Source: Nitrospirae bacterium GWF2_44_13
GTDB lineage: Bacteria > Nitrospirota > Thermodesulfovibrionia > Thermodesulfovibrionales > UBA1546
Reading direction: 5' to 3'
Assembly (NCBI GenBank): GCA_001805105.1
Contig: MHEE01000012.1
Coordinates: 171,127 to 235,126, forward strand
DNA: 64,000 nt
The translations under genes were made by a program, and so were the position numbers. The number at the start of each line of letters is the position of its first letter. Within the stretch, counting starts at the first letter, position 1. The notes under the pieces are model-generated. The model ran no database searches, was not told the origin of the DNA, and saw nothing but the letters and a program-made list of their open reading frames with translations. Shown here piece by piece: positions 1 through 64,000 of the stretch.

Positions 1-1074
1 AACATTTCTAATCTCTATTTTCTTAGTAAATTCAATTTTTTCATTGTTTTCAACTTCAATTTTACCCGTTAATTCCTTAAAAACTATATCCAGTCCCCTT
101 GAGCCAAAAACTAAATAATTATGACTGCCCAATATCCGGCTCAAGGCAGGAAACATTCTATAAAGCGCCATTACATATACAGAAATAAAAGGCAGTATGA
201 AAGCGCTATCACTATATTTATAGATAAAGAAAACAATTACTAAAAGCAAACTTGCAAAACCAATTGTTTCCAATATATTTTTTGGAATTGTCATAAAAGT
301 ATAATAAGTTGTTTGTGTCCTTGTAATTTGTTCGGTGATATCGCTCATTTTTTTTAAAATATTTTTTTTGTCAGGCAGCATTTTGATAAATTTGAAATTT
401 CCAAATGTTTCAGTTAAAATTTTATACAGTCTTTTATCAAAAGACTCTCTTTTGACGCCTTCATCTTTCATGATTTTAGAAGTTATTTTTGTAAGCGCAA
501 ATACTTTAACGCCCAAAACTACTGATAATATTAATGTTGCTTTTATGTTTACAAGCAACAGCACGATATAAAAACAAACCAATATCATTATATCTGATAA
601 AAAAAAGAGCAGATATTGAAGAATAAATGAGAAATACATAGCTTCTGATGTAATACTTTTTATAAGGTCCGCAGAATTCCTATTGGCAAAATCAGAATAC
701 GGCATATTTATATAATTTTGAAAAAGCCGCCGCGATATAGAACGAAATATACCAAAGACATAACTATTTAACAAATAACTATGCAAAATACTATAAATTC
801 CTCTTAATATAAAAAAGCCTGTAAGAATAAGGCCAAATAATATTAAAAAACTGGGGATGCTTGTAAATCCCAAGATGTTATATAGCTTCATATAAAAACC
901 CGTACTTATCAATGCCGGATTAGAAGCAATAGCTATGAACGGCACAATAGAAAAAATCCCAATTGTTTCTATAAGAGTTATTATAAAAGATAAAAAAACT
1001 AAGCCTATCAGCTTTTTTTTATCTTTTGCAGTAAGAATTATCGCTATCTTATTTAAAGAATTTATAAAACTCAC
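1..1074 (-). CDS. ABC exporter, fused TMD-NBD type (MsbA/PglK-like), partial: 3' end lies beyond the left window edge
   Basis: Absent from the ORF track (no stop inside window). Hand translation of the minus strand from GTG 1074..1072 gives 358 open codons down to nt 1: VSFINSLNKIAIILTAKDKKKLIGLVFLSFIITLIETIGIFSIVPFIAIASNP... This is a multi-TM exporter domain ending ...GKIEVENNEKIEFTKKIEIRNV, the usual entry into an ABC ATPase domain. The GTG overlaps the upstream stop (GTGA). Confidence 0.7.
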   Translation of the reverse strand, partial: MSFINSLNKIAIILTAKDKKKLIGLVFLSFIITLIETIGIFSIVPFIAIASNPALISTGFYMKLYNILGFTSIPSFLILFGLILTGFFILRGIYSILHSYLLNSYVFGIFRSISRRLFQNYINMPYSDFANRNSADLIKSITSEAMYFSFILQYLLFFLSDIMILVCFYIVLLLVNIKATLILSVVLGVKVFALTKITSKIMKDEGVKRESFDKRLYKILTETFGNFKFIKMLPDKKNILKKMSDITEQITRTQTTYYTFMTIPKNILETIGFASLLLVIVFFIYKYSDSAFILPFISVYVMALYRMFPALSRILGSHNYLVFGSRGLDIVFKELTGKIEVENNEKIEFTKKIEIRNV

Positions 1075-2795
1075 GAATATCCCCTTCTAAAAATTATTGT
1101 ATTAACTTCATCTTCCCTTAAGGGTGCCGGGGTCTCGCGAATAAGTTTTTTAAGAGAGATATCCGTATTTCCATTTTTTTTGATTTTTCTTGCAAATAAT
1201 TTTTTAAGCAGCACCCTTATTAATCGGTTAAAACCAAAAAATCTTAGAATTACAATATGCTTTAATAGAGATTTCCTTATCCTCCACGGCAACAAACTAT
1301 ATATCAATCCAACTCTCTGCCGTCTTGATTTTTTATTTTTCAAAATATTTATGTATCCGTGCTTTTTGATATGTTTTGCTATTAATTCCAAATAAATATA
1401 AAATTTCCAATAAGCTATTTCTTCCTTCTCGTATTCTGTAAAGTTTAAATATTGGTCTATATCACTTGCATTTGCATTATAAATACTCTCTATATACTTT
1501 TCTTCGTCTTCCAGTGATGGCCCAATGAGACCAATTCTTCTTGTATACTCATAGATTTGTGTGCCGGGAATTGCCTGAACATAATTAACACATATTTCAT
1601 AGGGCATATTTATATCATCCGGTATAACATCCGACAAATTGTCAATTGTTTCCTGTATTGTCTGTTCTGTTTCGCCGGGCATCCCAATCACCAAGCCAAT
1701 TATAGTAAAAATATTATACTTGTAGCACAGTTTTATCGCGTTTATATTTTCTTTAACCGTTGTTTTTTTGTCCATGACGTCAAGCATTTTTTGCGATAAT
1801 GATTCTATGCCAAAATTAATATGCACGCATCCGGATTCGCTCCATGTTTTGATTATTTGTTCGTCAATATTTTTTACTCTTACTGCCCCTGCACTCCAAT
1901 TTAAATTACTGCCTTTTAAATATTCTATAAGTTTTTGGGTATGACTTCCTTTCATTCCAAAATTTTCCTCTGCAAACATGATCATTCCGACATCGCAGTC
2001 TTCTTTAAGCTTATCAATATAATTAACAACATCATCGGTAGCTATAACTTTATATCCTTTATAATATCTATGACAAAAAGAACATCTATTTACACATCCT
2101 TTGCTGGCAAAAACTATTCCTAACTTCTTTCCTCTATTTTCTGGATAAAGTAAACTTAAGAATTTCTTTAGAATTCCAGCATTGAACCTGTCTCTATAAT
2201 GTTGTCCACCATCTATCTGCTGAATATATTGATCTAAATTTGTGAATTTTGATATTAGATTATAGTTGAACTGGCGCAACCCTTTTTCAATATCTTCATT
2301 CGCATACCCGGTAAAATAGGGGATATTATTCCTCAGAAAAACAAGTCCTTTGATATCCATATAGTCGTCTTTATTTCCAATTTCAAAATCATTCTGTTGA
2401 AGTCTTCTAATCAAATCGCTGAAAGCGGGCTCGGATTCGCCAAAACAGCAAAAACCAATTTTTGTTTTCAAGAGAATAATATTAGATATGACACTCATTT
2501 GGCCGCCTAAGACTTGAACAATATCCGGAAAGTTATCTCCAATAAAATTAGATAATCTTTTAAGATACGTATAGGCCGGTGTTAACATGGCGCTGAATCC
2601 TATTATCCGGGGAGAGAAAGCTTGAATTCTGCTTTTAATTTCATCAAATGAAGGCCTGTAATAATCTAAATCGAAAAATGAAACATCGCAGTTTAAAGAT
2701 TGGTCTATGCCCTCCATAACTCTTGATATTGCAACAGGAGCATAATCTGTTGCTGAGGGACCACCGGGTATATTCATTAAAAGTATCTTTGTCAT
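1071..2795 (-). CDS. B12-binding-domain (class B-like) radical SAM enzyme
   Basis: Track ORF 1071..2915 trimmed to internal ATG 2795 (AAGGA 6 nt upstream); the 40 extra N-terminal codons read through the repeat at 2829-2959. MTKILLMNIPGG..., Rossmann-like N-domain (VLGGQ, GESEPAF), then cluster motif ASKGCVNRCSFC. Confidence 0.8.
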   Translation of the reverse strand: MTKILLMNIPGGPSATDYAPVAISRVMEGIDQSLNCDVSFFDLDYYRPSFDEIKSRIQAFSPRIIGFSAMLTPAYTYLKRLSNFIGDNFPDIVQVLGGQMSVISNIILLKTKIGFCCFGESEPAFSDLIRRLQQNDFEIGNKDDYMDIKGLVFLRNNIPYFTGYANEDIEKGLRQFNYNLISKFTNLDQYIQQIDGGQHYRDRFNAGILKKFLSLLYPENRGKKLGIVFASKGCVNRCSFCHRYYKGYKVIATDDVVNYIDKLKEDCDVGMIMFAEENFGMKGSHTQKLIEYLKGSNLNWSAGAVRVKNIDEQIIKTWSESGCVHINFGIESLSQKMLDVMDKKTTVKENINAIKLCYKYNIFTIIGLVIGMPGETEQTIQETIDNLSDVIPDDINMPYEICVNYVQAIPGTQIYEYTRRIGLIGPSLEDEEKYIESIYNANASDIDQYLNFTEYEKEEIAYWKFYIYLELIAKHIKKHGYINILKNKKSRRQRVGLIYSLLPWRIRKSLLKHIVILRFFGFNRLIRVLLKKLFARKIKKNGNTDISLKKLIRETPAPLREDEVNTIIFRRGYS

Positions 2796-2828
2796 CAATA
2801 ATCCTTTTTTATTAATAGAGCATTGTTT

Positions 2829-2959
2829 GACGGACTCGTAAAAGTCGTCATACCCGCGAAGGCGGGTATCCAGAGCGCAAGCAACTACTTGAAAAAAATG
2901 GATTCCCGTTTTCACGGGAATGACAAAAAAGCGCTTTTCGGACTTTTTACGAGTCCGTC
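2829..2959. repeat. 131-bp structured intergenic element: terminal inverted repeats enclosing two GC-rich hairpins (REP/MITE-like)
   Basis: GACGGACTCGTAAAAGTC (2829-2846) pairs with GACTTTTTACGAGTCCGTC (2941-2959). Hairpin ATACCCGC-GAAG-GCGGGTAT (2850-2869). Hairpin ATTCCCG-TTTTCA-CGGGAAT (2902-2921). Palindrome AAAAGCGCTTTT (2927-2938). Lies between the stop of 2964..4196 and the start of 1071..2795. Confidence 0.75.
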
Positions 2960-2963
2960 TTGT

Positions 2964-4196
2964 TTATTTCAAAGAATTTTTAGGGGTTTTCAACAGCGTC
3001 ATTATATTTTTCATTGCTCTAACGGTTCCGCCGTAAAAGCCCGCGAAAAAGATAAAAAAACCATACTTAAAAAGTTCCCTAAATAATTCTAAAGCATATA
3101 ACACTTTTTTATTTTTAATGAGGGCAAACATTGTAAAAGTTAGTCCATTAATTGAATTTACCTTAAAGGTTCTGCTTAAAAAAATTTCAACTTTTTCTAT
3201 TTGTTGAGTATTATTCTTTTCTAAAATTTCTCCTAATTCTCTTAATATGTTTGGTATAACAACTTGAGGCAAAAAGTTATTAATTGCCTTTTCGTATGCA
3301 TTTTTTGCTATAACTTCCCTTATATCCGCATGTAACAGATAGTACCTTACCTTTTCTATTAATTCCTCCTTGCTATTGAATATATCTACTTCTTCCCCAA
3401 CCTCTGCAAAGACATGTATATTGGGTGTATATTCAGCAAGACAAAATGTTCTTGTTAAAGCGCTTTCACACCAATGTCCGCCTGACTGTCTCGCCCTGTT
3501 TAATAATGGATCATCTTTATTCATCCAGAGCAAGTCACTCAGTTTATTAAAATTCAAAGCAATTTTGCTTCTTGATAATATGTTTGAAAATTTGTCCCAT
3601 TCAAGAAAACCATTTTTTGAACCTTCTCCAAAGGTTTCTACATTAATGCCATTGTCAATTAAAAAGTTTATATATTCCATTCTGTCACGTTGATTACAAC
3701 CTCCGATAAAACAGACATCAATATCTTTAGTTGCTTCAATTGGGAAGTAAATATTTTGCGGGTGCGTGGTCGAAAAGAAAATGGATGGTATATTTAACTT
3801 TTGATAAGCATAAACACTGAAAAAATCACAAGTAATAACTGCGTCGGCGATTTGGCAATAGTATTTACTGTGTGAATCAAAATACGCTTCATCATCCCAC
3901 ATCCAAAAAACTATTTTTGTTTTATTTTTCAGAGATGCATAAAATTCAACCGATAATTGATAATTCCCAGGAAAAGGAGAAGAAATAACAATATTTACTT
4001 TTTTTTCAAATATAAAATTACTTATATATTTTTCAGTATTTCTAATCCCATATTTATAGCTATATTCAACAAAATTGAAATAGTAAATATTAGTTAAAGA
4101 TTTTTTTAACTCATCACAAATAAAATTTAAGTACTGATTTTTATTTGTAGGCAATAAATATAAAATATTTTTGTCCACAAAATAGTTCTGCTGCAT
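2964..4196 (-). CDS. CgeB-type glycosyltransferase (GT-B, Glyco_trans_1_2-like)
   Basis: 410 aa. The segment IFNSKEELIEKVRYYLLHADIREVIAKNAYEKA matches the CgeB-family signature (FxxxEELxEKIxYYLxHxxERExIAxxG). Paralogue of the next gene. Very AT-rich. Confidence 0.55.
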   Translation of the reverse strand: MQQNYFVDKNILYLLPTNKNQYLNFICDELKKSLTNIYYFNFVEYSYKYGIRNTEKYISNFIFEKKVNIVISSPFPGNYQLSVEFYASLKNKTKIVFWMWDDEAYFDSHSKYYCQIADAVITCDFFSVYAYQKLNIPSIFFSTTHPQNIYFPIEATKDIDVCFIGGCNQRDRMEYINFLIDNGINVETFGEGSKNGFLEWDKFSNILSRSKIALNFNKLSDLLWMNKDDPLLNRARQSGGHWCESALTRTFCLAEYTPNIHVFAEVGEEVDIFNSKEELIEKVRYYLLHADIREVIAKNAYEKAINNFLPQVVIPNILRELGEILEKNNTQQIEKVEIFLSRTFKVNSINGLTFTMFALIKNKKVLYALELFRELFKYGFFIFFAGFYGGTVRAMKNIMTLLKTPKNSLK

Positions 4197-4205
4197 AGAT
4201 AAAAT

Positions 4206-5435
4206 TTATTGCCTTCTGAATATTGATTTTAGAACAGATTTGATTCTAGGAAACATATCTAAAATTTCTTCTTTAAAAAATATAACAATTTGATACAAAT
4301 CAAGTTTTCTGTATTTTAAGATAATCTTTAATTCTTCAAATGCAAATTTAAATTTTAATTGCGTTATAAACCTGATAATTAAAAGCGTTCTGTATGTCGT
4401 GTAATTTCTTATAAATTCTTCATCAAGATATATTTCTGACGGTTTGTATGTTTTCGTTTTCCGCAGTCCATCTATTATTGAAATTAATTTAGGAACAGCC
4501 CGCTCTACAGCATAATCTTTGAGCGCCCTTTCATAACCCTTTTGGGCAATTTTTTCTCTTTCTTCTTCATGAGCAAGATAGTATTTTATTTTTTCAAGCA
4601 GTTCTTCCTTATCATGAAAAATATCTATTTCCTTGCCTACCTCAAAAAAATATTCCAATCCCGGCGCATACTCACACAATGCAAAACTGCCACACATCGT
4701 ATATTCAAAGACTTTTCCCTTAATTTGTTTCATGCGTTTATAGATTTGATGTTTTCTTGTCAACCTCGTTTTTCCCGATACTCCGCTAAAATCTAAATTT
4801 ATTTTACTTCTATTTATAATCTCAATCTTTTTCTCAAATGTTATCCGGCCATTTGGGGAATCCGATCCAAAGGTTTCAATATTAATTCCATTAGCCGACA
4901 AATGCATGATATTATGCCATCTTCCTGCCCCGCCATGTAATGTCCCTATAAAGGATACATCTATATCTTTTGCCAAATTTCCATTTTTACTGTATTTTGT
5001 AGAATCATAATAAGCATAATATGGAATTGAATTGATACCAATTTGACGTAATTTAAAAGTAGAGATGAAATCGTTAACGGTTACTAAATCCATTGCCTGA
5101 GCATAATATTGGTCACGAATTTCATAGTAATATTCTGTATCGCCCGTCATCATTACCAAAAAAACTTCTTTCCTTAGTTTTTCAAGATAGTTAATATCAA
5201 AATAAAACTCGCTTGGACTGGAACCATATATTAGACAGTTAATCCCATTGTCTCTCACATATTTTTTAAGGTAATGATGGGCGCCATAGTGCCCATATTT
5301 ATTATATAGCTGTACATAACTTAGGTATGCAGCGTTATTATTTCGCAATGCCTGTATAAATTGGTTCCCGGTATCATAAGGAGCCTTACTATAGTCCACC
5401 GTGTGAGAAAGAAATAATATTTTTATTTCATCCAT
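4206..5435 (-). CDS. CgeB-type glycosyltransferase (GT-B, Glyco_trans_1_2-like), paralogue
   Basis: 409 aa; IFHDKEELLEKIKYYLAHEEEREKIAQKGYERALKDY. Same architecture as 2964..4196. Confidence 0.55.
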   Translation of the reverse strand: MDEIKILFLSHTVDYSKAPYDTGNQFIQALRNNNAAYLSYVQLYNKYGHYGAHHYLKKYVRDNGINCLIYGSSPSEFYFDINYLEKLRKEVFLVMMTGDTEYYYEIRDQYYAQAMDLVTVNDFISTFKLRQIGINSIPYYAYYDSTKYSKNGNLAKDIDVSFIGTLHGGAGRWHNIMHLSANGINIETFGSDSPNGRITFEKKIEIINRSKINLDFSGVSGKTRLTRKHQIYKRMKQIKGKVFEYTMCGSFALCEYAPGLEYFFEVGKEIDIFHDKEELLEKIKYYLAHEEEREKIAQKGYERALKDYAVERAVPKLISIIDGLRKTKTYKPSEIYLDEEFIRNYTTYRTLLIIRFITQLKFKFAFEELKIILKYRKLDLYQIVIFFKEEILDMFPRIKSVLKSIFRRQ

Positions 5436-5444
5436 AATTTTGAA

Positions 5445-6299
5445 TTATTCTTGTAAATTTTTTATCTCAATAATTTTTTCCCCATCCACTCGTCTTAAAG
5501 TGTAAAGAGAAGAATTCTTTATTTCTGAAATATTTTTATCAAAACCCTTCCAATTATCCCATACGGCGCTTATTAGTTTTCCTGTGATGCCATCAGAAAA
5601 GCCTGATGCAAGGTAAACGCAGAGATTAGCTGCATGGATAGGGGAATCTCCGCCTTTTGATTTTATTCGCACTGCCCCGGAATAATCTTTTCCTCCGCGT
5701 ATTTTCCCTGCCTGTATGATCTCCTTAAGCATATTTGTATAAACGGACCCGGGCGCTATGGAATTAACATCAATTCCGTGATCCCTGACTTCTTCAGACA
5801 AGGTTTCAGTGAATCGTACTATTGCAGCTTTTGATGAAGCATAAGCAGAATAATTCGGTCTTGGAAAAGTTGATCCCCCTCCCGAAAAGTTGATAATTTT
5901 TCCCTTCTTATTAGAAATCATTGCGGGTAAAACATGCCTGCAGCAGAGCATAGTTCCTATGAGGTTTGTCATGATGCAATTAATCCAGTCTTTCTCCGAT
6001 ATATCTGTAAGCGGCCCTATAGGTTTTTGTACAGCCGCCGCATTGATAAGTATGTCGATGGTCCCAAACAAAGCAAGAGTTTTCTTAATAAGGTTTTTGA
6101 CTGAAGCTGAGTCTCTTATATCCGTGCGGCAATAAAAAAAGCGCGGTTCTTTTTTGAGCTTTATCTTTGTAATATCCGCTGAGATAACTTTTGCGCCTTC
6201 TGCTATAAATTGGTCCACAATCGTTGAACCAATCCCTCCGGCCCCACCGGTAATGATTGCAACCTTATTCTTGAGACGTTGTTCATTTTTTATTTGCAC
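5445..6299 (-). CDS. Classical short-chain dehydrogenase/reductase
   Basis: VAIITGGAGGIGS (TGxxxGxG) and YSAYASSKAA (YxxxK). Abuts the upstream gene with no gap. Confidence 0.8.
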   Translation of the reverse strand: MQIKNEQRLKNKVAIITGGAGGIGSTIVDQFIAEGAKVISADITKIKLKKEPRFFYCRTDIRDSASVKNLIKKTLALFGTIDILINAAAVQKPIGPLTDISEKDWINCIMTNLIGTMLCCRHVLPAMISNKKGKIINFSGGGSTFPRPNYSAYASSKAAIVRFTETLSEEVRDHGIDVNSIAPGSVYTNMLKEIIQAGKIRGGKDYSGAVRIKSKGGDSPIHAANLCVYLASGFSDGITGKLISAVWDNWKGFDKNISEIKNSSLYTLRRVDGEKIIEIKNLQE

Positions 6300-8249
6300 T
6301 TAATTGATCTCTCTGCAGGAATATAGATAGGCGCCCCGCTTATTGCCGTACCAGACGACTTCTCTGCACCAGTCATCCCATGAAGGCCATTTCGAAGTTG
6401 TTCTGTCTATTTCATAATAGTATTCGCCTTTTTCAACCGGAACATTCTTCCCGGTTAAATTAGCCTTGTAAATATCCCAAATGCTGTAAGATAATTTTAT
6501 TTTAAGATTTTTATCCTGAAATGGCATTTTTAATAAGTTTTGATTGAAAACAATAGCATCGTGAAGAATATCTTTGCAGTTATTTATCTTTTTACGGTCT
6601 AAAAATTTGCCAACTAACTGTTCCGCTTCTTTGTAAAATTCAGAGAGTTTATTTTCAGCGCATAATTTGATTAGCATTAACTCGTCAGGCGGCCACCAGA
6701 TATTCAGCCATTTCTTGGACTGCGCAAATTCAGTTCCCCCATTTTGTATGCATTCAGCTTGAGTCCTGAAAAAATCTATGATTTCAGTCAAAACAGGATG
6801 CTTCTCTTCATTCTCTAAGAATGCTTCGATAAGCTTCCGGTAAGGCACGCCGCTCTCACTGTTGATCAGTATAAGAGGTATCTGAATGAGTTTGTCAAAA
6901 TGCAGGAGTGCGGTCATCCACCCGAACATCCTGGCCTTGACCCAATCCTTTTTGGGCATTGCTCCGGTTGCGATAACCAATCTTTGATGTTCAGCAATCT
7001 CAAAATCATCCGTTAGGCTTCCATGAATGTTTACCAGCTTGTTATTTACTGTAACAATGCCATATTTTTTAAGATATACGGGGTCATCCATTTCCGAACC
7101 GGTAAGAATTGAGAGATTGTTAAACTGGATCCTGTTGTGCTGGCCGCTGCTTATGATGTTCGAAACTCCGTCAGCGAAACTGGAATATGTTTCGCGCGGC
7201 AGGCCCAGAATCACATCGGTGAAAGTTTCTATGCCTGCTTCGCTGAACTTTTCCTGCAGTTCATTGAAAGTGTCAAGAGATATATTTTCCCTTTTTATGC
7301 TCTTTAAAGTGTCCGGGTTCGCCGATTGGATCGCTAATGAGACCCCCTTATTTAATTTATGATCAGACAGGGTTTTGTATAGATTATAAACACGCATTGT
7401 TGAGTTTTTTGTATTTTGCACAGAAAGGGCCTTCGGGTAGCCAAATTTATCTTTATTTTTTGCAGTGTATTCTGCCAGGAGAAGATCCCTTGGAAAAATT
7501 CCAAAATTAGCATCGCAGCAAAAAATGAATTCTATTTTATTTATACTGAACCAATCAATTTCACGATAAAGTTCTTTTATATCCCTCTGGTAGACCCTTT
7601 TATTTGTAAAAGCTCCCCATACGCAATAGGAACACGAAAATGGACAGCCCCTGTTTGTTTCCCATAGGGCAACCCAGTTCTCATTAGGGTTGGCTTTCAT
7701 AAGATGGTCAAACACGCCTTCGGTATATGGGGAAGGAATCTCGGCCAGATCGGTTGTTCTCATCCCTTGTTCGGTGAGAATATGTTCCCCCTTATTATTT
7801 AAGTAACTTATATTAGGTATATCTTTCCATTGTTTTGTTTTGAAGTTATTCAGAATAGCAAGAAAAGCCTTCTCACCTTCACCGTGACAGGCGAGGTCAA
7901 TGAATCTGTATTTTTTAAGGAATTCTTTGATCCCCCGGATCGGAATCTGAGGGCCGCCGAAAACAACGAGTATATTATTATTAACAGTCTTTAATTGCCT
8001 TGCGATCTCCAGAGAAATATTGATATTCCATGTATAAGCGCTGAAAAAAACTATGTCACAACCGTCAAGCTGTTTGAGGGCGTCCTTTAGTGGTATGCGT
8101 TTGTACAGAGGCAAAGAAAACTCAAATAGTTCTTTATCTTTTAAATATTTCTGTGCATATGCCTGAAGAATTCCGACAGAATAAGGGAAATAGTTCTGAT
8201 TTGAGAAACTGTTGTTTATTTGTACGAGGCCGATTTTTATTTTTTGCAT
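6300..8249 (-). CDS. B12-binding-domain radical SAM enzyme with long C-terminal extension
   Basis: 649 aa; KIGLVQINNSFSNQNYFPYSVGILQAY, VVFGGPQ, CHGEGEKAF, then ETNRGCPFSCSYC. Confidence 0.8.
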   Translation of the reverse strand: MQKIKIGLVQINNSFSNQNYFPYSVGILQAYAQKYLKDKELFEFSLPLYKRIPLKDALKQLDGCDIVFFSAYTWNINISLEIARQLKTVNNNILVVFGGPQIPIRGIKEFLKKYRFIDLACHGEGEKAFLAILNNFKTKQWKDIPNISYLNNKGEHILTEQGMRTTDLAEIPSPYTEGVFDHLMKANPNENWVALWETNRGCPFSCSYCVWGAFTNKRVYQRDIKELYREIDWFSINKIEFIFCCDANFGIFPRDLLLAEYTAKNKDKFGYPKALSVQNTKNSTMRVYNLYKTLSDHKLNKGVSLAIQSANPDTLKSIKRENISLDTFNELQEKFSEAGIETFTDVILGLPRETYSSFADGVSNIISSGQHNRIQFNNLSILTGSEMDDPVYLKKYGIVTVNNKLVNIHGSLTDDFEIAEHQRLVIATGAMPKKDWVKARMFGWMTALLHFDKLIQIPLILINSESGVPYRKLIEAFLENEEKHPVLTEIIDFFRTQAECIQNGGTEFAQSKKWLNIWWPPDELMLIKLCAENKLSEFYKEAEQLVGKFLDRKKINNCKDILHDAIVFNQNLLKMPFQDKNLKIKLSYSIWDIYKANLTGKNVPVEKGEYYYEIDRTTSKWPSWDDWCREVVWYGNKRGAYLYSCREIN

Positions 8250-8259
8250 AGGCGGTAAG

Positions 8260-9627
8260 TTAATCTGTTATGTTTCTATCAAATTTACGGCAGATCTGCA
8301 TGGTAAAGAACTTGCCGAAATCGGTAACTCTCATAGATTTGTCATCAATTTCCAGAATGCCGTCGCTGACGAATTCTTCCAACTGATTGATTTCGGAAGC
8401 AAAATATTTTTTAAAAATTATATTATTTGCATTCCCGAACTCGGCAAAATCCAAGGTGAAATATACGCGTAGTTTCTGTATAAGTTCCCTTCTAATTGTT
8501 TCATCCCGGTTAAGTTTATATCCCCTGAAAACGGGAAAGGTGTTTTTTAAGATAAAGTCTTTATATTCTTTAAATTCGTAAGTATTTTGGAAATAGTAGT
8601 TATTTGCAATAGTGCTCGCGCTTCCCGTACCGATTCCTATAATATTGCGGTATCGGCCCGCAGTATATCCCAATGAGTTCCAACCCGCAGTTTTATTTTT
8701 TAGAGCTTTGGCAAGATCGTCTTCAGGCTTGGCGAAATGCTCAAGCCCTATTCTGACATATTCGCTCCCGGTGAGTTTTTCGACAGCATCATGGAACATG
8801 AGGGTTCTGTCATAAAGGTCAGGCAGGTCTGATTCTTTCATCATCATCTGGTGTTTTTTTACTTTAGGGGCATAGTGCAGGAGAAGCAATGAAACCCTGT
8901 CCGGTGAAATTTTCAGCAATGTATCCATGGTTTTCTGGAATGACGCGCGCGTCTGCTTGGGAAGCCCCCACATAATATCAAAGTTGATGCCGTGAAAAAG
9001 ATCGCGGATCTCAGGGGTAAGAAGGCCTTCGAGAAGTGATGCTGGTTGAACCCTGTTTATTGTTTTTTGAACCTCCGGGTCGAACTCCTGTACACCGAAT
9101 GAAAGCCTATTGAGTCCCTTTGAATGATAATACTTGAGAGTTTCAACGGTAACGGCTCGCGGGTCCACTTCTATGGTAAATTCGTCGATATAGGGGAAGT
9201 CCGAAATTCTCTCAAGCTGCGATATAAGTTCATCGAATTCCTGTCTTTGAAGCAGTGTCGGAGACCCCCCCCCGAGATGAATCTCTTTTATATTTGGCTT
9301 TGTTCCATATTCTCGAAAAAGCGCATGAATAAGCTCAATCTCGGCATACAAATATTTCAGATAGTCTTTAACTCTGTCATAGCTCCTTGTTATTGTCGTA
9401 TGACATGTGCAGTAGTAGCACTGCATTTTGCAGAAAGGTATATGGACATACAAAAGTATGGGCGGGTTGCCGAGTTTAGTTATGTGTGCTTCGACAGCTT
9501 GCCTTACGGAAGCGTCGGTAAAATTAGCGTTCCAGATACTTTTATGCGGGTACTCTACATACATGGCATACAAGTTTCTGTATTTGTCAAGGAGTTTCAT
9601 GTAATCGTTGCGGGAAAGCATCTGCAT
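8260..9627 (-). CDS. HemN-like radical SAM enzyme (coproporphyrinogen dehydrogenase / class C methyltransferase family)
   Basis: 455 aa, full-length HemN layout: EYPHKSIW..., LLYVHIPFCKMQCYYCTC, IHLGGGSPTLL. The ATG overlaps the upstream stop (TGATG at 9625-9629). Confidence 0.8.
   Translation of the reverse strand: MQMLSRNDYMKLLDKYRNLYAMYVEYPHKSIWNANFTDASVRQAVEAHITKLGNPPILLYVHIPFCKMQCYYCTCHTTITRSYDRVKDYLKYLYAEIELIHALFREYGTKPNIKEIHLGGGSPTLLQRQEFDELISQLERISDFPYIDEFTIEVDPRAVTVETLKYYHSKGLNRLSFGVQEFDPEVQKTINRVQPASLLEGLLTPEIRDLFHGINFDIMWGLPKQTRASFQKTMDTLLKISPDRVSLLLLHYAPKVKKHQMMMKESDLPDLYDRTLMFHDAVEKLTGSEYVRIGLEHFAKPEDDLAKALKNKTAGWNSLGYTAGRYRNIIGIGTGSASTIANNYYFQNTYEFKEYKDFILKNTFPVFRGYKLNRDETIRRELIQKLRVYFTLDFAEFGNANNIIFKKYFASEINQLEEFVSDGILEIDDKSMRVTDFGKFFTMQICRKFDRNITD
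9265..9273 (-). repeat. G9 (plus-strand C9) homopolymer inside the HemN-like CDS
   Basis: Minus strand reads CAT CTC GGG GGG GGG TCT = H117 L G G G S122. It is the only G/C run of 9 that I found in the window. Confidence 0.9.
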
Positions 9628-11027
9628 CAGTTTTTTCCTTTACCGGTTTTTTTGTTGATTAACTCCCCACATTTACATCTAAAATCAAGCATCTCGGAAA
9701 CTTCGAGTGTATAGGGTTTGATAAAAAACCTCTCGTAATTCTTGAAATACAAGTCATCGGTTTTATACATATCTTTAGTGTCAATATTCATAAGGATTCC
9801 ATCTTTCTTTGCTTGTTCAAAAACTTCAGTACCAGGGAAAGGGACGATATTCATAAGGTGAATCTTGTCGAAATCTATCTCTTTTATCAGGTTGTAAGTA
9901 TCCATAAGAGTTTCCTGCGTCTCTTCCGGCATCCCCATAATGAAAAATGCGCTTGTATGCAGTTGGGGATATTGCTTTATTAGTTTGACGGTATCTATTA
10001 TCTTTGTTCTCGCCAGCCGCTTACGCATTATTTTGTTCCTTATAAAATCTGAACCACTTTCTATAGCAATGGATATCCTTACCATTCCAGCCGATACCAA
10101 TGCGTCGAGAACTTCCTCATCAAGAGTATTGATGTTGAGCCCGTTCGGAGTTTCAAACTGGATATTGAGCTTTCTTTTTGTTACCTCCGAACATATATCC
10201 AGCGCCCTTTTCTTTTGCAGGGTCATATTGTCGTCCATGAAGGAGAAATGCATATGGTTATAAGTGTTATAGAGGAATTCAATTTCATCCACAACATTAA
10301 CGGCAGTTCTCGGTCTCCATTTAGGGCCCATAACCGTGTACATCGAACAAAAATTACACCGGTTAGGGCAGCTACGGCTGGTGATAATAGGGATGGAAGT
10401 ATTGATGGGCAGATTCTTGGGATTATGCCACTTCGAAGTATCTACGTAATAATCCGTGAGGTCAATGAGATTATAAGCAGGGAAGGGTATCATATCAAGA
10501 TTCTCAATGTAGCGCTTTTTGGGATTAACTTTTACTTCGTTGTTCTCCCTGTATGCGAACCCATCCAGTGAGGCAAAATCCTTTCTGTTGGTTTCCAGCA
10601 TATTGACTAATTGTACTGTTGTTTCTTCACCCTCTCCCATTACAATAAAATCTATAGAAGGACAGTTCTTCAATATTTCACCTGCATATATCGTGAAATG
10701 AATCCCACCGGCAACTATGGGAATATCTTTTCTATGTTCCTTACACCTGATTGAAAATCTAAGAGTATCGGGAAAATTTCCGGAAAAAAGGCACCCGAAC
10801 CCTATCAGTTCCGGAGAAAATTCATCTAATATATTTATTAGATATCTGTCATAAAACTCATTCTTGTCTTTGTCCTTGGGCACTTTCAGCGCCTTCATAT
10901 CCAGGATCTTGACCTCAGCGCAATTCTTCTGAAGTGCTGCGCCAAGGTAAAGAAGGCTCGATGGCAGATAGAATTCATCGTTGTACCATTTAGCGGGAAT
11001 AGGAGGATTTATTAAAAGTATTTTCAT
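9627..11027 (-). CDS. B12-binding-domain radical SAM enzyme
   Basis: MKILLINPPIP..., IVAGGIH, VMGEGEETTVQLV, ITSRSCPNRCNFC. Confidence 0.85.
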   Translation of the reverse strand: MKILLINPPIPAKWYNDEFYLPSSLLYLGAALQKNCAEVKILDMKALKVPKDKDKNEFYDRYLINILDEFSPELIGFGCLFSGNFPDTLRFSIRCKEHRKDIPIVAGGIHFTIYAGEILKNCPSIDFIVMGEGEETTVQLVNMLETNRKDFASLDGFAYRENNEVKVNPKKRYIENLDMIPFPAYNLIDLTDYYVDTSKWHNPKNLPINTSIPIITSRSCPNRCNFCSMYTVMGPKWRPRTAVNVVDEIEFLYNTYNHMHFSFMDDNMTLQKKRALDICSEVTKRKLNIQFETPNGLNINTLDEEVLDALVSAGMVRISIAIESGSDFIRNKIMRKRLARTKIIDTVKLIKQYPQLHTSAFFIMGMPEETQETLMDTYNLIKEIDFDKIHLMNIVPFPGTEVFEQAKKDGILMNIDTKDMYKTDDLYFKNYERFFIKPYTLEVSEMLDFRCKCGELINKKTGKGKN

Positions 11028-11036
11028 TATGGCCCT

Positions 11037-12362
11037 TTAAATATGTGATAATCCGGCTTTATGCAGCCGCGATTGCAGTTCAAGATAATTCTTCACTATC
11101 TGCTCGTTCTTCAAGCCTTTGCCCCACGGGGCAGCATCTTCATATTCGAACGTCAGTGAAGGTATTTCTTCCTTATATCTCCCGTACATATGCATTGTTT
11201 TCGACCAGTCAGTGTTTATATTTTTCATCCCAAATTTAGTCGGATTATTGAAAAGTTGTGTGCCCGGCCGCACGGTCAGTATGGATAGATACACTGACGC
11301 AGGTTTCGTTTCCCGGATGAAATCCCAAGTAATATCGACTATATTCTCAGGTTCGCCGGGAAGCCCAATTATCATATATACCCTGCATTCTATGCCGTTC
11401 TTTTCCAGAAGTTTTATCGTCTCTTTGGCTTTTGCGATATTGATTTTCTTATTTATGATATCAAGGGATTGCTGCCACGCGCTTTCGACACCGAGGCACA
11501 TAGTGACACAGCCGGTGTCTTTCAGAAGTTTTGCTGTTTCCGGAGTAATTCCGTCAACCCTGCACTGTCCCCTCCAGACTATACCTGTCCTGCCTATGGC
11601 CTCAAGATGTTTTACGGCTGCTTCGTGTCCGGGAGGCACGCCTATTTCATCAAGAAGGCTTATTCCCTGCAAGCCATACTCACGCTTCAAATATTCAATC
11701 TCCTGTTCGATCAGTTCCGGTTTCCTGTACCTGACACCCGGGCAGTATTGCTTAACCTGAGGCATCGCGCAGAAATAGCAGTCATACGGGCATCCCCTGC
11801 TGAATATAACCGTGGTTCCAAGCATCTGATCGTAGCCCTTCTTATGCTTGAGGGTCAAGAGCCCTTTTCTTGCTGTTGTTGATTTTGGAAGAAATTTTCT
11901 GCTTGGAAACGGGTATTTGTTTATATCCATGACAGATTTCTCTTCATATATTTTTTTCAGAGATTTCTTTTTATAATCTTCTATGGCATCTTTTATCTTT
12001 TCCTCTCCGGCGCCAATTATAAGAGAATCGAAATGTTCAAGGCTCTCCTTTTGGAATACTGTAGCATGAGGCCCCCCTGCAATATGTTTTGCTTTTGGAT
12101 AGCTATCGCGAAGATTCTTGACTATGGATATTTGTTCTTCCCAGTCCAGAGTATAGACAGAATGCAGATAGATATCGCATTCAGGTATGTGGTAAATCGC
12201 AAAATCCTTCTTTATTCCCCTGAGATCGATGAGAAGCAGCTCTACTTCATTCCCAAAATGGTTCTCTAAAACCGTAAGTATCTGGAAATGGGTATGAGGA
12301 TCGCCCTTAAATGGATCAAAAAGATATTCACTGCTTGGGAAAACAAACCCGATTCTTAACAT
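11037..12362 (-). CDS. B12-binding-domain-like radical SAM enzyme
   Basis: HIAGGPH, IIGAGEEKIKDAI, IFSRGCPYDCYFC. The ATG overlaps the upstream stop (TAATG at 12360-12364). Confidence 0.8.
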   Translation of the reverse strand: MLRIGFVFPSSEYLFDPFKGDPHTHFQILTVLENHFGNEVELLLIDLRGIKKDFAIYHIPECDIYLHSVYTLDWEEQISIVKNLRDSYPKAKHIAGGPHATVFQKESLEHFDSLIIGAGEEKIKDAIEDYKKKSLKKIYEEKSVMDINKYPFPSRKFLPKSTTARKGLLTLKHKKGYDQMLGTTVIFSRGCPYDCYFCAMPQVKQYCPGVRYRKPELIEQEIEYLKREYGLQGISLLDEIGVPPGHEAAVKHLEAIGRTGIVWRGQCRVDGITPETAKLLKDTGCVTMCLGVESAWQQSLDIINKKINIAKAKETIKLLEKNGIECRVYMIIGLPGEPENIVDITWDFIRETKPASVYLSILTVRPGTQLFNNPTKFGMKNINTDWSKTMHMYGRYKEEIPSLTFEYEDAAPWGKGLKNEQIVKNYLELQSRLHKAGLSHI

Positions 12363-13972
12363 TAACTCTTTAACTCTTCAACTTCCTTTTCAGATGTCCA
12401 GTCCTTCGGCCCAAACCGTTTTCTTAATACTTTATATATATCTCTTGGAAGATATTTTTTTAGAATCGCATTTATAAAAAAATTTCTTGTACTCTGGTAT
12501 ACTCTGATAAGTTTCTCAAATAAAATATATTCGTACATAAATTTAAAATATTTTTTTTTGTAACGCCAGTTCTGAATTCTTGAAATTACATAACTCATAT
12601 ATCCGGCATAATACGGGTATCCCATATAATGAATATAATTCTTGTAATCCTTGTAAGAATTAAAATCCCTAAAAAAAACACCGGATGACAATTTGGAAAT
12701 GTTATGAAACCTTCTCGCAATTTCTTTAGGGAACCATCTAATAACTTTCAATTTTAAAGGTGCGCTCCACCGCCCCCACTTTTCCAGAGAATCCGGAAAT
12801 TGGCAGTTATAATCTTTATTCAATAATTCAAATATTGCAGTTCCCGGGAAAGGACAGAGATTTAGAATAACTGTCAAAATGTATGGATTATTATAGGATA
12901 TTTTATCAATAGTATTAAAGGTGGCATTTGAATCGTATTCTGTCTCTGTTGGCCAACCATTCATAAAAGTTACTCTATGGGGTATTTTATTACTCTTCAT
13001 TGCTTCAATGCCACTAACTATCTGTTCAACTTTTATATCTTTTTTGATAACTTCATCCAACAATCTCTGGGAACCCGACTCAGCGCCAAAACTCATATAA
13101 TAACATCCGCTTTTCTTCATTAAATCCATGAACTCCTGACCGAACTTTTTATATGCCCTGTCAAAAGTATCAAATCTGCAAAAAGTTGTCCATCTTATTT
13201 TCAATCCCTTTTGAATGATAGATTGGAATATTTCATAAGCCCTCTGAATATCAATGAAAAATTCATCTTCGTTGGCAAAATTAAAATTTTTGATGTTGTA
13301 TTTTTTGTGAAGATATTCAACTTCTTCCACAACTTTTTCAGCGTTTTTTTGCCTGTATTTCCTTTTATTAAATGCCGGGCTGTAACAGAAACTGCATCTG
13401 TGCGGACAACCCCGTGATGTATGCACAGATATAGCTGTTGGTTCATAGAAAACCTTGCCTAAAAGTTCATACGGAAGGTCCATATCAAGTGTATTCAGGT
13501 CAATTAAATCCTGTGGCTGGTTTATTATTACTTTCCCTTCTTTTTTATATGCAATTCCTCTGACGTTTGATAAATCCCCTTGATTCAACATACACATCGC
13601 CAAATCCTGAATAGTTCTTTCGCCTTCGCCTATAACAACAATATCAACAAGTTCGTTTTGCAGCGTTTGTTCAGGAAGCAAAGATGGGTGCACCCCGCCC
13701 AAAACAATCGGAATGTTGGAGTTATACTTTTTTATTAGTTTTGCGATTTTCAGACCGTCTAATATCATTGTGCCGGTCAACATGCTGATTCCGACAAATA
13801 GATAATTCTCATATTGTATTTTTTTTGTGCTTTCCCACGCCAAATGCAAAATAGATACATCAATATTTATTTTTTGTAATGATTTTGCCACATATAATAG
13901 CCCCTGAGAATATGCGCCCGCTGATGATTTATTTCCGGGATAAATCAATAAAACTTTAGGCTTATTTTGCAT
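12362..13972 (-). CDS. B12-binding-domain radical SAM enzyme
   Basis: Track ORF 12362..14005 trimmed to ATG 13972 (GGGGAG 9 nt upstream). KVLLIYPG..., VLGGVHPS, VIGEGERTIQDLA, HTSRGCPHRCSFC. Confidence 0.8.
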   Translation of the reverse strand: MQNKPKVLLIYPGNKSSAGAYSQGLLYVAKSLQKINIDVSILHLAWESTKKIQYENYLFVGISMLTGTMILDGLKIAKLIKKYNSNIPIVLGGVHPSLLPEQTLQNELVDIVVIGEGERTIQDLAMCMLNQGDLSNVRGIAYKKEGKVIINQPQDLIDLNTLDMDLPYELLGKVFYEPTAISVHTSRGCPHRCSFCYSPAFNKRKYRQKNAEKVVEEVEYLHKKYNIKNFNFANEDEFFIDIQRAYEIFQSIIQKGLKIRWTTFCRFDTFDRAYKKFGQEFMDLMKKSGCYYMSFGAESGSQRLLDEVIKKDIKVEQIVSGIEAMKSNKIPHRVTFMNGWPTETEYDSNATFNTIDKISYNNPYILTVILNLCPFPGTAIFELLNKDYNCQFPDSLEKWGRWSAPLKLKVIRWFPKEIARRFHNISKLSSGVFFRDFNSYKDYKNYIHYMGYPYYAGYMSYVISRIQNWRYKKKYFKFMYEYILFEKLIRVYQSTRNFFINAILKKYLPRDIYKVLRKRFGPKDWTSEKEVEELKS

Positions 13973-14549
13973 AGTAATTCTCCCCTTGCAAGTAAATTTT
14001 TGCAAGTGATAATGCTGTTATGGTTCCTATTGATATAATATTCTTGTTCTTTATAGCATTTATAATTTCTGATTCGTGTAATAAGACTATTTCCATATCC
14101 TCAAGGTCAACCCTGTCGGGCTCAGATATTATTTTAGCATTTGCAGCGTAAAAAAAATAAACTTTTCCACAACCATAATTCGTATGGGGTTTCATGGCTC
14201 CTAAGTATTTCCAATCGTCGGATGCATATCCTGTTTCTTCAAGTAGTTCGCGTTTTGCCGTTTCCAGCGGGTCTTCACCTTTTTCGGTAGTACCTGCGGG
14301 GAGAACTATACTTACATCTTCATAACCGTGAAGATACTGTCTTGACATCACTACCCTATCATCAATAGTTCTTGCAACTGTTATAACCGAGTGCGGAAAT
14401 TCTACATGGTAATAATCATTAATTATTCTGCCATCGGGTAATTTGACCTTTTGAACAGAAATTGTTAAGCGAGAATCAATATGCAGAAGTTCTTTTGTTT
14501 CCAGAATTTCCCATTTAACTTCTTTCTTAGTTTTGTGTAAGGAGTCCAT
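13962..14549 (-). CDS. NUDIX hydrolase (nucleoside-diphosphate-sugar/ADP-ribose pyrophosphatase-like)
   Basis: Nudix box GTTEKGEDPLETAKRELLEETGY. Trimmed from 14660 to ATG 14549 so that it no longer overlaps the upstream epimerase by about 100 nt. Confidence 0.75.
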   Translation of the reverse strand: MDSLHKTKKEVKWEILETKELLHIDSRLTISVQKVKLPDGRIINDYYHVEFPHSVITVARTIDDRVVMSRQYLHGYEDVSIVLPAGTTEKGEDPLETAKRELLEETGYASDDWKYLGAMKPHTNYGCGKVYFFYAANAKIISEPDRVDLEDMEIVLLHESEIINAIKNKNIISIGTITALSLAKIYLQGENYYAK

Positions 14550-14553
14550 TGAA

Positions 14554-15516
14554 CTAAACCTCGTAGTATTCCTTATACCAATCGATTGTTTTCTTAATGC
14601 CTTGGTCCAAAGTCGTTTTTGGCGTCCAGCCGAAAAGCTCCCTGGCTTTTGTCGAATCAAGGCATATTTTTGTTTTTATACTGGGTTTTGACGGGTCATA
14701 TTCAATTGCAAGCCTTTTCCCTGACAATCCACTTATTTTTTTAACCAGTTCGCTTATTGAAAACGCTTTCCCGTATCCTATGTTCACCAGTTCAAATTTA
14801 GAATTTTGTTTTGATATTGCAATCTTGAAGAAATCCACAAGATCGGAAATATACAACAGGTCCCTTTCTTCTTTTCCTTCTCCCCAAACTGTGATCTTCC
14901 CGCCTTCTTTGGCTGTCATGATTTTTGTAATAGTTGCGCCAAAAAAGTGCGAACGCTCAAGATCATACTTATCATATGGGCCATATATATTTGAGTGCCT
15001 TGCTACGGTGAACTTAGTTTCTCCCTGTTTTGAGAAAAATTCGCACATTTTTTCATTATAAATCTTTGTCCAGGCGCTTCCGAAATAACCGCTGAAAAGC
15101 TCCTTATTAGCGTCAAAGTCATTTTCTTTAATAGGGTTGTCACTTGATTGATACATTGTTGTACAGCTTGGGAAAACAAGTTGTGATATCTTCTGCTCAA
15201 ATGCGCTGCGAAATATAAGAGCATTCATAACAGCATTATCTGTGACATGATAATAGGGTTTGGTTACGATGTCTTTTGCTCCTGAGGTTGTGGCGGCCGC
15301 CTGGATAATAATGTCCATCCCTTTTATTGCGGTATTAACATCATTTTTATCGGTAAGGTCAGCTCTGATCATTTTTATGCGGCTATTTTTCAAGGGTTTG
15401 GATTTGAAATAGGTGCCATGAACCTCAAAAGAACTATCTTCGGCAAAAGCCTCGGCTGTATTTCTGCCGATAAAACCCGTACTGCCGCAAATCAGTATTT
15501 TCTTCATCTTTTCCAT
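14554..15516 (-). CDS. NAD-dependent epimerase/dehydratase-family protein (atypical active-site region)
   Basis: KILICGSTGFIGRN Rossmann motif. The region where YxxxK is expected reads FGSAWTKIYNEK. Confidence 0.65.
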   Translation of the reverse strand: MEKMKKILICGSTGFIGRNTAEAFAEDSSFEVHGTYFKSKPLKNSRIKMIRADLTDKNDVNTAIKGMDIIIQAAATTSGAKDIVTKPYYHVTDNAVMNALIFRSAFEQKISQLVFPSCTTMYQSSDNPIKENDFDANKELFSGYFGSAWTKIYNEKMCEFFSKQGETKFTVARHSNIYGPYDKYDLERSHFFGATITKIMTAKEGGKITVWGEGKEERDLLYISDLVDFFKIAISKQNSKFELVNIGYGKAFSISELVKKISGLSGKRLAIEYDPSKPSIKTKICLDSTKARELFGWTPKTTLDQGIKKTIDWYKEYYEV

Positions 15517-16496
15517 GTCTCTTTATTTTTATTCCACCATCCTATGGTTTTCATTATGCCTTCCTCTATAGAATATACGGGTTTCCATCCGGTAACTTTC
15601 TTTATCTTGGATACGTCCAACGCCCTGAATTTTATTGTTGAAGGTTTGCTTAGATCGTAATGAACGTTTGAAGGAGTGTGGCCGGAGTGTTTGATAGACC
15701 AGTTCACCACATCTCCAACGGTTGTTTTTAACCCTGAACCGATATTGAAGGCATCAAATTTGATATCGGCACTATTGAGAAGAGCAATAATTGCAGCAGC
15801 AAAGTCTTCAGAATAAAGGACATCTCTTGTCACGTCAGGGCTTCCCCATACTTCAAAAGGATCCATTTTTTCACAGGCTTTGCGAATAATAGCAGGGATG
15901 AAATAGGAAGATGAGGGGTCAAAGTTCGCGTAAGGCCCGAAAATATTGGAAGAGCGGACATTGATCACTTCCATTCCGGTCTTTTGGTTCCAGAAGAGCC
16001 CCAACTTTTCCAAGAACCTGGATATCCAGGCAACCCCCAAATATGCCAAGTGAGGATCTTTGTTAAAATCTATGTCATCTTCTTTGATAAACCCTTCAAA
16101 CTCCTGATAAACCGTAGCGGTGCCTATATAAATCACGCGTTTAACTTTCTCGTGAAAAAAGGCCTCGAACATCTGAGCATTCATAATGATGTTATCGTTT
16201 GTAAAAAGCCAGGGCTGCGTTGTCATCATCTTTGAACCGGCTGAATGAGAGGCCGCCATTATAGCGCAATCACATCCGCTTACTGCACGCCTGCATTCCT
16301 CAAGAACTCTGAGATCTGCTTTAACATATTCCACCCTTTCGTGTTTAAGGAAAGGTTCTCTATGTCTGTAAGAAGCTTTGATCTTTGTTAATGGATAGTT
16401 GTCAAGAACATACTGCATTATTGCTGAACCGACTGAACCGGTCGAGCCGGCAAGAAACACGCATTTATCGTCTATGTAGAAATTTGTTTTGTTCAT
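15504..16496 (-). CDS. NAD-dependent epimerase/dehydratase-family protein, paralogue of 14554..15516
   Basis: VFLAGSTGSVGSA. The equivalent region reads YLGVAWISRFLEK (same AW motif as its neighbour). Confidence 0.65.
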   Translation of the reverse strand: MNKTNFYIDDKCVFLAGSTGSVGSAIMQYVLDNYPLTKIKASYRHREPFLKHERVEYVKADLRVLEECRRAVSGCDCAIMAASHSAGSKMMTTQPWLFTNDNIIMNAQMFEAFFHEKVKRVIYIGTATVYQEFEGFIKEDDIDFNKDPHLAYLGVAWISRFLEKLGLFWNQKTGMEVINVRSSNIFGPYANFDPSSSYFIPAIIRKACEKMDPFEVWGSPDVTRDVLYSEDFAAAIIALLNSADIKFDAFNIGSGLKTTVGDVVNWSIKHSGHTPSNVHYDLSKPSTIKFRALDVSKIKKVTGWKPVYSIEEGIMKTIGWWNKNKETWKR

Positions 16497-16506
16497 TATT
16501 AATTAT

Positions 16507-17148
16507 CTATTGCGGTTCTATTTCGTCCAGCAGCATCGAAAAATTGCCGATGATCTTGTCTGCTTTTGAAAGATATTTTTTATCTAAAGTCGATGTAATT
16601 GCTATGCAGTACATACCTGCATTCTTGGCTGCTTCTATTCCTATAGGCGCATTCTCAACTACCAGGCATTCCGAGGGCTCGATCCCAAGCTCCTTTGCTG
16701 CCGTGAGGTAGGGGTCGGGAAAGGGTTTGCCTCTATCTATTTTATCACCTGTTATAACTGTGTTGAATTCTTTAAGCAAAGCCGGATATAGAGTATTCGA
16801 CAACCGTGAAAAGTTTGCCGCCGAAACTATAGCCAGCAGGTAACCATTGCCTTTAAGTGTATGTATGGTTTCCTCTACACCTTCATATAATGAAAAATTA
16901 TTATTTTTAAGATAATATTCTTCCTTTGCTTTTACAATTTCTGCGGCTCGGTTTGTATCTTTACCATTCTTGCTTAAAAGTAATTTAGCCAGTTCAATCG
17001 TATTTACACCTTCAAGCAGAAAATATTCATCTTTTGTCAGCTCTATGCCGAACTGAGACAATACATTTTTCCATGCAGTATAGTTGTCTTCCATAGTCCT
17101 GCCGATGACGCCGTCAAAATCAAATAGAATTCCCTTAAATTTATTCAT
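16507..17148 (-). CDS. HAD-superfamily phosphatase/phosphomutase (beta-PGM-like subfamily IA)
   Basis: GILFDFDGVIGRT (DxDG), ...VVENAPIGIEAAKNAGM. Start moved to ATG 17148, which forms an ATGA overlap with the upstream stop. Confidence 0.75.
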   Translation of the reverse strand: MNKFKGILFDFDGVIGRTMEDNYTAWKNVLSQFGIELTKDEYFLLEGVNTIELAKLLLSKNGKDTNRAAEIVKAKEEYYLKNNNFSLYEGVEETIHTLKGNGYLLAIVSAANFSRLSNTLYPALLKEFNTVITGDKIDRGKPFPDPYLTAAKELGIEPSECLVVENAPIGIEAAKNAGMYCIAITSTLDKKYLSKADKIIGNFSMLLDEIEPQ

Positions 17149-18713
17149 AAGGACAGTTTTCCCGCGCTCCAAACCTGATAGGAACGTTTCTTCCATTTAT
17201 CCGCCCAGGTTTTTTTGCCTGATGCAACTGCAATGACAAAATCTAAAAGTTTATCGCCTAAGTTGCCTATGGTTGAATTCTTATCAATGATTTCTCCTGC
17301 ATTAAAATCTATATCCTCATTGAGCTTCTTATATAGCTCAGTAGTAGATGATATCTTAATAACAGGCGCTATTAAATTTCCTTCCACAGCACCCCTACCT
17401 GTGGAGAACAGGAATATGTTAGCGCCGGAGGCCGCTATGCCGGTCATAGATTCAAGGTCATTGCCGGGGCCATTCATTATAGAAAGCCCTTTTCTGTGGG
17501 TCCTCTCTGCGTAGTCCAGAAAATCAACTATAGGCGTAGTCCCGCCCTTTAGAACAGCCCCGAGGCTTTTTAAGGTAAGATTAACAAGGCCGCCTTTTTT
17601 ATTTCCCGGAACAAAGTTGCCTTCCATCGATATACCAAGCTTATCGGCCAGGTCTTTATACCAACTCATGCCTTTAAGAAATTTCATGGCGACAGATTTA
17701 GAAACCATTCTTTTAATAAGTGTTTCCTCAGCTCCTATCATTTCCGGAGTCTCAGAAAGTATTGCTGAGCCGCCCGAATTAATTATTTTGTCAACTGTAC
17801 TTCCTATCAATGGGTTAGCCGTGATACCGGAGAATGAATCCGAAGCTCCGCATTCAGCGCCTATAATAAGGTGTTTTATTGAAACCGGTTCTCTTTTCAC
17901 AGAACATTTTCTGAGGTTTTTTAGAATTAAATTCTTGCCTTTTTCAACTGCCTTACGCGTTCCGCCGCTTTCCTGGATAGAAAGCGTATCTATGGCTTTG
18001 CCGTATTTTGAGAGATCTCCCGCGTATTTTATGAAAGAAGAGGCGCTGATCTTCTCGCAGCCCAGATCTATTATCAATGCGCCGCAGACATTCGGGTTTA
18101 GTATAGTGTTCTTAAGAGTAAGAAGCAGGCGGTCGATCATGACCCCGTCGCTTGAGCCGCAGCCTTCGGTATGCGCTGCAGCTGTTATCCCATCTATATT
18201 TGGATATGCTGCCTTTAGCTTATTGTTTCTGTCCAGGTCATCGGCTATTCTTTTGGCTGTATCGCTTGCGCATAAGGAGGTCGGTATTATTACATAATAA
18301 TTTCTGGTCCCAACTTCTCCATTCTTTCTCTTGTAACCAAAGAATGTCTTGTCAGTTTTGTTTAGGGAAGTATGCATTCGCGGGACAACATAGCTCTTTA
18401 ATAGTTTCTTATAATCTGCCCTTATCTCGCTGACATTGCTTCCATCAACCTTGCTTCCCATAGATATGCCCTTTGAAATACCGAAGGAATAAGAATATTG
18501 CTTTATTTTTTCTCCCTCTTTTATATCAGAGAGCGCAAACCTGTGGCCTGCGGGTACCGTGCTTTTTATCGTTATTAAGGTATCGAAATAAAGAAGAGAG
18601 TCTCCTTTGAGTATTTCCATTTTTGCGACAGCGACATTGTCCTGGGATGACATCACCAAAGCAACATCGCCAAGAGTAAAGTTCTTCTTGAGTTTTACTA
18701 TTTTTTTACCCAT
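17145..18713 (-). CDS. UxaA-family sugar-acid dehydratase (altronate/galactarate dehydratase-like; SAF + GD_AH_C)
   Basis: 522 aa. N-terminal SAF-like DNVAVAKMEILKGD...AGHRFALSDIKEGEKIKQY. C-terminal part has the conserved Cys/Gly-rich segments (AAAHTEGCGSS, IIGAECGASDSFSG). Confidence 0.7.
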   Translation of the reverse strand: MGKKIVKLKKNFTLGDVALVMSSQDNVAVAKMEILKGDSLLYFDTLITIKSTVPAGHRFALSDIKEGEKIKQYSYSFGISKGISMGSKVDGSNVSEIRADYKKLLKSYVVPRMHTSLNKTDKTFFGYKRKNGEVGTRNYYVIIPTSLCASDTAKRIADDLDRNNKLKAAYPNIDGITAAAHTEGCGSSDGVMIDRLLLTLKNTILNPNVCGALIIDLGCEKISASSFIKYAGDLSKYGKAIDTLSIQESGGTRKAVEKGKNLILKNLRKCSVKREPVSIKHLIIGAECGASDSFSGITANPLIGSTVDKIINSGGSAILSETPEMIGAEETLIKRMVSKSVAMKFLKGMSWYKDLADKLGISMEGNFVPGNKKGGLVNLTLKSLGAVLKGGTTPIVDFLDYAERTHRKGLSIMNGPGNDLESMTGIAASGANIFLFSTGRGAVEGNLIAPVIKISSTTELYKKLNEDIDFNAGEIIDKNSTIGNLGDKLLDFVIAVASGKKTWADKWKKRSYQVWSAGKLSL

Positions 18714-20440
18714 TATTTGTCTTTCGAATATGTTTTCATAAGGATCATTTTCCCGGATATATGAAGCCCCTGTACCGTAGCCAGGGTACCGGCCTTCTGC
18801 GTGTCCCCTGCGCCGAGGACAATCTTATTCTCATTGTCCAGCAGTCTGCCCCTGCAGGAAGTATAAAGGCCTATGCCGTCATTTTTAAAGTGCTTCTTGA
18901 AATCCACCTGATTTATAAACATTTCAAATATAACGGTGAACTTGTCGGTTTCGCGAACGATCTTGCCGTGAGATGCCGGTTCCCTGAAATTGAAATAACC
19001 ATATTCTTTAAGGTTGTCGGTTTTCATCTCGGATATGCCTTCGTAACCGGATGTCTCCCTTCCGTATTTATCTTCCAGCCTTACAAGATCGGTTTTCATA
19101 GGAGGACTTTCAATCTCAAGGAGGTACATGCCGTCCTGTGATAATACTTTTGTGGAATGGAACACGCCCTTATCCAGGATCAAGGCATCCCCGCCTTTCA
19201 AATAGTTTCTTGAGGCCAAAGTATTGCTCATTGCGGTTCCGGAAAGTATTATCAGCGAAGTCTTCTTCTCCGGATGGCAATGCATAGAGGTTGAGTTACC
19301 CTTACTGATAAAAAGCAGCCATACCGCAGCATATCTGTTCTCGAAAGCCAGGAATTCGTAGCCCCACGGTTTAATGACTACTTTATCCCTGTATGATTTT
19401 GGCTGCGCATAAGTTGCAAGGTTCTTAGACTTTCTCATTACTTTTAACAAGGACCTTTGATCCTTTTGACCGGCGGTAATGTTGTGTATCCGGGAAGCCC
19501 TCACCTGCTTTTTCTTAAGTTCTTCAAGGTATGAGTTATATGATATACTGATCCCGTCGATGAGTTTTGTCCTGGGCTTCCATCCCAGCTGGCGGATCTT
19601 TGATATATTCAATAGCTTTTTGTGCACTCCGTCAGGCTTGGAAGCGTCAAAAACTATTTTACCTTTATAGCCGACAGCTTTGTTTATTGATCTGGCAAGC
19701 TCTACTATCTTGTAGCCGTGCCCGGTACCGACATTAAAGTAATCCGCTCCTGAAGATCTTTCCGCAAGCAACATGCAAGCGTCGACAAGGTCGTCTACGA
19801 AAAGAAAGTCTCTCACAGGTTTCCCTGTTCCCCATATAACCACTTGTTTTAGATTTGCAAGTTTTGCTTCGTGGAATCTTTTTATAAGAGAAGGAAGCAC
19901 CTGGGCGTTGAGCATATCGTAGCGCTGGTTGGGCCCGTATACGTTCGGGGCTATAACTACGACAAAATCAGTTCCGTACTGCCTGTTGTAGGCTTCGCAC
20001 ATCTTCATACCGCATACTTTTGCCAGAGCAAACGGCTCACAGGTAGCCTCAAGAGGCCCGGTCAATAATGCATCTTCCCTTATCGGTTCTTCAAAGTTCT
20101 TTGGATATGCGTCCGCCGAACTTAAGAAAATGAGTTTCTTAACTTCGTGCTGAAAGGCGCTGTTAATCACGTTGCACTGCATCATCAGGTTTTCATAAAT
20201 GAAATCGGCGCGGTATGTTTTATTTGCAAAAACACCGCCTACTTTACCCGCCGCAAAGAAAACATAATCCGGTTTTTCCTTCTCAAAGAAGGAATGGACC
20301 TGAGACTGGTTGCAGAGGTCCAGTTCAGCATGGCCTCTCGTGATGGTATTCGCGTAACCGTCTTTTGCAAGGCGGCGCAGAATAGCCGAGCCTATAAGGC
20401 CGTTATGCCCTGCTGTATATATCTTGTCAGTCTTTTCCAT
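18713..20440 (-). CDS. Fusion: GDP-L-fucose synthase (Fcl/GMER)-like SDR domain + C-terminal cupin (type II PMI-like)
   Basis: Residues 1-~310 are collinear with E. coli Fcl as I recall it (IYTAGHNGLIGSAI, AAGKVGGVFANKTYRADFIYENLMM, MCEAYNRQYG, VIWGTGKPVRDFLFVDD, DASKPDG). Residues ~350-450 form a cupin: IKPWGYEFLAF...STSMHCHPEKKTSLIILSG. Confidence 0.75.
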   Translation of the reverse strand: MEKTDKIYTAGHNGLIGSAILRRLAKDGYANTITRGHAELDLCNQSQVHSFFEKEKPDYVFFAAGKVGGVFANKTYRADFIYENLMMQCNVINSAFQHEVKKLIFLSSADAYPKNFEEPIREDALLTGPLEATCEPFALAKVCGMKMCEAYNRQYGTDFVVVIAPNVYGPNQRYDMLNAQVLPSLIKRFHEAKLANLKQVVIWGTGKPVRDFLFVDDLVDACMLLAERSSGADYFNVGTGHGYKIVELARSINKAVGYKGKIVFDASKPDGVHKKLLNISKIRQLGWKPRTKLIDGISISYNSYLEELKKKQVRASRIHNITAGQKDQRSLLKVMRKSKNLATYAQPKSYRDKVVIKPWGYEFLAFENRYAAVWLLFISKGNSTSMHCHPEKKTSLIILSGTAMSNTLASRNYLKGGDALILDKGVFHSTKVLSQDGMYLLEIESPPMKTDLVRLEDKYGRETSGYEGISEMKTDNLKEYGYFNFREPASHGKIVRETDKFTVIFEMFINQVDFKKHFKNDGIGLYTSCRGRLLDNENKIVLGAGDTQKAGTLATVQGLHISGKMILMKTYSKDK

Positions 20441-20457
20441 ATTTGTTTGCCGCGAGG

Positions 20458-20961
20458 CTATAACTTTTTAAGAGTTTCTTTCATCCATTCGCCGTTATAT
20501 TTGTAATGCGGCGAGGATATAATATTGCCGTCAACCACCACCGGCGCGTCTACATATTCAGCGCCGGCGTTGATAATGTCATCTTTTATTCCAATATAGC
20601 CGCTTATTTTTTTGCCTTTCACAATACCCGCCGAAATAAGTATCCACGGGCCATGGCAGATCGTTGATACTATCTTGCCCTTTTCATACATCGCTTTAAC
20701 AAAATCAAGGACTTCCTTTATCTGTCTTACCCTGTCAGGAGCTTCGTGTCCGCCCGGGAGTACGACAAGATCATAATTTGATTCCTTGAGGTCTTTAACA
20801 TCTATCGTTGGTTTAGCCGTTATCCCGTATTTTCCTTTTACGGATTCTTTATCTTTCGTTGCAACATCCACCGTAAAACCAGCTTCCTGAAGCCGGTAGT
20901 AAGGATATATGTATTCCTCGTCCTGGAATCCCGGGCCTGTGATAATTACAGCCTTTTTCAT
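20458..20961 (-). CDS. DJ-1/PfpI-family protein
   Basis: MKKAVIITGPGFQDEEYIYPY..., nucleophile elbow ICHGPWILISAG. Trimmed from 21090 to ATG 20961, just after the upstream stop. Confidence 0.75.
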   Translation of the reverse strand: MKKAVIITGPGFQDEEYIYPYYRLQEAGFTVDVATKDKESVKGKYGITAKPTIDVKDLKESNYDLVVLPGGHEAPDRVRQIKEVLDFVKAMYEKGKIVSTICHGPWILISAGIVKGKKISGYIGIKDDIINAGAEYVDAPVVVDGNIISSPHYKYNGEWMKETLKKL

Positions 20962-20963
20962 AA

Positions 20964-21869
20964 TTATTCTCCTTTCTTCAGCATTTCTTTTACAGTTTTG
21001 CATATAATTTCGGCATTCGGAGCCATATTTTTGTATGGCGGGCAAAGGCATTTTGTCCGGTCTTCCAAGCCGAGAGCTTTTACGCTGCATTCGGCCGCAA
21101 AGTTTAGTTCATAGGCTATGGATCTTGCGGCGCCGGCTATCTCGTGCCCCGGGTCAATTACAAGCCCGAGTTTTGATTCCTTCAAAGGCTGTATCAACCT
21201 GTCGGTTATATCGAAAGGCTTTAACCACAGAATATTAACCAGGTTGCAGCGTATGCCGTCTATTTTTAGTGACTCAACTGCTTTAGCTGCTTCAAAACGC
21301 GTGCAAGAAATGGCATAGAGCGTGACATGCGCATTTTCTACGGTTATATCAGAAAGCTCCTGTGTATTTGGGTAGCTAAGCCTGTGTTCACTGCATATCA
21401 TCGGATCGTCGTTTTTCATATATGTTTCCCATATTTCCCTGTATTCATTGGGGGTCATTGGTGAACAGACGCGAAATCCAGGAAAATGCATGAATATGCT
21501 ATGAAGAACTCCAGAATGAACCGGGCCAAGACCGTCAGAAGCTATAGCTCTTACAAAAACAGGCGCGCTTTTTCCATGCAGTTCTTTTGTTTTGGCGGCA
21601 AAGAATATAAGCGGACTGCCATTTAAAATTAAAAAATCCTGAAATCTTATCACAAATATTGGCCGCCTGCCAACTAAGGCTGCTCCAACAGCTATCCCCG
21701 CGCCCGCCACATCGGTCATTGGAAGCTCTACGATACCTTTGACATTGGGGACGGTGTTATTTACCCAGCCAACAGCGCTTATGGACTCGCCCAAGAGCAG
21801 GCCGTTATGCTGCTCAAGATGATCCGAAGTAATTTCTTTTATAGTTTCTGCAAGTGTTTTTTGTCCCAT
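20964..21869 (-). CDS. TPP-dependent 2-oxoacid dehydrogenase E1 beta-like subunit (transketolase pyrimidine-binding + C-terminal domains)
   Basis: ELPMTDVAGAGIAVGAALVGRRPIFVIRFQDF resembles the E1-beta / transketolase Pyr-domain core. 301 aa. Confidence 0.65.
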   Translation of the reverse strand: MGQKTLAETIKEITSDHLEQHNGLLLGESISAVGWVNNTVPNVKGIVELPMTDVAGAGIAVGAALVGRRPIFVIRFQDFLILNGSPLIFFAAKTKELHGKSAPVFVRAIASDGLGPVHSGVLHSIFMHFPGFRVCSPMTPNEYREIWETYMKNDDPMICSEHRLSYPNTQELSDITVENAHVTLYAISCTRFEAAKAVESLKIDGIRCNLVNILWLKPFDITDRLIQPLKESKLGLVIDPGHEIAGAARSIAYELNFAAECSVKALGLEDRTKCLCPPYKNMAPNAEIICKTVKEMLKKGE

Positions 21870-22735
21870 AGTTTTTCCATTTCAGCAATTATGTCTTTCT
21901 CTATCTTTTCGGATTGGCTTGAAAGTCCCATCTTTTCCAATTCTTCTCGAACCATGCTTAAGCGATCCCATTCTGGCGGGCCATCTACACCAACACCCGC
22001 ATGCCAATTGGCACGGCAGGTATATATATTTATAAATGCAGGAAGCGTATTTTTAAATTGTCCTGCCGTTTCCAGAATGGTCCATGGGTCATCGGTAATA
22101 TCAACTGCCGGCATACCCAGAGCTCTTGCAACATGGGTAATGCTCCAACTGCGGCGTATGTCCACCTTTGTAAGTATTGAAAGATTGTTGTCTTCGCATA
22201 CAAAAATAACCGGAAGCCGGTGCGTCACTGCAAAACCCATTGCTGCAAAAACATAGTCTTCTTCCGCGGCGCCGTCTCCAAAGAAACAGACAACAGGTTT
22301 ATTTGAGCCTAAAGCAGCGCCTACGCCGAGAGGGACATTCTCTCCTATCAGTCCATGGTGGCCGAACATGGCCACCTCGTTCTCGTGGCACTGGACGCAG
22401 TTGGAACCGGCTCTTCCCCGGCTGGTGCCGGTGTCCATGCCAAGCAGTTCATCTCTAAGCTTTGCGGGGGTTCCGCCGAAGGCCAGATACGTTCCGTGGC
22501 ATCGGTGCTGAGCGAAGATCATGAAGCCCTGTAGCGCAACAGACATCGCTGCGGCTATCGCTTCCTGACCGCTTGAAAGATAGACAAGGTAATCGATATA
22601 TTTTGCCTGTACCGACTCTATGACCCCCTGCTCAAAATATCTGATAGCGCACATTCTCCTGAAAAGTTCTAAGGATGTTTCTTTGGGGTATTTCTTAGAT
22701 AATCCCGGAATAACGCCGAAATCTTTTGATCTCAT
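21839..22735 (-). CDS. TPP-dependent 2-oxoacid dehydrogenase E1 alpha-like subunit
   Basis: TPP motif FFGDGAAEEDYVFAAMGFAVTHRLPVIFVCEDNNLSI (GDG...N). Also SSGQEAIAAA and HRCHGTYLA. Confidence 0.7.
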   Translation of the reverse strand: MRSKDFGVIPGLSKKYPKETSLELFRRMCAIRYFEQGVIESVQAKYIDYLVYLSSGQEAIAAAMSVALQGFMIFAQHRCHGTYLAFGGTPAKLRDELLGMDTGTSRGRAGSNCVQCHENEVAMFGHHGLIGENVPLGVGAALGSNKPVVCFFGDGAAEEDYVFAAMGFAVTHRLPVIFVCEDNNLSILTKVDIRRSWSITHVARALGMPAVDITDDPWTILETAGQFKNTLPAFINIYTCRANWHAGVGVDGPPEWDRLSMVREELEKMGLSSQSEKIEKDIIAEMEKLWDKKHLQKL

Positions 22736-22736
22736 T

Positions 22737-23726
22737 TTATCCGTTCTTCCTGATTTCTTCTCTACAATGATCGAGAAGTAGTTTAACGCTGTCCTCGAAA
22801 CTATATCGCGCCTGCCACCCGGTCTCTTTTCTGAATTTTGAGGTATCGGGTATCTGCAATGTTACATCAGCCGGCCTGAATAGTTTTGGGTCAGGTTTTG
22901 AAACGATCTTACATTTAGCATGTTTCTTAAGAAGATCAAGGAATTCTCCGACCTTGATAACTGTCGCCCCTCCGATATTATAAGCTTCTCCGTACCTGCA
23001 TCTCATGGTCGCAACCCAGTAGGATTCCATAGCATCTCTTACATCAATGAGCGTTCTTACAGATTCAAGATTGCCGTGAAGAAGTGTTTTCTGAATCCCG
23101 GCTTCAATTCTTGCCACCTGAAGCGCAAAAGAAGTGGCGAAAAGATCGGCTCTCCTGGGATTGATATATGCAAACATCCGTGTTCTGATAATTTTCATTT
23201 TGTAACTTTTAAAATAGGTTAGGCCTAATAAATCCTGAGTCACTTTTGAAACCGCATAGGGGCTTGCGGGATTTATCGGGCAGTCCTCTGTTATAGGAAC
23301 ATTTTTAGGGTCCACCTGGCCATATACCTCAGAAGTGCTGCAAAACTGTATAACAGGATCTATCCCTGCTGCCCTCACCGCTTCAAGCAGATTTGCCGTT
23401 CCCATGATGTTGTTATTAATCACGGATAGAGGCGTGATGAAAGATGCCCTCACGTTCGCGTGAGAAGCGATGTGAAATATCGCGTCGGGTTTTACGGCTG
23501 CAAGAACGGACAACACGGAACTGAAATCCGTGAGATCGCATTCATGCATTTTAATTCTGCTGCCGGTGTGTCTGAGGTTTGTGTTTGCCGACGTGCTATG
23601 CCATCTCGAAATTCCATGCAGGTCAACTCCTTTGTGATTATCTGCGATGTAATCTGCAAGATAACTGCCGCCCGAACCGCTTGCGCCCGTTATGAGGGCT
23701 TTTTTGATTTTCCGCCCCTTGCTCAT
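22737..23726 (-). CDS. GDP-mannose 4,6-dehydratase-family SDR (Gmd-like)
   Basis: ALITGASGSGGSYLADYI, STSEVYG, SPYAVSKVTQDLL, INPRRADLFATSFALQVARI (compare Gmd: ITGQDGSYL, TSELYG, ESPRRGETFVTRKI). Confidence 0.6.
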   Translation of the reverse strand: MSKGRKIKKALITGASGSGGSYLADYIADNHKGVDLHGISRWHSTSANTNLRHTGSRIKMHECDLTDFSSVLSVLAAVKPDAIFHIASHANVRASFITPLSVINNNIMGTANLLEAVRAAGIDPVIQFCSTSEVYGQVDPKNVPITEDCPINPASPYAVSKVTQDLLGLTYFKSYKMKIIRTRMFAYINPRRADLFATSFALQVARIEAGIQKTLLHGNLESVRTLIDVRDAMESYWVATMRCRYGEAYNIGGATVIKVGEFLDLLKKHAKCKIVSKPDPKLFRPADVTLQIPDTSKFRKETGWQARYSFEDSVKLLLDHCREEIRKNG

Positions 23727-24661
23727 ATATTCCCATACCTTGTATTTCTGATAATTCTATACCCTTTAATTAATTCTTTTATACCATCATCAAGTGAAAA
23801 TTTTGGCTTAAAACCGGTTCGCTCAATTTTTTCGTTTGAGACGATATAATCTCTCTTATCAGGGTCTTCGCCGATTGGAGCCTCAAGATATACGAAATCC
23901 GGAACCTGTTCTTTAATCTTTGCGCAGAGTTCAAGTTTTGAAAGGTTTGCATCTGAAAGCCCTACATTATACGGCTCATTTTTCATAGCTCCAAAATTAT
24001 TCATTGCATGAATAAAGGCCCGCGCCACATCACGAATATGGATATAGTTTCTCTTGAAATGCCCTTCAAAAATAACAACAAACCTGTCCGTCACCGCGCG
24101 GTAGGCAAAGTCATTGACCAGCAAATCTATCCTCATTCTCGGAGACATCCCAAAAACAGTTGCCAGTCTCAGGCTTATGGAATTCCCCCTGTCAAGAAGA
24201 ATTTGTTCGGCCTCTACCTTTGCTTTTCCATAAAGAGAAATAGGCTTTAAAGGCGTTTCTTCAGTGCAGTATGAATCTTTCTGCCCGATTCCATATCCGC
24301 TGTTTGTGCAGGGATAAATAATCCTCTGCTCTTTTGATGCGAGCTTTGTAATTAAAGCTATCGCATCTCTGTTCGTTGTTATGGTCCCGGATTTGTCTCT
24401 GCCGCAAAGCGGAGCCCCTACCAGCGCTGCAAGAGGTATAATGCAATCAGCCTTTTGCAGAAGAGGTCTTAAGACAGCTTCCTCTCTTGCATCTCCCCTT
24501 ACCGCATCAAAATTCTCATAAGCACAGTATTCGAGCAGAGAGTTCTGCCCGAACATAAAATTATCCAGAACTGTGACTTTATGGCCTGCTTTTAAAAGTT
24601 CAGGAACCAGTATTGAGCCCAGATAACCAGCACCGCCTGTGACTAAAATATTGTAACTCAT
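23723..24661 (-). CDS. NAD-dependent sugar epimerase/reductase (extended SDR)
   Basis: ILVTGGAGYLGSILV, YGKAKVEAEQ (YxxxK). Overlaps the downstream gene by 4 nt. Confidence 0.75.
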   Translation of the reverse strand: MSYNILVTGGAGYLGSILVPELLKAGHKVTVLDNFMFGQNSLLEYCAYENFDAVRGDAREEAVLRPLLQKADCIIPLAALVGAPLCGRDKSGTITTNRDAIALITKLASKEQRIIYPCTNSGYGIGQKDSYCTEETPLKPISLYGKAKVEAEQILLDRGNSISLRLATVFGMSPRMRIDLLVNDFAYRAVTDRFVVIFEGHFKRNYIHIRDVARAFIHAMNNFGAMKNEPYNVGLSDANLSKLELCAKIKEQVPDFVYLEAPIGEDPDKRDYIVSNEKIERTGFKPKFSLDDGIKELIKGYRIIRNTRYGNI

Positions 24662-24671
24662 TCACCTCTCC

Positions 24672-25844
24672 TTATATAACCTTCAATGTTTCATGAAGAT
24701 AATCTATCTTATCCCTTATATCATAAGGGTGATTACCGACAAAAAAGCCGTTATAGTGGGCGATGTCAGCATTCACGGATTTTGTGGCAACATAGTCATA
24801 ATATTTAATAACATCATGCCTTAGAATATTTCCCCCTGTTATTATTCTATGTTCTATATTTGCATCTCTGAGTTTTTGTAAAACCTTTTTACGATTAATA
24901 TTTAATTCCGGGTTTATGATCATTGTAAAGGCAAACCATGAAGATTCTCCAACCTCCTTCTGAGTGATAAATCTTTCATCATCTTTAAATAAATTAACAA
25001 AATGTTCTGCATTTTTTCTTCTGACCCCGATAAATTCTTCTAATTTATTTAGCTGCACATTGCCGATAGCGCCCTGAATCTCGGTAGGCCTAAGATTATA
25101 TCCCGGGAGAATAAATCTATAAGCCTCAAAGAAATCATCATCCCTCTTTTCAAAGATTGGACTGTCCTTATCCTGATCCCGTGTCCAACCGTGATTTCTG
25201 AGAGACTTTAACAGATTATAGATTTCTCTATCATCTGTTAAAACTAGGCCACCTTCAATCGTTGAAATATGATGCGAAAAAAATGTACTGAAGGTATTTA
25301 CCAATCCAAACGTTCCTGTATATCTGCCATTAAATTTTGCGCCCATCGATTCACAGTTATCCTCAAAAAGGATAATGTTATTTTCGCTGCACAGCTTTGT
25401 TATCTCATCAAATTGGCATGGATTCCCCAAAATACTGACAGCAACTATCATTTTTGTATTGTTGGTTACGGCTTTTTTCAATTCTTTGACATCATAATTT
25501 AAGGTATGCAGATCAATGTCTACAAACTTAAGCTTCAGCCCATACTGATGAAGCGGATGGAATGTCGTTGCCCATGATATGCACGGCACGAGCACTTCGT
25601 CTCCTCTTTTGAGTGGATTTTCTTTTTTATAAAAAAGTGAAGCCACAGCAATAAGATTAGCCGAAGACCCGGAGTTTGACATAACCGCATATTTCATCCC
25701 TAAATGCCGGGCAAAACATTCCTCAAATTCTCTTACATTTTTCCCCATAGTATAATTACCGCTGTCCAGCACCCTAATTGCTGCCTGTCTCTCTTCGTCA
25801 CCCCACGTTAAACTCACAAGTTCAAATCTCTCTACACGAGCCAT
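24672..25844 (-). CDS. colD: PLP/PMP-dependent 4-keto-6-deoxy-sugar 3-dehydratase, ColD-like (DegT family with His in place of the Schiff-base Lys)
   Basis: Trimmed to ATG 25844 (390 aa). Collinear with my recollection of E. coli O55 ColD: GDEVLVPCISWATTFHPLHQYGLKLKFVDIDLHTLN, EDNCESMGA, FSTFFSHHISTIEGG, NHGWTRD, LPGYNLRPTEIQGAIG. An HH dipeptide (25269-25274) sits where aminotransferases carry K. Confidence 0.75.
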   Translation of the reverse strand: MARVERFELVSLTWGDEERQAAIRVLDSGNYTMGKNVREFEECFARHLGMKYAVMSNSGSSANLIAVASLFYKKENPLKRGDEVLVPCISWATTFHPLHQYGLKLKFVDIDLHTLNYDVKELKKAVTNNTKMIVAVSILGNPCQFDEITKLCSENNIILFEDNCESMGAKFNGRYTGTFGLVNTFSTFFSHHISTIEGGLVLTDDREIYNLLKSLRNHGWTRDQDKDSPIFEKRDDDFFEAYRFILPGYNLRPTEIQGAIGNVQLNKLEEFIGVRRKNAEHFVNLFKDDERFITQKEVGESSWFAFTMIINPELNINRKKVLQKLRDANIEHRIITGGNILRHDVIKYYDYVATKSVNADIAHYNGFFVGNHPYDIRDKIDYLHETLKVI

Positions 25845-25860
25845 CGGAATCTTCTTCTCC

Positions 25861-26865
25861 TTATTGCTTCCTGTAATAGTTAGGTTTATATACCATAATT
25901 TCGGAACCGCTGAAATCAAATTTAAAGGGCACATGCAGAAAATTGCTCAATGCCTCTTTTACCTTTTTTTGATTTTCAGGTTCAACATAAAAGACAATAA
26001 AACCGCCCCCGCCTGCACCGCACAGTTTTCCTCCAACTGCGCCGCTTTTGACGGCAGTCTCATATATGTCATCAATATCCCTCGTCGTAATCTTGCTGGA
26101 TAATTTCCTTTTCAACTGCCAGGTCTCATTTAAAAGCCTTCCGAAATCAACGAAATCATCTTTCCCTGAGGCTATTATTTTATAGGCTTCATCCACTAAT
26201 TCTTTCATTTTAGACAGTTCATTCTTATTCCTGTGTGTGTTCTGAATCTGCTCCTGTGCTATAACAGAGGCATATCTTGACAGCCCTGTGAAAAAAAGCA
26301 TAAATTTATTCTCAAAATTTCTCAGATGTTCTTCCTTCATTATAATCGGCTCTACGAGTATCTTACCGTTCTGCAGAAACTCAATTGTGTTTAATCCGCC
26401 GTATGCAGCCCATACCTGATCCTGAGAGCCTACATTCTCTTTGATAAGGTTTTGCTCTATATGTATCGCTTCTTTATAAAGCTCCTCTTTTGTAATAACC
26501 TTACCATCAAGCGCATATAATGTCTTCAGAAGCCCTACTGTAAAGGCAGAACTTGATCCCATACCGGAAAGTGCGGGGATATCGCTGTCGTGATGGATTT
26601 CCAGCCCGCATTCAATTTTTAAGTATCTCAACGTCTCCCTTGCAGCGGGATGCTGCATTTCATCAATGCTGGTTACGGTCTCTATTTTTGAGTATGCAAC
26701 CCTGTGTTTATGTTTGAAAAATGGAGGAAGTTCTCTGCACGTAATATAACAATACTTATCTATCGCCACACCAAGAACCTTGCCGCCGTGTTCCATATAC
26801 CATGAAGGATAATCTGTGCCGCCTCCAAAAAATGAGATTCTATGCGGCGTTCGTGAAATAATCAT
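25861..26865 (-). CDS. GHMP-family sugar kinase (HddA / D,D-heptose-7-phosphate kinase-like)
   Basis: MIISRTPHRISFFGGGTDYPSWY..., GMGSSSAFTVG (GHMP motif II), KLCGAGGGGF. Confidence 0.65.
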   Translation of the reverse strand: MIISRTPHRISFFGGGTDYPSWYMEHGGKVLGVAIDKYCYITCRELPPFFKHKHRVAYSKIETVTSIDEMQHPAARETLRYLKIECGLEIHHDSDIPALSGMGSSSAFTVGLLKTLYALDGKVITKEELYKEAIHIEQNLIKENVGSQDQVWAAYGGLNTIEFLQNGKILVEPIIMKEEHLRNFENKFMLFFTGLSRYASVIAQEQIQNTHRNKNELSKMKELVDEAYKIIASGKDDFVDFGRLLNETWQLKRKLSSKITTRDIDDIYETAVKSGAVGGKLCGAGGGGFIVFYVEPENQKKVKEALSNFLHVPFKFDFSGSEIMVYKPNYYRKQ

Positions 26866-27572
26866 CTGCGTACTCCTTTCGAAATAGGGCCAAGTTCTTC
26901 CTGTGCTTTTTTATAGTCATCAGGCATTCCGATATCTATAAAATAATCATCACTGATAAAGGCAAAAGGACGTATATTGTTTATTTTTTTATGCAAAAAG
27001 TCAACTTCAAATGAAAAGGCATCTTTATCAGGGTCAAAAAATCCTGATATCGTCTTTTTCATAGCATAAACTCCGCCATTTATATAACCGCAGCGCTTAA
27101 AAGTCTTCTCCTCAAAACCGACTACCCTGCTGTCTTTTATATTTACAGCGCCGTATCTGTCAAAATCATGCATAGGTTTTACGGCAATGGTTAATATAGA
27201 ATCCTCCGCATGATGAAAGTCAATCATCTTTCTTAAATCAATATTAAAAAACGTATCGCCGTTCAATACCATAAACTCCTCTCCCTCCGCGGCCATCAAT
27301 GCCTTTTTAAGGGCGCCTCCTGTCCCGAGAGGTTTATCCTCTATGACATATTTAATATTCATATTTTTATATTGCACGCCGAAATAATCCTTAATGGCTT
27401 CATATTTGTATCCCACAGAAAGCAGAATCTTTTTTACATCATAAGCTGCCAGATAATCCAATAAATAACATATAAATGGCTTGCCATTTATATCTGCCAT
27501 CGGCTTAGGAACATCTTTTACAAGACTCCGGAGTCTTGTGCCCGCCCCGCCTGCCAAGATTATTGCTTCCAT
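26862..27572 (-). CDS. Sugar-1-phosphate nucleotidyltransferase (HddC/ManC-like, probably guanylyltransferase)
   Basis: MEAIILAGGAGTRLRSLVKDVPKPMADINGKPF..., PLGTGGAL. 4-nt overlap with the kinase gene. Confidence 0.7.
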   Translation of the reverse strand: MEAIILAGGAGTRLRSLVKDVPKPMADINGKPFICYLLDYLAAYDVKKILLSVGYKYEAIKDYFGVQYKNMNIKYVIEDKPLGTGGALKKALMAAEGEEFMVLNGDTFFNIDLRKMIDFHHAEDSILTIAVKPMHDFDRYGAVNIKDSRVVGFEEKTFKRCGYINGGVYAMKKTISGFFDPDKDAFSFEVDFLHKKINNIRPFAFISDDYFIDIGMPDDYKKAQEELGPISKGVRR

Positions 27573-27588
27573 GATAAAATTTTCAACA

Positions 27589-28710
27589 TCAGTTAAATAT
27601 TTTGCTCACTATATCTGCAACCATCTTTGCAATGGCAGGGGATGCTGTCAGTCCGGGAGATTCTATCCCAATTAAATTAATAAGCCCTTGCATCCCATTT
27701 TCTGTTTCGTCTTTTATAACAAAATCTCTTACTTTCTCATTCTGTCCCGACAGTTTTGGACGAACCCCCGCCATATCAGGAACAAACGCATCTCTCTCAA
27801 GTCCCGGTATAATCCTTAAAGCTGCTTCGTAAAACCTCTCCCCTTTATTTGCATCTACTCTATAATCAATGTTTTCTATATATTCCGTATCAGGCCCGAA
27901 ACGCAGGCGGCCGCTTAAATCCAGTGTTGCATGAACACCCAAGCCTGCAAGCTCCTCATGCGGAACAGGATAAACAAGCATTTTAACAGGCGAAGGCTTG
28001 GCATAAGAAAAATATGAACCCTTACAGTATTTGAGTTTATAGCTGCTCTTTTGAATATCAATGCCTGCGAGGTTAGCAATGTAATCAGACGAAAGGCCTG
28101 CACAATTAATCGCTAATTTCGATTTAAACCGATAATCTTCCTGTTGGATACCGACAACGAACCCATTGTTTTCCTTACTTAAACTGTTAACCTCACTATT
28201 AAAGGCAAATAAGACTCCATTACCCTGAGCCCTATTGTAGAAATGCTTCATCAGCGAATGCGAGTCAATTATTCCCGTATTGGGAGAATAAAGGGCTGCA
28301 ATCGCTGCGGTGTTCGGCTCTGTTACGTTAATGTCGTTCTCATCCATGATTACTAATCCCTTTACATTATTCCTCTGCCCTTTTTTATGCAGTTCCTCAA
28401 GAATTTTTAGCTCTGACTGCTCTGTAGCCACAATTATTTTGCCTAATTTTTTATGAGGGATAGAATATTTATTACAGATAGCATATAGCTGTTCGGAGCC
28501 CTCTACGCATAACCGCGCTTTTAAGGAGCCTTCAGGATAATATAGGCCTGAATGTATAACTTCGCTGTTGCGGCTGCTCGTTTCCTGCCCAAACGTATTG
28601 TGTCTTTCAAGAACGACTATATTGTCGTATCTTGATGAAAGTTCCGCTGCAACTGCCAAGCCGACAACACCGGAGCCGATAATTGTGATTTTAACTTCTT
28701 CCATTGTCAA
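27589..28710 (-). CDS. FAD-dependent oxidoreductase (LhgO / DAO family)
   Basis: KITIIGSGVVGLAVAAEL (GxGxxG), SSRNSEVIHSGLYYPEGSLKARLC. Confidence 0.6.
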   Translation of the reverse strand: MTMEEVKITIIGSGVVGLAVAAELSSRYDNIVVLERHNTFGQETSSRNSEVIHSGLYYPEGSLKARLCVEGSEQLYAICNKYSIPHKKLGKIIVATEQSELKILEELHKKGQRNNVKGLVIMDENDINVTEPNTAAIAALYSPNTGIIDSHSLMKHFYNRAQGNGVLFAFNSEVNSLSKENNGFVVGIQQEDYRFKSKLAINCAGLSSDYIANLAGIDIQKSSYKLKYCKGSYFSYAKPSPVKMLVYPVPHEELAGLGVHATLDLSGRLRFGPDTEYIENIDYRVDANKGERFYEAALRIIPGLERDAFVPDMAGVRPKLSGQNEKVRDFVIKDETENGMQGLINLIGIESPGLTASPAIAKMVADIVSKIFN

Positions 28711-28754
28711 GCATAGCGCCTTGATACGGCTAATCCAATACTATAAATTGAAAA

Positions 28755-30176
28755 TTATTGATTATGAATTTCCTTGCACGCATTTATACTGGGGTGGCTC
28801 CAATACAATTTACAAACTCCAAAACTCAAACCAAGCATAAACCATAAAGATGGGATAACAACAAAACTACTTGCTAATCTAAAAAATAACATTGCGATTA
28901 AAGTAGCAGAAAGAAGCTGAATGATATTGTCAGTTTCCAAAGAACTCTTTATAATTCTTATTTGCTCCACAACTACAAGAGCTATAAGGCACAGTAAAGA
29001 AATTACGCCTATTATCCCTACATTAAAAAATTCTGTAAGGAACAAATTATGGGCGTCAAGCAGGCTTTTATTAATTTCTTCACCATCTACCCCAAATTTT
29101 TCCATAAATTTCATAGTTTTTCTGTCAAGAGTTTTTTCAAAATTATTAGCCATTTGTGGCAATAATTTTTGTGAAAGCCCGGCTCCGTTTCCAACCCAAA
29201 AGACTTCCATGGAATTAATGGAACTACTGAGGCTCACTATAACAGCCTTTGCTCTAATCATAAATGAATGTTTACCAATAGGGGAAAATATATTCAGTCT
29301 ATCTTTTATATCCGGCCTACCTTCTATTCCAGTTAAATTTGAATGATTAGCAATATTTGGGAATCTGTTAATTAAAAAACTTTTTATATCACTCTGATTA
29401 TTCACAAAAATCGTAAGTACTATAAATAAAATTAAAGTTTTTACTATAAAAAATCCGTGTTTTTTAAAAACGAAGAATAAATAAATTAAAAATAAAACTA
29501 CAGAAACTATTAGGGCTTTTGTGTATGTGAGTATTATAGCAGAGAACCATAATATCAACAAAAGCCACTTCACCTATTTCCAAGATTTTTTATCAAAAAA
29601 GTTGAGGATTACATAAAAAACAGGGCCTATAGAATACAACATTAAATCTCCAAAATAAGGCGCATCTCCACCCAAATATATCAACCCTAAATTACCATTA
29701 TTATTTCCTAATCGAGCGCCATGTTCAGTGAAAAAAACATAATACCCAAACCCCAATATACCGATAACTAACGACACTATACCCATTGTAATCAATAGCA
29801 ATATAGCTGTTTCTTTAGTCGCTATGCTCTCAGAAATAATAACCATCATAAGCAGTAAACAAGAAACGATCACTGCTTGCTTTAATGATTCTTCAGGCAT
29901 AGGAGAATTAAGGAGCGATGCAAATTGCGAAATGCCATAAATAAAAGCAAAAGTGTAAACTAATTTTTCTTTTAAGCATCTTTTTCTTTCAAACTTAATG
30001 AATCTAAGAAACCAAGCAACAACAAGTAACATAAAAGTTATCATTGTTATTTTTATCTCAAACCGGCTGACAGAAAACAAATCCCATTCGATTGCATGAA
30101 ACGGCAATGAAATAACGAATAATATAAGTGATATATTTATGAAATTATTTTGTTTTGATTCGCCAATTAATTTCAT
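28755..30176 (-). pseudogene. O-antigen ligase/polymerase-like (Wzy_C) membrane protein interrupted by a single in-frame TAG (29574-29576)
   Basis: Track ORFs 29574..30176 (200 aa) and 28755..29573 (272 aa, GTG start, no SD) are contiguous and in the same frame: ...TGG AAA TAG GTG AAG TGG... The N-part is polytopic. The C-part carries WVGNGAGLS...LDAHNLFLTEFFNVGIIG, the WaaL/PglL-type H-x-H/A-N...E.G motif region. Confidence 0.55.
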
Positions 30177-31642
30177 GCCGGGTTTCTCCTACGAGGATAT
30201 ATATAATAAAGCACTACAGAAAAAGGTAAGATATTCATTACTACAATATTAAGCCATGGGAACCCGCCATAAAAAAAATTCCGTGATTGACCGAGAATAA
30301 ATATGTATAACATTACAACACCTGCGTTATAACTATTCTTTCTAAAAATATTATAAACAATTCTAATCAGAGCGCCAAAAACAGCAAATCCGATTATCAC
30401 ACCGGGTAGTCCAAAATCTGAGTAGAATTGACCATGTAAGCCAACAGCATAGCCTGAAAAAAAGAAGTCCGGATTAATATCATAAAGTGCAACTCTAGCT
30501 CCATATACAAAAGGTTTTCCTTCCCATAAAGCTCTTGGAATTAATAAAATAAACATCTCCTCAAATAATCTCTGTCCGAAATAATAAGCATTATGGGAAA
30601 AATGGGATATAATCATGCATAAGCGCTCAAATGACTCAAAACTCTGCATATAAATGAGAATATGAGAAAAACTCAAAGGAAAGGCGGCTTGAGGAGTTCT
30701 GAGAGAAGTAAACGTTATCATGATAAATATACCAATGGACAATAAAATAAAAAGTTCAGTAAATCTTACTTTCCTCCTAGTATAGTGCAAAAAAGCAAAT
30801 AGAAAAAAAGCGATGAAGATTGGTCCGCTTTTTGATGTTGTGATAATACCATTAGTAATTGTATAGGCTATATAAAGCAATATAAATATATTTGCACAAC
30901 GGATAAGCGCTTTGTTTTTTGGGTTATCTCTTGGAAGCATAAAACATGTAAAAAAAATGTAACTAAAGAAGGATTCAAAAAATAAGAGAACTGTAGTATA
31001 CCCCCTAATGCTATCTTCTCTCCGTATAAACTCACTGCCATAACTTTTAAACCCAATTATTTCCGATAGGCTTGCATGCATAAGATAGGATTTAATGATA
31101 GCAATTACTAAAAGAGCAACAACTGATATAAAAACATAGGATATGATTCTTCTTGTGGATGGCTCTGTACCAAATGGAAGACTAACATTAACCCCTATTT
31201 TTTGTGCTAATTTATAACCGAAACATAGCGCATATAAAGCAAAGATTGAAATCCAGACAGCATATTCAAAAGAAGACATATCCCAATAATTATATTTTAT
31301 TATACCTGCTCCCGGTATGAATAAAATGGCAAAAATAGGCATTACAAAGAATGGAAAATATAAACAGAGAATAATATTTATAAAGGAAAAAAAATCGCCT
31401 TCACTTTCATTCCAAAAAATTGCAATAAACAATAATATTGACAAAATTAAAACTGCAGCATTAATAAGTATTCTTTCATGAATTGTTAATAAATTCATTA
31501 TTGTCACTATAGAACTAAGAAGCAGGGAAACAAATACGAAGATAGACAAGATTAATAGAGTAGTTGACAATCTGTTGTCCATAGGATGCACGTTTGATAA
31601 TAATTTCACTATGGACTTAGATATCGGCTTAGATGAACTCAT
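30173..31642 (-). CDS. Polytopic membrane protein, oligosaccharide repeat-unit polymerase (Wzy)-like
   Basis: 489 aa, more than 10 predicted hydrophobic helices, very AT-rich. ATGA overlap with the downstream ORF. No soluble-domain motifs. Confidence 0.4.
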   Translation of the reverse strand: MSSSKPISKSIVKLLSNVHPMDNRLSTTLLILSIFVFVSLLLSSIVTIMNLLTIHERILINAAVLILSILLFIAIFWNESEGDFFSFINIILCLYFPFFVMPIFAILFIPGAGIIKYNYWDMSSFEYAVWISIFALYALCFGYKLAQKIGVNVSLPFGTEPSTRRIISYVFISVVALLVIAIIKSYLMHASLSEIIGFKSYGSEFIRREDSIRGYTTVLLFFESFFSYIFFTCFMLPRDNPKNKALIRCANIFILLYIAYTITNGIITTSKSGPIFIAFFLFAFLHYTRRKVRFTELFILLSIGIFIMITFTSLRTPQAAFPLSFSHILIYMQSFESFERLCMIISHFSHNAYYFGQRLFEEMFILLIPRALWEGKPFVYGARVALYDINPDFFFSGYAVGLHGQFYSDFGLPGVIIGFAVFGALIRIVYNIFRKNSYNAGVVMLYIFILGQSRNFFYGGFPWLNIVVMNILPFSVVLYYIYPRRRNPA

Positions 31643-31644
31643 GG

Positions 31645-33405
31645 CTATTTTGTTTTCAGATTAATTCTTTTCTGATAATTAGCCTTTGCATTCTCTACCT
31701 CTGCATTTGTAACATTAATGCCGGGTGGAATTTCAAAGGGTTGAGGATATGGCAAAGCGTCAGATTTGCGCTTATACAAAAAAATGCCTTCTTCTGAAGC
31801 AACAAGTTCAAACACATCCTGACGTCTCTCTATCCAGTCATAATAAAACTGCGGATACTGCCTTAAGCCATCCCAAGACCCCGGAATACTTCCAGTCCCG
31901 GTTTTAATAGGATTTTGCTTATCAATAAAAATATATTCTGCTCCATCTATCCATGGAAATATATATATTGACTTGCTTTTATACACATCCTGCAATAAAA
32001 ATTGTTCCGCAGATATCGAGACGTTCTCGGGAATTAATTTTGCAACTTTCCGTATTATTTCATCATGAGATGTCGGTTGATATCTGGTTATATTAAAAGT
32101 GTTTGTGCGAAAGGGGGCAAGGGAGAAATCTTTATTCCAAAACTGAATAGAAAAGGGAGAGGGGCCAAAATAGACAGCGCTTGCTAGGCTGCCGCAAAGT
32201 ACCGCAAATGCTGCCCGCTCTTTTGTAATCCTGAACTTAAGCCGCAGAAATGCCATAAATCGAGGGTGTTTATCAGAGAAGGCTGCAACATTATTAACCC
32301 CCTCAACGGCAGCCCAAACAACTGCGACAAGGATTGGAGATACATAGTAAAGGAAATACGAACTATGTGTAACAGAGCTGCTGAAAGCAAGGAAGATTGC
32401 TGATGGAAGCGCTATTACAAGAACTTTGAAACCAAAAACCGGCACAAAAGAAAAAGGCAATAGATACATGAAATAATTAATACTTTTGTGTGGATGAAAA
32501 AGATGCGCAATTAGCTTGATCGGATGAAGCAGCACGTTTTTAATTATTTCAACCGGGGCGCTTCCGAACTCAGAAAAAGACCCGGCAGCCACATTCACAC
32601 TCCCGCCATCTCCTCTAAATGCCGGCATTATGACTTTAAGGACGGCTATCAGATATATGAGGGAAAGCGCCATAATACCGGAACCGAGCGCCCTCTTTTC
32701 TTGAAAAACAGCGATATAAAACCCTATTCCAAAAACAAAGAATGCCGTATCCTCCCGAACCAGAAGAGAAAGGGCGCAACATGCCAACACCGCCCATATA
32801 TTCGCATCTTTCTGCATTGCAACGCCCAGCGTTAACATACCAATGGGAATGATAAATCTCAAAAAATCAAACTCATACAGGGTTATGTATTGAAATGTTG
32901 GGTTTAATAATAATGCTAATGAAATACAAAAAGCGCTAAAATCACCTATCTTCGGTTTTGCAAAAAGATATAAAATTATTACTGAGGAGGCAAGGAGAAT
33001 TGTCTGAGCCCAATTTATAGTATGAAAAGAGGGGAAAAGCTTGAATAAAAAACCGAAAACATAGGCAATCGGGGTAAAATGAGTTGAAAGCCAATTGCCG
33101 GTTCCAGACACAAAATTCTCTTGCATTGAAAGAAACAATCCTTTCCCATTGGCAAAATTATTAAATATTTCAAGATAACCGGCAAAATCAACATAGCTGT
33201 GATGAGAAAGCACTGTGAAGTCTTTCATTGCAGAAAAGATGATCACATAAAGAATGCTTGACAGCGCAACAATTGAGAAAAATGACTTTCTTTTGCTGAC
33301 ACTTTCAAACAATGGAAGTTTATTGAAAACAATAAACCCCGCGGTTGTTACGATTAGCACGATTATTATTCCAATAAAATATATAAGCGAATATTTAAGC
33401 ATCAT
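31645..33405 (-). CDS. Large polytopic membrane protein, DUF2079/GT-C-like
   Basis: 586 aa. N-terminal loop HSYVDFAGYLEIFNNFANGKGLFLSM...WLSTHFTPIAYVF resembles the DUF2079 signature (D.g.f.q......G......lg.Hf.p). C-terminal ~150-aa soluble domain. Confidence 0.45.
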   Translation of the reverse strand: MMLKYSLIYFIGIIIVLIVTTAGFIVFNKLPLFESVSKRKSFFSIVALSSILYVIIFSAMKDFTVLSHHSYVDFAGYLEIFNNFANGKGLFLSMQENFVSGTGNWLSTHFTPIAYVFGFLFKLFPSFHTINWAQTILLASSVIILYLFAKPKIGDFSAFCISLALLLNPTFQYITLYEFDFLRFIIPIGMLTLGVAMQKDANIWAVLACCALSLLVREDTAFFVFGIGFYIAVFQEKRALGSGIMALSLIYLIAVLKVIMPAFRGDGGSVNVAAGSFSEFGSAPVEIIKNVLLHPIKLIAHLFHPHKSINYFMYLLPFSFVPVFGFKVLVIALPSAIFLAFSSSVTHSSYFLYYVSPILVAVVWAAVEGVNNVAAFSDKHPRFMAFLRLKFRITKERAAFAVLCGSLASAVYFGPSPFSIQFWNKDFSLAPFRTNTFNITRYQPTSHDEIIRKVAKLIPENVSISAEQFLLQDVYKSKSIYIFPWIDGAEYIFIDKQNPIKTGTGSIPGSWDGLRQYPQFYYDWIERRQDVFELVASEEGIFLYKRKSDALPYPQPFEIPPGINVTNAEVENAKANYQKRINLKTK

Positions 33406-33410
33406 TTCGA

Positions 33411-34838
33411 CTAATGAGCAGGCTTGGCTCTCACCATTTTCACAAATGAAATAAAGTCATTGAAAAGCAGAGGGATAAACTTTGGCTTCTCAAGCAGGAG
33501 TTTTGCATATTTAGCTATTATGCGCGGCCTTAAATAAAACTTCCTAAATGCTTCATTCCTTTTTTTTATAAGATAACTTTTGGTCAGTGCGTGGGGAACA
33601 AATACAATATTCCACATGTTCATGTGTTCCCAATCATCATCAAATTCGCCGGTTGTTTTTGCTATTTCATGTACTTCAGAGCCTGGAAATGGAGTAAGAA
33701 ATGTTATTTGGAAATCAGAGAGCGGAAGTGAAAGAGCAAAATCAATAGTCCTCTGTACTGTGTCCTGCGTCTCGTTTGGGAATCCAATAATAAAATACCC
33801 CTTTGATCTGATTCCGGCAGCTTCAGTCCATGCGACAGTTCTCCTCACCTGTTCCATGCTAATGTTTTTATTGACCTGTTTTAGAATTTCCGGCGCTCCA
33901 CTTTCGACCCCATACGCAATCTGGAAACAACCTGCATCTCGCATCATCTCAAGGGATTCCTGTGTCATCATATCAACTCTCGAGGAGCAACTCCACGGAA
34001 TTGAACTAAATCGCGCCTTAAGGCCTGAGCATATAGATCGAAGACGTTTCTTATCGTAGGCAAAAGTGTCATCATTGAATATCAAACTCTTGATGTTATG
34101 ATTCTCTACCAACTGGCCGATCATGTTAAGGACGTATTCCGCACTATGCCCACGAATTCTCCGGCCAAAAACACTGACGTCACAAAAAGTACACTTTCCA
34201 AAACATCCCCGCGAGGTAATAAGGCTTGCTGTCGGCTGATCCTGAAAGCGGGTAGCGGAAAGCTTATACAGCTCGAATGGCAGCAAAAGATCCCATGCAG
34301 GTAAAGGCAAGGTATCAAGGTTTTGTATAAATCCCCTGCTTTCGGTTTTAATCAACTGCCGGCCATTTCTAAAAATAATTCCGGCGACTTTACTTAAAGA
34401 GGCGTTATTCGAAAGCGCGTCAAGGAGATCAATCAAGGTTTCCTCTCCTTCTCCTAAGACTCCGACATCAAAAGAATCATACCTTTTCATTGTCATCTCA
34501 GGCACGGCAGATATATGAGGACCGCCCAAGATAACTTTAACGCTTGAATTAGCCGCTTTCAGGTGCATAGCCAGTCTGCTTGCGGAAGCAATCGCCATCG
34601 TTGCAGCAGATATTCCCACGAATGCAGGATTAAGTGAGAGCACTTCATTCACAATCCTATCAAATGGCCTTTCCGGGCATGAAGCATCAATCAAAAAGGT
34701 CTCATAGCCAGCCTTTTTACAGATGGCGCTAAGATAAAGCAGACCTATTGGCGGCATGTTTGCCCCACCTTTTCCAAGAGAGCCGTAACGCTCCTCAAGG
34801 GTTAGCGGTGGTGATATAAAAACAATCCTCTCTCTCAT
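33411..34838 (-). CDS. B12-binding-domain radical SAM enzyme
   Basis: Trimmed to ATG 34838 by alignment with its paralogue (MRERIVFISPP vs MYSKKIVFIEPS). ILGGPHIS, VLGEGEETLIDLL, ITSRGCFGKCTFC. Confidence 0.8.
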   Translation of the reverse strand: MRERIVFISPPLTLEERYGSLGKGGANMPPIGLLYLSAICKKAGYETFLIDASCPERPFDRIVNEVLSLNPAFVGISAATMAIASASRLAMHLKAANSSVKVILGGPHISAVPEMTMKRYDSFDVGVLGEGEETLIDLLDALSNNASLSKVAGIIFRNGRQLIKTESRGFIQNLDTLPLPAWDLLLPFELYKLSATRFQDQPTASLITSRGCFGKCTFCDVSVFGRRIRGHSAEYVLNMIGQLVENHNIKSLIFNDDTFAYDKKRLRSICSGLKARFSSIPWSCSSRVDMMTQESLEMMRDAGCFQIAYGVESGAPEILKQVNKNISMEQVRRTVAWTEAAGIRSKGYFIIGFPNETQDTVQRTIDFALSLPLSDFQITFLTPFPGSEVHEIAKTTGEFDDDWEHMNMWNIVFVPHALTKSYLIKKRNEAFRKFYLRPRIIAKYAKLLLEKPKFIPLLFNDFISFVKMVRAKPAH

Positions 34839-34916
34839 ACTATAGAACCTACATTTCGGGAGACGCACATGTGGGCATAAAGGCGCACCTTCTGCATGTT
34901 CATTGCAAAATCATTT

Positions 34917-36335
34917 CTAATGATTATTGCCTTTGAGTACATATTGACCGAGCATATAAGCCCCTCGCAAAGCAATTATGGGATTTTTTACCATTTTTAA
35001 ATACGACAATACTGGCCGGGGCCGAAAAAAGAATTTGCGCATTGCTCTTTTCTGGTTCTCAATCAGTTGTTTTTTTGTTAGGCATCGAGGAATAAAAACC
35101 GGTGAGAACAAATTCATCCCCTCCCATTCATTCTCAAACGCCCCGTATTCATCTGCCATAAGCGAGGCTTTTGTGCCTGGCAGGGGGGTGAAAAAAGTCA
35201 TCCTGAAGTCATCCAACCCGCAATTACACGCAAATTCTATTGTTTCATCAATAGTCTCTTGGGTTTCACCAAAGTGGCCGATCATAAAAAAGCCAACTGT
35301 TCTGATTCCCGCACTGCGGGCCATATCAATAGCCCTGCATACTTTCTCTTTGGTGATATTTTTGCCAAGTAAATCCATGATCCTCTGATTGCCGGTTTCA
35401 ATGCCATAGGATATCTGCCAACATCCGGCTTTTGCCATAAGATTAAGCATCTCCTGATTTACCATATCAACTCGTGCATTGCAGGACCACGTCAAATCAA
35501 GCTTCTTTTCTATCAACATATTGAGCAGTTTTTTCAAATTCTCCCTAAACGTGACAAAATTATCATCAAAAAGCATAAATTCCCGAATGTCATATCTTTC
35601 CTTAAGATGTTTCAGCATATTTATTATGTATTCTGCAGAGTATGTCGAAATTGTCTTGTGGCAGCCGCTATAGCAAAAGATGCATTTGCCAGGGCAGCCC
35701 CTCGAAGTAAGTATGGGGGTTGCCGGTGTGCGGTGCGCTGCAAATAGAGGGGTTTTATAAATATATGGAAAGCCCTCGAGAATATCCCAAGCGTACAGAG
35801 GAAGATCGTCTAATTTTATTTTTTCTCCTCGCTGCCCGGTATTTATAAGCTGGCTATGCTCCCGGCTTATAGTGCCTTTAACAGTACTTGCTGCATTCCC
35901 TTTATTTACTGTATCGAGTAACTCCGGCAAAGAATAATCTGCTTCACCTATAAATCCTATATCGATATCGGGAAAACGAAGCATTGTCTCTTCAGGAACT
36001 GATGAAATATGCGCTCCACCCAAGAGAATAATTGCTTCCGGCACTGCGGCTTTTATAGCCTTTGCAAGTTTACCAGCCTGCATGATATGAGGCGTCATTG
36101 CAGTCAAGCCTACAAATCGTGGGTTGATCTTCTTAAGTCTGCCAATAACATCTCCATAAGTCAGTCCAAGAGCTGGACAATCAATAATGTGGGGGGCATA
36201 GCCTCTCTCACGAACAATAGCAGCTAAGAGAAGCAAATTAAGAGGCGGTGAGACTGCTCCGACCTTTGCTAAACCTCCATAAATTTCCTCTAATGCCACG
36301 GAGGGTTCTATGAAAACAATTTTTTTAGAATACAC
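34917..36335 (-). CDS. B12-binding-domain radical SAM enzyme, paralogue of 33411..34838
   Basis: LLGGAHIS, FIGEADYSLPELL, LTSRGCPGKCIFC. C-terminal ends are similar (FRKFYLRPR / MRKFFFRPR). Confidence 0.8.
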   Translation of the reverse strand: MYSKKIVFIEPSVALEEIYGGLAKVGAVSPPLNLLLLAAIVRERGYAPHIIDCPALGLTYGDVIGRLKKINPRFVGLTAMTPHIMQAGKLAKAIKAAVPEAIILLGGAHISSVPEETMLRFPDIDIGFIGEADYSLPELLDTVNKGNAASTVKGTISREHSQLINTGQRGEKIKLDDLPLYAWDILEGFPYIYKTPLFAAHRTPATPILTSRGCPGKCIFCYSGCHKTISTYSAEYIINMLKHLKERYDIREFMLFDDNFVTFRENLKKLLNMLIEKKLDLTWSCNARVDMVNQEMLNLMAKAGCWQISYGIETGNQRIMDLLGKNITKEKVCRAIDMARSAGIRTVGFFMIGHFGETQETIDETIEFACNCGLDDFRMTFFTPLPGTKASLMADEYGAFENEWEGMNLFSPVFIPRCLTKKQLIENQKRAMRKFFFRPRPVLSYLKMVKNPIIALRGAYMLGQYVLKGNNH

Positions 36336-36337
36336 TG

Positions 36338-37078
36338 CTATTTTATCCTTTTCAGTCGTAAAAGCATTAAGAGGGTTCTTTTTATTGTCTTTATAACTTC
36401 CATCTTGCTTTCTCCTTCTTTTTGATCATATCTGAGAATGAGGGGAACTTCTACCGCAAGAATATCCATGCTTCTCAACTTTATTAGCAGTTCTGCCATG
36501 CATGCAAACCCTTTCTCCTCTATGAGCCTATCTTTAAACTTCTCATGGGCATTCCTCAAACATTCAAGACTATAAGCACGGTAACCACAGGTGTAATCCT
36601 TAACGCCCTTAATTGGGAAAAGTATTCTCATCATCCACGAGGCGCCTATGCTAAGTATCTGTCTGAGTTTTGTCACACCGATTATCCTGCTATCCCCGAG
36701 ATATCTGGATGCAATAGCAACATCAAAGCCGTCTCTTATTTTATTTACCATCTGATAAATATGCTCCGGATTGTGTGTATTATCAGAATCAAGGACAATA
36801 GCGATATCTTCTTCGTTAAATGAAAGCTTAAGCACTTCTCTGATAAGGCTAAAAAAGGCAAATCCCAATCCTTCATTCTGGTCCTTCCCTATAATTTTGA
36901 GTGGAATACCATATTTATTCTGCTTTAGAATATCAAGCGTATTGTCTGTGCTGCCATCATTGTAAGCAATTACTTGATAATCAAAACTATGACTCTCCAT
37001 CTCTGTTTTAATACGCTTTAGAAGGGGCTCAAGCGCCTTCCCCTCATTATAGGCAGGCAGTAGAATATAGATTATCAA
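36338..37078 (-). CDS. GT2 polyprenyl-phosphate glycosyltransferase, DPM1/Ppm1-like (soluble type)
   Basis: MIIYILLPAYNEGKAL, YNDGSTDNT, VLDSDNTHNPE (compare DPM1 DADxxHxP), VAIASRY, VKDYTCGYRAY. Confidence 0.75.
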   Translation of the reverse strand: MIIYILLPAYNEGKALEPLLKRIKTEMESHSFDYQVIAYNDGSTDNTLDILKQNKYGIPLKIIGKDQNEGLGFAFFSLIREVLKLSFNEEDIAIVLDSDNTHNPEHIYQMVNKIRDGFDVAIASRYLGDSRIIGVTKLRQILSIGASWMMRILFPIKGVKDYTCGYRAYSLECLRNAHEKFKDRLIEEKGFACMAELLIKLRSMDILAVEVPLILRYDQKEGESKMEVIKTIKRTLLMLLRLKRIK

Positions 37079-37092
37079 ATTATTATCTCAAT

Positions 37093-38529
37093 TTAATTCG
37101 TAGGACTTAGGAATCTTCGGAAATAACCAACGCCAAAACTCATCAGGCGCAAGAACTCTGCGGGTCTGAGCGCCCGTTTGAAGAGAATCCAAGCATACGC
37201 CGGACGCAGGTAGAATTTACGGTATGCTTTTCTAATAATCTTATCCAATTTCTCTTTTTTCACTCCTGGAATTTCAATAACAAATTGACTTCCACCAGTC
37301 ATATAGTTGTCCCAATTGACATCCACGACTAAATTTTTGGCTCTAACTATGTCAAAAAATTCTGTTCCAGGATATGGTGTTGCAGGATAAAACTCTACGT
37401 AGTCCGGGTTAATTTGCTTTGCAAAATCCACTGTCTCTTGAATTGTCTCTCGGGTCTCTCCAGGCAGCCCTATGAGAAAATAAACAAGAGAACTAATTCC
37501 GACTTTTCTAAGAAGTTTAACGGTATCCTTAATATGTTCAGGCTTCGTCCCTTTTTTTATCATTTTAAGAATTTGGGCATTGCCGCTCTCACCTCCGATG
37601 GAGAGCATAAAGCAACCGGCATCTCTCATGAGCTGGAACATCTCTTCGTCCCGCTTATCTACACGGGTATTGGTCCACCACGTAATCTTAATTTTACGCT
37701 CAATTATTGCCTTGCATAGTTTTTTTACATATTCAGGCGAGCATGTAAAATCATCAGCATGCATCCAGACATGACGAATACCGAATTTGCCTATAACATG
37801 ATTCTCCAACTCATCTATAACACTTGCTATAGAGCGAAAACGGACTTTTTTGCCATAGTAGAGATGTCCAACACAAAAAATACAATTATGAACGCATCCC
37901 CTTGAAGCACTTACCATCACATAAGGCTTATTAAAAATGGGATGAAAATATCTTGATTTATCAAAATGTTCCCAGGCCGGGAACCCAAGCGAATCCAGAT
38001 CGGAATTATACTCTCTATCTGCTGAAACAATGACTTTTCCATTAACCCGCATGGTGCATCCATGTATTCCTTCATCCGGAATTCTCCCATCTTGAAGAGC
38101 TGAAATCAATTCCTGGCTGGTCCATTCGGGTTCATGGCGTATCACACAGTCAATAAATGAATTTTTATTCATAATCTCTTGATGGAGAGCAGTTACATGG
38201 GTTCCAAAAACCACGGTAAAACAACCCTGATAGCGTTTCTTGAATGTTTCAACAAATAATAAATCAGCATTTATTGAAGGTGTTACAGTATTAATAAATG
38301 CCGCTTCAGGTTGAAACTCATCCATATCCATAAACAAATCTTCATTAGTTATTCCTGAGGCAATACAGTCATAAACCTTCAGGGTGTGACCACCGCGGCC
38401 ATGGATTCCGGCCAAATAAGCCAGTGTCATCTGTGGTATAGAGGTCTTGCGCATATTTTGAGAAGACTGGCAGCGCCCTTCACGAATAATTGATATATGA
38501 TAAGGAGGATTGAGTATCAAGATTTTCAT
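37093..38529 (-). CDS. B12-binding-domain-like radical SAM enzyme
   Basis: MKILILNPPYH..., VFGTHVT, SASRGCVHNCIFC. Confidence 0.75.
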   Translation of the reverse strand: MKILILNPPYHISIIREGRCQSSQNMRKTSIPQMTLAYLAGIHGRGGHTLKVYDCIASGITNEDLFMDMDEFQPEAAFINTVTPSINADLLFVETFKKRYQGCFTVVFGTHVTALHQEIMNKNSFIDCVIRHEPEWTSQELISALQDGRIPDEGIHGCTMRVNGKVIVSADREYNSDLDSLGFPAWEHFDKSRYFHPIFNKPYVMVSASRGCVHNCIFCVGHLYYGKKVRFRSIASVIDELENHVIGKFGIRHVWMHADDFTCSPEYVKKLCKAIIERKIKITWWTNTRVDKRDEEMFQLMRDAGCFMLSIGGESGNAQILKMIKKGTKPEHIKDTVKLLRKVGISSLVYFLIGLPGETRETIQETVDFAKQINPDYVEFYPATPYPGTEFFDIVRAKNLVVDVNWDNYMTGGSQFVIEIPGVKKEKLDKIIRKAYRKFYLRPAYAWILFKRALRPAEFLRLMSFGVGYFRRFLSPTN

Positions 38530-38537
38530 AAAAGGTT

Positions 38538-40031
38538 TTAATCGATAGAAAGGAAAAATTGTTTAAACTTTCTTATTAAAAACATTTCAGGAACAGACTT
38601 AAATGCGTTAAGCCGCCAACGGATTAAAAACCAGAATCTTATAGGCAAATATAATATTTTAGCGAGTTTAGGCAGAGCCTGATAAAACAAATCGGATATA
38701 AGGTATGAGATAGTAACGATATTTTCGTAAAATTGATACTCTTTTTTGTCAACTTTGCCCTTCTTGAGGTTAAGATGATGGAAAGTTGTCCACTCATAGA
38801 TAGTCTTTGGGACTTCATCAGGGTAATCCTGTCTATAAACGTCGAATAAAGCGGTTCCCGGGTAAGGAGTAAAGTTATTAATATTTGCAAGTTGGGCATT
38901 AGGATTTTCTTGCTTGAGTTTTTTCATCATATTAACTGTTGCAAGCGCATCTTCCCTCTTTTCCCGTGGAAATCCGATCATAAAGTTGTACGCAGGAGTA
39001 AGATTCAGATTTTTACACTCACGATTAACTTCATATATATCCTTTGTCGTAATCCCTTTTTTAATAAAAGAGAGAATTTTTTCTGAGCCTGATTCAACCC
39101 CAAATCGAAGTATTGCGCCTATCTTTTTTAAATCTTGACGTGCTTCATTTGGAAGGCGTTTGAATTCTTGTATAGTGATACCGGGAAGATAAACTTTTAA
39201 CTTCTGCCGGCACAGATATTCAATGATTGCAGCAGCTCTGGGTATGTTAACAAAAAAATTATCGTCTCGAATCCAAATAGACCTTAGCTTGTATTTCTCA
39301 GTGTTGTATTGTATCATTTCTATTGTTTTTTCCTTACTCATTGAACGCCATTTACGGCCGAAAAAGGCTGCATTGTAACAATACGCACATTCCCAACAAC
39401 AACCCCTGCTTGTTTCTCCCAAATCTAACTCCCGGTCCGAAAGTAAAGAGGCTTTCTTAAAAATATATTTCTCCGCATCGACAAGGCCGAAACGGTCAAT
39501 CGGAAAGGTATCCATATTGATTAAGGGGCGTTTAGGCGTTCTCACTATTTGTTTCCCATTCTTAAAGATTAGTCCCGGTACCGACATAAGAATATCCATT
39601 TTATTTTCATTAAGTGCGTTAACTAATTCGAGGATAGTTTCTTCCCCTTCTCCAATTACACCAAAATCAATTAATTCACACTGAATGCTCTGTTCCGGCA
39701 CAAGGGAGACATGGACGCCGCCAAAAACAATTGGAGTCGCAGGAGAATGTTCTCTTATAAAATTGGCGATATTAAGGGCATTTTTAAGTTGAACCCCTGT
39801 CATGGAGGAAATTCCAATCAATAATGGTTCTTGCTTCAGTTCCTCTCTTATGACATTTTCCCAGTTTTTCTCAATTCTCTGGTCAATGATAATGATACGA
39901 TTTTTTATTTTATGGTGGACCAAATAAGCGCCCACCGCTAAAATGCTATGAGGTGGAGTAATTCCAACCCCGATATCATAACCAGTATTTGGATAGATTA
40001 AAATTACACTCCGATATCGAGAGTATGCCAT
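38538..40031 (-). CDS. B12-binding-domain radical SAM enzyme
   Basis: VFGGVHVS, VIGEGEETILELV, ETSRGCCWECAYC. Confidence 0.8.
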   Translation of the reverse strand: MAYSRYRSVILIYPNTGYDIGVGITPPHSILAVGAYLVHHKIKNRIIIIDQRIEKNWENVIREELKQEPLLIGISSMTGVQLKNALNIANFIREHSPATPIVFGGVHVSLVPEQSIQCELIDFGVIGEGEETILELVNALNENKMDILMSVPGLIFKNGKQIVRTPKRPLINMDTFPIDRFGLVDAEKYIFKKASLLSDRELDLGETSRGCCWECAYCYNAAFFGRKWRSMSKEKTIEMIQYNTEKYKLRSIWIRDDNFFVNIPRAAAIIEYLCRQKLKVYLPGITIQEFKRLPNEARQDLKKIGAILRFGVESGSEKILSFIKKGITTKDIYEVNRECKNLNLTPAYNFMIGFPREKREDALATVNMMKKLKQENPNAQLANINNFTPYPGTALFDVYRQDYPDEVPKTIYEWTTFHHLNLKKGKVDKKEYQFYENIVTISYLISDLFYQALPKLAKILYLPIRFWFLIRWRLNAFKSVPEMFLIRKFKQFFLSID

Positions 40032-40037
40032 AAAGAA

Positions 40038-40184
40038 TTACTCCATAAAAAAGGCTAAAAATATCCCTGCAAAAAGGCTTATAACCCCTGCAAGGATAAT
40101 ATTTTTCTTTATATTAGGACTCACAGACATTTTGGGAATATATGGTTTATCTATGTCCTGCTCGACAAATTCGGAACAATTCAT
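40038..40184 (-). CDS. Possible 48-aa small membrane protein (below the ORF-track size cutoff)
   Basis: Hand translation: MNCSEFVEQDIDKPYIPKMSVSPNIKKNIILAGVISLFAGIFLAFFME. One C-terminal TM helix. The stop is 6 nt before the next ATG. No convincing SD. Confidence 0.2.
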   Translation of the reverse strand: MNCSEFVEQDIDKPYIPKMSVSPNIKKNIILAGVISLFAGIFLAFFME

Positions 40185-40197
40185 TTCGAGTTTAAAG

Positions 40198-40320
40198 TTA
40201 GTCCCACCATGTTTTCAAGTTTATAATAATTAGTTGAGACATTATATCCCAGCGCCTCATGCGGCCTATATATGACCCAATAAGACCTACTACTCCTGTC
40301 AATATTATCATCTTCCCCAT
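40198..40320 (-). pseudogene. Possible remnant of the N-terminus of an NAD-dependent epimerase/dehydratase gene
   Basis: Hand translation: MGKMIILTGVVGLIGSYIGRMRRWDIMSQLIIINLKTWWD*. ILTGxxGxIGS is the SDR Rossmann motif. The ATG overlaps the ugd stop (TGATG). The ORF stops after 40 codons. Confidence 0.25.
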
Positions 40321-41648
40321 CATTCACCAACACCTATCTGAAAGTATTCAAATCCTATTTCGTTAAGTTTTTCTTTATTATACTGATTTCTTCCGTCAAA
40401 AATTATTTTATTTTTCAGACGCCTTGCAATCTCATCAAAGTCAGGGCTCCTGAACTCCTTCCACTCCGTAACAAGCAGCAAGGCATCAGCGCCTGACAAT
40501 GCAGTATATTTGGAATCAGCATACTCTACGTTTTTTAAGTCCTTGAGATAGTACGCCTTGGCAACATCCATTGCTCTGGGGTCATACGCCTTTATCTTTG
40601 CTCCATGCTTTGTAAGTTCCCGAATTATAGCTATACTTGACGCCTCTCTTGTGTCGTCTGTCTCAGGCTTGAAGGACAACCCCCAAACAGCAAATACATG
40701 CCCATTTAAATCCTCACCGAACCTTTTTATAACCTTACGGACCAGGACTAATTTCTGAGATTCATTTATTTCCTGAACCGCCCTGAGCATCCTGGCCGCA
40801 TATTTATTTTCTGTAGCTAATCTTTCCAGCGCCCTTACATCCTTAGGGAAACAGCTTCCACCGTATCCGCAGCCAGGATATATAAAGCTGTATCCTATTC
40901 TGCTGTCGCTTCCTATCCCTACCCTAACCTTATTAACATCAGCCCCTACTCTCTCGCAGATATTGGCTATTTCATTTATAAAAGATACCTTTGCGGCAAG
41001 CATCGCATTTGCGGCATATTTTGTCATCTCAGCGCTTCTTACATCCATAGAAATAAACCTTTCGTGGCTCCTTGTAAATGGCGCATAAAGTTCTTTTATC
41101 TTCTCAAGCGCCTTTGGATTATCCGCCCCTGCGATAACCCTGTCCGGCCTCATAAAATCTTCGACAGCAGCCCCTTCTTTAAGGAATTCAGGATTGGACA
41201 CAACATCAAACGGTATTTCAAGTTTCCTTTTATTCAGTTCACTTTTTACGACATCTCTAACCTTATCCGCTGTTCCTACAGGCACGGTTGACTTATTAAC
41301 GATGATAATATGGTGTGTCATATTTTTGCCTATATCACTGGCTGCCTGCAAAACATGCTGCAAATCAGCGCTCCCGTCTTCTCCCATCGGAGTGCCGACT
41401 GCAATACAGCATATCTCGCTGTTGTCAATTGCCTCTTTAATGTCAGTCGTAAACCTTAATGTCCCCGCCCTGTAATTTTCAGCGACCAGAGGTTCAAGCC
41501 CGGGCTCGTAGATGGGGATAACACCGCGTTTAAGGTTGTCTATTTTTTTTCTGTCAACATCCACACAAAAAACGCTGTTTCCCATCTGCGCCATGCATGC
41601 GCCTGTGACGAGCCCTACATATCCTGTGCCTATAATTGAAATTCTCAT
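40320..41648 (-). CDS. ugd: UDP-glucose 6-dehydrogenase
   Basis: MRISIIGTGYVGLVTGACMAQMGNSVFCVDVDRKKIDNLKRGVIPIYEPGLEPLV, GGSCFPKDV (catalytic Cys), 442 aa. Confidence 0.9.
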   Translation of the reverse strand: MRISIIGTGYVGLVTGACMAQMGNSVFCVDVDRKKIDNLKRGVIPIYEPGLEPLVAENYRAGTLRFTTDIKEAIDNSEICCIAVGTPMGEDGSADLQHVLQAASDIGKNMTHHIIIVNKSTVPVGTADKVRDVVKSELNKRKLEIPFDVVSNPEFLKEGAAVEDFMRPDRVIAGADNPKALEKIKELYAPFTRSHERFISMDVRSAEMTKYAANAMLAAKVSFINEIANICERVGADVNKVRVGIGSDSRIGYSFIYPGCGYGGSCFPKDVRALERLATENKYAARMLRAVQEINESQKLVLVRKVIKRFGEDLNGHVFAVWGLSFKPETDDTREASSIAIIRELTKHGAKIKAYDPRAMDVAKAYYLKDLKNVEYADSKYTALSGADALLLVTEWKEFRSPDFDEIARRLKNKIIFDGRNQYNKEKLNEIGFEYFQIGVGE

Positions 41649-41760
41649 TTTTATTCTCCCTGCGTTTATATAATGCTCCGCCCTCTCAGTTACATGTCCT
41701 CGTTTAAGAGGATAATAACCAGGAAGGCTTAAACTCTTACCGCTTTAAAAACTCTGGACT

Positions 41761-42309
41761 CTAAACAGCTTCCACTTCTAAAGCGTCTATCTTCAGCGAC
41801 ACGCCCTGCCTGAGTATATCAACGGAAAGAACAAGGAGATGCTGTCCTTTCCTTTCCGCAAGAATACCTTCCACTCCTGCAAGAGGCCCCATTTTTATCC
41901 TTACCCTCTGGCCTTCCTTCAAATACGGATAGGGGTCAAGGGTTTCTTTGCTTTCAACGAGCTTTTTTAAAGAAATTATCTGATCTTCTGCGACAGGCTC
42001 CGGCTCACTGGGAACAATGCCAAGAAATCTTACAACCCCTTTAGTTTTCAGGACAGACAGCATGGCTTCATAAATCTTATTCATATGGACAAAAATATAA
42101 CCAGGGAAAAGAGGGAAATTTATTAACTTCTTTCTGTCCTTCCATCTGCTGAGTCTCTCAACAGCAGGCAGAAATGTCTCTACGCCGGATTTTTTCAATC
42201 TTTCCACCACTTTAAACTCATGGCGGGATTTAACATGAACAGCATACCAACTCTGTTGCGAGTCGCAACGATAAGCGCCAGAAATATCAGTTAATTCCAT
42301 GTTGCTCAT
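41761..42309 (-). CDS. Specialised NusG paralogue (RfaH/UpxY-like transcription antiterminator)
   Basis: WYAVHVKSRHEFKVVERLKKSGVETFLP...FPLFPGYIFVHM (NGN domain). KOW-like EGQRVRIKMGPLAGVEGIL. Confidence 0.8.
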   Translation of the reverse strand: MSNMELTDISGAYRCDSQQSWYAVHVKSRHEFKVVERLKKSGVETFLPAVERLSRWKDRKKLINFPLFPGYIFVHMNKIYEAMLSVLKTKGVVRFLGIVPSEPEPVAEDQIISLKKLVESKETLDPYPYLKEGQRVRIKMGPLAGVEGILAERKGQHLLVLSVDILRQGVSLKIDALEVEAV

Positions 42310-42884
42310 ATATAATAAACCCTTTCGGGATTTACACCGGCCTTATTCATCGTTTCACTTGCCCTGCCGTCAAGGGATGCAACCAGTATTGCATCATATT
42401 CAATTCCATTGACATTCTCTATTGAATAGATGTCATGCCCGAAAAATCCCTTTCCCATCCCGCTGTCAGCAACAACACCAACTATCTTAAGCGGCAGCCC
42501 TCTCGTAGAGATGTAACATAACTCGGCAACCTCTCCATCGCCCCAGAGAAGAATATTCCTTACATCGGAAGCCAGCATCAGCGCATAAGTCTGCTCAATC
42601 TTCTGTCTAACGTCTCTGAAATAGTCTATTGAGCGGTTCATATATCTGTAGGTAAGTTTTGCCTTCTCTGCAAAACCCTTAGGGGTAATTATATACTTGA
42701 CTCTGTTTTTAGGAAGGTTTTTGACTTTTATGAGTCCTTTGCTATAAAGCCTCTTTACATATGCATTGACTAAGCCGAGGGCAATCCCAAGACGGTCAGC
42801 CAACGCCCGCTGGGTAATTACCGACTCCCTTGTAAGTTCGTCAAGCAGCCTGAGGGATATGTCCTCAGGCGGATGATTGTTCAT
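42306..42884 (-). CDS. Winged-helix regulator, MarR_EPS-like N-domain plus ~90-aa Rossmann-like C-domain
   Basis: ITQRALADRLGIALGLVNAYVKRLYSKGLIKVKNLPKNRVKYIITPKGFAEKAKLTYRYM resembles the EPS-associated MarR family pattern as I recall it. C-terminal NILLWGDGEVAE...IVGVVAD...DAILVAS. Confidence 0.6.
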   Translation of the reverse strand: MNNHPPEDISLRLLDELTRESVITQRALADRLGIALGLVNAYVKRLYSKGLIKVKNLPKNRVKYIITPKGFAEKAKLTYRYMNRSIDYFRDVRQKIEQTYALMLASDVRNILLWGDGEVAELCYISTRGLPLKIVGVVADSGMGKGFFGHDIYSIENVNGIEYDAILVASLDGRASETMNKAGVNPERVYYI

Positions 42885-42895
42885 GTCATGAACAA
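42877..42895. promoter_or_regulatory. Perfect 9-1-9 palindrome spanning the regulator start codon (candidate operator or start-occluding hairpin)
   Basis: TTGTTCATG-T-CATGAACAA. The regulator ATG (42884..42882) lies inside the left arm. Confidence 0.35.
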
Positions 42896-42957
42896 TACCA
42901 CATAAAAATCAGTTTAGTCAATAGGTATCTGGGAGTACTTACTTCAAAAATTCGCTG

Positions 42958-43809
42958 CTAAAAACGCTTAGCTGTTGAAAGAAATTTTTTGAGGGCCACT
43001 TCGCGTTTTTCCGGAGTATAATTTACTGAAAGCCTTGTAATTTCCGTATCAAGCACGGAATAGGCAGGACGTTTTGCAGGGCGCGGAAATTCCTCGGAAG
43101 TTACCGGGATTATTTCTGCGCGTATGCCTGCCATTGAAACAATCTCTCTGGCATAATCAAACCAGCTTATGCCGCTGCCTGAATCGTCGGCAATGTGATA
43201 TATCCCGAAACTTCCGCTTTCAATAAGTTTCTTTATTCCTGCAGAGAGATTTAAAGTATAAGTCGGAGAACATATCTGGTCCGTAACAACTTTCACTGCG
43301 CTCTGCTCTTTTGCAAGCCTGAGAATCGTAATCACAAAATTATTATTTCCTCTGCCGTAAAGCCCGCTTGTCCTCACTATGTAAAACTTGTTCGTAATCC
43401 ATTGTATATATTTTTCTCCTGCAAGCTTTGATTCTCCATAGACATTCAGGGGATTTGGCGCGTCAAACGGCGTATAAGGTTTACTTTTTTTACCGTCAAA
43501 AACATAATCCGTGCTGATATGGCATAAAGGAATTTGCATTTCCGCGCACGCAATTGCAATGTTCTGAACGCCTATGCCGTTTACCTGAAATGCCTTTCCC
43601 CTTTCTTCCTCAGCCGTGTCTACCTTTGTATATGCAGCGCAATTGATTACTATATCAGGCGCACTTCTTTTTATATTTTTTATAACAGCATCTTTTTGAG
43701 TAATGTCCATCTCCTGCTTTGAAAGCGGTATTATCTCATTATTTTCTTTCAGCACAGGCATTAAATCCCGTGCAAGCATGCTTTCCGAGCCTGTAATTAA
43801 AATTTTCAT
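42958..43809 (-). CDS. rfbD: dTDP-4-dehydrorhamnose reductase
   Basis: MKILITGSESMLARDL..., YTKVDTAEEE, STDYVFDG, YGESKLAGE. ATG 43809 forms an ATGA overlap with the rfbB stop (the track start at 43818 is also possible). Confidence 0.8.
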   Translation of the reverse strand: MKILITGSESMLARDLMPVLKENNEIIPLSKQEMDITQKDAVIKNIKRSAPDIVINCAAYTKVDTAEEERGKAFQVNGIGVQNIAIACAEMQIPLCHISTDYVFDGKKSKPYTPFDAPNPLNVYGESKLAGEKYIQWITNKFYIVRTSGLYGRGNNNFVITILRLAKEQSAVKVVTDQICSPTYTLNLSAGIKKLIESGSFGIYHIADDSGSGISWFDYAREIVSMAGIRAEIIPVTSEEFPRPAKRPAYSVLDTEITRLSVNYTPEKREVALKKFLSTAKRF

Positions 43810-44822
43810 CTCTCCCAAAATCCCCTGCTCTCAGCGCCAAGCCTCTCCTTAAGCGATTTCCACCACCACTCGTTATCCTTGTACCACTTTATGGTCATCT
43901 CAAGCCCCTCTTCTATCTTTACAGAAGGCCTCCATTTCAACTTGCGCCTTATTTTTGAATTATCAAGAGCATACCTGTAGTCATGCCCCGGCCTGTCTTT
44001 AACAAATTTAATATGCCTTTCACTTTTCCCCATTATTTTAAGAACGCTTCTTGCAAGCTCTATATTTTCAACCTCGCAATTGCCGCCCGCATTATACACT
44101 TCACCTGCCTTGCCGTTATGCATGACGTTGTCAATTGCCGCACAAGTGTCCCCTACAAAACACCAGTCTCTCACATTTTTCCCCTTCCCATAAATAGGAA
44201 CAGGTTTATTCAGCAAGAGATTCGTAATCATAAGGGGAATAAACTTTTCAGGGAACTGGTAATAGCCGTAATTATTTGACGGCCTGACAATTACTACGGG
44301 CAACTTGTAAGTTTCATAATATGCACGTATGAGAAGGTCAGCTGATGCCTTAGACGCCGAATATGGCGAATTGGGCACAAGCATTCTCTTCTCCGTGAAT
44401 TTTCCTTTGCTGCCGAGCGCCCCATACACCTCATCAGTTGAGATATGAACAAATTTCTTCATTGAAACCGTTCTTGTCCGAAAGATGCTGCGCACAGCCT
44501 CAAGTAAAGTATGAGTTCCTAAAACATTTGTAGTCAGAAAAGGAGATGAATTCTGGATGGATCTGTCAACATGCGTCTCTGCGGCAAAGTTTACGATATA
44601 GTCTGCATCGCCGAGCATATTTACAACAAGATTCTTATCCTCAATTCTTCCACGGAAAAAATGATACCTTTTATTTCCTTTTATATCTCTTAGATTCTCT
44701 GGGTTTCCAGCGTATGTCAGGGCGTCTATGTTTACAATCTCATAGTCAGGATACTTCTTCAGGATATACCTGACAAAGTTTGAACCTATAAATCCGCATC
44801 CGCCTGTAACAACTATCTTCAT
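43806..44822 (-). CDS. rfbB: dTDP-glucose 4,6-dehydratase
   Basis: MKIVVTGGCGFIGSNFVRYILKKYPDYEIVNIDALTYAGNPENL, FAAETHVDRS, ISTDEVYG, YSASKASADLL. Confidence 0.9.
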   Translation of the reverse strand: MKIVVTGGCGFIGSNFVRYILKKYPDYEIVNIDALTYAGNPENLRDIKGNKRYHFFRGRIEDKNLVVNMLGDADYIVNFAAETHVDRSIQNSSPFLTTNVLGTHTLLEAVRSIFRTRTVSMKKFVHISTDEVYGALGSKGKFTEKRMLVPNSPYSASKASADLLIRAYYETYKLPVVIVRPSNNYGYYQFPEKFIPLMITNLLLNKPVPIYGKGKNVRDWCFVGDTCAAIDNVMHNGKAGEVYNAGGNCEVENIELARSVLKIMGKSERHIKFVKDRPGHDYRYALDNSKIRRKLKWRPSVKIEEGLEMTIKWYKDNEWWWKSLKERLGAESRGFWER

Positions 44823-44849
44823 TTTCTAAAGGATGCTCCCCTGTCCGAA

Positions 44850-45365
44850 TTATTCAATTTTAAATGGACTATTGAAATCGTTCTCATATCTAACCTCATC
44901 AACTTTCTCTTTTCTATTCCACCCAGCATAAAGTCTATCCGGAAAATTCAAAACCATCGCATCTTTAGAATCGATATTTTTATATGCATGGACCACTCCA
45001 GGCGGCACAACCACTATAAGCCTGTCTGCATTTTCCAATACCTTTTTATTTTTATGCGTGGGCGACCCCTTCCTGTTATCCCACAAATAAAGCCTGAATT
45101 CACCTAAGAAACAAAAATAGTCTGTCTGCTCTCTGTGTTCATGTGGCCCTCTCACAACATCAGGATTGGTGATAGATATGTAGCTCATCGCAGGATAAAA
45201 CTTTGAGTCGTTTTGAATTAGGTTGAGGGTTAGATCGTCTTTCCTGAATAATTCTCCCAGCCACCCGCGATTATCAGCGTAAGTCTCCATTTTTTTGATA
45301 AAAACACCTTCTATGTCGCCGTCCCTAAACATGCCTCTATAATCAGACTTCAACTGTTGAGTCAT
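44850..45365 (-). CDS. rfbC: dTDP-4-dehydrorhamnose 3,5-epimerase-related cupin (short RmlC-type)
   Basis: DNRGWLGELF, VVRGPHEHREQTDYFCFLGEF, DNRKGSPT, VVVPPGVVHAYKN. Positioned between rfbA and rfbB. Confidence 0.65.
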   Translation of the reverse strand: MTQQLKSDYRGMFRDGDIEGVFIKKMETYADNRGWLGELFRKDDLTLNLIQNDSKFYPAMSYISITNPDVVRGPHEHREQTDYFCFLGEFRLYLWDNRKGSPTHKNKKVLENADRLIVVVPPGVVHAYKNIDSKDAMVLNFPDRLYAGWNRKEKVDEVRYENDFNSPFKIE

Positions 45366-46410
45366 CCCCTATCATCAGGCGCAGCGCTCTATGACGAACC
45401 GCATCCCTTATAATTTTTGTGTTTTTACCTACAAGACTGTCTTCAAGCCTTTCAACCCCTGAAAGAAATGCATTGCTGAGAATTACAGAGTGCTCGATAG
45501 AAGAATCTGTTACAGTAACCTCTCTGCCAATGCTTGTAAAAGGGCCTATGAATGAATTCTTAATCTCAGAGCCCTTCCCTATTATAACCGGCCCCCTGAT
45601 AATGCTATTTATCACAGTCGCCCCTTTTTCCACTGTTACCCTTCCAAGTATCTGACTCTTGCTGTCAACCATACCGTTAATCTGCCGCTTTATATATTCA
45701 TCAAGAACTATTGTATTTGCCTGAAGGATGTCGTCTTTTTTGCCTGTATCAAGCCACCAGCCTTTTAAGACTTCACTTTTTACCTTGCCGCCCATGCTTA
45801 TAAGCATCTGTATCGCATCCGTTATTTCAAGCTCGCCTCTGAACGACGGTTTTATCTTATCAATAGCGTCATGTATCATTGCAGTAAATATATAGACGCC
45901 GACAAGCGCAAGATTCGATGGCGGATTTTTAGGTTTTTCTACCAGCTTTATTATATTGCCCTTCCTATCAAGCTTTGCCACGCCAAATTGTTTTGGGTTG
46001 TCCACTTCCTTAAGAAATATCGCGGCGTCAATATGCTGTTTTTTAAATTTCTTAATCGCATCTTTGACCCCATGTGAGAGAAGATTGTCTCCAAGGTACA
46101 TTATAAAATCGTCTTTTCTCAGAAAATTCATAGCTGTCTTTACGGCGTGTGCAAGCCCTGCAGGCTCTGCCTGTAAAATATAAGTTACATTAACACCCCA
46201 CTCCTTCCCATCCTTTACATACTGCTTCACCTCATTTCCTGTTTCAGGTGAGATAATAATGCCTACATCTTTTATCCCTGCATCTTTAATATGCCTGAGA
46301 ACATATCCGAGTATGGGTGTATTTGCTACAGGGACAAGCTGCTTGGCTGTTGTATAGGTCAGCGGCCTGAGCCTTGTACCTTTTCCGCCGCTTAATATCA
46401 ATGCTTTCAT
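45343..46410 (-). CDS. rfbA: Glucose-1-phosphate thymidylyltransferase, long form with C-terminal left-handed beta-helix
   Basis: Trimmed to ATG 46410 (GAAAGGA upstream). MKALILSGGKGTRLRPLTYTTAKQLVPVANTPILGYVL. C-terminal hexapeptide-like repeats. Confidence 0.8.
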   Translation of the reverse strand: MKALILSGGKGTRLRPLTYTTAKQLVPVANTPILGYVLRHIKDAGIKDVGIIISPETGNEVKQYVKDGKEWGVNVTYILQAEPAGLAHAVKTAMNFLRKDDFIMYLGDNLLSHGVKDAIKKFKKQHIDAAIFLKEVDNPKQFGVAKLDRKGNIIKLVEKPKNPPSNLALVGVYIFTAMIHDAIDKIKPSFRGELEITDAIQMLISMGGKVKSEVLKGWWLDTGKKDDILQANTIVLDEYIKRQINGMVDSKSQILGRVTVEKGATVINSIIRGPVIIGKGSEIKNSFIGPFTSIGREVTVTDSSIEHSVILSNAFLSGVERLEDSLVGKNTKIIRDAVRHRALRLMIGDDSTVEV

Positions 46411-46460
46411 GCAACAGTCCTTTCTCTCTGCTCTACGAGTCATAGACAACTTTAACGTTT

Positions 46461-46490
46461 TTGTAAATTTGTTGTATTATACTGTAAAAT
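46461..46490 (+). promoter_or_regulatory. Candidate sigma70-type promoter in the 102-bp divergent intergenic region
   Basis: TTGTAA (46461-66) - 18 nt - TAAAAT (46485-90). GGAGG at 46504-08 lies 4 nt before ATG 46513. On the opposite strand a perfect TATAAT (46481..46476) could serve the rmlA operon. Confidence 0.25.
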
Positions 46491-46512
46491 ACACAAAATT
46501 TCTGGAGGCAGA

Positions 46513-47484
46513 ATGAGGACTATCGCAGTCACAGGTTGTGCAGGATTTATCGGATGCAAGGTATCGGAAAAGCTGATTGAGGACGGCTATTCTGTCGTCG
46601 GCATTGACAACATTAATGATTATTATGATCCAAGGTTAAAGGAATGGCGGCTTGAACAGTTGAAAGGAAAAGGCTCAGGCTTTAATTTTTATAAATGTGA
46701 TATAGGCAATTACAATGAAGTCAAAAAAGTATTCGCCAATCACAAAATAGATGCGGTTATCAATCTTGCCGCGAGGGCAGGTGTGCGGGCATCGGTGGAA
46801 GACCCGTGGATATATCTTGATACAAATGTTAAGGGGACATTAAATCTCCTTGAGTGCTGTAAAAACTTCGATACAAAAAAATTCGTACTGGCCTCTACAT
46901 CAAGCATCTATGGGCTTAACAAGATGCCCTTTAAAGAGACCGACAACACAGACCATCCATTAGCTCCGTATTCTGCTACAAAAAAAGGCGCTGAGGCGAT
47001 ATGCCACAGCTATCATTATCTTTCAGGCCTTGACATAAGCATCCCAAGATACTTCACTGTGTACGGACCGGCAGGCAGGCCTGATATGAGCATATTCAGA
47101 TTCATTAAAAACATTGACAACGAAAGGCCCATCCCTGTCTTTGGCAACGGGAAACAAACAAGAGACTTTACCTATATTGACGACATAGCAGACGGAACAA
47201 TAAAATGCCTTCAGCCGTTCGGTTATGAAATCTTTAACTTCGGCAGCGACAAGCCTGTGGAACTGATGTATGTAATAAACCTGATAGAGCAGCGCCTCGG
47301 GAAAAAGGCAGAGATAGAATGGCTGCCTATACACCCGGCAGATGTGCTGGCGACATGGGCAGACATAGAAAAATCAAAAGAGAAACTCGGATGGGAACCG
47401 ACCGTTTCAATAGAAGAAGGCGTACAACATACAGTTGACTGGTATCTAAAGAACAGGGAATTTTTAAACAGGCTTAAAGATTAA
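46513..47484 (+). CDS. NAD-dependent nucleotide-sugar epimerase (UDP-glucuronate 4-epimerase-like); the only plus-strand gene
   Basis: MRTIAVTGCAGFIGCKVSEKLIEDGYSVVGIDNINDYYDPRLKEWRL, YSATKKGAE. Confidence 0.7.
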   Translation: MRTIAVTGCAGFIGCKVSEKLIEDGYSVVGIDNINDYYDPRLKEWRLEQLKGKGSGFNFYKCDIGNYNEVKKVFANHKIDAVINLAARAGVRASVEDPWIYLDTNVKGTLNLLECCKNFDTKKFVLASTSSIYGLNKMPFKETDNTDHPLAPYSATKKGAEAICHSYHYLSGLDISIPRYFTVYGPAGRPDMSIFRFIKNIDNERPIPVFGNGKQTRDFTYIDDIADGTIKCLQPFGYEIFNFGSDKPVELMYVINLIEQRLGKKAEIEWLPIHPADVLATWADIEKSKEKLGWEPTVSIEEGVQHTVDWYLKNREFLNRLKD

Positions 47485-47936
47485 AAATTCTTGTCATTAT
47501 CACAGTCAATAGCAAATGTGTCACCAGTTACCCTCGTGCCTGTATTGCCAGTAGCAACGGCCCTAAAACAAGGAGTTTTATTTCCATAGGTCGGCGGATT
47601 GGTACTAGTGTTAGTAATTTCCTCGTCTCTCACTATTATGTAGCTAAAGCTAAGATCAGCGCCAGGCCTAAATCCTGGTAGTACCGTAGCCGCCTGAATC
47701 AAAGCTACATTACCAAGCTGGTCAGCGCCTGCAACACCTGTTGTAGACGCATACATTGCATTCTCAGCATAGAACTGTTCCTCAAGAAGCCTCAAGGTCT
47801 GAAGATTTGTATATGCCTCTGTCCTTGTAGCGCTCTTCTGCTGACCGATATAAGCAGGGATTGCAATCATTGCAAGGATGCCGATAATAGCAACCACAAT
47901 CAAAAGCTCTGTTAAAGTAAAGCCTTTTTTATTCAT
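47481..47936 (-). CDS. Type IV pilin-like protein (prepilin N-terminal cleavage/methylation domain, C-terminal disulfide loop)
   Basis: Trimmed to ATG 47936 (AGGAGGTG 5 nt upstream). MNKKG|FTLTELLIVVAIIGILAMIAIPAY (G-1, F+1, E+5). Two Cys near the C-terminus (PCFRAV...AIDC). Confidence 0.85.
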   Translation of the reverse strand: MNKKGFTLTELLIVVAIIGILAMIAIPAYIGQQKSATRTEAYTNLQTLRLLEEQFYAENAMYASTTGVAGADQLGNVALIQAATVLPGFRPGADLSFSYIIVRDEEITNTSTNPPTYGNKTPCFRAVATGNTGTRVTGDTFAIDCDNDKNF

Positions 47937-48040
47937 AATCACCTCCTGAAAGTGTTTAAAGTAATTAAAAAACAATCTATCATTTTTAGACAGATTATTA
48001 CTTCCCTGAGTAATACCTTATTTACTATTGCTTCTAAACT

Positions 48041-49168
48041 TCAATTTTTCAACACTTTTTTAAAAGATTCTATTACATAACAGACCTCTGTATTGTCCAG
48101 ACGAGGATAAAGAGGAAGTGAAACTGTTCTTTTCCCTATGTCTTCAGCTACGGGGAAATCTCCTTCTTTATAGCCAAAAGTTTCTCTATAATATTTAAGC
48201 AAGTGAATTGGCCTATAATTGACAGCCACTCCTATACCTCTTTTTTGAAGCTTATGTAAAATTTCATCTCTTTTTTCGGGGCTAACAAGTATTGTAAAGA
48301 GATGTCTTGCATGTTTTGAATTCGAGACAGTCTTTAAAATCTCAATACCTTTTATATCTTTAAAGGCATCTTCATATATCTTCCATATCCTAACTCTTTG
48401 TGACCAAAGCTCCTCAATCCTCTGAAGCTGACCTATGAGCAAAGCAGCCTGAATATTATCCATGTTATATTTCCATCCGAGCACAGGCATATCCCAGTGC
48501 CTATAAATCTTTGTGTATCGGTCTAAGGCAGATTTATCAATGCCGTGCAGCCTTAACATCCTGATTATCTCTGCCTTTTCTGAACTGCTGGTCGTTACGG
48601 TTCCTCCTTCACCCGATGTTATATTCTTTGTTGCATAAAAACTGAAACATGCTGTTTCTGCCAGTTCTCCAACCCTTACTCCATCTCTTTCAGCCTCAAT
48701 TGCATGTGCTGCATCTTCTATGATTACAAGACTGTATTTATCCGCAATAGTTCTTATCTTTTGCATATTGCACATCTGTCCATATAGATGCACTGGCATT
48801 ATCGCCTTTGTTGTTTTCGTTATCGCCGCTTCAATGAGTTCAGCATTTATATTTCCTGTCTCTTTTTCAACATCAACAAATACCGGCGTGGCGCCTGCGT
48901 GAAGGATGGAGTTTGAAGTGGCGCAAAAGCTCATCGGCGTTGTTATGACCTCATCCCCCCTGCCAATGCCGTAAGCAAGAAGGCTCAAATGCAAAGCGGC
49001 AGTACAGCTTGTTACGCCTATGGCATGCTGCGCCTTAAGATATGCGGCAAACGAATTCTCAAACTCCGAAACAACCTGACCTGTCGTCAGGAATATGGAA
49101 TTTAAAACATCAGTCGCTCTCTTTATGTCATCCTGTTCGATGTTATGTTTAAAAAATTCTATTTTCAC
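48041..49168 (-). CDS. DegT/DnrJ/EryC1-family PLP sugar aminotransferase
   Basis: FSFYATKNITSGEGG (Schiff-base Lys present), GDEVITTPMSF, EDAAHA. Confidence 0.85.
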   Translation of the reverse strand: MKIEFFKHNIEQDDIKRATDVLNSIFLTTGQVVSEFENSFAAYLKAQHAIGVTSCTAALHLSLLAYGIGRGDEVITTPMSFCATSNSILHAGATPVFVDVEKETGNINAELIEAAITKTTKAIMPVHLYGQMCNMQKIRTIADKYSLVIIEDAAHAIEAERDGVRVGELAETACFSFYATKNITSGEGGTVTTSSSEKAEIIRMLRLHGIDKSALDRYTKIYRHWDMPVLGWKYNMDNIQAALLIGQLQRIEELWSQRVRIWKIYEDAFKDIKGIEILKTVSNSKHARHLFTILVSPEKRDEILHKLQKRGIGVAVNYRPIHLLKYYRETFGYKEGDFPVAEDIGKRTVSLPLYPRLDNTEVCYVIESFKKVLKN

Positions 49169-49171
49169 TTT

Positions 49172-50200
49172 CTAATACCAGATAATATTCCCCTTTTTAT
49201 CTTTTACAGGCACCTTTCGCATTGAAACCTGCTTCTCCCACATTGCCTTGTTATTTTTATACCATTCTATCGTCCTCTTAAGCCCATCTTCAAAACCGAC
49301 ATTAGTCCTGAAACTCACAGTATTCGCTATTTTATCAGTGGACGATATGTGTTTTTCAACCTGCCCAAATCTTTCTTCCATGAACTCAAGTCGACTTTCG
49401 TCAAGCCCGAACACATCACATATCATTTCAGCAATCTTAAGGACACTTATGCTTTTACCGCTTCCTGCATTGAAAACCTCTCCCTTTACCTTATCAATCG
49501 GCGCATGAACAGCTTTATCCACAGCCTCGGCAGTATCATCAACAAAAACCCAGTCCCTTTCAGCAGTACCGTCGCCATGTATGGTCAAAGGCTCTCCAAG
49601 CAAAGCACTTGTTATAAACCTCGGGATTACCTTCTCAAGATGCTGCGAAGGGCCGTAATTATTGAACGGCCGTATAATGACACCCGGTATATCATAAGAG
49701 ACTACATAAGAATGGACAAGCCTGTCAGCTCCAGCCTTTGCGGCAGCATACGGCGTTGTAGGATTTAATGGGTGGTCTTCATCCATAGGCTCATAAAGAG
49801 CTGAGCCGTAAACCTCGGATGTTGAGATGTGGATAAATCTCTCTATTCTGTCAACATGCTTTAAAACAGCATTTGCTACAGATTGAGTTCCCAGAACATC
49901 GGTAACAAAAAAGACCCTGTTAAGATAGAGGGAGCGGGCAACATGTGTTTCTGCTGCAAAATGTACAACTACATCAGACCTGCCCACAAGGTCGCTTACA
50001 AGGTCAAGGTTGTTTACATCACCGTACCAGAATTCAAATCTCTCTGAATTCCTGCTCTCAAGAGGAATATTTTCTATATTCCCTGCATAAGTTAAGGCAT
50101 CAAGGACGATTATTTTATAGCCGCTATATTTTTTGAATATGTGCCTGACGAAATTACTTCCAATAACCCCCGCCCCGCCTGTAACAAGAATTGTTTTCAT
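49172..50200 (-). CDS. NDP-hexose 4,6-dehydratase (RfbB-like, second copy)
   Basis: MKTILVTGGAGVIGSNFVRHIFKKYSGYKIIVLDALTYAGNIENI, FAAETHVARS, ISTSEVYG, YAAAKAGADRL. Confidence 0.75.
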   Translation of the reverse strand: MKTILVTGGAGVIGSNFVRHIFKKYSGYKIIVLDALTYAGNIENIPLESRNSERFEFWYGDVNNLDLVSDLVGRSDVVVHFAAETHVARSLYLNRVFFVTDVLGTQSVANAVLKHVDRIERFIHISTSEVYGSALYEPMDEDHPLNPTTPYAAAKAGADRLVHSYVVSYDIPGVIIRPFNNYGPSQHLEKVIPRFITSALLGEPLTIHGDGTAERDWVFVDDTAEAVDKAVHAPIDKVKGEVFNAGSGKSISVLKIAEMICDVFGLDESRLEFMEERFGQVEKHISSTDKIANTVSFRTNVGFEDGLKRTIEWYKNNKAMWEKQVSMRKVPVKDKKGNIIWY

Positions 50201-50231
50201 AATAAAGCCTCCTTAACAGATAATTGCTGCT

Positions 50232-51809
50232 TTATAATGCATCAGATGAATCCATTGTTTTATACATTAAAGCAATAGGCTCATTCTGGAATGATATAAT
50301 ACTTTCTAATCTATAGCCCAAGCTTTTGGCATAATTGGAATCGTTAAGCATACGCATCCATATCATATCCTTATATGGGACATACATCTTTCCGGATAAT
50401 ATCACATATGAAGGCTTCAACGTTTGGCTTATTGTTTTAAGCGTATCAAGATCATACGGAAGCCATATAGCCTTTCTATCAGCATACCATGCCAGTTCCC
50501 ACGGCATATCTGTCAAGATAAGAGTATCTTTTTCCGTCAATTTCTCAACCTGTTTACCCATTGATATGAACGGATTTATCGGTTTGGGACTTTTCCAGTA
50601 CGGCATTGCAGTAAAAGCAAAGGCTATCAGCCCGAATGACAATACAATCGGGCTGTATTTTTTTAAAAGATCATCAACGTTAATCACGGAAACAATCATC
50701 ATTATTGGAAAAAAGAACATGTAATAATACGGCACAGGCCCCATCGGAAGGAGTAAAGCAGTCTGCACAATAATTCCCACGATAGTAATAATCCTCAACA
50801 TGCGCACCCGGGAATTTTTTAAAGGCATAAAAAATGTTACTCCTGTCAGCAATAAGACAACAGGGGTGTAAAAATCCACCGAGTTCTCTAAAAGCCTCCA
50901 AAACCACTGATAGCTCTTTGATATCATCTCCCCGGGATGGCTCATGACGAACATGATGGGGTTAATATCGCTTATTTGTGTCCATACTGAATAAGTCGGG
51001 AAGCTTTTTGTGAACAACAAAAAACTATAGCCATACAATGAAAAGAAAGGATTCCCAATGATACTGTAGTTTCTGACAAGATGCGGCGTGATTCCTATCA
51101 TGAAACCAATTGACAGTTTTCCTGCATCAAGAAATCTTTCTCTTAGATTTTGTTTTCCGTGAAAAATATACATCAGGAAAAAAGCGATAAAGACAAACTG
51201 GGTATTTGCCCTCACGAGTTGTAAGAGACCGAGCATAATTCCGTAAATCAGGGGTCTGCATGGATATTTGATATAGAAATAAAAAAAAGCGACATAAAGC
51301 GACGAATACATAATATTGGGCTCAGCCTGCAGGCTGTGGTCAAGAAAGCACTTCATGCACGAAACCAGCAATGCGGCTATTAGGCTTATAACCGTATTTT
51401 TGGAAAGCTCATATGCAAGGAAATAAACTAAAATAATCAGAGCAACAAAAAAAACACCATTTAAAAAAACAACAGTAAAGTCTGACTGACCAAATATTTT
51501 AAAGGATAATCCTAAGATGTAAGGGTAACCTATCATTCGGGTGATTTCAGGCTGAGGAAGGGTTTTAAAAAAACGGTATGCAAGGGGCCTCAATACAGAT
51601 GTGGAATAACCATTCCCTTCATTAACATTTTTTGCCAGTTGAGCATAATCATGGCTGTCATTTATGACAAAACCATTAAAATGCAAGGCATAGTTTGCAT
51701 ACCATATTGCAACAGCAATTAAAAAAACAAGGATTAAGCCTAATTTAAAGGATAATCTAATTGAATATTCTAAATTTTCTTTTTGAAGATTCTCTTGACT
51801 CTGTTCCAT
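50232..51809 (-). CDS. GT-C-type polytopic glycosyltransferase (ArnT/PMT_2-like)
   Basis: Start set to ATG 51809 (AAGGA upstream); the track start at 51899 would overlap the upstream gene by 130 nt. First periplasmic loop INDSHDYAQLAKNVNEGNGYSTSVLRPL is typical of ArnT/GT39-83-type enzymes. About 12 TM helices plus a C-terminal soluble domain. Confidence 0.55.
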   Translation of the reverse strand: MEQSQENLQKENLEYSIRLSFKLGLILVFLIAVAIWYANYALHFNGFVINDSHDYAQLAKNVNEGNGYSTSVLRPLAYRFFKTLPQPEITRMIGYPYILGLSFKIFGQSDFTVVFLNGVFFVALIILVYFLAYELSKNTVISLIAALLVSCMKCFLDHSLQAEPNIMYSSLYVAFFYFYIKYPCRPLIYGIMLGLLQLVRANTQFVFIAFFLMYIFHGKQNLRERFLDAGKLSIGFMIGITPHLVRNYSIIGNPFFSLYGYSFLLFTKSFPTYSVWTQISDINPIMFVMSHPGEMISKSYQWFWRLLENSVDFYTPVVLLLTGVTFFMPLKNSRVRMLRIITIVGIIVQTALLLPMGPVPYYYMFFFPIMMIVSVINVDDLLKKYSPIVLSFGLIAFAFTAMPYWKSPKPINPFISMGKQVEKLTEKDTLILTDMPWELAWYADRKAIWLPYDLDTLKTISQTLKPSYVILSGKMYVPYKDMIWMRMLNDSNYAKSLGYRLESIISFQNEPIALMYKTMDSSDAL

Positions 51810-53296
51810 AACATCCTTGCCGTAACATTTATAAATCGGAAAGCTAAATAGAAGAAAGCCCTGCCCATTTTTAAAATCTCGCCAATGGATAAATACCATT
51901 TGCTGGAAAGTTTTATAACATTGCCGCCTGCTACTGATTGTGTAAATAACAGCTTTAATCCACTGAAGCTTAGGTAATAGGATAAGTTAGCCCACATCGT
52001 ATCGAAAATGAGTTCAATCCTGTCGTTTCCCTCAGGAACGTAGGGAATATCGTCGCTTTCCCACATGTATTGAACTCCGAAGTTCTCCCAATTCCCTTTG
52101 ATAAGGATTTTACCTTCAGGCGCGAGCATATTATAGACAGGGGTTCCAGGATATGGAGCAAGGGTATTAAAACGGACTGATGACAATGGAAGAGATTTTA
52201 CTAATTTCATCGCACCCCATCGGTCTCTCCTTGTCTCTGTCGGCAGCCCGAAAATTATTGTAGTTCCGACAGCAATACCTTTTCCGGCTGCCCTTTCTAT
52301 CGCTTCAATAACTTCTCTGACCGTTTCTCCCTTATTAATAACTTTCATAAGTCTTTCGCTGCTTGTCTCGAGGCCATAATAAATAATCCTGAAGTTGGCT
52401 TCTGCAGCCTTATCAAGTATCTCGTCCGTGGCATTATCTCCGCGCATTGAACCATGAAAAAATGCCTTTTTATATAAACCTTCACTGATAATTGCGTCAC
52501 AAAGCTCTATGAAGTGTTTCTTGTTAACAGAAATATTATCGTCCATAAGAAAAACCGATTTCTGTCTATATTTATTAATTAAAGTGGAGCATTCAGAAAT
52601 TACTCTATCAACAGAATGAAAACGATATTTTCGTCCTGAAATGCTCCTCGCAGAACAGAATGTGCAGCCATAAGGGCATCCTCTTGAGCCGAACACCCCG
52701 GAAAAGTTTGGATATTTATCAAGATGCTTTTCAAATAAATGATACGGAAATGGAGGGATATCATCAAGATTCTCAATTAAAGGCCTGCTGGGGTTGTGAA
52801 CAGGGCTGCCATTATTATTGTAGGAGATTCCAAGTATATGCCTAAAGTCTTTTCCGTTAAGTATCAAAGCAATAAGTTCTTTTACAGTCTCTTCCCCTTC
52901 TCCTCTTACAACAACATCAACGCCTTTTCTGAACAGCACTTCTTCAGGAACGACTGTGGGATGTATCCCGCCAAAGACAATTTTTGATTTGGGGTCAAGC
53001 ATCTTAACCTTCTCTGCTAATTCATAAGCCCTGCCGCTGTTTAAGGTCAAAACACTCAGGCCGATAACCCGAGGTTTGCGTAGAGCATATATTGTTTCAA
53101 ATAATAGATTATCGTTAAGAGGGGTTACTTGTTCATCAATGATATTCACATGTTCAATACCTGATGCCATTAAATAGCCGGCAAGGACACCAATGCTTGT
53201 GGGGAACGAAATATTTATAAGGGCGTTAATCCTCTTGTTTTGAGAATAGTCGCTTATTTTAGGATTGATTAATAAGATATTTGTCTCCAATATCAC
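51770..53296 (-). CDS. B12-binding-domain radical SAM enzyme
   Basis: VFGGIHPT, VRGEGEETVKELI, VFGSRGCPYGCTFC. 4-nt overlap with the upstream GT2. Confidence 0.8.
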   Translation of the reverse strand: MILETNILLINPKISDYSQNKRINALINISFPTSIGVLAGYLMASGIEHVNIIDEQVTPLNDNLLFETIYALRKPRVIGLSVLTLNSGRAYELAEKVKMLDPKSKIVFGGIHPTVVPEEVLFRKGVDVVVRGEGEETVKELIALILNGKDFRHILGISYNNNGSPVHNPSRPLIENLDDIPPFPYHLFEKHLDKYPNFSGVFGSRGCPYGCTFCSARSISGRKYRFHSVDRVISECSTLINKYRQKSVFLMDDNISVNKKHFIELCDAIISEGLYKKAFFHGSMRGDNATDEILDKAAEANFRIIYYGLETSSERLMKVINKGETVREVIEAIERAAGKGIAVGTTIIFGLPTETRRDRWGAMKLVKSLPLSSVRFNTLAPYPGTPVYNMLAPEGKILIKGNWENFGVQYMWESDDIPYVPEGNDRIELIFDTMWANLSYYLSFSGLKLLFTQSVAGGNVIKLSSKWYLSIGEILKMGRAFFYLAFRFINVTARMLWNRVKRIFKKKI

Positions 53297-54228
53297 TTCT
53301 CCTTCTTTTCTTCCATGCCAATAAAATCTTTAACAATAAAAGGAGGCCTTCTCCTTGATTCATCAAAGTTGCGCCAGAGGTATTCTCCTAATACTCCAAG
53401 CAATATCATTTGGACTCCCGATACTAAAAGAAGAACAACCATAAGAGATGTCCAGCCCTCTATAGTTTTAGAATAAAACAGCCGCGCAGCAATGACAATT
53501 AATGCATATATAAAACCTGTAAAAGCTATTGTTATCCCCAAAAAGGACATAACTCTCAAGGGGTAATAAGAAAATGATACAAAGGTATCTATAAACAGTT
53601 TAATTTTCTTGCCTAATGTCCATTTTGAAGCTCCCTTGTACCTTGCCCCCTTTTTGTAATAAACTACCTTCTGACTGAATCCGCTCCATAGTATAAGACC
53701 GAATATAGATGTGTTTTTTTCTCCCATTGAGATAACAGCATTCACTACTTTCCTGTCAATGAGAAATACATCAGTTCCGCTTTCCGGCATATTCTTAAGC
53801 GCAAACTTTCTTACAAGTCTGTAATATAATCTTTGAAAAAATTGTCCCGAATCTTTCTTCCATTCTCTTACGCCGATCACAACCTCATATCCACTCCGCC
53901 ATTCGTTTATCAATCGGTGAATAAGTTCGGGAGGATCCTGAAGATCAGCGGAAATAAAAGTGCATACATCTCCATTTGAATACATAAGTCCGGCAAGGCA
54001 GGCTGAGTGACTGCCGAAATTTCTTGATAGACTCAAGGCCTTTATACGATTATCTTTTGTTGAGAGTTCTCTTATAATACGGAGAGAACCATCCGAAGAA
54101 CCGTCATCAATAAAAATAAATTCGAAATCATACTCAGCTTGAATTGCTATTTCATTCAATTTCTGATAAAGAACAGAAAGATTTTCCTCTTCATTATATA
54201 TCGGGATAATTACTGATATTAAAGCCAT
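53293..54228 (-). CDS. GT2 polyprenyl-phosphate glycosyltransferase, ArnC/GtrB-like with two C-terminal TM helices
   Basis: ISVIIPIYNEEENL, FIDDGSSDGS, ISADLQDPPELI, RNFGSHSA. C-terminal hydrophobic pair. Confidence 0.8.
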   Translation of the reverse strand: MALISVIIPIYNEEENLSVLYQKLNEIAIQAEYDFEFIFIDDGSSDGSLRIIRELSTKDNRIKALSLSRNFGSHSACLAGLMYSNGDVCTFISADLQDPPELIHRLINEWRSGYEVVIGVREWKKDSGQFFQRLYYRLVRKFALKNMPESGTDVFLIDRKVVNAVISMGEKNTSIFGLILWSGFSQKVVYYKKGARYKGASKWTLGKKIKLFIDTFVSFSYYPLRVMSFLGITIAFTGFIYALIVIAARLFYSKTIEGWTSLMVVLLLVSGVQMILLGVLGEYLWRNFDESRRRPPFIVKDFIGMEEKKEK

Positions 54229-54243
54229 AATAAAATTAATTTA

Positions 54244-54693
54244 TTATAAGTTTTGTTTTTCGTTTTTCCATTTTTCTATTTCACTTTCAATATTCCGTAC
54301 TATTCTGCCTGGGACGCCTGCTACAAGGGAATATGGCGGTATTACAGTTCCTTCCGTAATCACGGTCCCTGCCGCAATAATACTATGATGACCTATATGA
54401 ACACCTATTAGTATAGTTGAATGCTCTCCAATAAAAACATAGTCTTCTACGACAGTCTCAGATTTTTCAACTTCGTTGTATTCTCTTTCTGTCACGCAAC
54501 GCTTTACAGTTGAATGAGTGATTATATGGACGCCGCAGCTTATATTACAGCATCTACCAATTCTTAATCCTCCTATACCATCAATAACAGTAAAAGCCCC
54601 AATCCACGTTCCTTCCCCAATCTCAGGATTATTTATAATCCATGCATGGGGATTATATTTGTTAGGAGAAATTCCATGCTCATCAAATGTCAT
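54244..54693 (-). CDS. Left-handed beta-helix (hexapeptide) acyl/acetyltransferase
   Basis: Start set to ATG 54693 (ATGA overlap with the upstream stop). Hexapeptide repeats IGEGTWIGAFTVIDG..., IGEHSTILIGVHIGHHSIIAAGTVI. Confidence 0.7.
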   Translation of the reverse strand: MTFDEHGISPNKYNPHAWIINNPEIGEGTWIGAFTVIDGIGGLRIGRCCNISCGVHIITHSTVKRCVTEREYNEVEKSETVVEDYVFIGEHSTILIGVHIGHHSIIAAGTVITEGTVIPPYSLVAGVPGRIVRNIESEIEKWKNEKQNL

Positions 54694-55814
54694 TGCAATA
54701 CCTCTTTTATGCATTGTATAACATATGCCTGTTCCTCCACTGTCATTGTTGGATACAAAGGAAGCAGGATTGTATTTTTTGTAACGTGCTCAACTCCGGG
54801 CAAAGGAACATAGTATTTTTTATAGCACTCCTCCATATGAATCGCCATAATCCCTCTTCTTGTCGCTATGCCCTTTTTAAGTAGCCTCCGCATTAAATCA
54901 TCACGTGATACAGGCGAGGTGTCAAGCAATTCAACCCAGTATGATTGATAATTAGGGAAGGCGTAGTCAGGGATTTTAGGGACTTTTAGACATGGGATTT
55001 TTCTTAATTCCGTATTATAAAGATCTGATATCTGTCTTCTTCTTTTTATAATAAATAGCAGTCTTTTAAGCTGTTCTATGCCTATCGCAGCTTGAATATC
55101 GGTCATCCTATAGTTATATCCAATTTCTGGATACATTTCTATTATAACTTTGTCTGCCGTGTGCCTTTCAATATCGGATACTGACATGCCGTGATGACGG
55201 AACCTTCTTAATCTTTCTGCAATCACCTGATTGTCGGTTGTTATCATTCCACCTTCTCCAGTTGTTATAATCTTTCTCGGATGAAAGCTGAAACATGCAA
55301 TGTTGCCATGTCCTCCTATTTTCTTGCCCCTATATTCAGACCCGATAGCACATGCTGCATCTTCTATAAGCACAAGACCGCGCTTCTTACATAAATCCAT
55401 TATCTGGTTAAGGTCAACAGGAAGTCCCATCTGGTGGACAGGCATAACAGCCTTTGTCTTTTTGGTAATAATCTTCTCAATCGTCTCTACTGTAACATTA
55501 CAAGTATCAGGGTCAATATCCGCGAAAACAGGTATCGCACCTGCATGCACTACTGAGTTCGCGGTTGCTATAAAAGACAAGGAAGGCACAATAACCTCAT
55601 CTCCTGTGCTTATGCCTGATACCACAAGCGCAGCGTGAAGAGCCGTAGTGCATGACGTTGTTGCAACCGCATATTTCGCGCCAACATATAGGGCAAACAT
55701 CTCTTCGAATTCTTTAACCTTGGGCCCCTGTGAAACCCAGCCCGAACGGATAGCTTCAGCTGCTGCGGTTTCTTCTTCAATGCCTAAATAAGGCTTTGCA
55801 ATCGGTATATTCAT
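54690..55814 (-). CDS. DegT-family PLP sugar aminotransferase (ArnB-like position)
   Basis: FSFHPRKIITTGEGG, GDEVIVPSLSF, EDAACA. Confidence 0.85.
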   Translation of the reverse strand: MNIPIAKPYLGIEEETAAAEAIRSGWVSQGPKVKEFEEMFALYVGAKYAVATTSCTTALHAALVVSGISTGDEVIVPSLSFIATANSVVHAGAIPVFADIDPDTCNVTVETIEKIITKKTKAVMPVHQMGLPVDLNQIMDLCKKRGLVLIEDAACAIGSEYRGKKIGGHGNIACFSFHPRKIITTGEGGMITTDNQVIAERLRRFRHHGMSVSDIERHTADKVIIEMYPEIGYNYRMTDIQAAIGIEQLKRLLFIIKRRRQISDLYNTELRKIPCLKVPKIPDYAFPNYQSYWVELLDTSPVSRDDLMRRLLKKGIATRRGIMAIHMEECYKKYYVPLPGVEHVTKNTILLPLYPTMTVEEQAYVIQCIKEVLQ

Positions 55815-56818
55815 TTGGGAGTCTCCCAGTTAAAAACAATATCTTCTTTCATCAAATTTGCCGTATTATATCCCTGAGATATAAACCAGCTTATAAACAT
55901 ATCAAGCCCTTTATCAATCCCTATTTCTGCCCTGAATCCAAAAAGCCTTTCTGCCTTCTTAACTCCTGCAAAATGCCTCTTAACATCACCCGGTCTTTCT
56001 TTTTCAAAAACCTGTTTTATGTGAGGCTTGCCAAGCTTTTTGTAAATCTTTTCAGCAAGCTCTTTTATGCTGACCTCTTCGCCGCGAGCAATATTAACGG
56101 TCTGTCCAATCATCTCATCACATCCGGACGCCTTGATAATCCCTTTTACCGTATCAGCAACATAGGTAAAATCCCTTGTCTGCAACCCGTCCCCAAAAAT
56201 AACAGGGGGCTGATCATTAAGCGCCCTAAGGACAAATTTGGGAATCACCTCGCCGTATGCGCCTTCAAAGTGTTCCCTCGGCCCATAGGTATTGAATGGG
56301 ATGACAACCATTGATTGCATGCCGTATGTCCTGTGATACGCAAGTGCATATTTCTCGCCGGCGAGCTTGCTTGCCCCATATATAGTAGTGGGTTCACAAG
56401 GATGCGTCTCGTCCATGGGGACATTAACAGCCGTGCCGTATACCTCTGAAGACGATACATACACAAACCTTTTTACAGAATTCTTAAGCGCAGCCATGCA
56501 CAGATTCAAAGTTCCAGTAGCATTGACCTCATGGTTAATTTCGGGGTCGTTAATTGAAACCCTGAGGCATTGAACAGCAAGATGATAAATAACATCTACT
56601 CCTTTTGTAATGCTAAACAAAAGATTTTTATCTCTTACATCTCCTTCTATAATTTCAACGTTATCTTTTCCAGCATAATGAGCTACATTCTTCTTTTTAC
56701 CTGATGAAAAATTGTCAAGGATTACAATATGGTTGTCTATGACAAGCTCATCCACAAGATTGCTGCCGATGAAACCGGCCCCTCCTGTAACAAGTATTTT
56801 CATGCCCTTAATCTTCAT
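55811..56818 (-). CDS. Extended SDR nucleotide-sugar epimerase/dehydratase/decarboxylase
   Basis: MKILVTGGAGFIGSNLVDELV, SSSEVYG, YGASKLAGE. Confidence 0.75.
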   Translation of the reverse strand: MKIKGMKILVTGGAGFIGSNLVDELVIDNHIVILDNFSSGKKKNVAHYAGKDNVEIIEGDVRDKNLLFSITKGVDVIYHLAVQCLRVSINDPEINHEVNATGTLNLCMAALKNSVKRFVYVSSSEVYGTAVNVPMDETHPCEPTTIYGASKLAGEKYALAYHRTYGMQSMVVIPFNTYGPREHFEGAYGEVIPKFVLRALNDQPPVIFGDGLQTRDFTYVADTVKGIIKASGCDEMIGQTVNIARGEEVSIKELAEKIYKKLGKPHIKQVFEKERPGDVKRHFAGVKKAERLFGFRAEIGIDKGLDMFISWFISQGYNTANLMKEDIVFNWETPK

Positions 56819-56821
56819 ATT

Positions 56822-57928
56822 CTAACTTCTGAAAAATTCCTTAATCTTTTCTGAGATATATACCTGATATTCCTCTTTAAGTTCAGGATACATAGGCAAT
56901 GACAATATCTCGCTGCAAGCCTTTTCTGTTTCCGGAAAATCACCTTTTCTATATCCAAAAACAGCAACTGCTTCCTGAAGATGAGCAGGATTTTTATAAT
57001 GAATGCCCGTTCCTATGCCATTTTTTGAAAGATATTTCTGCAGTTCATCTCTTCTTTGACTTCGGACTACATATAAATGATAAACATGCATCCGGCCTTT
57101 TGCCTCAACAGGAAGCTCAAGAGGGGTATCTTTCAAAAATGAATTATATATCTCTGCCCTTTCTCTTCTTTTACTGTTGTATTCATTGAGATATTTCAGC
57201 CTTATTCTCAAAATTGCAGCCTGTATCTCATCGAGCCTGCCGTTATAACCTATAACAGCATGTTCGTATTTTGATTTATGTCCGTGATTCCTGTATAAAC
57301 GTATGAACTCTGCTGTTTTTTCATTATTAGTTATGACAATGCCGCCTTCGCCGTATGTCCCAAGATTTTTTGTAAAATAAAAACTGAAACAGCCGGCGTC
57401 TCCCAGTGCCCCTGCTTTAATGCCTTTATAAAGCGCGCCATGAGCCTGACATGCGTCTTCTATTACAGAAATCCCGTATTGTTTTGAGATTTCTAATATT
57501 GGGTCTATTCCCGCTGTCTGCCCGTACATATGGACAGGGATTATTGCCTTTGTCTTTTTTGTTATCTTTTTTTCTATGTCTGCGGGGTTAATGTTATAAG
57601 TCAGCGGATCAATATCAACAAAGACCGGCCTTGCCCCTATACATGAAATCGCCTCTACTGTTGCAAAAAAGGTATGCGGCGTTGTTATGACCTCATCTCC
57701 TTCTTTTATTCCGCAGGCCAAAAGGGCAAATTGAATAGCTTCAGTCCCTGAGCCTACGCCTATTGCATATCTTGCGCCGCAAAAGGAAGCAAATTCCTTT
57801 TCGAATGCCTGACAATTCGGCCCTATATTCAGATTCATTCCATCTAAAACATCGCCGATTGCTTTCATCACTTCATCTTTTATAGGTTCAAACCCAGCTT
57901 TAAGGTCAACAAAAGGGATTTCTTTCAT
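56822..57928 (-). CDS. DegT-family PLP sugar aminotransferase (WbpE/WlbC-like position)
   Basis: Start at ATG 57928 (ATGA overlap). FSFYFTKNLGTYGEGG, GDEVITTPHTF, EDACQA. Confidence 0.8.
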   Translation of the reverse strand: MKEIPFVDLKAGFEPIKDEVMKAIGDVLDGMNLNIGPNCQAFEKEFASFCGARYAIGVGSGTEAIQFALLACGIKEGDEVITTPHTFFATVEAISCIGARPVFVDIDPLTYNINPADIEKKITKKTKAIIPVHMYGQTAGIDPILEISKQYGISVIEDACQAHGALYKGIKAGALGDAGCFSFYFTKNLGTYGEGGIVITNNEKTAEFIRLYRNHGHKSKYEHAVIGYNGRLDEIQAAILRIRLKYLNEYNSKRRERAEIYNSFLKDTPLELPVEAKGRMHVYHLYVVRSQRRDELQKYLSKNGIGTGIHYKNPAHLQEAVAVFGYRKGDFPETEKACSEILSLPMYPELKEEYQVYISEKIKEFFRS

Positions 57929-58584
57929 TTGCTTTCCTTTTCCTGATATGGCGGCCACATATATGGCTTCTCATAAAAACCTTTGGGACATGTCAACTGG
58001 TCGATTTTTTTAATAACTTTTGCAGGGTTTCCTGCAACAACACTGTCAGGGGGGACATCCTTTGTTACAACAGAACCGGCGCCTATAAGACTGTTCTTGC
58101 CGATTTTGATACCCGGGAGTATTGTGGAATTAGCTCCGATCCTGACATAGTCTTCAACTACAGCGCCACCCTTACATTCTTTGTAATGCGGACACCCCAT
58201 GGGATGAGGATCATCCGTAAAAACAACATTCGGGCCGACAAAGACATATTTGCCGATTGTTACCATCTCCAGAAAACAACTACTGTGAATCCTGCTGTAA
58301 TCGCCTATTCTGTTTCCAAATTCAAGGACAGAATTTGTTCCGATGCTTACATTATTGCCGATGAGATTATCTTCCCTGATGGATACTCCCTGACCTGTCT
58401 GAAAATAATCTCCGATTTCGCTGCCTGCGTAAACAGTGGTGAACGGCCTTATCTGCCCGTTACTGCCGATTTTTAATTCTAAATCTCCGTGCTTCGCTCC
58501 GCGGGGAGGCTTGCCGATAATGGACGGCGGCTCTATCAATGTCCCTTCACCGACAATAACGTTTGGATAGATGACATTATTCAT
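57925..58584 (-). CDS. Hexapeptide-repeat N-acetyltransferase (WbpD/WlbB-like)
   Basis: Left-handed beta-helix repeats throughout (VGEGTLIEPPSIIG..., IGANSTILPGIKIGKNSLIGAGSVV). Confidence 0.7.
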   Translation of the reverse strand: MNNVIYPNVIVGEGTLIEPPSIIGKPPRGAKHGDLELKIGSNGQIRPFTTVYAGSEIGDYFQTGQGVSIREDNLIGNNVSIGTNSVLEFGNRIGDYSRIHSSCFLEMVTIGKYVFVGPNVVFTDDPHPMGCPHYKECKGGAVVEDYVRIGANSTILPGIKIGKNSLIGAGSVVTKDVPPDSVVAGNPAKVIKKIDQLTCPKGFYEKPYMWPPYQEKESK

Positions 58585-59597
58585 ATGTTTACTTTAACGC
58601 CGCCTTTTTTCAGTGACTTACTTGCAGCTTCAAGAATTCTAACTACTCTTAGCCCTGACTCTCCGTCAGTTATAGGTTTTTTCTTGTTTTTTATGCAGTC
58701 GGCAAAATGTTCGATTTCCACTTTTAATGCCTCTATGTTTGTAATTGCAGGCGCATACATATCTCCTATCCTGTATTGCACCATGCTCTGATAAACGGAT
58801 TTCTCGTTAGCCTTTGAAAGCGTAATACCCTTATCATAAATCTTTATCTTTTCGGCCGGGTCAAGATCATCAAATACAACCATCTTCTTGCTTCCGCCGA
58901 TTATGACCTTTCGTATCTTAACAGGCGACATCCAGTTAACGTGAAAGTGGGCTATTATATTATCTCTGAATTTGACCGTAACATATGCGACATCTTCCAG
59001 CCCCCTCGGTGTATGGCTTGCACCAGTTGCAACAACGCTCACGGGTTTTTCTTCAATAATGAAATCCATAATCGAAAGGTCATGAGGGGCAAGGTCCCAG
59101 ATTACATTTACATCATGCTGAAAGAGTCCCAGATTAACCCTGACAGAATCAAAATAATACACATCTCCAAGTTCACCTGCTGATATGAAGTCCTTAATCC
59201 TCCTTATAGAGCCTGTATATATGAATGTATGGTCAACAAGAAGGGTTAAACCTTTTTTATATGCAAGATTAACAAGAGTTTCCGCCTCCCTGGCAGTTGA
59301 AGTAAAGGGCTTTTCAACAAGCACGTGCTTGCCTGACTCAAGGGCTTCTTTCACAAGTTTATAATGCGTAAAAACCGGTGTGGCCACTGCTACTGCATGA
59401 ATATCTTTATCCTTCAATAAACTCTTATAATCAGTTGTTACATTAATGGACGGATGCCTTAGTTTAATGCGTTCAAGCTTGTCGCGGCTTAAGTCGCAGG
59501 CAAATTTTATATCAGTGTTGTAATTGTCGCTGAAATTTCTGATGAGATTTGGCCCCCAGTAGCCGCAGCCTATAACGCCTACCTTTATATCCTTCAT
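58581..59597 (-). CDS. Gfo/Idh/MocA-family NAD(P) oxidoreductase (WlbA-like sugar 3-dehydrogenase position)
   Basis: MKDIKVGVIGCGYWGPNLIRNF, VLVEKPF. Confidence 0.7.
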   Translation of the reverse strand: MKDIKVGVIGCGYWGPNLIRNFSDNYNTDIKFACDLSRDKLERIKLRHPSINVTTDYKSLLKDKDIHAVAVATPVFTHYKLVKEALESGKHVLVEKPFTSTAREAETLVNLAYKKGLTLLVDHTFIYTGSIRRIKDFISAGELGDVYYFDSVRVNLGLFQHDVNVIWDLAPHDLSIMDFIIEEKPVSVVATGASHTPRGLEDVAYVTVKFRDNIIAHFHVNWMSPVKIRKVIIGGSKKMVVFDDLDPAEKIKIYDKGITLSKANEKSVYQSMVQYRIGDMYAPAITNIEALKVEIEHFADCIKNKKKPITDGESGLRVVRILEAASKSLKKGGVKVNI

Positions 59598-60322
59598 GCC
59601 TTTTTCTTTAGCTCCATGCTCAAAATCAAACCCATTGTCATATCTATATATTTTACCTCAAAGCCGAGCTTCTTATAGAAGTTCATTGCTATGCTATTAT
59701 TAGCCTGTGTTCTGACTGTGGCCGTATTCACCCCATTTTCTTTAAACCATTTTAAAGCCCTGTGCATAAGACTGGTTCCTATCCCTTTGCCCTGTGACTT
59801 GGGAATTACACCGATATGAGGTATGTCCCCTCTATTTTTAGACAGTCTTTTGCAGGTGATAAAACCGCTCTTTTCGGCAACAAATACCTTAATCGTTTTA
59901 TCTTCCACAGAATTTTCAACCCAAGCCTGATAGACCTTGTCAGCTTCTTTTTTTGTAAAAAAGGGGTCATTATAAAAACGGCTGTCTTTGAACAGTCCCC
60001 TTACGGTTGTTTTGAGCATTGGGCTATCTTTGCCTGTTGCCTCCCTTATATTAGAATTTGAGATTTGAGATTTAAGATTTGAAATATTTTTGATAATCTT
60101 TTTTTCCCATACAATACCAATATCAGTCAAATAAAATCCGTGTTTTTCGAGAAGCTGGATTTCTGCTATCTTATCCAAAATTAATCTGCATGAGAGATAT
60201 TCGTATCCTTTGTTATGCGCCTGATGAATCAGATTTTTGAGTTTCTTTCCCTGCGGGACTTTTGTTAATCTTCCGATTTTCCTGCTAAAAAATTCTGAAT
60301 CCCACTCAACTTTCTCAATCAA
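59594..60322 (-). CDS. GNAT N-acetyltransferase, WecD (TDP-fucosamine acetyltransferase)-like
   Basis: N-terminal VEWDSEFFSRKIGRL (WecD-type opening). C-terminal GNAT core HIGVIPKSQGKGIGTSLMHRAL. Confidence 0.6.
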   Translation of the reverse strand: MIEKVEWDSEFFSRKIGRLTKVPQGKKLKNLIHQAHNKGYEYLSCRLILDKIAEIQLLEKHGFYLTDIGIVWEKKIIKNISNLKSQISNSNIREATGKDSPMLKTTVRGLFKDSRFYNDPFFTKKEADKVYQAWVENSVEDKTIKVFVAEKSGFITCKRLSKNRGDIPHIGVIPKSQGKGIGTSLMHRALKWFKENGVNTATVRTQANNSIAMNFYKKLGFEVKYIDMTMGLILSMELKKKA

Positions 60323-61244
60323 GAATATGCTCCTTAATAATATAGATAGGCCTTGCCTGAACCTCCTGATATACCCTGCCGATATATTCCCCTATAATGC
60401 CGAGCATTAAAAGTTGTATTCCGCCGACGAATAGGACTGCTACAATTATTGAGGCATAGCCAAGCACAGGTATCCCGAGGAATAACTTTTTGTAGATAAA
60501 ATACAAACTATAAAACAATCCGATACCTGAACTCAGCAAGCCGATGTAAGTTGCAAGCCTGAGCGGAAAGGTCGAAAATGACGTAATGGCATTAAATGCA
60601 AGTCTGAAGAGCTTGATGACATTGTATTTGCTTTTCCCGCGCTCGCGCGGTGCGTGCTCAACTTCCTGCATGGCAGTTTTAAATCCGGTCCATGCTATCA
60701 TGCCGTGAATAAACCTTGACCGCTCTCTCATGCTGTTAAGGGCGTCAAGTATCTTCCTGTCGAATATCCTCAAAAGCGTCTGGTTTCTCGGAATGTTTAT
60801 TCCGGAAAAGCTGTTGATAAACCACCAGAATACAAAAGAAGCAAATCGCTTTAATATTGAATCCTTTTTTTCTTTTCTTATCCCGTAGACAAGCTCATAA
60901 CCTTCATTGAATTTTTTGAGAAGCTTCGGAATTTCCTCTGGCGGATCCTGCAAGTCTCCGTCCATCAATATAATTGCCTTACCTTGTGCATGATCCATGC
61001 CTGCTGTGATTGCTATATGATGTCCGAAGTTTCTTGAGAAGCTGAGTCCTTTTACTCTCGAATCCTTTTCATGCAAATCCTTTATAATCTGCCAGCTTTT
61101 ATCTGAGCTTCCGTCATCAACAAAAATAATTTCATAGGTTCCAAGCCTCTCCATAACCGTCCCCAAACGTCTGTGAAGTTCACTGACATTCTCTTCTTCA
61201 TTGTAAACCGGTATAATTATGGAAAATTCAATCATATCCTTCAC
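60315..61244 (-). CDS. GT2 polyprenyl-phosphate glycosyltransferase, ArnC/GtrB-like with two C-terminal TM helices (paralogue of 53293..54228)
   Basis: FSIIIPVYNEEENV, FVDDGSSDKS, LMDGDLQDPPEEI, RNFGHHIA. Confidence 0.8.
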   Translation of the reverse strand: MKDMIEFSIIIPVYNEEENVSELHRRLGTVMERLGTYEIIFVDDGSSDKSWQIIKDLHEKDSRVKGLSFSRNFGHHIAITAGMDHAQGKAIILMDGDLQDPPEEIPKLLKKFNEGYELVYGIRKEKKDSILKRFASFVFWWFINSFSGINIPRNQTLLRIFDRKILDALNSMRERSRFIHGMIAWTGFKTAMQEVEHAPRERGKSKYNVIKLFRLAFNAITSFSTFPLRLATYIGLLSSGIGLFYSLYFIYKKLFLGIPVLGYASIIVAVLFVGGIQLLMLGIIGEYIGRVYQEVQARPIYIIKEHILD

Positions 61245-61294
61245 TGCCTGATGGCTTTAATCGACAATATCCCTTTATACTAACCTTTTTTCTT

Positions 61295-63150
61295 CTACTT
61301 TTTAATACTTTCAATCTCACCCTCTATTTTTGCTATCATCTCCTTTACATCTAAGTCTTTAGGGTGTCTTTTCAGCGCATACTTATAAGCAGTAAGTGCA
61401 TCTCTTAGCTTCCCCATCTCATAAAAGGTCTTGCCTAAAGTTATAAGATATTTTGGATTGCTTTTATATATAGTAGCCTTATATGAGGCAACAAACACAA
61501 TTACATCGTAAACATAGTCTTTAGAAAGCCTGTATTTTGCTATAATCTCATGATTTTGGGGAATGTCCCTTATAAATATAATGGCAACATGGTCGCCATA
61601 TATGGGAACCCAGTTTTCATTGTCAGCGAGTTTTAAAAGGAGCCTCGGAACCGTTCCATAGACATCCAGAATGTCAAACAGTATAAAATTGATATTATAG
61701 TGATCTAACAATCTTTTCCAGAGAGGAGTTTTTCCCTCGGGAAGTTCTTTATTAACAATCGTCTCTACGGCATTCATCATCCATAAATGTTCTGCCTGAG
61801 TAGTTGCACTAAGCCATCTAGTATCAATAAATGTTCTTTTCCATGGATAAAGTCTCCATGTAATATAGCCGCCGTAACCAGCTTCATTGAGCATATTGCC
61901 CTGTAATCTATTTTTTTCTATGAAATCAACTGCACTTACTGGAGTAGTATGCCACCGCGCTATATCCAGTTTTAATTCTCTGGTCTTATAAATACTGGCA
62001 AAGAAAATTACAGACGACAACAACGCCACAATTGCAAAAGCATACTCCATCCTGTTCCTGAGATTATTAGACAATCTATCGAACAGATCCCGGGATAATA
62101 TATCCGTCTCTTTCCCGATAATCATTGCTGCAATCAATATGTAATAAATAACAAATCTGCCTGCTGTTGCAGCCATAACGCAGAAACCTACCAGAAGCGC
62201 TACATGTGTTAAATCCAGCTTTTTATTCCTTAAAATTAAGATGAATAAAAAAATGAAGGTCATTGCAGCATAGCCGTATGGAAACGGAGAAACCCTGCTT
62301 ATATAAGCAGAAATGGGTGAGTGATATTCCTGAATGCCCGATGTAAGGATACTATACTTAGGTGAAAAGGCAACAGAAAAAGCCTCCCATCCCGTAGGGT
62401 TTATGCAGGAAGCCAAGAAGGCTAATGACAAAGCAATATAAAAAACGATTATTTCTCGTTTATTATATGTTGCCTTTTTTAATCCAATCTTAATGCCTTC
62501 ACATAACATATAAACCAGAATGATAAAATTACCGATGATAAACCCGCCGTGAAGGTTAGACCATAGGAGCATTACGGGAAAAAGAAAAAATAAAACTGCC
62601 CAGCTTTTTTCTTTTTGGACTGCAACTCTATCCTTAAATTCTTCAAGGATAATAAATATTAAGGGGGTAAAGAGTATTGTGAACAAAACAGGACGCTCAC
62701 CCACAGCACTTGTTATTTGAAAATATACAAGAAAGATAAGGACAAATGAAACATAGAAATTTACATTCCATTTTTTAAGTCTCCAGAGGACTAACAATAT
62801 AGTCATCAATAAAATTGATGATCTGAGGATTATTATTCCTTTCGGGCCTGTGCTTTCAAAGACCAGATAAAATATAATTTGAGCAAGCCAATATTGCTTC
62901 AGTAAAAAATTTTCCCTCTCTGGTAGAAGGCTCTCATTCTCTTTTAGGTTTAAGGTATAGGAAAACGGATCTTTATCAGGGAGCTTGCCTGTTTCTACGA
63001 TATATCTGCCTGTCGCTATGTGCCACCAGAAATCGGAATCAAAAAGATTACAAGCTAAAAAAACATAATAAAAACTACCAAGAATGATAATAAAGGCTAA
63101 AACAGATAGGGTTTTTAGATTTTTTTTTTATAAAATTCAATTATTGTCAT
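61295..63150 (-). CDS. Polytopic membrane protein with C-terminal TPR (GT-C-like); reading frame broken at an A10 tract 7 codons after the ATG
   Basis: The track ORF (61295..62809, TTG start) is N-terminally incomplete. The same frame stays open to 63127 and encodes KKNLKTLSVLAFIIILGSFYYVFLACNLFDSDFWWHIATGRYIVETGKLPDKDPFSYT... with no ATG/GTG/TTG. The only upstream ATG (63150) reads ATG ACA ATA ATT GAA TTT TAT A10 TC TAA and is in the other frame; A11 or A8 would fuse them. C-terminus: LGKTFYEMGKLRDALTAYKYALKRHP (TPR). Confidence 0.6.
63120..63129 (-). repeat. A10 (plus-strand T10) homopolymer at the frame break of the membrane/TPR gene
   Basis: Plus strand 63120-63129 = TTTTTTTTTT, flanked by A at 63119 and A at 63130. 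Confidence 0.95.
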
Positions 63151-63158
63151 AAATAGTT

Positions 63159-63195
63159 AGCTATCAGGTCCGGAAGGTTCCCGGCCCTGATAGCT
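63159..63195 (-). terminator. Strong stem-loop directly after the pilin stop (terminator/attenuator-like)
   Basis: AGCTATCAGG (63159-68) pairs perfectly with CCTGATAGCT (63186-95). Inner CCGG/CCGG (63170-73 / 63181-84), 7-nt loop. In the RNA sense it is followed by AACUAUUUAUG; the hairpin ends 8 nt before ATG 63150. Confidence 0.5.
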
Positions 63196-63211
63196 TGAAC
63201 CTGTTTCCCTT

Positions 63212-64000: not shown

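What the first reader, a model, noticed from the sequence alone, without database searches (positions are those of the whole stretch)
50232..56818. Arn-like aminopentose/aminosugar-to-lipid module with an acetyltransferase and a radical SAM enzyme inserted
The gene order is SDR (55811), DegT aminotransferase (54690), hexapeptide acyltransferase (54244), ArnC-like GT2 (53293), B12 radical SAM (51770), ArnT-like GT-C (50232). This mirrors E. coli arnB-C-A-D-T logic. In that pathway UDP-GlcA from Ugd (present at 40320) is oxidatively decarboxylated by an SDR, transaminated, N-acylated, transferred to undecaprenyl-P and finally transferred by a GT-C in the periplasm. There are three differences: the formyltransferase is replaced by a beta-helix acyltransferase, no ArnD deacylase or ArnE/F flippase is evident, and a radical SAM gene overlaps the GT2 gene by 4 nt. 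The acceptor need not be lipid A; the flanking pilins are alternative candidates.
Basis: inference. Interest (0 to 1): 0.65.

Follow-up and report, generated by a model that had tools for sequence, protein, structure and literature searches.

The report
Lipid-linked aminosugar module with radical enzyme
This gene set, from an uncultured Nitrospirota bacterium, builds an unusual amino sugar, loads it on a membrane lipid carrier and attaches it to a target outside the cytoplasm; it always carries a vitamin-B12 radical enzyme of unknown reaction, and the set recurs in more than ten bacterial lineages.

Summary
The six genes are real, at the stated coordinates, with the stated domains. They are tightly packed on the minus strand, and the GT2 stop and rSAM start overlap in GTGA.

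The Arn-like logic holds. The aminotransferase's nearest solved relative is ArnB. The GT2 is a full-length GtrB/ArnC-type polyprenyl-phosphate glycosyltransferase. The last gene has a confident GT-C fold.

Four points need correction:
- **The rSAM is not an insertion.** It is the most conserved, defining gene of a cassette found in 30 genome loci from at least 10 phylum-level lineages (47-98% identity, then a drop to 36% or less). It sits next to a GT2 and a polytopic GT-C-like protein.
- **The conserved unit is larger.** It also includes the upstream GFO oxidoreductase, C3-aminotransferase and acetyltransferase (56822-59597). That points to a 2,3,4-tri-N-substituted sugar.
- **An ArnD-type deacetylase exists in relatives.** It lies directly upstream of the rSAM or is fused to its C-terminus. 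It is absent from this window.
- **The GT-C is not specifically ArnT-like.** It is confined to Nitrospirota, and other lineages use different GT-C families.

The SDR has the catalytic Glu that plain 4-epimerases lack. I could not decide between decarboxylase and 4,6-dehydratase. The rSAM reaction and the acceptor remain inferred; C-methylation of the lipid-linked sugar is my best guess.

The parts
58581..59597 (-). GFO/IDH/MocA oxidoreductase, proposed sugar C3 dehydrogenase.
   Evidence: Pfam GFO_IDH_MocA. Best NCBIfam match is archaeal UDP-GlcNAc 3-dehydrogenase, 172 bits, below the 450 cutoff. Orthologues at 43-86% identity sit beside the rSAM in 18 of the 30 related loci. PDB hits were uninformative.
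57925..58584 (-). Hexapeptide N-acetyltransferase, proposed to act on the 3-amino group.
   Evidence: Pfam Hexapep. Best solved relative is QdtC, a 3-amino-sugar N-acetyltransferase, at 125 bits. Co-occurs in 13 of the 30 related loci.
56822..57958 (-). DegT aminotransferase of the C3 type.
   Evidence: Best solved relatives are 7b0d (422 bits), QdtB (355), DesV-type 2oga (312) and WbpE (272).
55811..56818 (-). Extended SDR that oxidises C4 and handles the C5 proton. It is either a 4,6-dehydratase or an oxidative decarboxylase, and not a plain epimerase.
   Evidence: Motif S122-S-S-E125-VYG plus Y147-GAS-K151 is conserved in orthologues. UXS1 has STSEVYG. Epimerases 6dnt and 6wjb have Ala at the Glu position. 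Model scores: LegB-type 215 bits, RmlB 184, ArnA 62. PDB scores: UXS1 165, Pcryo_0617 decarboxylase 8vr2 163, DesIV 142.
54690..55814 (-). DegT aminotransferase of the C4 type, ArnB-like.
   Evidence: Best solved relative is ArnB 1mdo (247 bits), then perosamine synthase (232). The NCBIfam ArnB model scores 308 bits, below the 631 cutoff. A DegT-family gene lies near the rSAM in 24 of the 30 related loci.
54244..54714 (-). Small left-handed beta-helix acyltransferase, proposed N-acetylation of the 4-amino group. This slot is variable in other lineages.
   Evidence: Pfam Hexapep. Best solved relative is 8vr6 (59 bits; PDB label 'Acetyltransferase, putative'), whose entry code is adjacent to 8vr2, the Pcryo_0617 decarboxylase of Psychrobacter cryohalolentis; that it is the acetyltransferase of that pathway is inferred from the neighbouring code only. 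The same slot holds a PglD-like acetyltransferase, sulfotransferase, methyltransferase or FkbH elsewhere.
53293..54228 (-). GtrB/ArnC-type GT2 that makes the polyprenyl-phosphate-linked sugar.
   Evidence: Full-length match to GtrB sll0501 (231 bits) and ArnC (146-161 bits). Two C-terminal TM helices. 39% identical to the second GT2 at 60315-61244. Orthologue near the rSAM in 23 of the 30 related loci.
51770..53296 (-). B12-binding radical SAM enzyme of an uncharacterised, highly conserved family. Proposed to tailor the lipid-linked sugar.
   Evidence: Pfam B12-binding plus Radical_SAM. CxxxCxxC is invariant. All NCBIfam equivalogs fall far below cutoff; the best are BchE 162, ApyD 160 and HpnJ 152 bits. 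Best solved relative is MgmA 9ccb at 78 bits. Orthologues at 47-98% identity occur in 30 loci, then identity drops to 36% or less. The start overlaps the GT2 stop in GTGA.
50232..51809 (-). GT-C fold glycosyltransferase (PMT_2), proposed to transfer the sugar to a periplasmic acceptor. The longest ORF runs to 51899.
   Evidence: PF13231, 38 bits. AF2 pLDDT 90.6 and pTM 0.90. Foldseek hits are AglB, STT3, ArnT, ALG12, PglB, DPY19 and Pmt4, with TM-scores 0.43-0.54. Invariant D51, R74 and E88 lie in the first loop. The family has 43 proteins; those that carry a taxon name are Nitrospirota/Thermodesulfovibrionales.
59594..62809 (-). Context. A second, rSAM-less set lies just upstream: a WecD-like GNAT (59594-60322), a second GtrB/ArnC-type GT2 (60315-61244) and a 504-aa protein with 7 TM helices plus TPR, of unknown fold (61295-62809).
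   Evidence: The same trio lies next to pilin genes in L009 and L034.
47481..50200 (-). Context. A second SDR (motif STSEVYG, RmlB-like, 310 bits), a DegT (PseC-like) and a type IV pilin gene lie directly downstream of the GT-C.
   Evidence: The arrangement is conserved in L005 and L006, and the SDR/DegT pair in L007 and L009.
63212..63745 (-). Context. A type IV pilin gene lies at the upstream end of the block.
   Evidence: N_methyl motif and the N-terminus KGFTLIELLIVVAIIGILA.

Best explanation
The region belongs to a conserved cassette for extracytoplasmic glycosylation through a lipid carrier. It is a three-component, Arn/Gtr-like system with an obligatory B12-radical SAM step.

**Proposed pathway**
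1. Cytoplasmic enzymes convert a UDP-HexNAc into a multiply N-substituted sugar.
   - C3 is oxidised, transaminated and acetylated by GFO 58581, DegT 56822 and Hex 57925.
   - C4 is oxidised by SDR 55811, with either 4,6-dehydration or decarboxylation.
   - C4 is then transaminated by the ArnB-like DegT 54690 and N-acetylated by Hex 54244.
2. The GtrB/ArnC-type GT2 (53293) transfers this sugar to polyprenyl phosphate.
3. The translationally coupled B12-rSAM (51770) modifies the lipid-linked sugar at the cytoplasmic membrane face. C-methylation is the most likely reaction.
4. An unidentified flippase moves the product across the membrane.
5. The GT-C (50232) transfers it to a periplasmic acceptor, which could be a pilin, LPS or another envelope component.

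**Shown:** gene content, domain and fold assignments, catalytic motifs, and cross-phylum synteny including rSAM-deacetylase fusions.

**Inferred:** substrate identity, the order of steps, that the rSAM acts on the lipid-linked rather than the nucleotide-linked sugar, that it methylates, and the acceptor.
For: **Gene identities**
- The GT2 is a full-length GtrB/ArnC homologue with a C-terminal TM hairpin.
- The GT-C fold is confident.
- DegT_54690's nearest solved relative is ArnB, and DegT_56822's are C3-aminotransferases.
- The acetyltransferases are nearest to QdtC and to 8vr6, whose PDB code adjoins the P. cryohalolentis decarboxylase entry 8vr2.
- The SDR carries the Glu that epimerases lack.

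**Tight operon structure**
- Overlaps or gaps of 65 nt or less run from 62809 down to 47481.
- The GT2 stop and rSAM start overlap in GTGA, with a Shine-Dalgarno site upstream.

**Synteny around 30 rSAM orthologue loci from at least 10 lineages**. The cluster counts include the window itself; excluding it, of the 30 related loci:
- DegT occurs in 24, GT2 in 23, SDR in 21 and GFO in 18.
- A polytopic membrane protein lies within two or three genes of the rSAM in about 23 of the loci whose contigs extend that far. Representatives of three of its sequence clusters match PMT_2, DUF2079 or, weakly, GtrII.
- Precomputed Pfam calls on independent contigs agree. L086 reads GFO, AT, DegT, SDR, DegT, APS kinase, sulfotransferase, GT2, PF01522 deacetylase, rSAM, DUF2079, MTase.

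**Evidence that the rSAM works at the lipid-linked stage**
- It sits between the GT2 and the GT-C.
- A PF01522/DUF2334 deacetylase, the ArnD family, lies directly upstream in 8 loci or is fused to the rSAM C-terminus.
- These deacetylases have no signal peptide or TM helix.
- The rSAM ends in a conserved hydrophobic, Arg-rich helix with a basic tail.

**Evidence for methylation**
- The protein has the class B architecture.
- Its nearest solved relative is the C-methylase MgmA.
- There is a precedent for an oxidoreductase, transaminase, N-methyltransferase and B12-rSAM C-methylase acting together on an aminosugar: GenD2/GenS2/GenN/GenD1 (PMC4340712).
- A class I methyltransferase follows the rSAM in 8 loci.
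Against: - No biochemical data exist for any member of this rSAM family. It scores equally with BchE (a cyclase), ApyD and HpnJ (a putative ring contraction), so non-methylating chemistry is open.
- Gene order cannot prove that the rSAM acts after the GT2.
- The window lacks the deacetylase, the methyltransferase and any flippase.
- The window holds two GT2/membrane-protein sets. The C3 genes may therefore feed the other GT2 (60315) rather than this one.
- The SDR reaction is unresolved.
- The GT-C partner is not orthologous across lineages, so acceptors may differ.
- A few loci lack parts of the set. L014 has no SDR or GFO, L085 shows no GT2 in the stretch fetched, and L028 and L029 sit on short contigs.
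Confidence: 0.6

Rival explanations
1. The module is a true Arn-type pathway. UDP-GlcA from Ugd is oxidatively decarboxylated by the SDR and transaminated to a 4-amino-pentose. That sugar is N-acylated, loaded on undecaprenyl phosphate and transferred to lipid A to lower negative charge.
For: - The SDR has the S-S-E motif of UXS and ArnA.
- It scores 165 bits to UXS1 and 163 bits to the Pcryo_0617 oxidoreductase/decarboxylase.
- The nearest solved relative of the aminotransferase is ArnB.
- A Ugd-type gene lies at 40320.
- The small acetyltransferase's best solved hit, 8vr6, has a PDB code adjacent to the Pcryo_0617 decarboxylase entry.
- A 2,3,4-triacetamido-arabinose is known in nature (PMC8040287).
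Against: - The ArnA model scores 62 bits, against 215 for the LegB-type dehydratase model and 184 for RmlB.
- The ArnB, ArnC and ArnA equivalog cutoffs are all missed.
- There is no formyltransferase, ArnD or ArnE/F in the window.
- A sugar 6-dehydrogenase is linked in only 2 of 30 loci. The window's Ugd is 15 kb away in a different gene group.
- The GT-C is not specifically ArnT-like.
- The conserved C3-amination genes imply a more substituted sugar than Ara4N.
Confidence: 0.12
2. The rSAM acts earlier, on the nucleotide-activated sugar. The GT2 then transfers an already tailored sugar. The proximity of the rSAM to the GT2 and GT-C reflects only operon packing.
For: - All other tailoring enzymes of the cassette are nucleotide-sugar enzymes.
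- The rSAM has no predicted TM helix.
- In some loci the rSAM is separated from the GT2 by several genes or lies on the opposite strand.
Against: - The rSAM is fused to, or adjacent to, an ArnD-family deacetylase. In the Arn pathway that enzyme works on the lipid-linked sugar (established knowledge of ArnD).
- The rSAM sits in a constant position between the GT2 and the GT-C.
- Its start is translationally coupled to the GT2 stop.
- It has a conserved hydrophobic, basic C-terminal tail.
Confidence: 0.15
3. The rSAM performs non-methylating radical chemistry on the lipid-linked aminosugar. Candidates are ring contraction or rearrangement (as for HpnJ and OxsB), epimerisation, dehydrogenation or deamination.
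For: - It scores about equally to BchE, ApyD and HpnJ (152-162 bits) and to OxsB (48 bits).
- The hopanoid trio HpnI (glycosyltransferase), HpnK (deacetylase) and HpnJ (B12-rSAM) has the same logic of glycosyltransferase, deacetylase and rSAM. This is from my own knowledge and was not tested here.
- A separate class I methyltransferase is already present in many loci.
Against: - Most characterised B12-rSAMs are methylases, and the nearest solved relative, MgmA, is one.
- A carbocyclic or rearranged product would be a poor GT-C donor. This is inference.
Confidence: 0.2
4. The adjacency is fortuitous. The rSAM belongs to an unrelated pathway, for example peptide or pilin methylation, as suggested by its RiPP- and MCR-type relatives.
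For: - The nearest solved relative methylates a protein glutamine.
- ApyD is a RiPP enzyme.
- Pilin genes flank the block.
Against: - Synteny with the GT2, aminosugar genes and GT-C holds across at least 10 lineages and 30 loci.
- Pilins occur only in the Nitrospirota loci.
- Fusion to a carbohydrate deacetylase domain has been observed.
Confidence: 0.04

Closest known systems
Arn (PmrHFIJKLM) pathway of E. coli/Salmonella: ArnA, ArnB, ArnC, ArnD, ArnE/F, ArnT
   Same: - The order of chemistry matches: a 4-keto nucleotide sugar is made by an SDR, transaminated at C4 by a DegT enzyme whose nearest solved relative is ArnB, and N-acylated.
- The sugar is then transferred to polyprenyl phosphate by an ArnC/GtrB-type GT2 and transferred in the periplasm by a GT-C.
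- Relatives add an ArnD-family (PF01522) deacetylase.
   Different: - There is no formyltransferase; a beta-helix acetyltransferase takes its place.
- The window has no ArnD and no ArnE/F.
- The SDR is not an ArnA orthologue (62 bits), and its reaction is unresolved.
- The GT-C is not ArnT-like in sequence.
- Extra C3-amination genes are present.
- An obligatory B12-radical SAM enzyme is present that Arn lacks.
- The acceptor is unknown.
Three-component extracytoplasmic glycosylation systems: GtrA/GtrB/GtrC of Shigella/Salmonella phages, CsbB/GtcA/YfhO, PgfS/PgfM, and the pentofuranose systems of PMC11127046
   Same: - A GtrB-type GT2 with a C-terminal TM hairpin is paired with a GT-C.
- The GT-C partner varies between lineages while the donor-forming part is conserved, as in Gtr systems.
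   Different: - No GtrA or SMR flippase gene lies in the module.
- The donor sugar is heavily tailored.
- A radical SAM step lies between the GT2 and the GT-C.
Pathway to 2,3,4-triacetamido-2,3,4-trideoxy-L-arabinose in Psychrobacter cryohalolentis K5 (Pcryo_0617 decarboxylase 8vr2; neighbouring PDB entries 8vr3, 8vr5 and 8vr6 are labelled only as DegT aminotransferases and a putative acetyltransferase)
   Same: - The enzyme set matches: C3 oxidation, transamination and acetylation, followed by an SDR, a C4 aminotransferase and an N-acetyltransferase.
- Three window enzymes hit PDB entries with codes adjacent to the Pcryo_0617 decarboxylase entry. The SDR scores 163 bits to 8vr2 and the DegT 189 bits to 8vr5. 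The small acetyltransferase scores 59 bits to 8vr6, its best solved hit.
   Different: - Identities are only about 30%.
- No WbpA-type 6-dehydrogenase is linked.
- In Psychrobacter the sugar is built into the O-antigen, an assembly route that does not use a GtrB/GT-C side path.
- That pathway has no radical SAM enzyme.
Garosamine tailoring cassette of gentamicin: GenD2, GenS2, GenN, GenD1 (PMC4340712)
   Same: An oxidoreductase, a DegT-type transaminase, a class I N-methyltransferase and a cobalamin-dependent radical SAM enzyme act together on one aminosugar. Many related loci carry exactly this quartet.
   Different: - The gentamicin substrate is a free pseudotrisaccharide, not a lipid-linked monosaccharide.
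- I could not test sequence relatedness of this rSAM to GenD1.
- The window lacks the N-methyltransferase.
Francisella FlmF2/NaxD/FlmK and Bordetella LgmA/LgmC/LgmB lipid A aminosugar systems (from my own knowledge)
   Same: An ArnC-like GT2 makes Und-P-HexNAc, a deacetylase exposes the amine at the lipid-linked stage, and a GT-C transfers the sugar to lipid A. Related loci show the same logic of GT2, deacetylase and GT-C.
   Different: - Those systems have no radical SAM enzyme.
- They use a simple GalN or GlcN sugar.
- Their deacetylase families may differ.

Membership tests
Arn L-Ara4N lipid A modification pathway | ArnA C-terminal-type UDP-GlcA 4-oxidase/decarboxylase | tested here: inconclusive
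   The S-S-E and YxxxK motifs fit UXS and ArnA. The ArnA model scores only 62 bits (cutoff 777), against 215 for the LegB-type dehydratase model. UXS1 scores 165 bits and Pcryo_0617 163 bits.
Arn L-Ara4N lipid A modification pathway | ArnB aminotransferase (equivalog) | tested here: not met
   ArnB is the nearest solved relative (247 bits). The NCBIfam ArnB model scores 308 bits against a 631 cutoff, and PseC scores higher at 329.
Arn L-Ara4N lipid A modification pathway | N-formyltransferase domain (ArnA N-terminus) | tested here: not met
   No formyltransferase domain appears in any ORF of the block. A hexapeptide acyltransferase is present instead.
Arn L-Ara4N lipid A modification pathway | ArnC undecaprenyl-phosphate glycosyltransferase | tested here: inconclusive
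   The protein shares the fold and family, with GtrB at 231 bits and ArnC at 146-161 bits over the full length. The ArnC equivalog model scores 188 bits against a 529 cutoff.
Arn L-Ara4N lipid A modification pathway | ArnD deformylase (PF01522) | tested here: not met
   tblastn of the cassette's deacetylase against the window finds nothing. The gene is present or fused to the rSAM in other lineages.
Arn L-Ara4N lipid A modification pathway | ArnE/ArnF small flippase subunits | tested here: not met
   No ORF of 220 aa or less with two or more TM helices lies in or next to the module.
Arn L-Ara4N lipid A modification pathway | ArnT GT-C that modifies lipid A phosphate | tested here: inconclusive
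   The GT-C fold is confirmed. There is no sequence hit to ArnT. The TM-score to ArnT is 0.43, no better than to AglB, ALG12 or PglB. The acceptor is not testable here.
Three-component (GtrB / flippase / GT-C) extracytoplasmic glycosylation systems | GtrB-type GT2 with a C-terminal TM hairpin | tested here: met
Three-component (GtrB / flippase / GT-C) extracytoplasmic glycosylation systems | GT-C fold transferase encoded alongside | tested here: met
   The partner is also conserved across related loci.
Three-component (GtrB / flippase / GT-C) extracytoplasmic glycosylation systems | Dedicated GtrA/SMR-type flippase | tested here: not met
   None is present in the module. Some relatives have small multi-TM ORFs after the GT2, for example L012 and L023.
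Class B (cobalamin-dependent) radical SAM enzymes | N-terminal B12-binding domain plus a radical SAM core with CxxxCxxC | tested here: met
   PF02310 scores 74 bits and PF04055 92 bits. C207, C211 and C214 are invariant.
Class B (cobalamin-dependent) radical SAM enzymes | Membership of a characterised subfamily (BchE, HpnJ, HpnR, MgmA, PhpK, KedN5 and others) | tested here: not met
   Every equivalog model is far below its cutoff. The best is BchE at 162 bits against 481.
Class B (cobalamin-dependent) radical SAM enzymes | Methyl transfer via methylcobalamin | not testable with these tools
   This needs an enzyme assay measuring SAH and 5'-deoxyadenosine stoichiometry and product mass.
UDP-2,3-diacetamido sugar pathway (WbpB/WbpE/WbpD type) | C3 dehydrogenase, C3 aminotransferase and 3-N-acetyltransferase encoded together | tested here: met
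   GFO 58581 matches archaeal UDP-GlcNAc 3-dehydrogenase at 172 bits, below cutoff. DegT 56822 matches QdtB (355 bits) and WbpE (272 bits). Hex 57925 matches QdtC (125 bits). This is assignment by homology only.

The most novel reading that the evidence does not exclude
This B12-radical SAM family would be the first radical SAM enzyme shown to act on a polyprenyl-phosphate-linked sugar. It would install a C-methyl branch or another radical rearrangement on a 2,3,4-tri-N-substituted sugar after loading on the carrier, and in many lineages after N-deacetylation by a fused ArnD-like domain. That would define a fourth, chemical-tailoring component of three-component periplasmic glycosylation systems. 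The component is spread over at least 10 phylum-level lineages of mostly uncultured anaerobes. In Nitrospirota it would be used to decorate type IV pilins.
Probability: 0.35. Interest if true: 0.8.

Novelty: new variant of a known kind. Interest (0 to 1): 0.64.

Why it matters
Lipid-linked monosaccharide donors feed lipid A modification (polymyxin resistance), O-antigen seroconversion, teichoic acid decoration and protein O-glycosylation. In every described system the sugar is finished before it is loaded on the carrier, or is at most deacylated or epimerised on it.

A cobalamin-dependent radical enzyme wired between the carrier-loading GT2 and the GT-C would add a new kind of chemistry at the membrane. 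It is more conserved than any other gene of the cassette and is sometimes fused to the carrier-stage deacetylase.

It would also assign a function to a large orphan radical SAM family. More than 120 clusters at 90% identity were listed in one search.

It offers a defined, testable substrate, Und-P-aminosugar, for an enzyme class that is hard to deorphanise.

Finally, it points to exotic poly-amino, possibly branched sugars on the surfaces of Nitrospirota, Omnitrophota, Magnetococcales and others. Their envelopes are essentially unstudied.

Tried and rejected
- **GT-C against solved chains.** phmmer found no hit at E of 1 or less. Only the fold search was informative.
- **GT-C profile against other membrane proteins.** hhalign against the 504-aa TPR membrane protein and against the c8 membrane protein found no significant relation. 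I therefore do not call 61295-62809 a GT-C.
- **GFO oxidoreductase against PDB.** Hits were generic.
- **Decarboxylase versus dehydratase for the SDR.** I tried motifs, HMM scores, PDB bit scores, an AF2 model with Foldseek, and linkage of 6-dehydrogenase genes. The evidence conflicts and is left open.
- **Plain 4-epimerase reading of the SDR.** Disfavoured, because the Glu is conserved.
- **Literature on the 8VR entries.** Searches for the PDB codes and for Pcryo_0617 found no paper in the held library. The entry title came from Foldseek.
- **Literature linking rSAM to this kind of system.** Searches combining radical SAM or B12 terms with ArnC, ArnT, GtrB, undecaprenyl phosphate or GT-C found no paper describing such a module.
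- **Promoter and terminator scan of 46.4-64 kb.** Counts matched those of shuffled sequence, so it was uninformative.
- **Rfam and tRNA scans.** Nothing was found.
- **Recent insertion of the rSAM.** Base composition gives no sign of it.
- **A pilin link outside Nitrospirota.** Not found.

Full report
**Observation**

Their domains are as stated:
- an extended SDR at 55811-56818;
- a DegT aminotransferase at 54690-55814;
- a 156-aa hexapeptide acyltransferase at 54244-54714;
- a GT2 at 53293-54228;
- a B12-binding radical SAM protein at 51770-53296, with C207-x3-C211-x2-C214;
- a PMT_2 membrane protein at 50232-51899.

The GT2 stop and the rSAM start overlap as GTGA, six bases after an AAGGAG Shine-Dalgarno site. 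The GT-C probably starts at the ATG at 51809, giving 525 aa, the length of two of its three closest full-length homologues. It still overlaps the rSAM end by 40 nt.

From 62809 down to 47481 every gene is on the same strand, and junctions are overlaps or gaps of 65 nt or less. Ugd at 40320 and two type IV pilin genes (47481-47975 and 63212-63745) are also confirmed. Base composition shows no sign of a recent insertion.

**What the individual genes are**

*GT2.* It matches the solved GtrB of Synechocystis over its full length (231 bits) and ArnC (146-161 bits). It has the two C-terminal TM helices typical of polyprenyl-phosphate glycosyltransferases. It misses the ArnC and PgfS equivalog cutoffs.

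*Membrane protein.* An alignment of 31 homologues gave an AF2 model with pLDDT 90.6 and pTM 0.90. Foldseek hits with E below 0.1 are only GT-C enzymes or subunits of related membrane complexes: AglB, STT3, ArnT, ALG12, ALG9, PglB, DPY19, Pmt4 and AftA. TM-scores are 0.43-0.54, with no preference for ArnT. No solved chain matches by sequence. The family is small, at 43 proteins; those that carry a taxon name are Nitrospirota/Thermodesulfovibrionales.

*Aminotransferases.* DegT_54690 is closest to ArnB (247 bits), then to perosamine synthase. It is therefore a C4 aminotransferase. The neighbouring DegT_56822 is closest to 7b0d, QdtB, DesV-type and WbpE enzymes, so it is a C3 aminotransferase.

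*Acetyltransferases.* Hex_57925 is closest to the 3-N-acetyltransferase QdtC. The small Hex_54244 is closest to 8vr6 (59 bits).

*Radical SAM enzyme.* It scores 152-162 bits with the BchE, ApyD and HpnJ models, all far below cutoff. Its nearest solved relative is 9ccb (78 bits), which is MgmA, the methyl-coenzyme M reductase glutamine C-methylase.

The SDR and its orthologues carry S122-S-S-E125-VYG and Y147-GAS-K151.

In HMMER alignments the nearest epimerases have Ala at the Glu position: 6dnt reads SSSAVYG and 6wjb reads SSAAVYG. UDP-xylose synthase has STSEVYG.

Decarboxylase and 4,6-dehydratase could not be separated.
- *For a decarboxylase.* UXS1 scores 165 bits. Entry 8vr2 scores 163 bits, and Foldseek identifies it as the Pcryo_0617 oxidoreductase/decarboxylase of Psychrobacter cryohalolentis. 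DesIV scores 142 bits. The FNTYGPR motif resembles UXS rather than RmlB. The partner aminotransferase is ArnB-like.
- *For a dehydratase.* The LegB-type 4,6-dehydratase model scores 215 bits and RmlB 184, against 62 for ArnA and 59 for the ArnA-like UXS model. From my own knowledge, GDP-mannose dehydratases also use a T-S-E motif. A nucleotide-sugar 6-dehydrogenase lies within 10 kb of the rSAM in only 2 of 30 related loci.

Entries 8vr2 (SDR), 8vr3 and 8vr5 (aminotransferases) and 8vr6 (acetyltransferase) have adjacent PDB codes, and all three window enzymes hit them. Only 8vr2 carries a title that names the organism and reaction; that the others belong to the same P. cryohalolentis study is my inference from the neighbouring codes. 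That organism's O-antigen contains 2,3,4-triacetamido-2,3,4-trideoxy-L-arabinose (PMC8040287). The enzyme logic of this window would fit that sugar or its 6-deoxyhexose analogue.

**Conservation**

The rSAM has many close homologues, with 120 clusters listed at 52-96% identity.

A scan of one genome per species returned 30 loci with 47-98% identity. Identity then breaks sharply to 36% or less, which marks paralogues. The two closest loci are 98% and 95% identical. They come from Nitrospiraceae and Thermodesulfovibrionales MAGs, and the first is syntenic with the window from the GNAT gene to the pilin gene. This places the window in Nitrospirota.

The other loci come from Omnitrophota, Magnetococcales, several Desulfobacterota, Halobacteriovoraceae, Nitrospinota, Elusimicrobiota, Rhodospirillaceae and Hydrogenedentota. 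One Planctomycetota contig was added separately.

I called ORFs in these loci, compared them with the window proteins and clustered them. The cluster counts include the window as one of 31 sources; excluding it, of the 30 related loci:
- DegT genes accompany the rSAM in 24.
- A GT2_53293-like gene accompanies it in 23.
- An SDR accompanies it in 21, mostly with the SSSEV motif.
- A GFO_58581-like gene accompanies it in 18.
- A hexapeptide acetyltransferase accompanies it in 13.
Several of the loci without these genes are short contigs.

In about 23 loci a polytopic membrane protein lies within two or three genes of the rSAM. Representatives of these proteins belong to different families:
- PMT_2 in Nitrospirota, Magnetococcus, an Omnitrophota locus and the Planctomycetota locus;
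- a roughly 510-aa group with a weak GtrII match;
- DUF2079.

Precomputed Pfam calls on independent contigs give the same picture. L086 reads GFO, acetyltransferase, DegT, SDR, DegT, APS kinase, sulfotransferase, GT2, PF01522 deacetylase, rSAM, DUF2079, methyltransferase.

The rSAM is the best-conserved gene of the set. In L019 it is 56% identical, against 37% for the GT2 and 45% for the SDR.

**Genes that the window lacks but relatives have**

- A roughly 390-aa PF01522/DUF2334 polysaccharide deacetylase, the ArnD family, sits directly upstream of the rSAM in 8 loci. In Omnitrophota it is fused to the rSAM C-terminus, giving proteins of 866-877 aa.
- These deacetylases show no signal peptide or TM helix.
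- A class I methyltransferase directly follows the rSAM in 8 loci.
- The slot between the C4 aminotransferase and the GT2 varies by lineage. It holds the small acetyltransferase here, a PglD-like acetyltransferase, a sulfotransferase with or without APS kinase, a methyltransferase, or FkbH plus a small ACP-sized ORF. This suggests that the 4-amino group is modified differently in different lineages.
- tblastn finds neither the deacetylase nor the methyltransferase in the window.
- No small multi-TM flippase candidate lies near the module.

**Interpretation**

The best-supported reading is a carrier-mediated extracytoplasmic glycosylation cassette of the Arn/Gtr kind.
1. The sugar is made in the cytoplasm.
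2. It is loaded on polyprenyl phosphate by the GT2.
3. It is tailored by the rSAM.
4. It is flipped across the membrane.
5. It is transferred by the GT-C.

Several observations argue that the rSAM works on the lipid-linked sugar. These are its constant position between GT2 and GT-C, its translational coupling to the GT2, and its fusion to an ArnD-family domain. ArnD acts on the lipid-linked sugar in the Arn pathway, which is established knowledge. The rSAM's conserved hydrophobic, Arg-rich C-terminal helix with a basic tail points the same way. This remains inference.

C-methylation is the most likely reaction. The protein has the class B architecture, and its nearest solved relative, MgmA, is a C-methylase. 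The gentamicin enzymes GenD2, GenS2, GenN and GenD1 also combine an oxidoreductase, a transaminase, an N-methyltransferase and a cobalamin radical SAM C-methylase on one aminosugar (PMC4340712). Ring contraction or other radical chemistry cannot be excluded.

**Acceptor**

The acceptor is unknown. In Nitrospirota, pilin genes are embedded in the block in the window, L005, L006, L009 and L034. They sit beside a second, rSAM-less set just upstream. That set comprises a second GT2 that is 39% identical to the first, a GNAT, and a 504-aa protein with 7 TM helices plus TPR, of unknown fold. Pilin glycosylation is therefore a reasonable lineage-specific guess. Pilins are absent from the loci of other phyla.

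Because the window holds two GT2/membrane-protein sets, the C3-amination genes may serve the other set here. In phyla with a single GT2 they clearly belong with the rSAM cassette.

**Comparison and novelty**

The module works like the Arn, Lgm/Flm and Gtr systems, but it is not a member of the Arn pathway:
- the formyltransferase, ArnD and ArnE/F are absent here;
- the ArnA, ArnB and ArnC equivalog cutoffs are missed;
- the GT-C is not ArnT-like.

Searches of the held literature found no paper that links a radical SAM or B12 enzyme with ArnC, ArnT, GtrB, undecaprenyl phosphate or GT-C systems.

I rate it a new variant of a known kind. The variant feature is a conserved orphan radical SAM family placed at a carrier-linked step.

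**Context noticed**

The 64-kb window is one large glycan locus on a single strand. It holds ten B12-binding radical SAM genes plus one HemN-like rSAM. Related loci also carry extra B12-rSAM paralogues.

Noticed in passing
window 1071-2915, 6300-8249, 9627-11027, 11037-12362, 12362-14005, 33411-34868, 34917-36335, 37093-38529, 38538-40031 (plus 8260-9627): Nine further B12-binding radical SAM genes and one HemN-like radical SAM gene lie on the same strand of this glycan locus. With the focal gene that makes ten B12-rSAMs in 64 kb. They are only 27-31% identical to the focal family. Several related loci (L016, L017, L026, L032) also carry two to four extra B12-rSAM paralogues.
   Followed up: partly
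window 59594-62809 and 63212-63745; L009 3-3613; L034 3-3234: A second GtrB/ArnC-type GT2 (39% identical to the focal one) sits with a WecD-like GNAT and a 504-aa protein that has 7 TM helices and a C-terminal TPR but no Pfam family. This trio lies next to type IV pilin genes in the window and in two other Nitrospirota genomes. It may be a pilin-glycosylation set. The fold of the 504-aa protein is unknown.
   Followed up: partly
L017 9992-12589, L032 9992-12610, L004 8001-10601 (P0076 and P0061, P0062, P0064, P0084, P0096, P0097): In Omnitrophota the rSAM orthologue is fused at its C-terminus to a PF01522/DUF2334 polysaccharide-deacetylase domain, giving 866-877 aa. In eight other loci the same deacetylase is a separate gene directly upstream.
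   Followed up: yes
L086 5378-6804; L023 6084-6845 and the c13 genes of L024, L025, L027, L033: In several lineages a sulfotransferase replaces the acetyltransferase between the C4 aminotransferase and the GT2. In L086 it has an APS kinase beside it. This hints at an N- or O-sulfated aminosugar on the lipid carrier.
   Followed up: no
window 20964-22735: A pair of genes resembles pyruvate-dehydrogenase E1 alpha and beta (E1_dh; Transket_pyr plus Transketolase_C). It lies among the sugar genes, next to two SDRs, a DegT, a GHMP kinase and a nucleotidyltransferase (22737-27572). The pair may add a two-carbon branch to a sugar.
   Followed up: no
window 28755-30176: Two adjacent membrane ORFs of 272 and 200 aa give a weak Wzy_C (O-antigen ligase/polymerase) match (E 0.002). 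This may be a split or divergent ligase. It lies next to an 11-TM protein (30173-31642) and a DUF2079 protein (31645-33405).
   Followed up: no
window 41761-42884: A NusG-like gene and a winged-helix regulator lie between the rml genes and ugd. The arrangement is typical of an antitermination control point for long polysaccharide operons.
   Followed up: no
window 48041-50200: A second SDR/aminotransferase pair lies directly downstream of the GT-C. The SDR has STSEVYG rather than the STDEVYG of the window's true RmlB at 43806-44822. The pair recurs in the Nitrospirota loci L005, L006, L007 and L009.
   Followed up: partly
L001 2318-7049 (Thermodesulfovibrio sp. PNOC01000016): In this relative the small acetyltransferase slot is occupied by a set of other genes. 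They are an unannotated 349-aa protein, a hexapeptide transferase, a methyltransferase, an FkbH-like protein and a 79-aa ORF of ACP size. This suggests N-acylation of the 4-amino group with a glyceryl-derived acid.
   Followed up: no

What the first reader, a model, noticed from the sequence alone, without database searches (positions are those of the whole stretch)
63120..63150. A10 tract separates the start codon from the body of the pilin-adjacent membrane/TPR (GT-C-like) gene
The long reading frame is open from 63127 down to 61295. Its first 106 codons (a KK-anchored TM helix, then DSDFWWHIATGRYIVETGKLPDKDPFSYT) look like a genuine conserved N-terminus but contain no ATG, GTG or TTG. The only upstream start is ATG 63150, which reads M T I I E F Y then A10 and hits TAA two codons later. 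With 11 (or 8) A's it would read straight into the long frame (MTIIEFYKKKNLKTLSVLAF...). This is the configuration of a homopolymer ON/OFF switch by slipped-strand mispairing, or of expression that depends on transcriptional slippage, which is known for runs of 9 or more A/T. The gene also has no SD and sits 8 nt after a strong hairpin, consistent with tightly limited or stochastic expression of a pilin-modifying enzyme. A homopolymer sequencing error is the trivial alternative.
Basis: seen in the sequence. Interest (0 to 1): 0.65.

Follow-up and report, generated by a model that had tools for sequence, protein, structure and literature searches.

The report
Fixed A-run frameshift in glycosyltransferase gene
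A membrane sugar-transferase gene next to the pilus-subunit gene of a groundwater Nitrospirota bacterium is genuinely out of frame by one A at a run of ten A's just after its start codon. The same defect occurs in four related lineages whose genes are otherwise perfectly conserved, so the enzyme is probably made only when the polymerase or ribosome slips on the run.

Summary
On the minus strand, ATG 63150 reads MTIIEFYKKKI* through an A10 run (63120-63129). The 610-codon frame behind it has no ATG, GTG or TTG for 106 codons. One extra A, or a -1 ribosomal shift, gives a 618-aa protein.

Homologues (~605-620 aa) cover 97-99% of that protein. The "missing" N-terminus holds TM1 and the invariant DxDFWWH loop of a GT-C glycosyltransferase. 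This was shown with an AlphaFold model (pLDDT 88.6) whose best fold matches are STT3, PglB, DPY19, AftA and ArnT.

It is not an assembly error. Ten other assemblies of the same population all have A10, and no in-frame allele appears in any collection searched.

The defect recurs in four more lineages (A9), each one A short. Frameshifts occur in 5 of 7 lineages with runs of 9 or more A's and in 0 of 27 with shorter runs. The frameshifted genes stay intact, keep 93/93-94 conserved residues and evolve at dN/dS about 0.2.

Best reading (0.45): a stable out-of-frame gene expressed at low level by transcriptional slippage (+1 A) or an unstimulated -1 ribosomal slip.

Rivals: DNA-level phase variation (0.25), young pseudogenes (0.13) and a systematic sequencing artefact (0.04).

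It is a new member of a known kind. Interest is moderate.

The parts
63120..63129 (-). A10 run (T10 on the + strand). This is the slippery site where the start-codon frame and the body frame are one nucleotide apart.
   Evidence: The run is identical in 10 further assemblies of the same population.
63115..63150 (-). Start codon ATG (63150-63148) and the 11-codon zero-frame reading MTIIEFYKKKI, ending at TAA 63117-63115.
61295..63127 (-). Body frame of the GT-C/TPR glycosyltransferase: 610 codons plus the stop, with no canonical start codon before TTG 62809. Public annotation calls only the last 500-503 aa.
   Evidence: P0001 and P0121.
63020..63040 (-). The DSDFWWH motif, with the invariant D38-x-D40-FWWH, in the first periplasmic loop right after TM1. 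It lies upstream of the annotated start.
   Evidence: invariant columns. (helix 3-33, then a loop). (GT-C fold matches).
63138..63140 (-). TTG in the third frame. It would be in frame with the body if the run were A9.
   Evidence: Read from the sequence and recorded in note 3. No expression evidence.
63160..63194 (-). Strong hairpin (10+6 bp) between the pilin stop and the glycosyltransferase ATG. The position is conserved as structure, not as sequence, in relatives, and many relatives have a T-rich tail there.
   Evidence: fold, z = -3.4. (31 of 36 distinct loci have a hairpin of -12 kcal/mol or stronger; 13 have a T-rich tail). The simple terminator scan does not call it in the window.
63212..63745 (-). 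Type IV pilin gene with a strong Shine-Dalgarno sequence, directly upstream.
60315..61244 (-). GT2 polyprenyl-phosphate sugar synthase (ArnC/PgfS-like). It probably makes the lipid-linked donor for the GT-C enzyme.
   Evidence: PgfS 3e-80, ArnC-type 4e-70, both below the equivalog cut-offs.
56822..60322 (-). Sugar-nucleotide tailoring genes: a WecD-like GNAT, a Gfo/Idh/MocA oxidoreductase, a hexapeptide acyltransferase and a DegT aminotransferase.
   Evidence: The same gene order is found in relatives.

Best explanation
The gene is truly out of frame in the genome, one A short of the in-frame length, at an A10 run seven codons after its ATG. It remains a functional gene.

Full-length enzyme (618 aa, with TM1 and the catalytic DxD loop) is made only from a minority of expression events. 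In those events either RNA polymerase adds one untemplated A while copying the run (transcriptional slippage), or the ribosome slips -1 on A AAA AAA.

Three features together keep a catalytic pilin-modifying glycosyltransferase at a low, roughly constitutive level next to a very highly expressed pilin gene. These are the terminator-like hairpin after the pilin gene, the missing Shine-Dalgarno sequence, and the frameshift.

Shown: the frameshift is real and fixed, it recurs in relatives, and the gene is under purifying selection.

Inferred: the slippage itself, which of the two levels it acts at, and the pilin as the acceptor.
For: 1. The frameshift is real and fixed. Ten other assemblies of this population (99.7-100% identical), from JGI, MGnify, the original scaffolds and Logan, and from at least five distinct runs or samples, all have A10. 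The collection holds 21 contigs with the same truncated product. The next-best full-length hit is only 71% identical, so no in-frame allele is on record.

2. It recurs in the same direction. L001 has A9. L002 has A9. L163, L164 and L165 have A9 in three separate runs. L183 has A9. Every one needs +1 A or a -1 shift. Frameshifts occur in 5 of 7 lineages with runs of 9 or more, against 0 of 27 with shorter runs (Fisher p = 7.5e-5).

3. There is no decay. All five genes keep about 607-616 open codons. Four of the five were tested for conserved residues and deviate at 0, 1, 0 and 0 of 93-94 highly conserved positions, against a median of 2 in 104 in-frame homologues.

4. Selection is purifying: dN/dS is 0.19-0.24 within the clade. 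L002 and L163 share the identical ATGTT-A9 state at dS 0.38. WIN, L002 and L163 form one clade with a single in-frame member, P0002, whose frame is restored by a G.

5. The N-terminus cannot be dispensed with. The invariant DxDFWWH motif sits right after TM1 in a GT-C fold.

6. No other long homopolymer in 1.06 Mb of these assemblies breaks a frame, and three other A/T9 runs lie in frame.

7. There is precedent. A+1 slippage restores the frame at A11 in C. rodentium tssM1 (PMC4256274), at a U run in Shigella mxiE, at A9 in Thermus dnaX and at A8 in human apoB (PMC1088944).
Against: - There is no RNA or protein evidence, and slippage rates of Nitrospirota RNA polymerase and ribosomes are unknown.
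- No hairpin lies downstream and no SD-like stimulator lies upstream of the run in any frameshifted locus, so a classical stimulated -1 frameshift is unsupported.
- All five cases being one A short also fits a plain contraction bias of replication slippage.
- The shared state of L002 and L163 can be explained by two independent A10-to-A9 contractions plus an A-to-G change in P0002.
- Two relatives with A9 (L003, L013) are in frame, so the out-of-frame arrangement is not a universal feature of the family.
Confidence: 0.45

Rival explanations
1. Phase variation. The A-run changes length by slipped-strand mispairing during replication, switching the glycosyltransferase heritably ON (A11 or A8) and OFF (A10). 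All sampled populations happen to be OFF.
For: The run sits in the 5' coding region of a gene that modifies a surface structure, which is the classical contingency-locus layout. Frameshifts are confined to runs of 9 or more A's. Close relatives L163 (out of frame) and L003 (in frame) differ in frame at dS 0.036. Purifying selection with intact ORFs fits reversible switching as well as it fits recoding.
Against: No ON allele was seen in 11 assemblies of the window's species, 3 of the L163 lineage, or the other three frameshifted lineages. No in-frame A10 or A11 run was seen anywhere. No pure tract-length polymorphism was seen between near-identical sequences, including a strain that differs at 9 other positions. 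The L163/L003 difference is a G at the edge of the run, not a change in run length.
Confidence: 0.25
2. Recently inactivated pseudogenes. The long A-run is a mutational hot spot, and the gene has been knocked out independently and recently in several lineages where it is dispensable.
For: A10 and A11 runs contract easily. All five cases are contractions by one. L001 and L183 are each nested among in-frame relatives. The strains of the window's species differ by at most 0.3%, so the lesion could be young.
Against: Five of five frameshifted genes have no second lesion in about 610 codons, and the four tested show no excess change at conserved residues. Three of the four lineages in one clade share the state across dS 0.4-1.0 with dN/dS about 0.2. 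The dedicated downstream donor-synthesis genes are intact.
Confidence: 0.13
3. Systematic sequencing or assembly artefact. The true run is one A longer everywhere, and short-read data under-call A10 and A11 runs.
For: In-frame A10 or A11 runs are never observed, only runs one A short of them. All the data appear to be short-read metagenomes.
Against: Ten assemblies made with different assemblers and from different samples agree on A10, and three runs agree on A9 for L163-165. Other A/T9 runs and a C9 run inside genes are read in frame. From general knowledge, Illumina chemistry does not compress homopolymers, and a consensus error would need more than half the reads to be wrong.
Confidence: 0.04
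4. Non-canonical initiation or re-initiation. Ribosomes that finish the 11-codon upstream reading, or that start independently, begin in the body frame at a non-standard codon such as ATT (I21).
For: A gammaproteobacterial branch of the family seems to use a conserved SD-plus-ATT start, so unusual starts occur in this family. In L002 and L163 an ATT lies in the body frame six codons before the run.
Against: In the window the body frame is closed by TAA immediately before the run. The first ATT would delete the lysine anchor and half of TM1. No SD precedes it.
Confidence: 0.05

Closest known systems
Citrobacter rodentium tssM1 and Yersinia pseudotuberculosis tssM (transcriptional frameshifting at poly-A; PMC4256274)
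   Same: A cellular, non-mobile gene is interrupted at a run of A's (A11 there, A10 or A9 here). No ribosomal frameshift stimulators are nearby. The frame is restored by untemplated extra A's in the mRNA. The arrangement is conserved in a second genus.
   Different: There the run lies deep inside the gene and both the short and the long product are functional. Here it is at codons 8-11, so the zero-frame product is an 11-residue peptide and only the shifted product can function. Slippage is demonstrated there and only inferred here.
Shigella flexneri mxiE and Thermus thermophilus dnaX (programmed transcriptional slippage; summarised in PMC1088944)
   Same: Runs of 9 A/U. In mxiE, insertion of one nucleotide is needed to fuse two frames into the longer, active protein.
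   Different: A different protein class and position. mxiE slippage serves regulation of a transcription activator. Here the presumed role is to throttle the amount of enzyme.
E. coli dnaX and IS-element -1 ribosomal frameshifting on A AAA AAG or A AAA AAA
   Same: The heptamer A AAA AAA is in the correct phase in all five frameshifted loci, and a -1 shift gives exactly the homologous protein.
   Different: Those sites have an upstream SD-like element and a downstream hairpin. None is present here.
Phase-variable pilin and protein glycosylation genes of Neisseria (pgl genes with homopolymer or repeat tracts; from general knowledge) and Campylobacter
   Same: A simple repeat lies near the 5' end of a gene that decorates a surface filament.
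   Different: Those tracts differ in length between isolates and within cultures. Here no length variation was found in any comparison. The host is an uncultured groundwater Nitrospirota bacterium, not a host-adapted pathogen.
Pseudomonas aeruginosa TfpW (bioRxiv 10.1101/2020.04.19.049825)
   Same: A GT-C enzyme of about 620-650 aa with about 11 TM helices, an acidic motif in periplasmic loop 1 and a C-terminal periplasmic TPR domain. It is encoded immediately downstream of the major pilin gene and clustered with donor-sugar synthesis genes.
   Different: Sequence homology to TfpW was not tested. The donor here is probably an acetamido- or amino-deoxyhexose on polyprenyl phosphate, not D-arabinofuranose. 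TfpW is not frameshifted.
Buchnera and Blochmannia genes rescued by polymerase infidelity at poly(A) tracts (Tamas et al. 2008, from memory)
   Same: Frameshifts inside A10 or longer runs are tolerated because slippage restores a fraction of in-frame mRNA, and the genes stay under selection.
   Different: Those are genome-wide consequences of AT-rich, degenerating endosymbiont genomes. Here it is a single site, the longest run in 64 kb, in a free-living organism.

Membership tests
GT-C fold glycosyltransferases (lipid-phosphate-sugar dependent) | Multi-span membrane core with the GT-C fold | tested here: met
   AlphaFold model pLDDT 88.6, pTM 0.87. Foldseek top hits are STT3, PglB, DPY19, AftA, ALG12 and ArnT, with E from 3e-7 to 1e-3 and probability 1.00.
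GT-C fold glycosyltransferases (lipid-phosphate-sugar dependent) | Conserved acidic motif in the first extracytoplasmic loop after TM1 | tested here: met
   D38 and D40 (DxDFWWH) are invariant in 34 sequences. They lie directly after helix 3-33.
GT-C fold glycosyltransferases (lipid-phosphate-sugar dependent) | Match to a curated sequence family (Pfam or NCBIfam) | tested here: not met
   Only weak TPR hits were found. No PMT_2, ArnT or STT3 model matches. The family is unannotated in these libraries.
TfpW-like pilin glycosyltransferases | Gene immediately downstream of the major pilin gene, with a C-terminal periplasmic TPR domain | tested here: met
   A pilin gene lies on the same strand directly upstream in 33 loci. 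TPR is at residues 566-602 and forms the helical C-terminus in the model.
TfpW-like pilin glycosyltransferases | Sequence homology to P. aeruginosa TfpW, and pilin as the acceptor | not tested
The acceptor cannot be determined from sequence.
Programmed transcriptional slippage sites | Uninterrupted run of about 9 or more A or T in the sense strand at the frame junction | tested here: met
   A10 in the window, and A9 in L001, L002, L163-165 and L183.
Programmed transcriptional slippage sites | Out-of-frame arrangement conserved among orthologues that remain under purifying selection | tested here: inconclusive
   There are five lineages, three of them in one clade, with dN/dS about 0.2 and no decay. 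Independent recurrent contractions cannot be excluded, and most family members are in frame.
Programmed transcriptional slippage sites | Heterogeneous run length in mRNA but not in DNA | not testable with these tools
   This needs RNA and DNA reads.
Programmed -1 ribosomal frameshift sites | X XXY YYZ heptamer in the zero-frame phase | tested here: met
   A AAA AAA is in phase in all five loci.
Programmed -1 ribosomal frameshift sites | Stimulatory downstream structure or upstream SD-like element | tested here: not met
   The 55 nt downstream fold at 0 to -4.3 kcal/mol, within the range of shuffles. No GGAGG-like element lies upstream.
Phase-variable contingency loci (slipped-strand mispairing) | Simple repeat in the 5' coding region or promoter of a surface-related gene | tested here: met
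Phase-variable contingency loci (slipped-strand mispairing) | Repeat-length polymorphism between closely related genomes or within a population, giving ON and OFF alleles | tested here: not met
   11 of 11 assemblies of the window's species have A10, and 3 of 3 of L163-165 have A9. No ON allele is in the databases. Consensus assemblies cannot show minority alleles, so this test is weak.

The most novel reading that the evidence does not exclude
This would be an evolutionarily maintained recoding site in a cellular enzyme gene. A pilin-linked GT-C glycosyltransferase of Thermodesulfovibrionia-type Nitrospirota would be kept permanently one nucleotide out of frame at an A9-A10 run within its first 3-11 codons, with at least three independent origins. 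Obligatory polymerase or ribosome slippage would then act as a built-in attenuator, setting the enzyme:pilin ratio. That makes it a start-proximal 'slippage throttle' rather than a switch or a two-product device.
Probability: 0.35. Interest if true: 0.65.

Novelty: new member of a known kind. Interest (0 to 1): 0.5.

Why it matters
Few chromosomal, non-mobile bacterial genes are known to depend on slippage at a homopolymer; examples are dnaX, mxiE, tssM and copA. If this case is confirmed, it would add one in an uncultured environmental phylum. It would sit at an unusual position, directly after the start codon, where the only outcome is dosage control.

It also has a practical side. Public annotation calls a 500-503-aa product that lacks TM1 and the catalytic loop, so the enzyme is mis-annotated in at least five lineages.

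Finally, it defines a large unannotated GT-C/TPR family, invisible to Pfam and NCBIfam, that is tightly linked to type IV pilin genes in Nitrospirota. That points to widespread pilin glycosylation through polyprenyl-phosphate sugars outside the Proteobacteria.

Tried and rejected
- **Assembly error.** Rejected after fetching 10 more assemblies of the same population, all with A10.
- **Short N-termini in other homologues.** P0009, P0067, P0076, P0082 and P0093 (582-590 aa) looked like further frameshifts, but their DNA shows in-frame ATG starts that the gene callers missed. P0124 (489 aa) is cut by a contig end.
- **Look-up of P0001's own contigs.** Nothing was on record. The 503-aa cluster mate P0121 worked instead.
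- **Stimulated -1 frameshifting.** No downstream structure was found.
- **Avoidance of AAA-AAA-AAA for KKK in the window's genes.** There were too few KKK tripeptides (7) to say anything.
- **Sequence search of solved structures.** Only the TPR part matched, so fold search was needed.
- **The hairpin as a slippage stimulator (as in IS630-type sites).** Rejected because it ends about 30 nt before the run, which is too far.
- **A weak promoter-like match overlapping the ATG (63167-63140).** It is within chance expectation.
- **Homology to TfpW.** This could not be tested because no TfpW sequence was available.
Full report
**1. The observation.**
On the minus strand the sequence reads ATG(63150) ACA ATA ATT GAA TTT TAT, then ten A's (63129-63120), then TC TAA. 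The start-codon frame therefore gives MTIIEFYKKKI and stops.

The frame shifted by -1 is open from 63127 to the stop at 61295-61297. It has no ATG, GTG or TTG until TTG 62809. Inserting one A gives a 618-aa protein.

A10 is the longest homopolymer in the window. Only one other A/T run reaches 9.

A 35-nt hairpin (63194-63160) ends 9 nt before the ATG, and there is no Shine-Dalgarno sequence.

One detail was missed. TTG 63140-63138 opens the third frame, which would join the body frame at A9. A10 is thus the only length class without any start codon.

**2. What the gene is.**
The window comes from Nitrospirae bacterium GWF2_44_13. Public annotation calls only a 500- or 503-aa product (P0001, P0121).

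Homologues in Nitrospirota metagenomes are 605-620 aa long and cover 97-99% of the repaired protein. In a 34-sequence alignment, D38, D40, F41, W42, W43 and H44 are invariant, and all lie upstream of the annotated start.

An AlphaFold model built on that alignment is confident (pLDDT 88.6, pTM 0.87). It shows helix 3-33 (TM1), a loop carrying the DxD motif, about ten further membrane helices, a mixed alpha/beta periplasmic domain and a C-terminal TPR.

Foldseek against the PDB returns only GT-C enzymes at the top: yeast and human STT3, PglB, DPY19, AftA, ALG12 and ArnT. Pfam, NCBIfam and PDB sequence profiles see nothing but the TPR.

The next gene is an ArnC/PgfS-like polyprenyl-phosphate GT2. 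It is followed by a WecD-like GNAT, a Gfo/Idh/MocA oxidoreductase, a hexapeptide acyltransferase and a DegT aminotransferase.

A type IV pilin gene lies directly upstream on the same strand in 33 related loci. A strong hairpin sits in the spacer in 31 of 36 distinct loci, and 13 of these have a T-rich tail.

This architecture matches P. aeruginosa TfpW, a GT-C with C-terminal TPR encoded right after pilA (bioRxiv 10.1101/2020.04.19.049825). Homology to TfpW and the acceptor were not tested.

The inference is a periplasmic-face enzyme that transfers an amino- or acetamido-sugar from polyprenyl phosphate, most probably to the pilin. The truncated annotated product would lack TM1 and the catalytic loop and cannot be the active enzyme.

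**3. Is the frameshift real?**
The 503-aa product is carried by 21 contigs. Ten were fetched, from JGI, MGnify re-assemblies, the original Rifle scaffolds and Logan unitig assemblies, representing at least five distinct runs or samples.

All ten are 99.7-100% identical to the window over 3.4-3.9 kb, and all have exactly A10. This includes one strain with nine other differences.

A further fragment, P0122, also starts at the internal Met.

The other long homopolymers in the window, T9 at 12551-12559 and C9 at 9265-9273, lie in frame inside long ORFs. In 1.06 Mb of fetched loci plus the window there are only 20 A/T runs of 9 or more. Eight of them are this site, three others lie inside ORFs and are in frame, and none marks another frame junction.

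A one-off assembly error is excluded, and a systematic short-read artefact is very unlikely.

**4. The same thing in relatives.**
The gene starts of 36 distinct pilin-linked relatives were read. Most begin ATG-x(1-4)-K/R-rich-TM1, 29-31 codons before the DxD motif.

| Run length after the start | Loci | Frame |
|---|---|---|
| A10 | window | out |
| A9 | L001 (GCA_016208965.1) | out |
| A9 | L002 | out |
| A9 | L163 = L164 = L165 (three runs, two projects) | out |
| A9 | L183 | out |
| A9 | L003, L013 | in |
| A8 | L085, L086, L092 | in |
| A7 | L083 | in |
| 6 or fewer | the rest | in |

Frameshifts therefore occur in 5 of 7 lineages with runs of 9 or more and in 0 of 27 with shorter runs (Fisher p = 7.5e-5).

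Every frameshifted locus is one A short. Adding one A, or a -1 shift on A AAA AAA, gives an N-terminus that aligns with the in-frame homologues:
- MKIKKK-TNIFIVLAF in L001.
- MLKKK-LLITLSF in L002 and L163.
- MKIKFKKK-TNVLIALSF in L183.

No in-frame A10 or A11 run was seen anywhere.

Several other apparently short homologues turned out to be start-codon miscalls or contig ends.

**5. Are these dead genes?**
All five frameshifted genes keep 607-616 open codons after the run.

In a leave-one-out test on four of them (the window, L001, L002 and L163), they deviate at 0, 1, 0 and 0 of 93-94 columns that are at least 95% conserved. The median is 2 (range 0-7) in 104 in-frame homologues.

Pairwise dN/dS is 0.07-0.24. 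L002 and L163 share the identical ATGTT-A9 configuration at dS 0.38 with dN/dS 0.24. L003, whose protein is P0002, is in frame through a G (ATGTTG-A9) and lies at dS 0.036 from L163.

A neighbour-joining tree puts the window, L002, L163 and P0002 in one clade, with three of four members out of frame. L001 and L183 are separate, each nested among in-frame relatives. That implies at least three independent origins.

The most parsimonious history of the first clade is an out-of-frame ancestor with one repair. The alternative, three independent contractions plus a substitution, is also plausible at such a hot spot.

Either way, decaying pseudogenes are a poor description.

**6. Mechanism.**
Three facts must be explained together:
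- The out-of-frame state is fixed within populations.
- It recurs, always in the direction that +1 A in RNA or a -1 ribosomal shift would correct.
- The genes are under purifying selection.

Transcriptional slippage at runs of 9 or more A's needs no further signal. It is documented for A9 (Thermus dnaX), a U run (mxiE, where insertion is needed for the long product), A8 (apoB, about 10% rescue) and A11 (C. rodentium tssM1, with transcripts of 10-15 A's) (PMC1088944, PMC4256274).

A -1 ribosomal slip on A AAA AAA would give the same protein. However, no downstream structure or upstream SD-like element is present in any of the frameshifted loci, so only unstimulated slippage is possible.

In the window, A9 transcripts could also be productive through the TTG start.

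I therefore favour a stable frameshift read through by slippage (0.45), with RNA polymerase more likely than the ribosome. The result is a low, roughly constant amount of enzyme.

This fits the rest of the gene's set-up. It follows a terminator-like hairpin after a strongly expressed pilin gene and lacks an SD. A gammaproteobacterial branch of the family appears to use an SD-plus-ATT start. Weak initiation seems to be a theme of the family.

**7. Rivals.**
- DNA-level phase variation (0.25) remains possible, because consensus assemblies hide minority alleles and an A10 run must be mutable. Against it, there is no ON allele and no length polymorphism in any comparison.
- Young pseudogenes (0.13) fit the contraction bias but not the clean sequences and the shared state in one clade.
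- A systematic sequencing artefact (0.04) and non-canonical initiation (0.05) are unlikely.

None of these can be settled without reads, RNA or protein.

**8. Novelty and score.**
Both leading explanations belong to known kinds: programmed or tolerated slippage at poly(A), and homopolymer phase variation of glycosylation genes. This is a new member, not a new category.

Several things lift it above routine:
- The demonstrated fixation across many assemblies.
- The recurrence in five lineages with selection intact.
- The unusual start-proximal position.
- The host phylum.
- The definition of an unannotated pilin-linked GT-C family that public annotation truncates.

Interest is 0.5.

Noticed in passing
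window 63160-63194 (-), and the equivalent spacers in L001-L015, L032, L083-L098 and L163-L183: The pilin stop and the GT-C start are separated by a strong hairpin in 31 of 36 distinct loci (mostly -20 to -33 kcal/mol). The sequences are quite different, and 13 have a T-rich tail. The structure is conserved, not the sequence. It is probably the pilin terminator or attenuator, so the GT-C gene would be transcribed by read-through.
   Followed up: partly
L046 about 2930-2950, L056 about 2890-2910, L060 about 2935-2950, L100 about 1605-1625: Gammaproteobacterial members of the same GT-C family have GGAG, a 7-8 nt spacer, then ATT, followed by a conserved I-[ST]-x-Q. L056 has no canonical start in the open frame. 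This suggests a conserved ATT start codon in that clade.
   Followed up: partly
window 63138-63140 (-): A TTG in the third frame would be in frame with the body if the run were A9. Transcripts with one A fewer as well as one A more could therefore yield full-length protein. This holds for the window's lineage only.
   Followed up: partly
window 48041-58584 (-): The same minus-strand cluster continues with a second GT2 (53293-54228), a second GT-C of PMT_2/ArnT type (50232-51899), a B12-binding radical SAM enzyme (51770-53296), three DegT aminotransferases, two 4,6-dehydratase/epimerases and hexapeptide acyltransferases. This looks like a second lipid-linked amino-sugar transfer module.
   Followed up: partly
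P0009 (L166), P0067 (L167-L170), P0093 (L171), P0003 (L163-L165): Public gene calls for this family often start too late, at MRLFDSDFWWH, MDLWDYDFWWH or MLLSCNLF. They drop TM1 even where an in-frame ATG exists upstream.
   Followed up: yes
L003 248-255, L163 about 1369-1376, L183 759-766, L085; window 63054-63060 (T7): A second homopolymer (T7-T8, coding for the F-F-Y stretch of TM1) lies about 40 nt downstream of the A-run in many loci. It is always in frame.
   Followed up: no
P0007 and P0039/L001, loop after about residue 165: Two relatives carry a low-complexity insertion rich in Pro, Gly and Lys (NNPPSPPFSKGGKGG...) in a loop. Other family members lack it.
   Followed up: no
window 63140-63167 (-): A weak sigma-70-like match (CTGATA-16-AATAAT, 9 of 12) overlaps the hairpin's 3' arm and the ATG. 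Six such matches occur in the region against 3.9 expected by chance, so it is probably noise.
   Followed up: no
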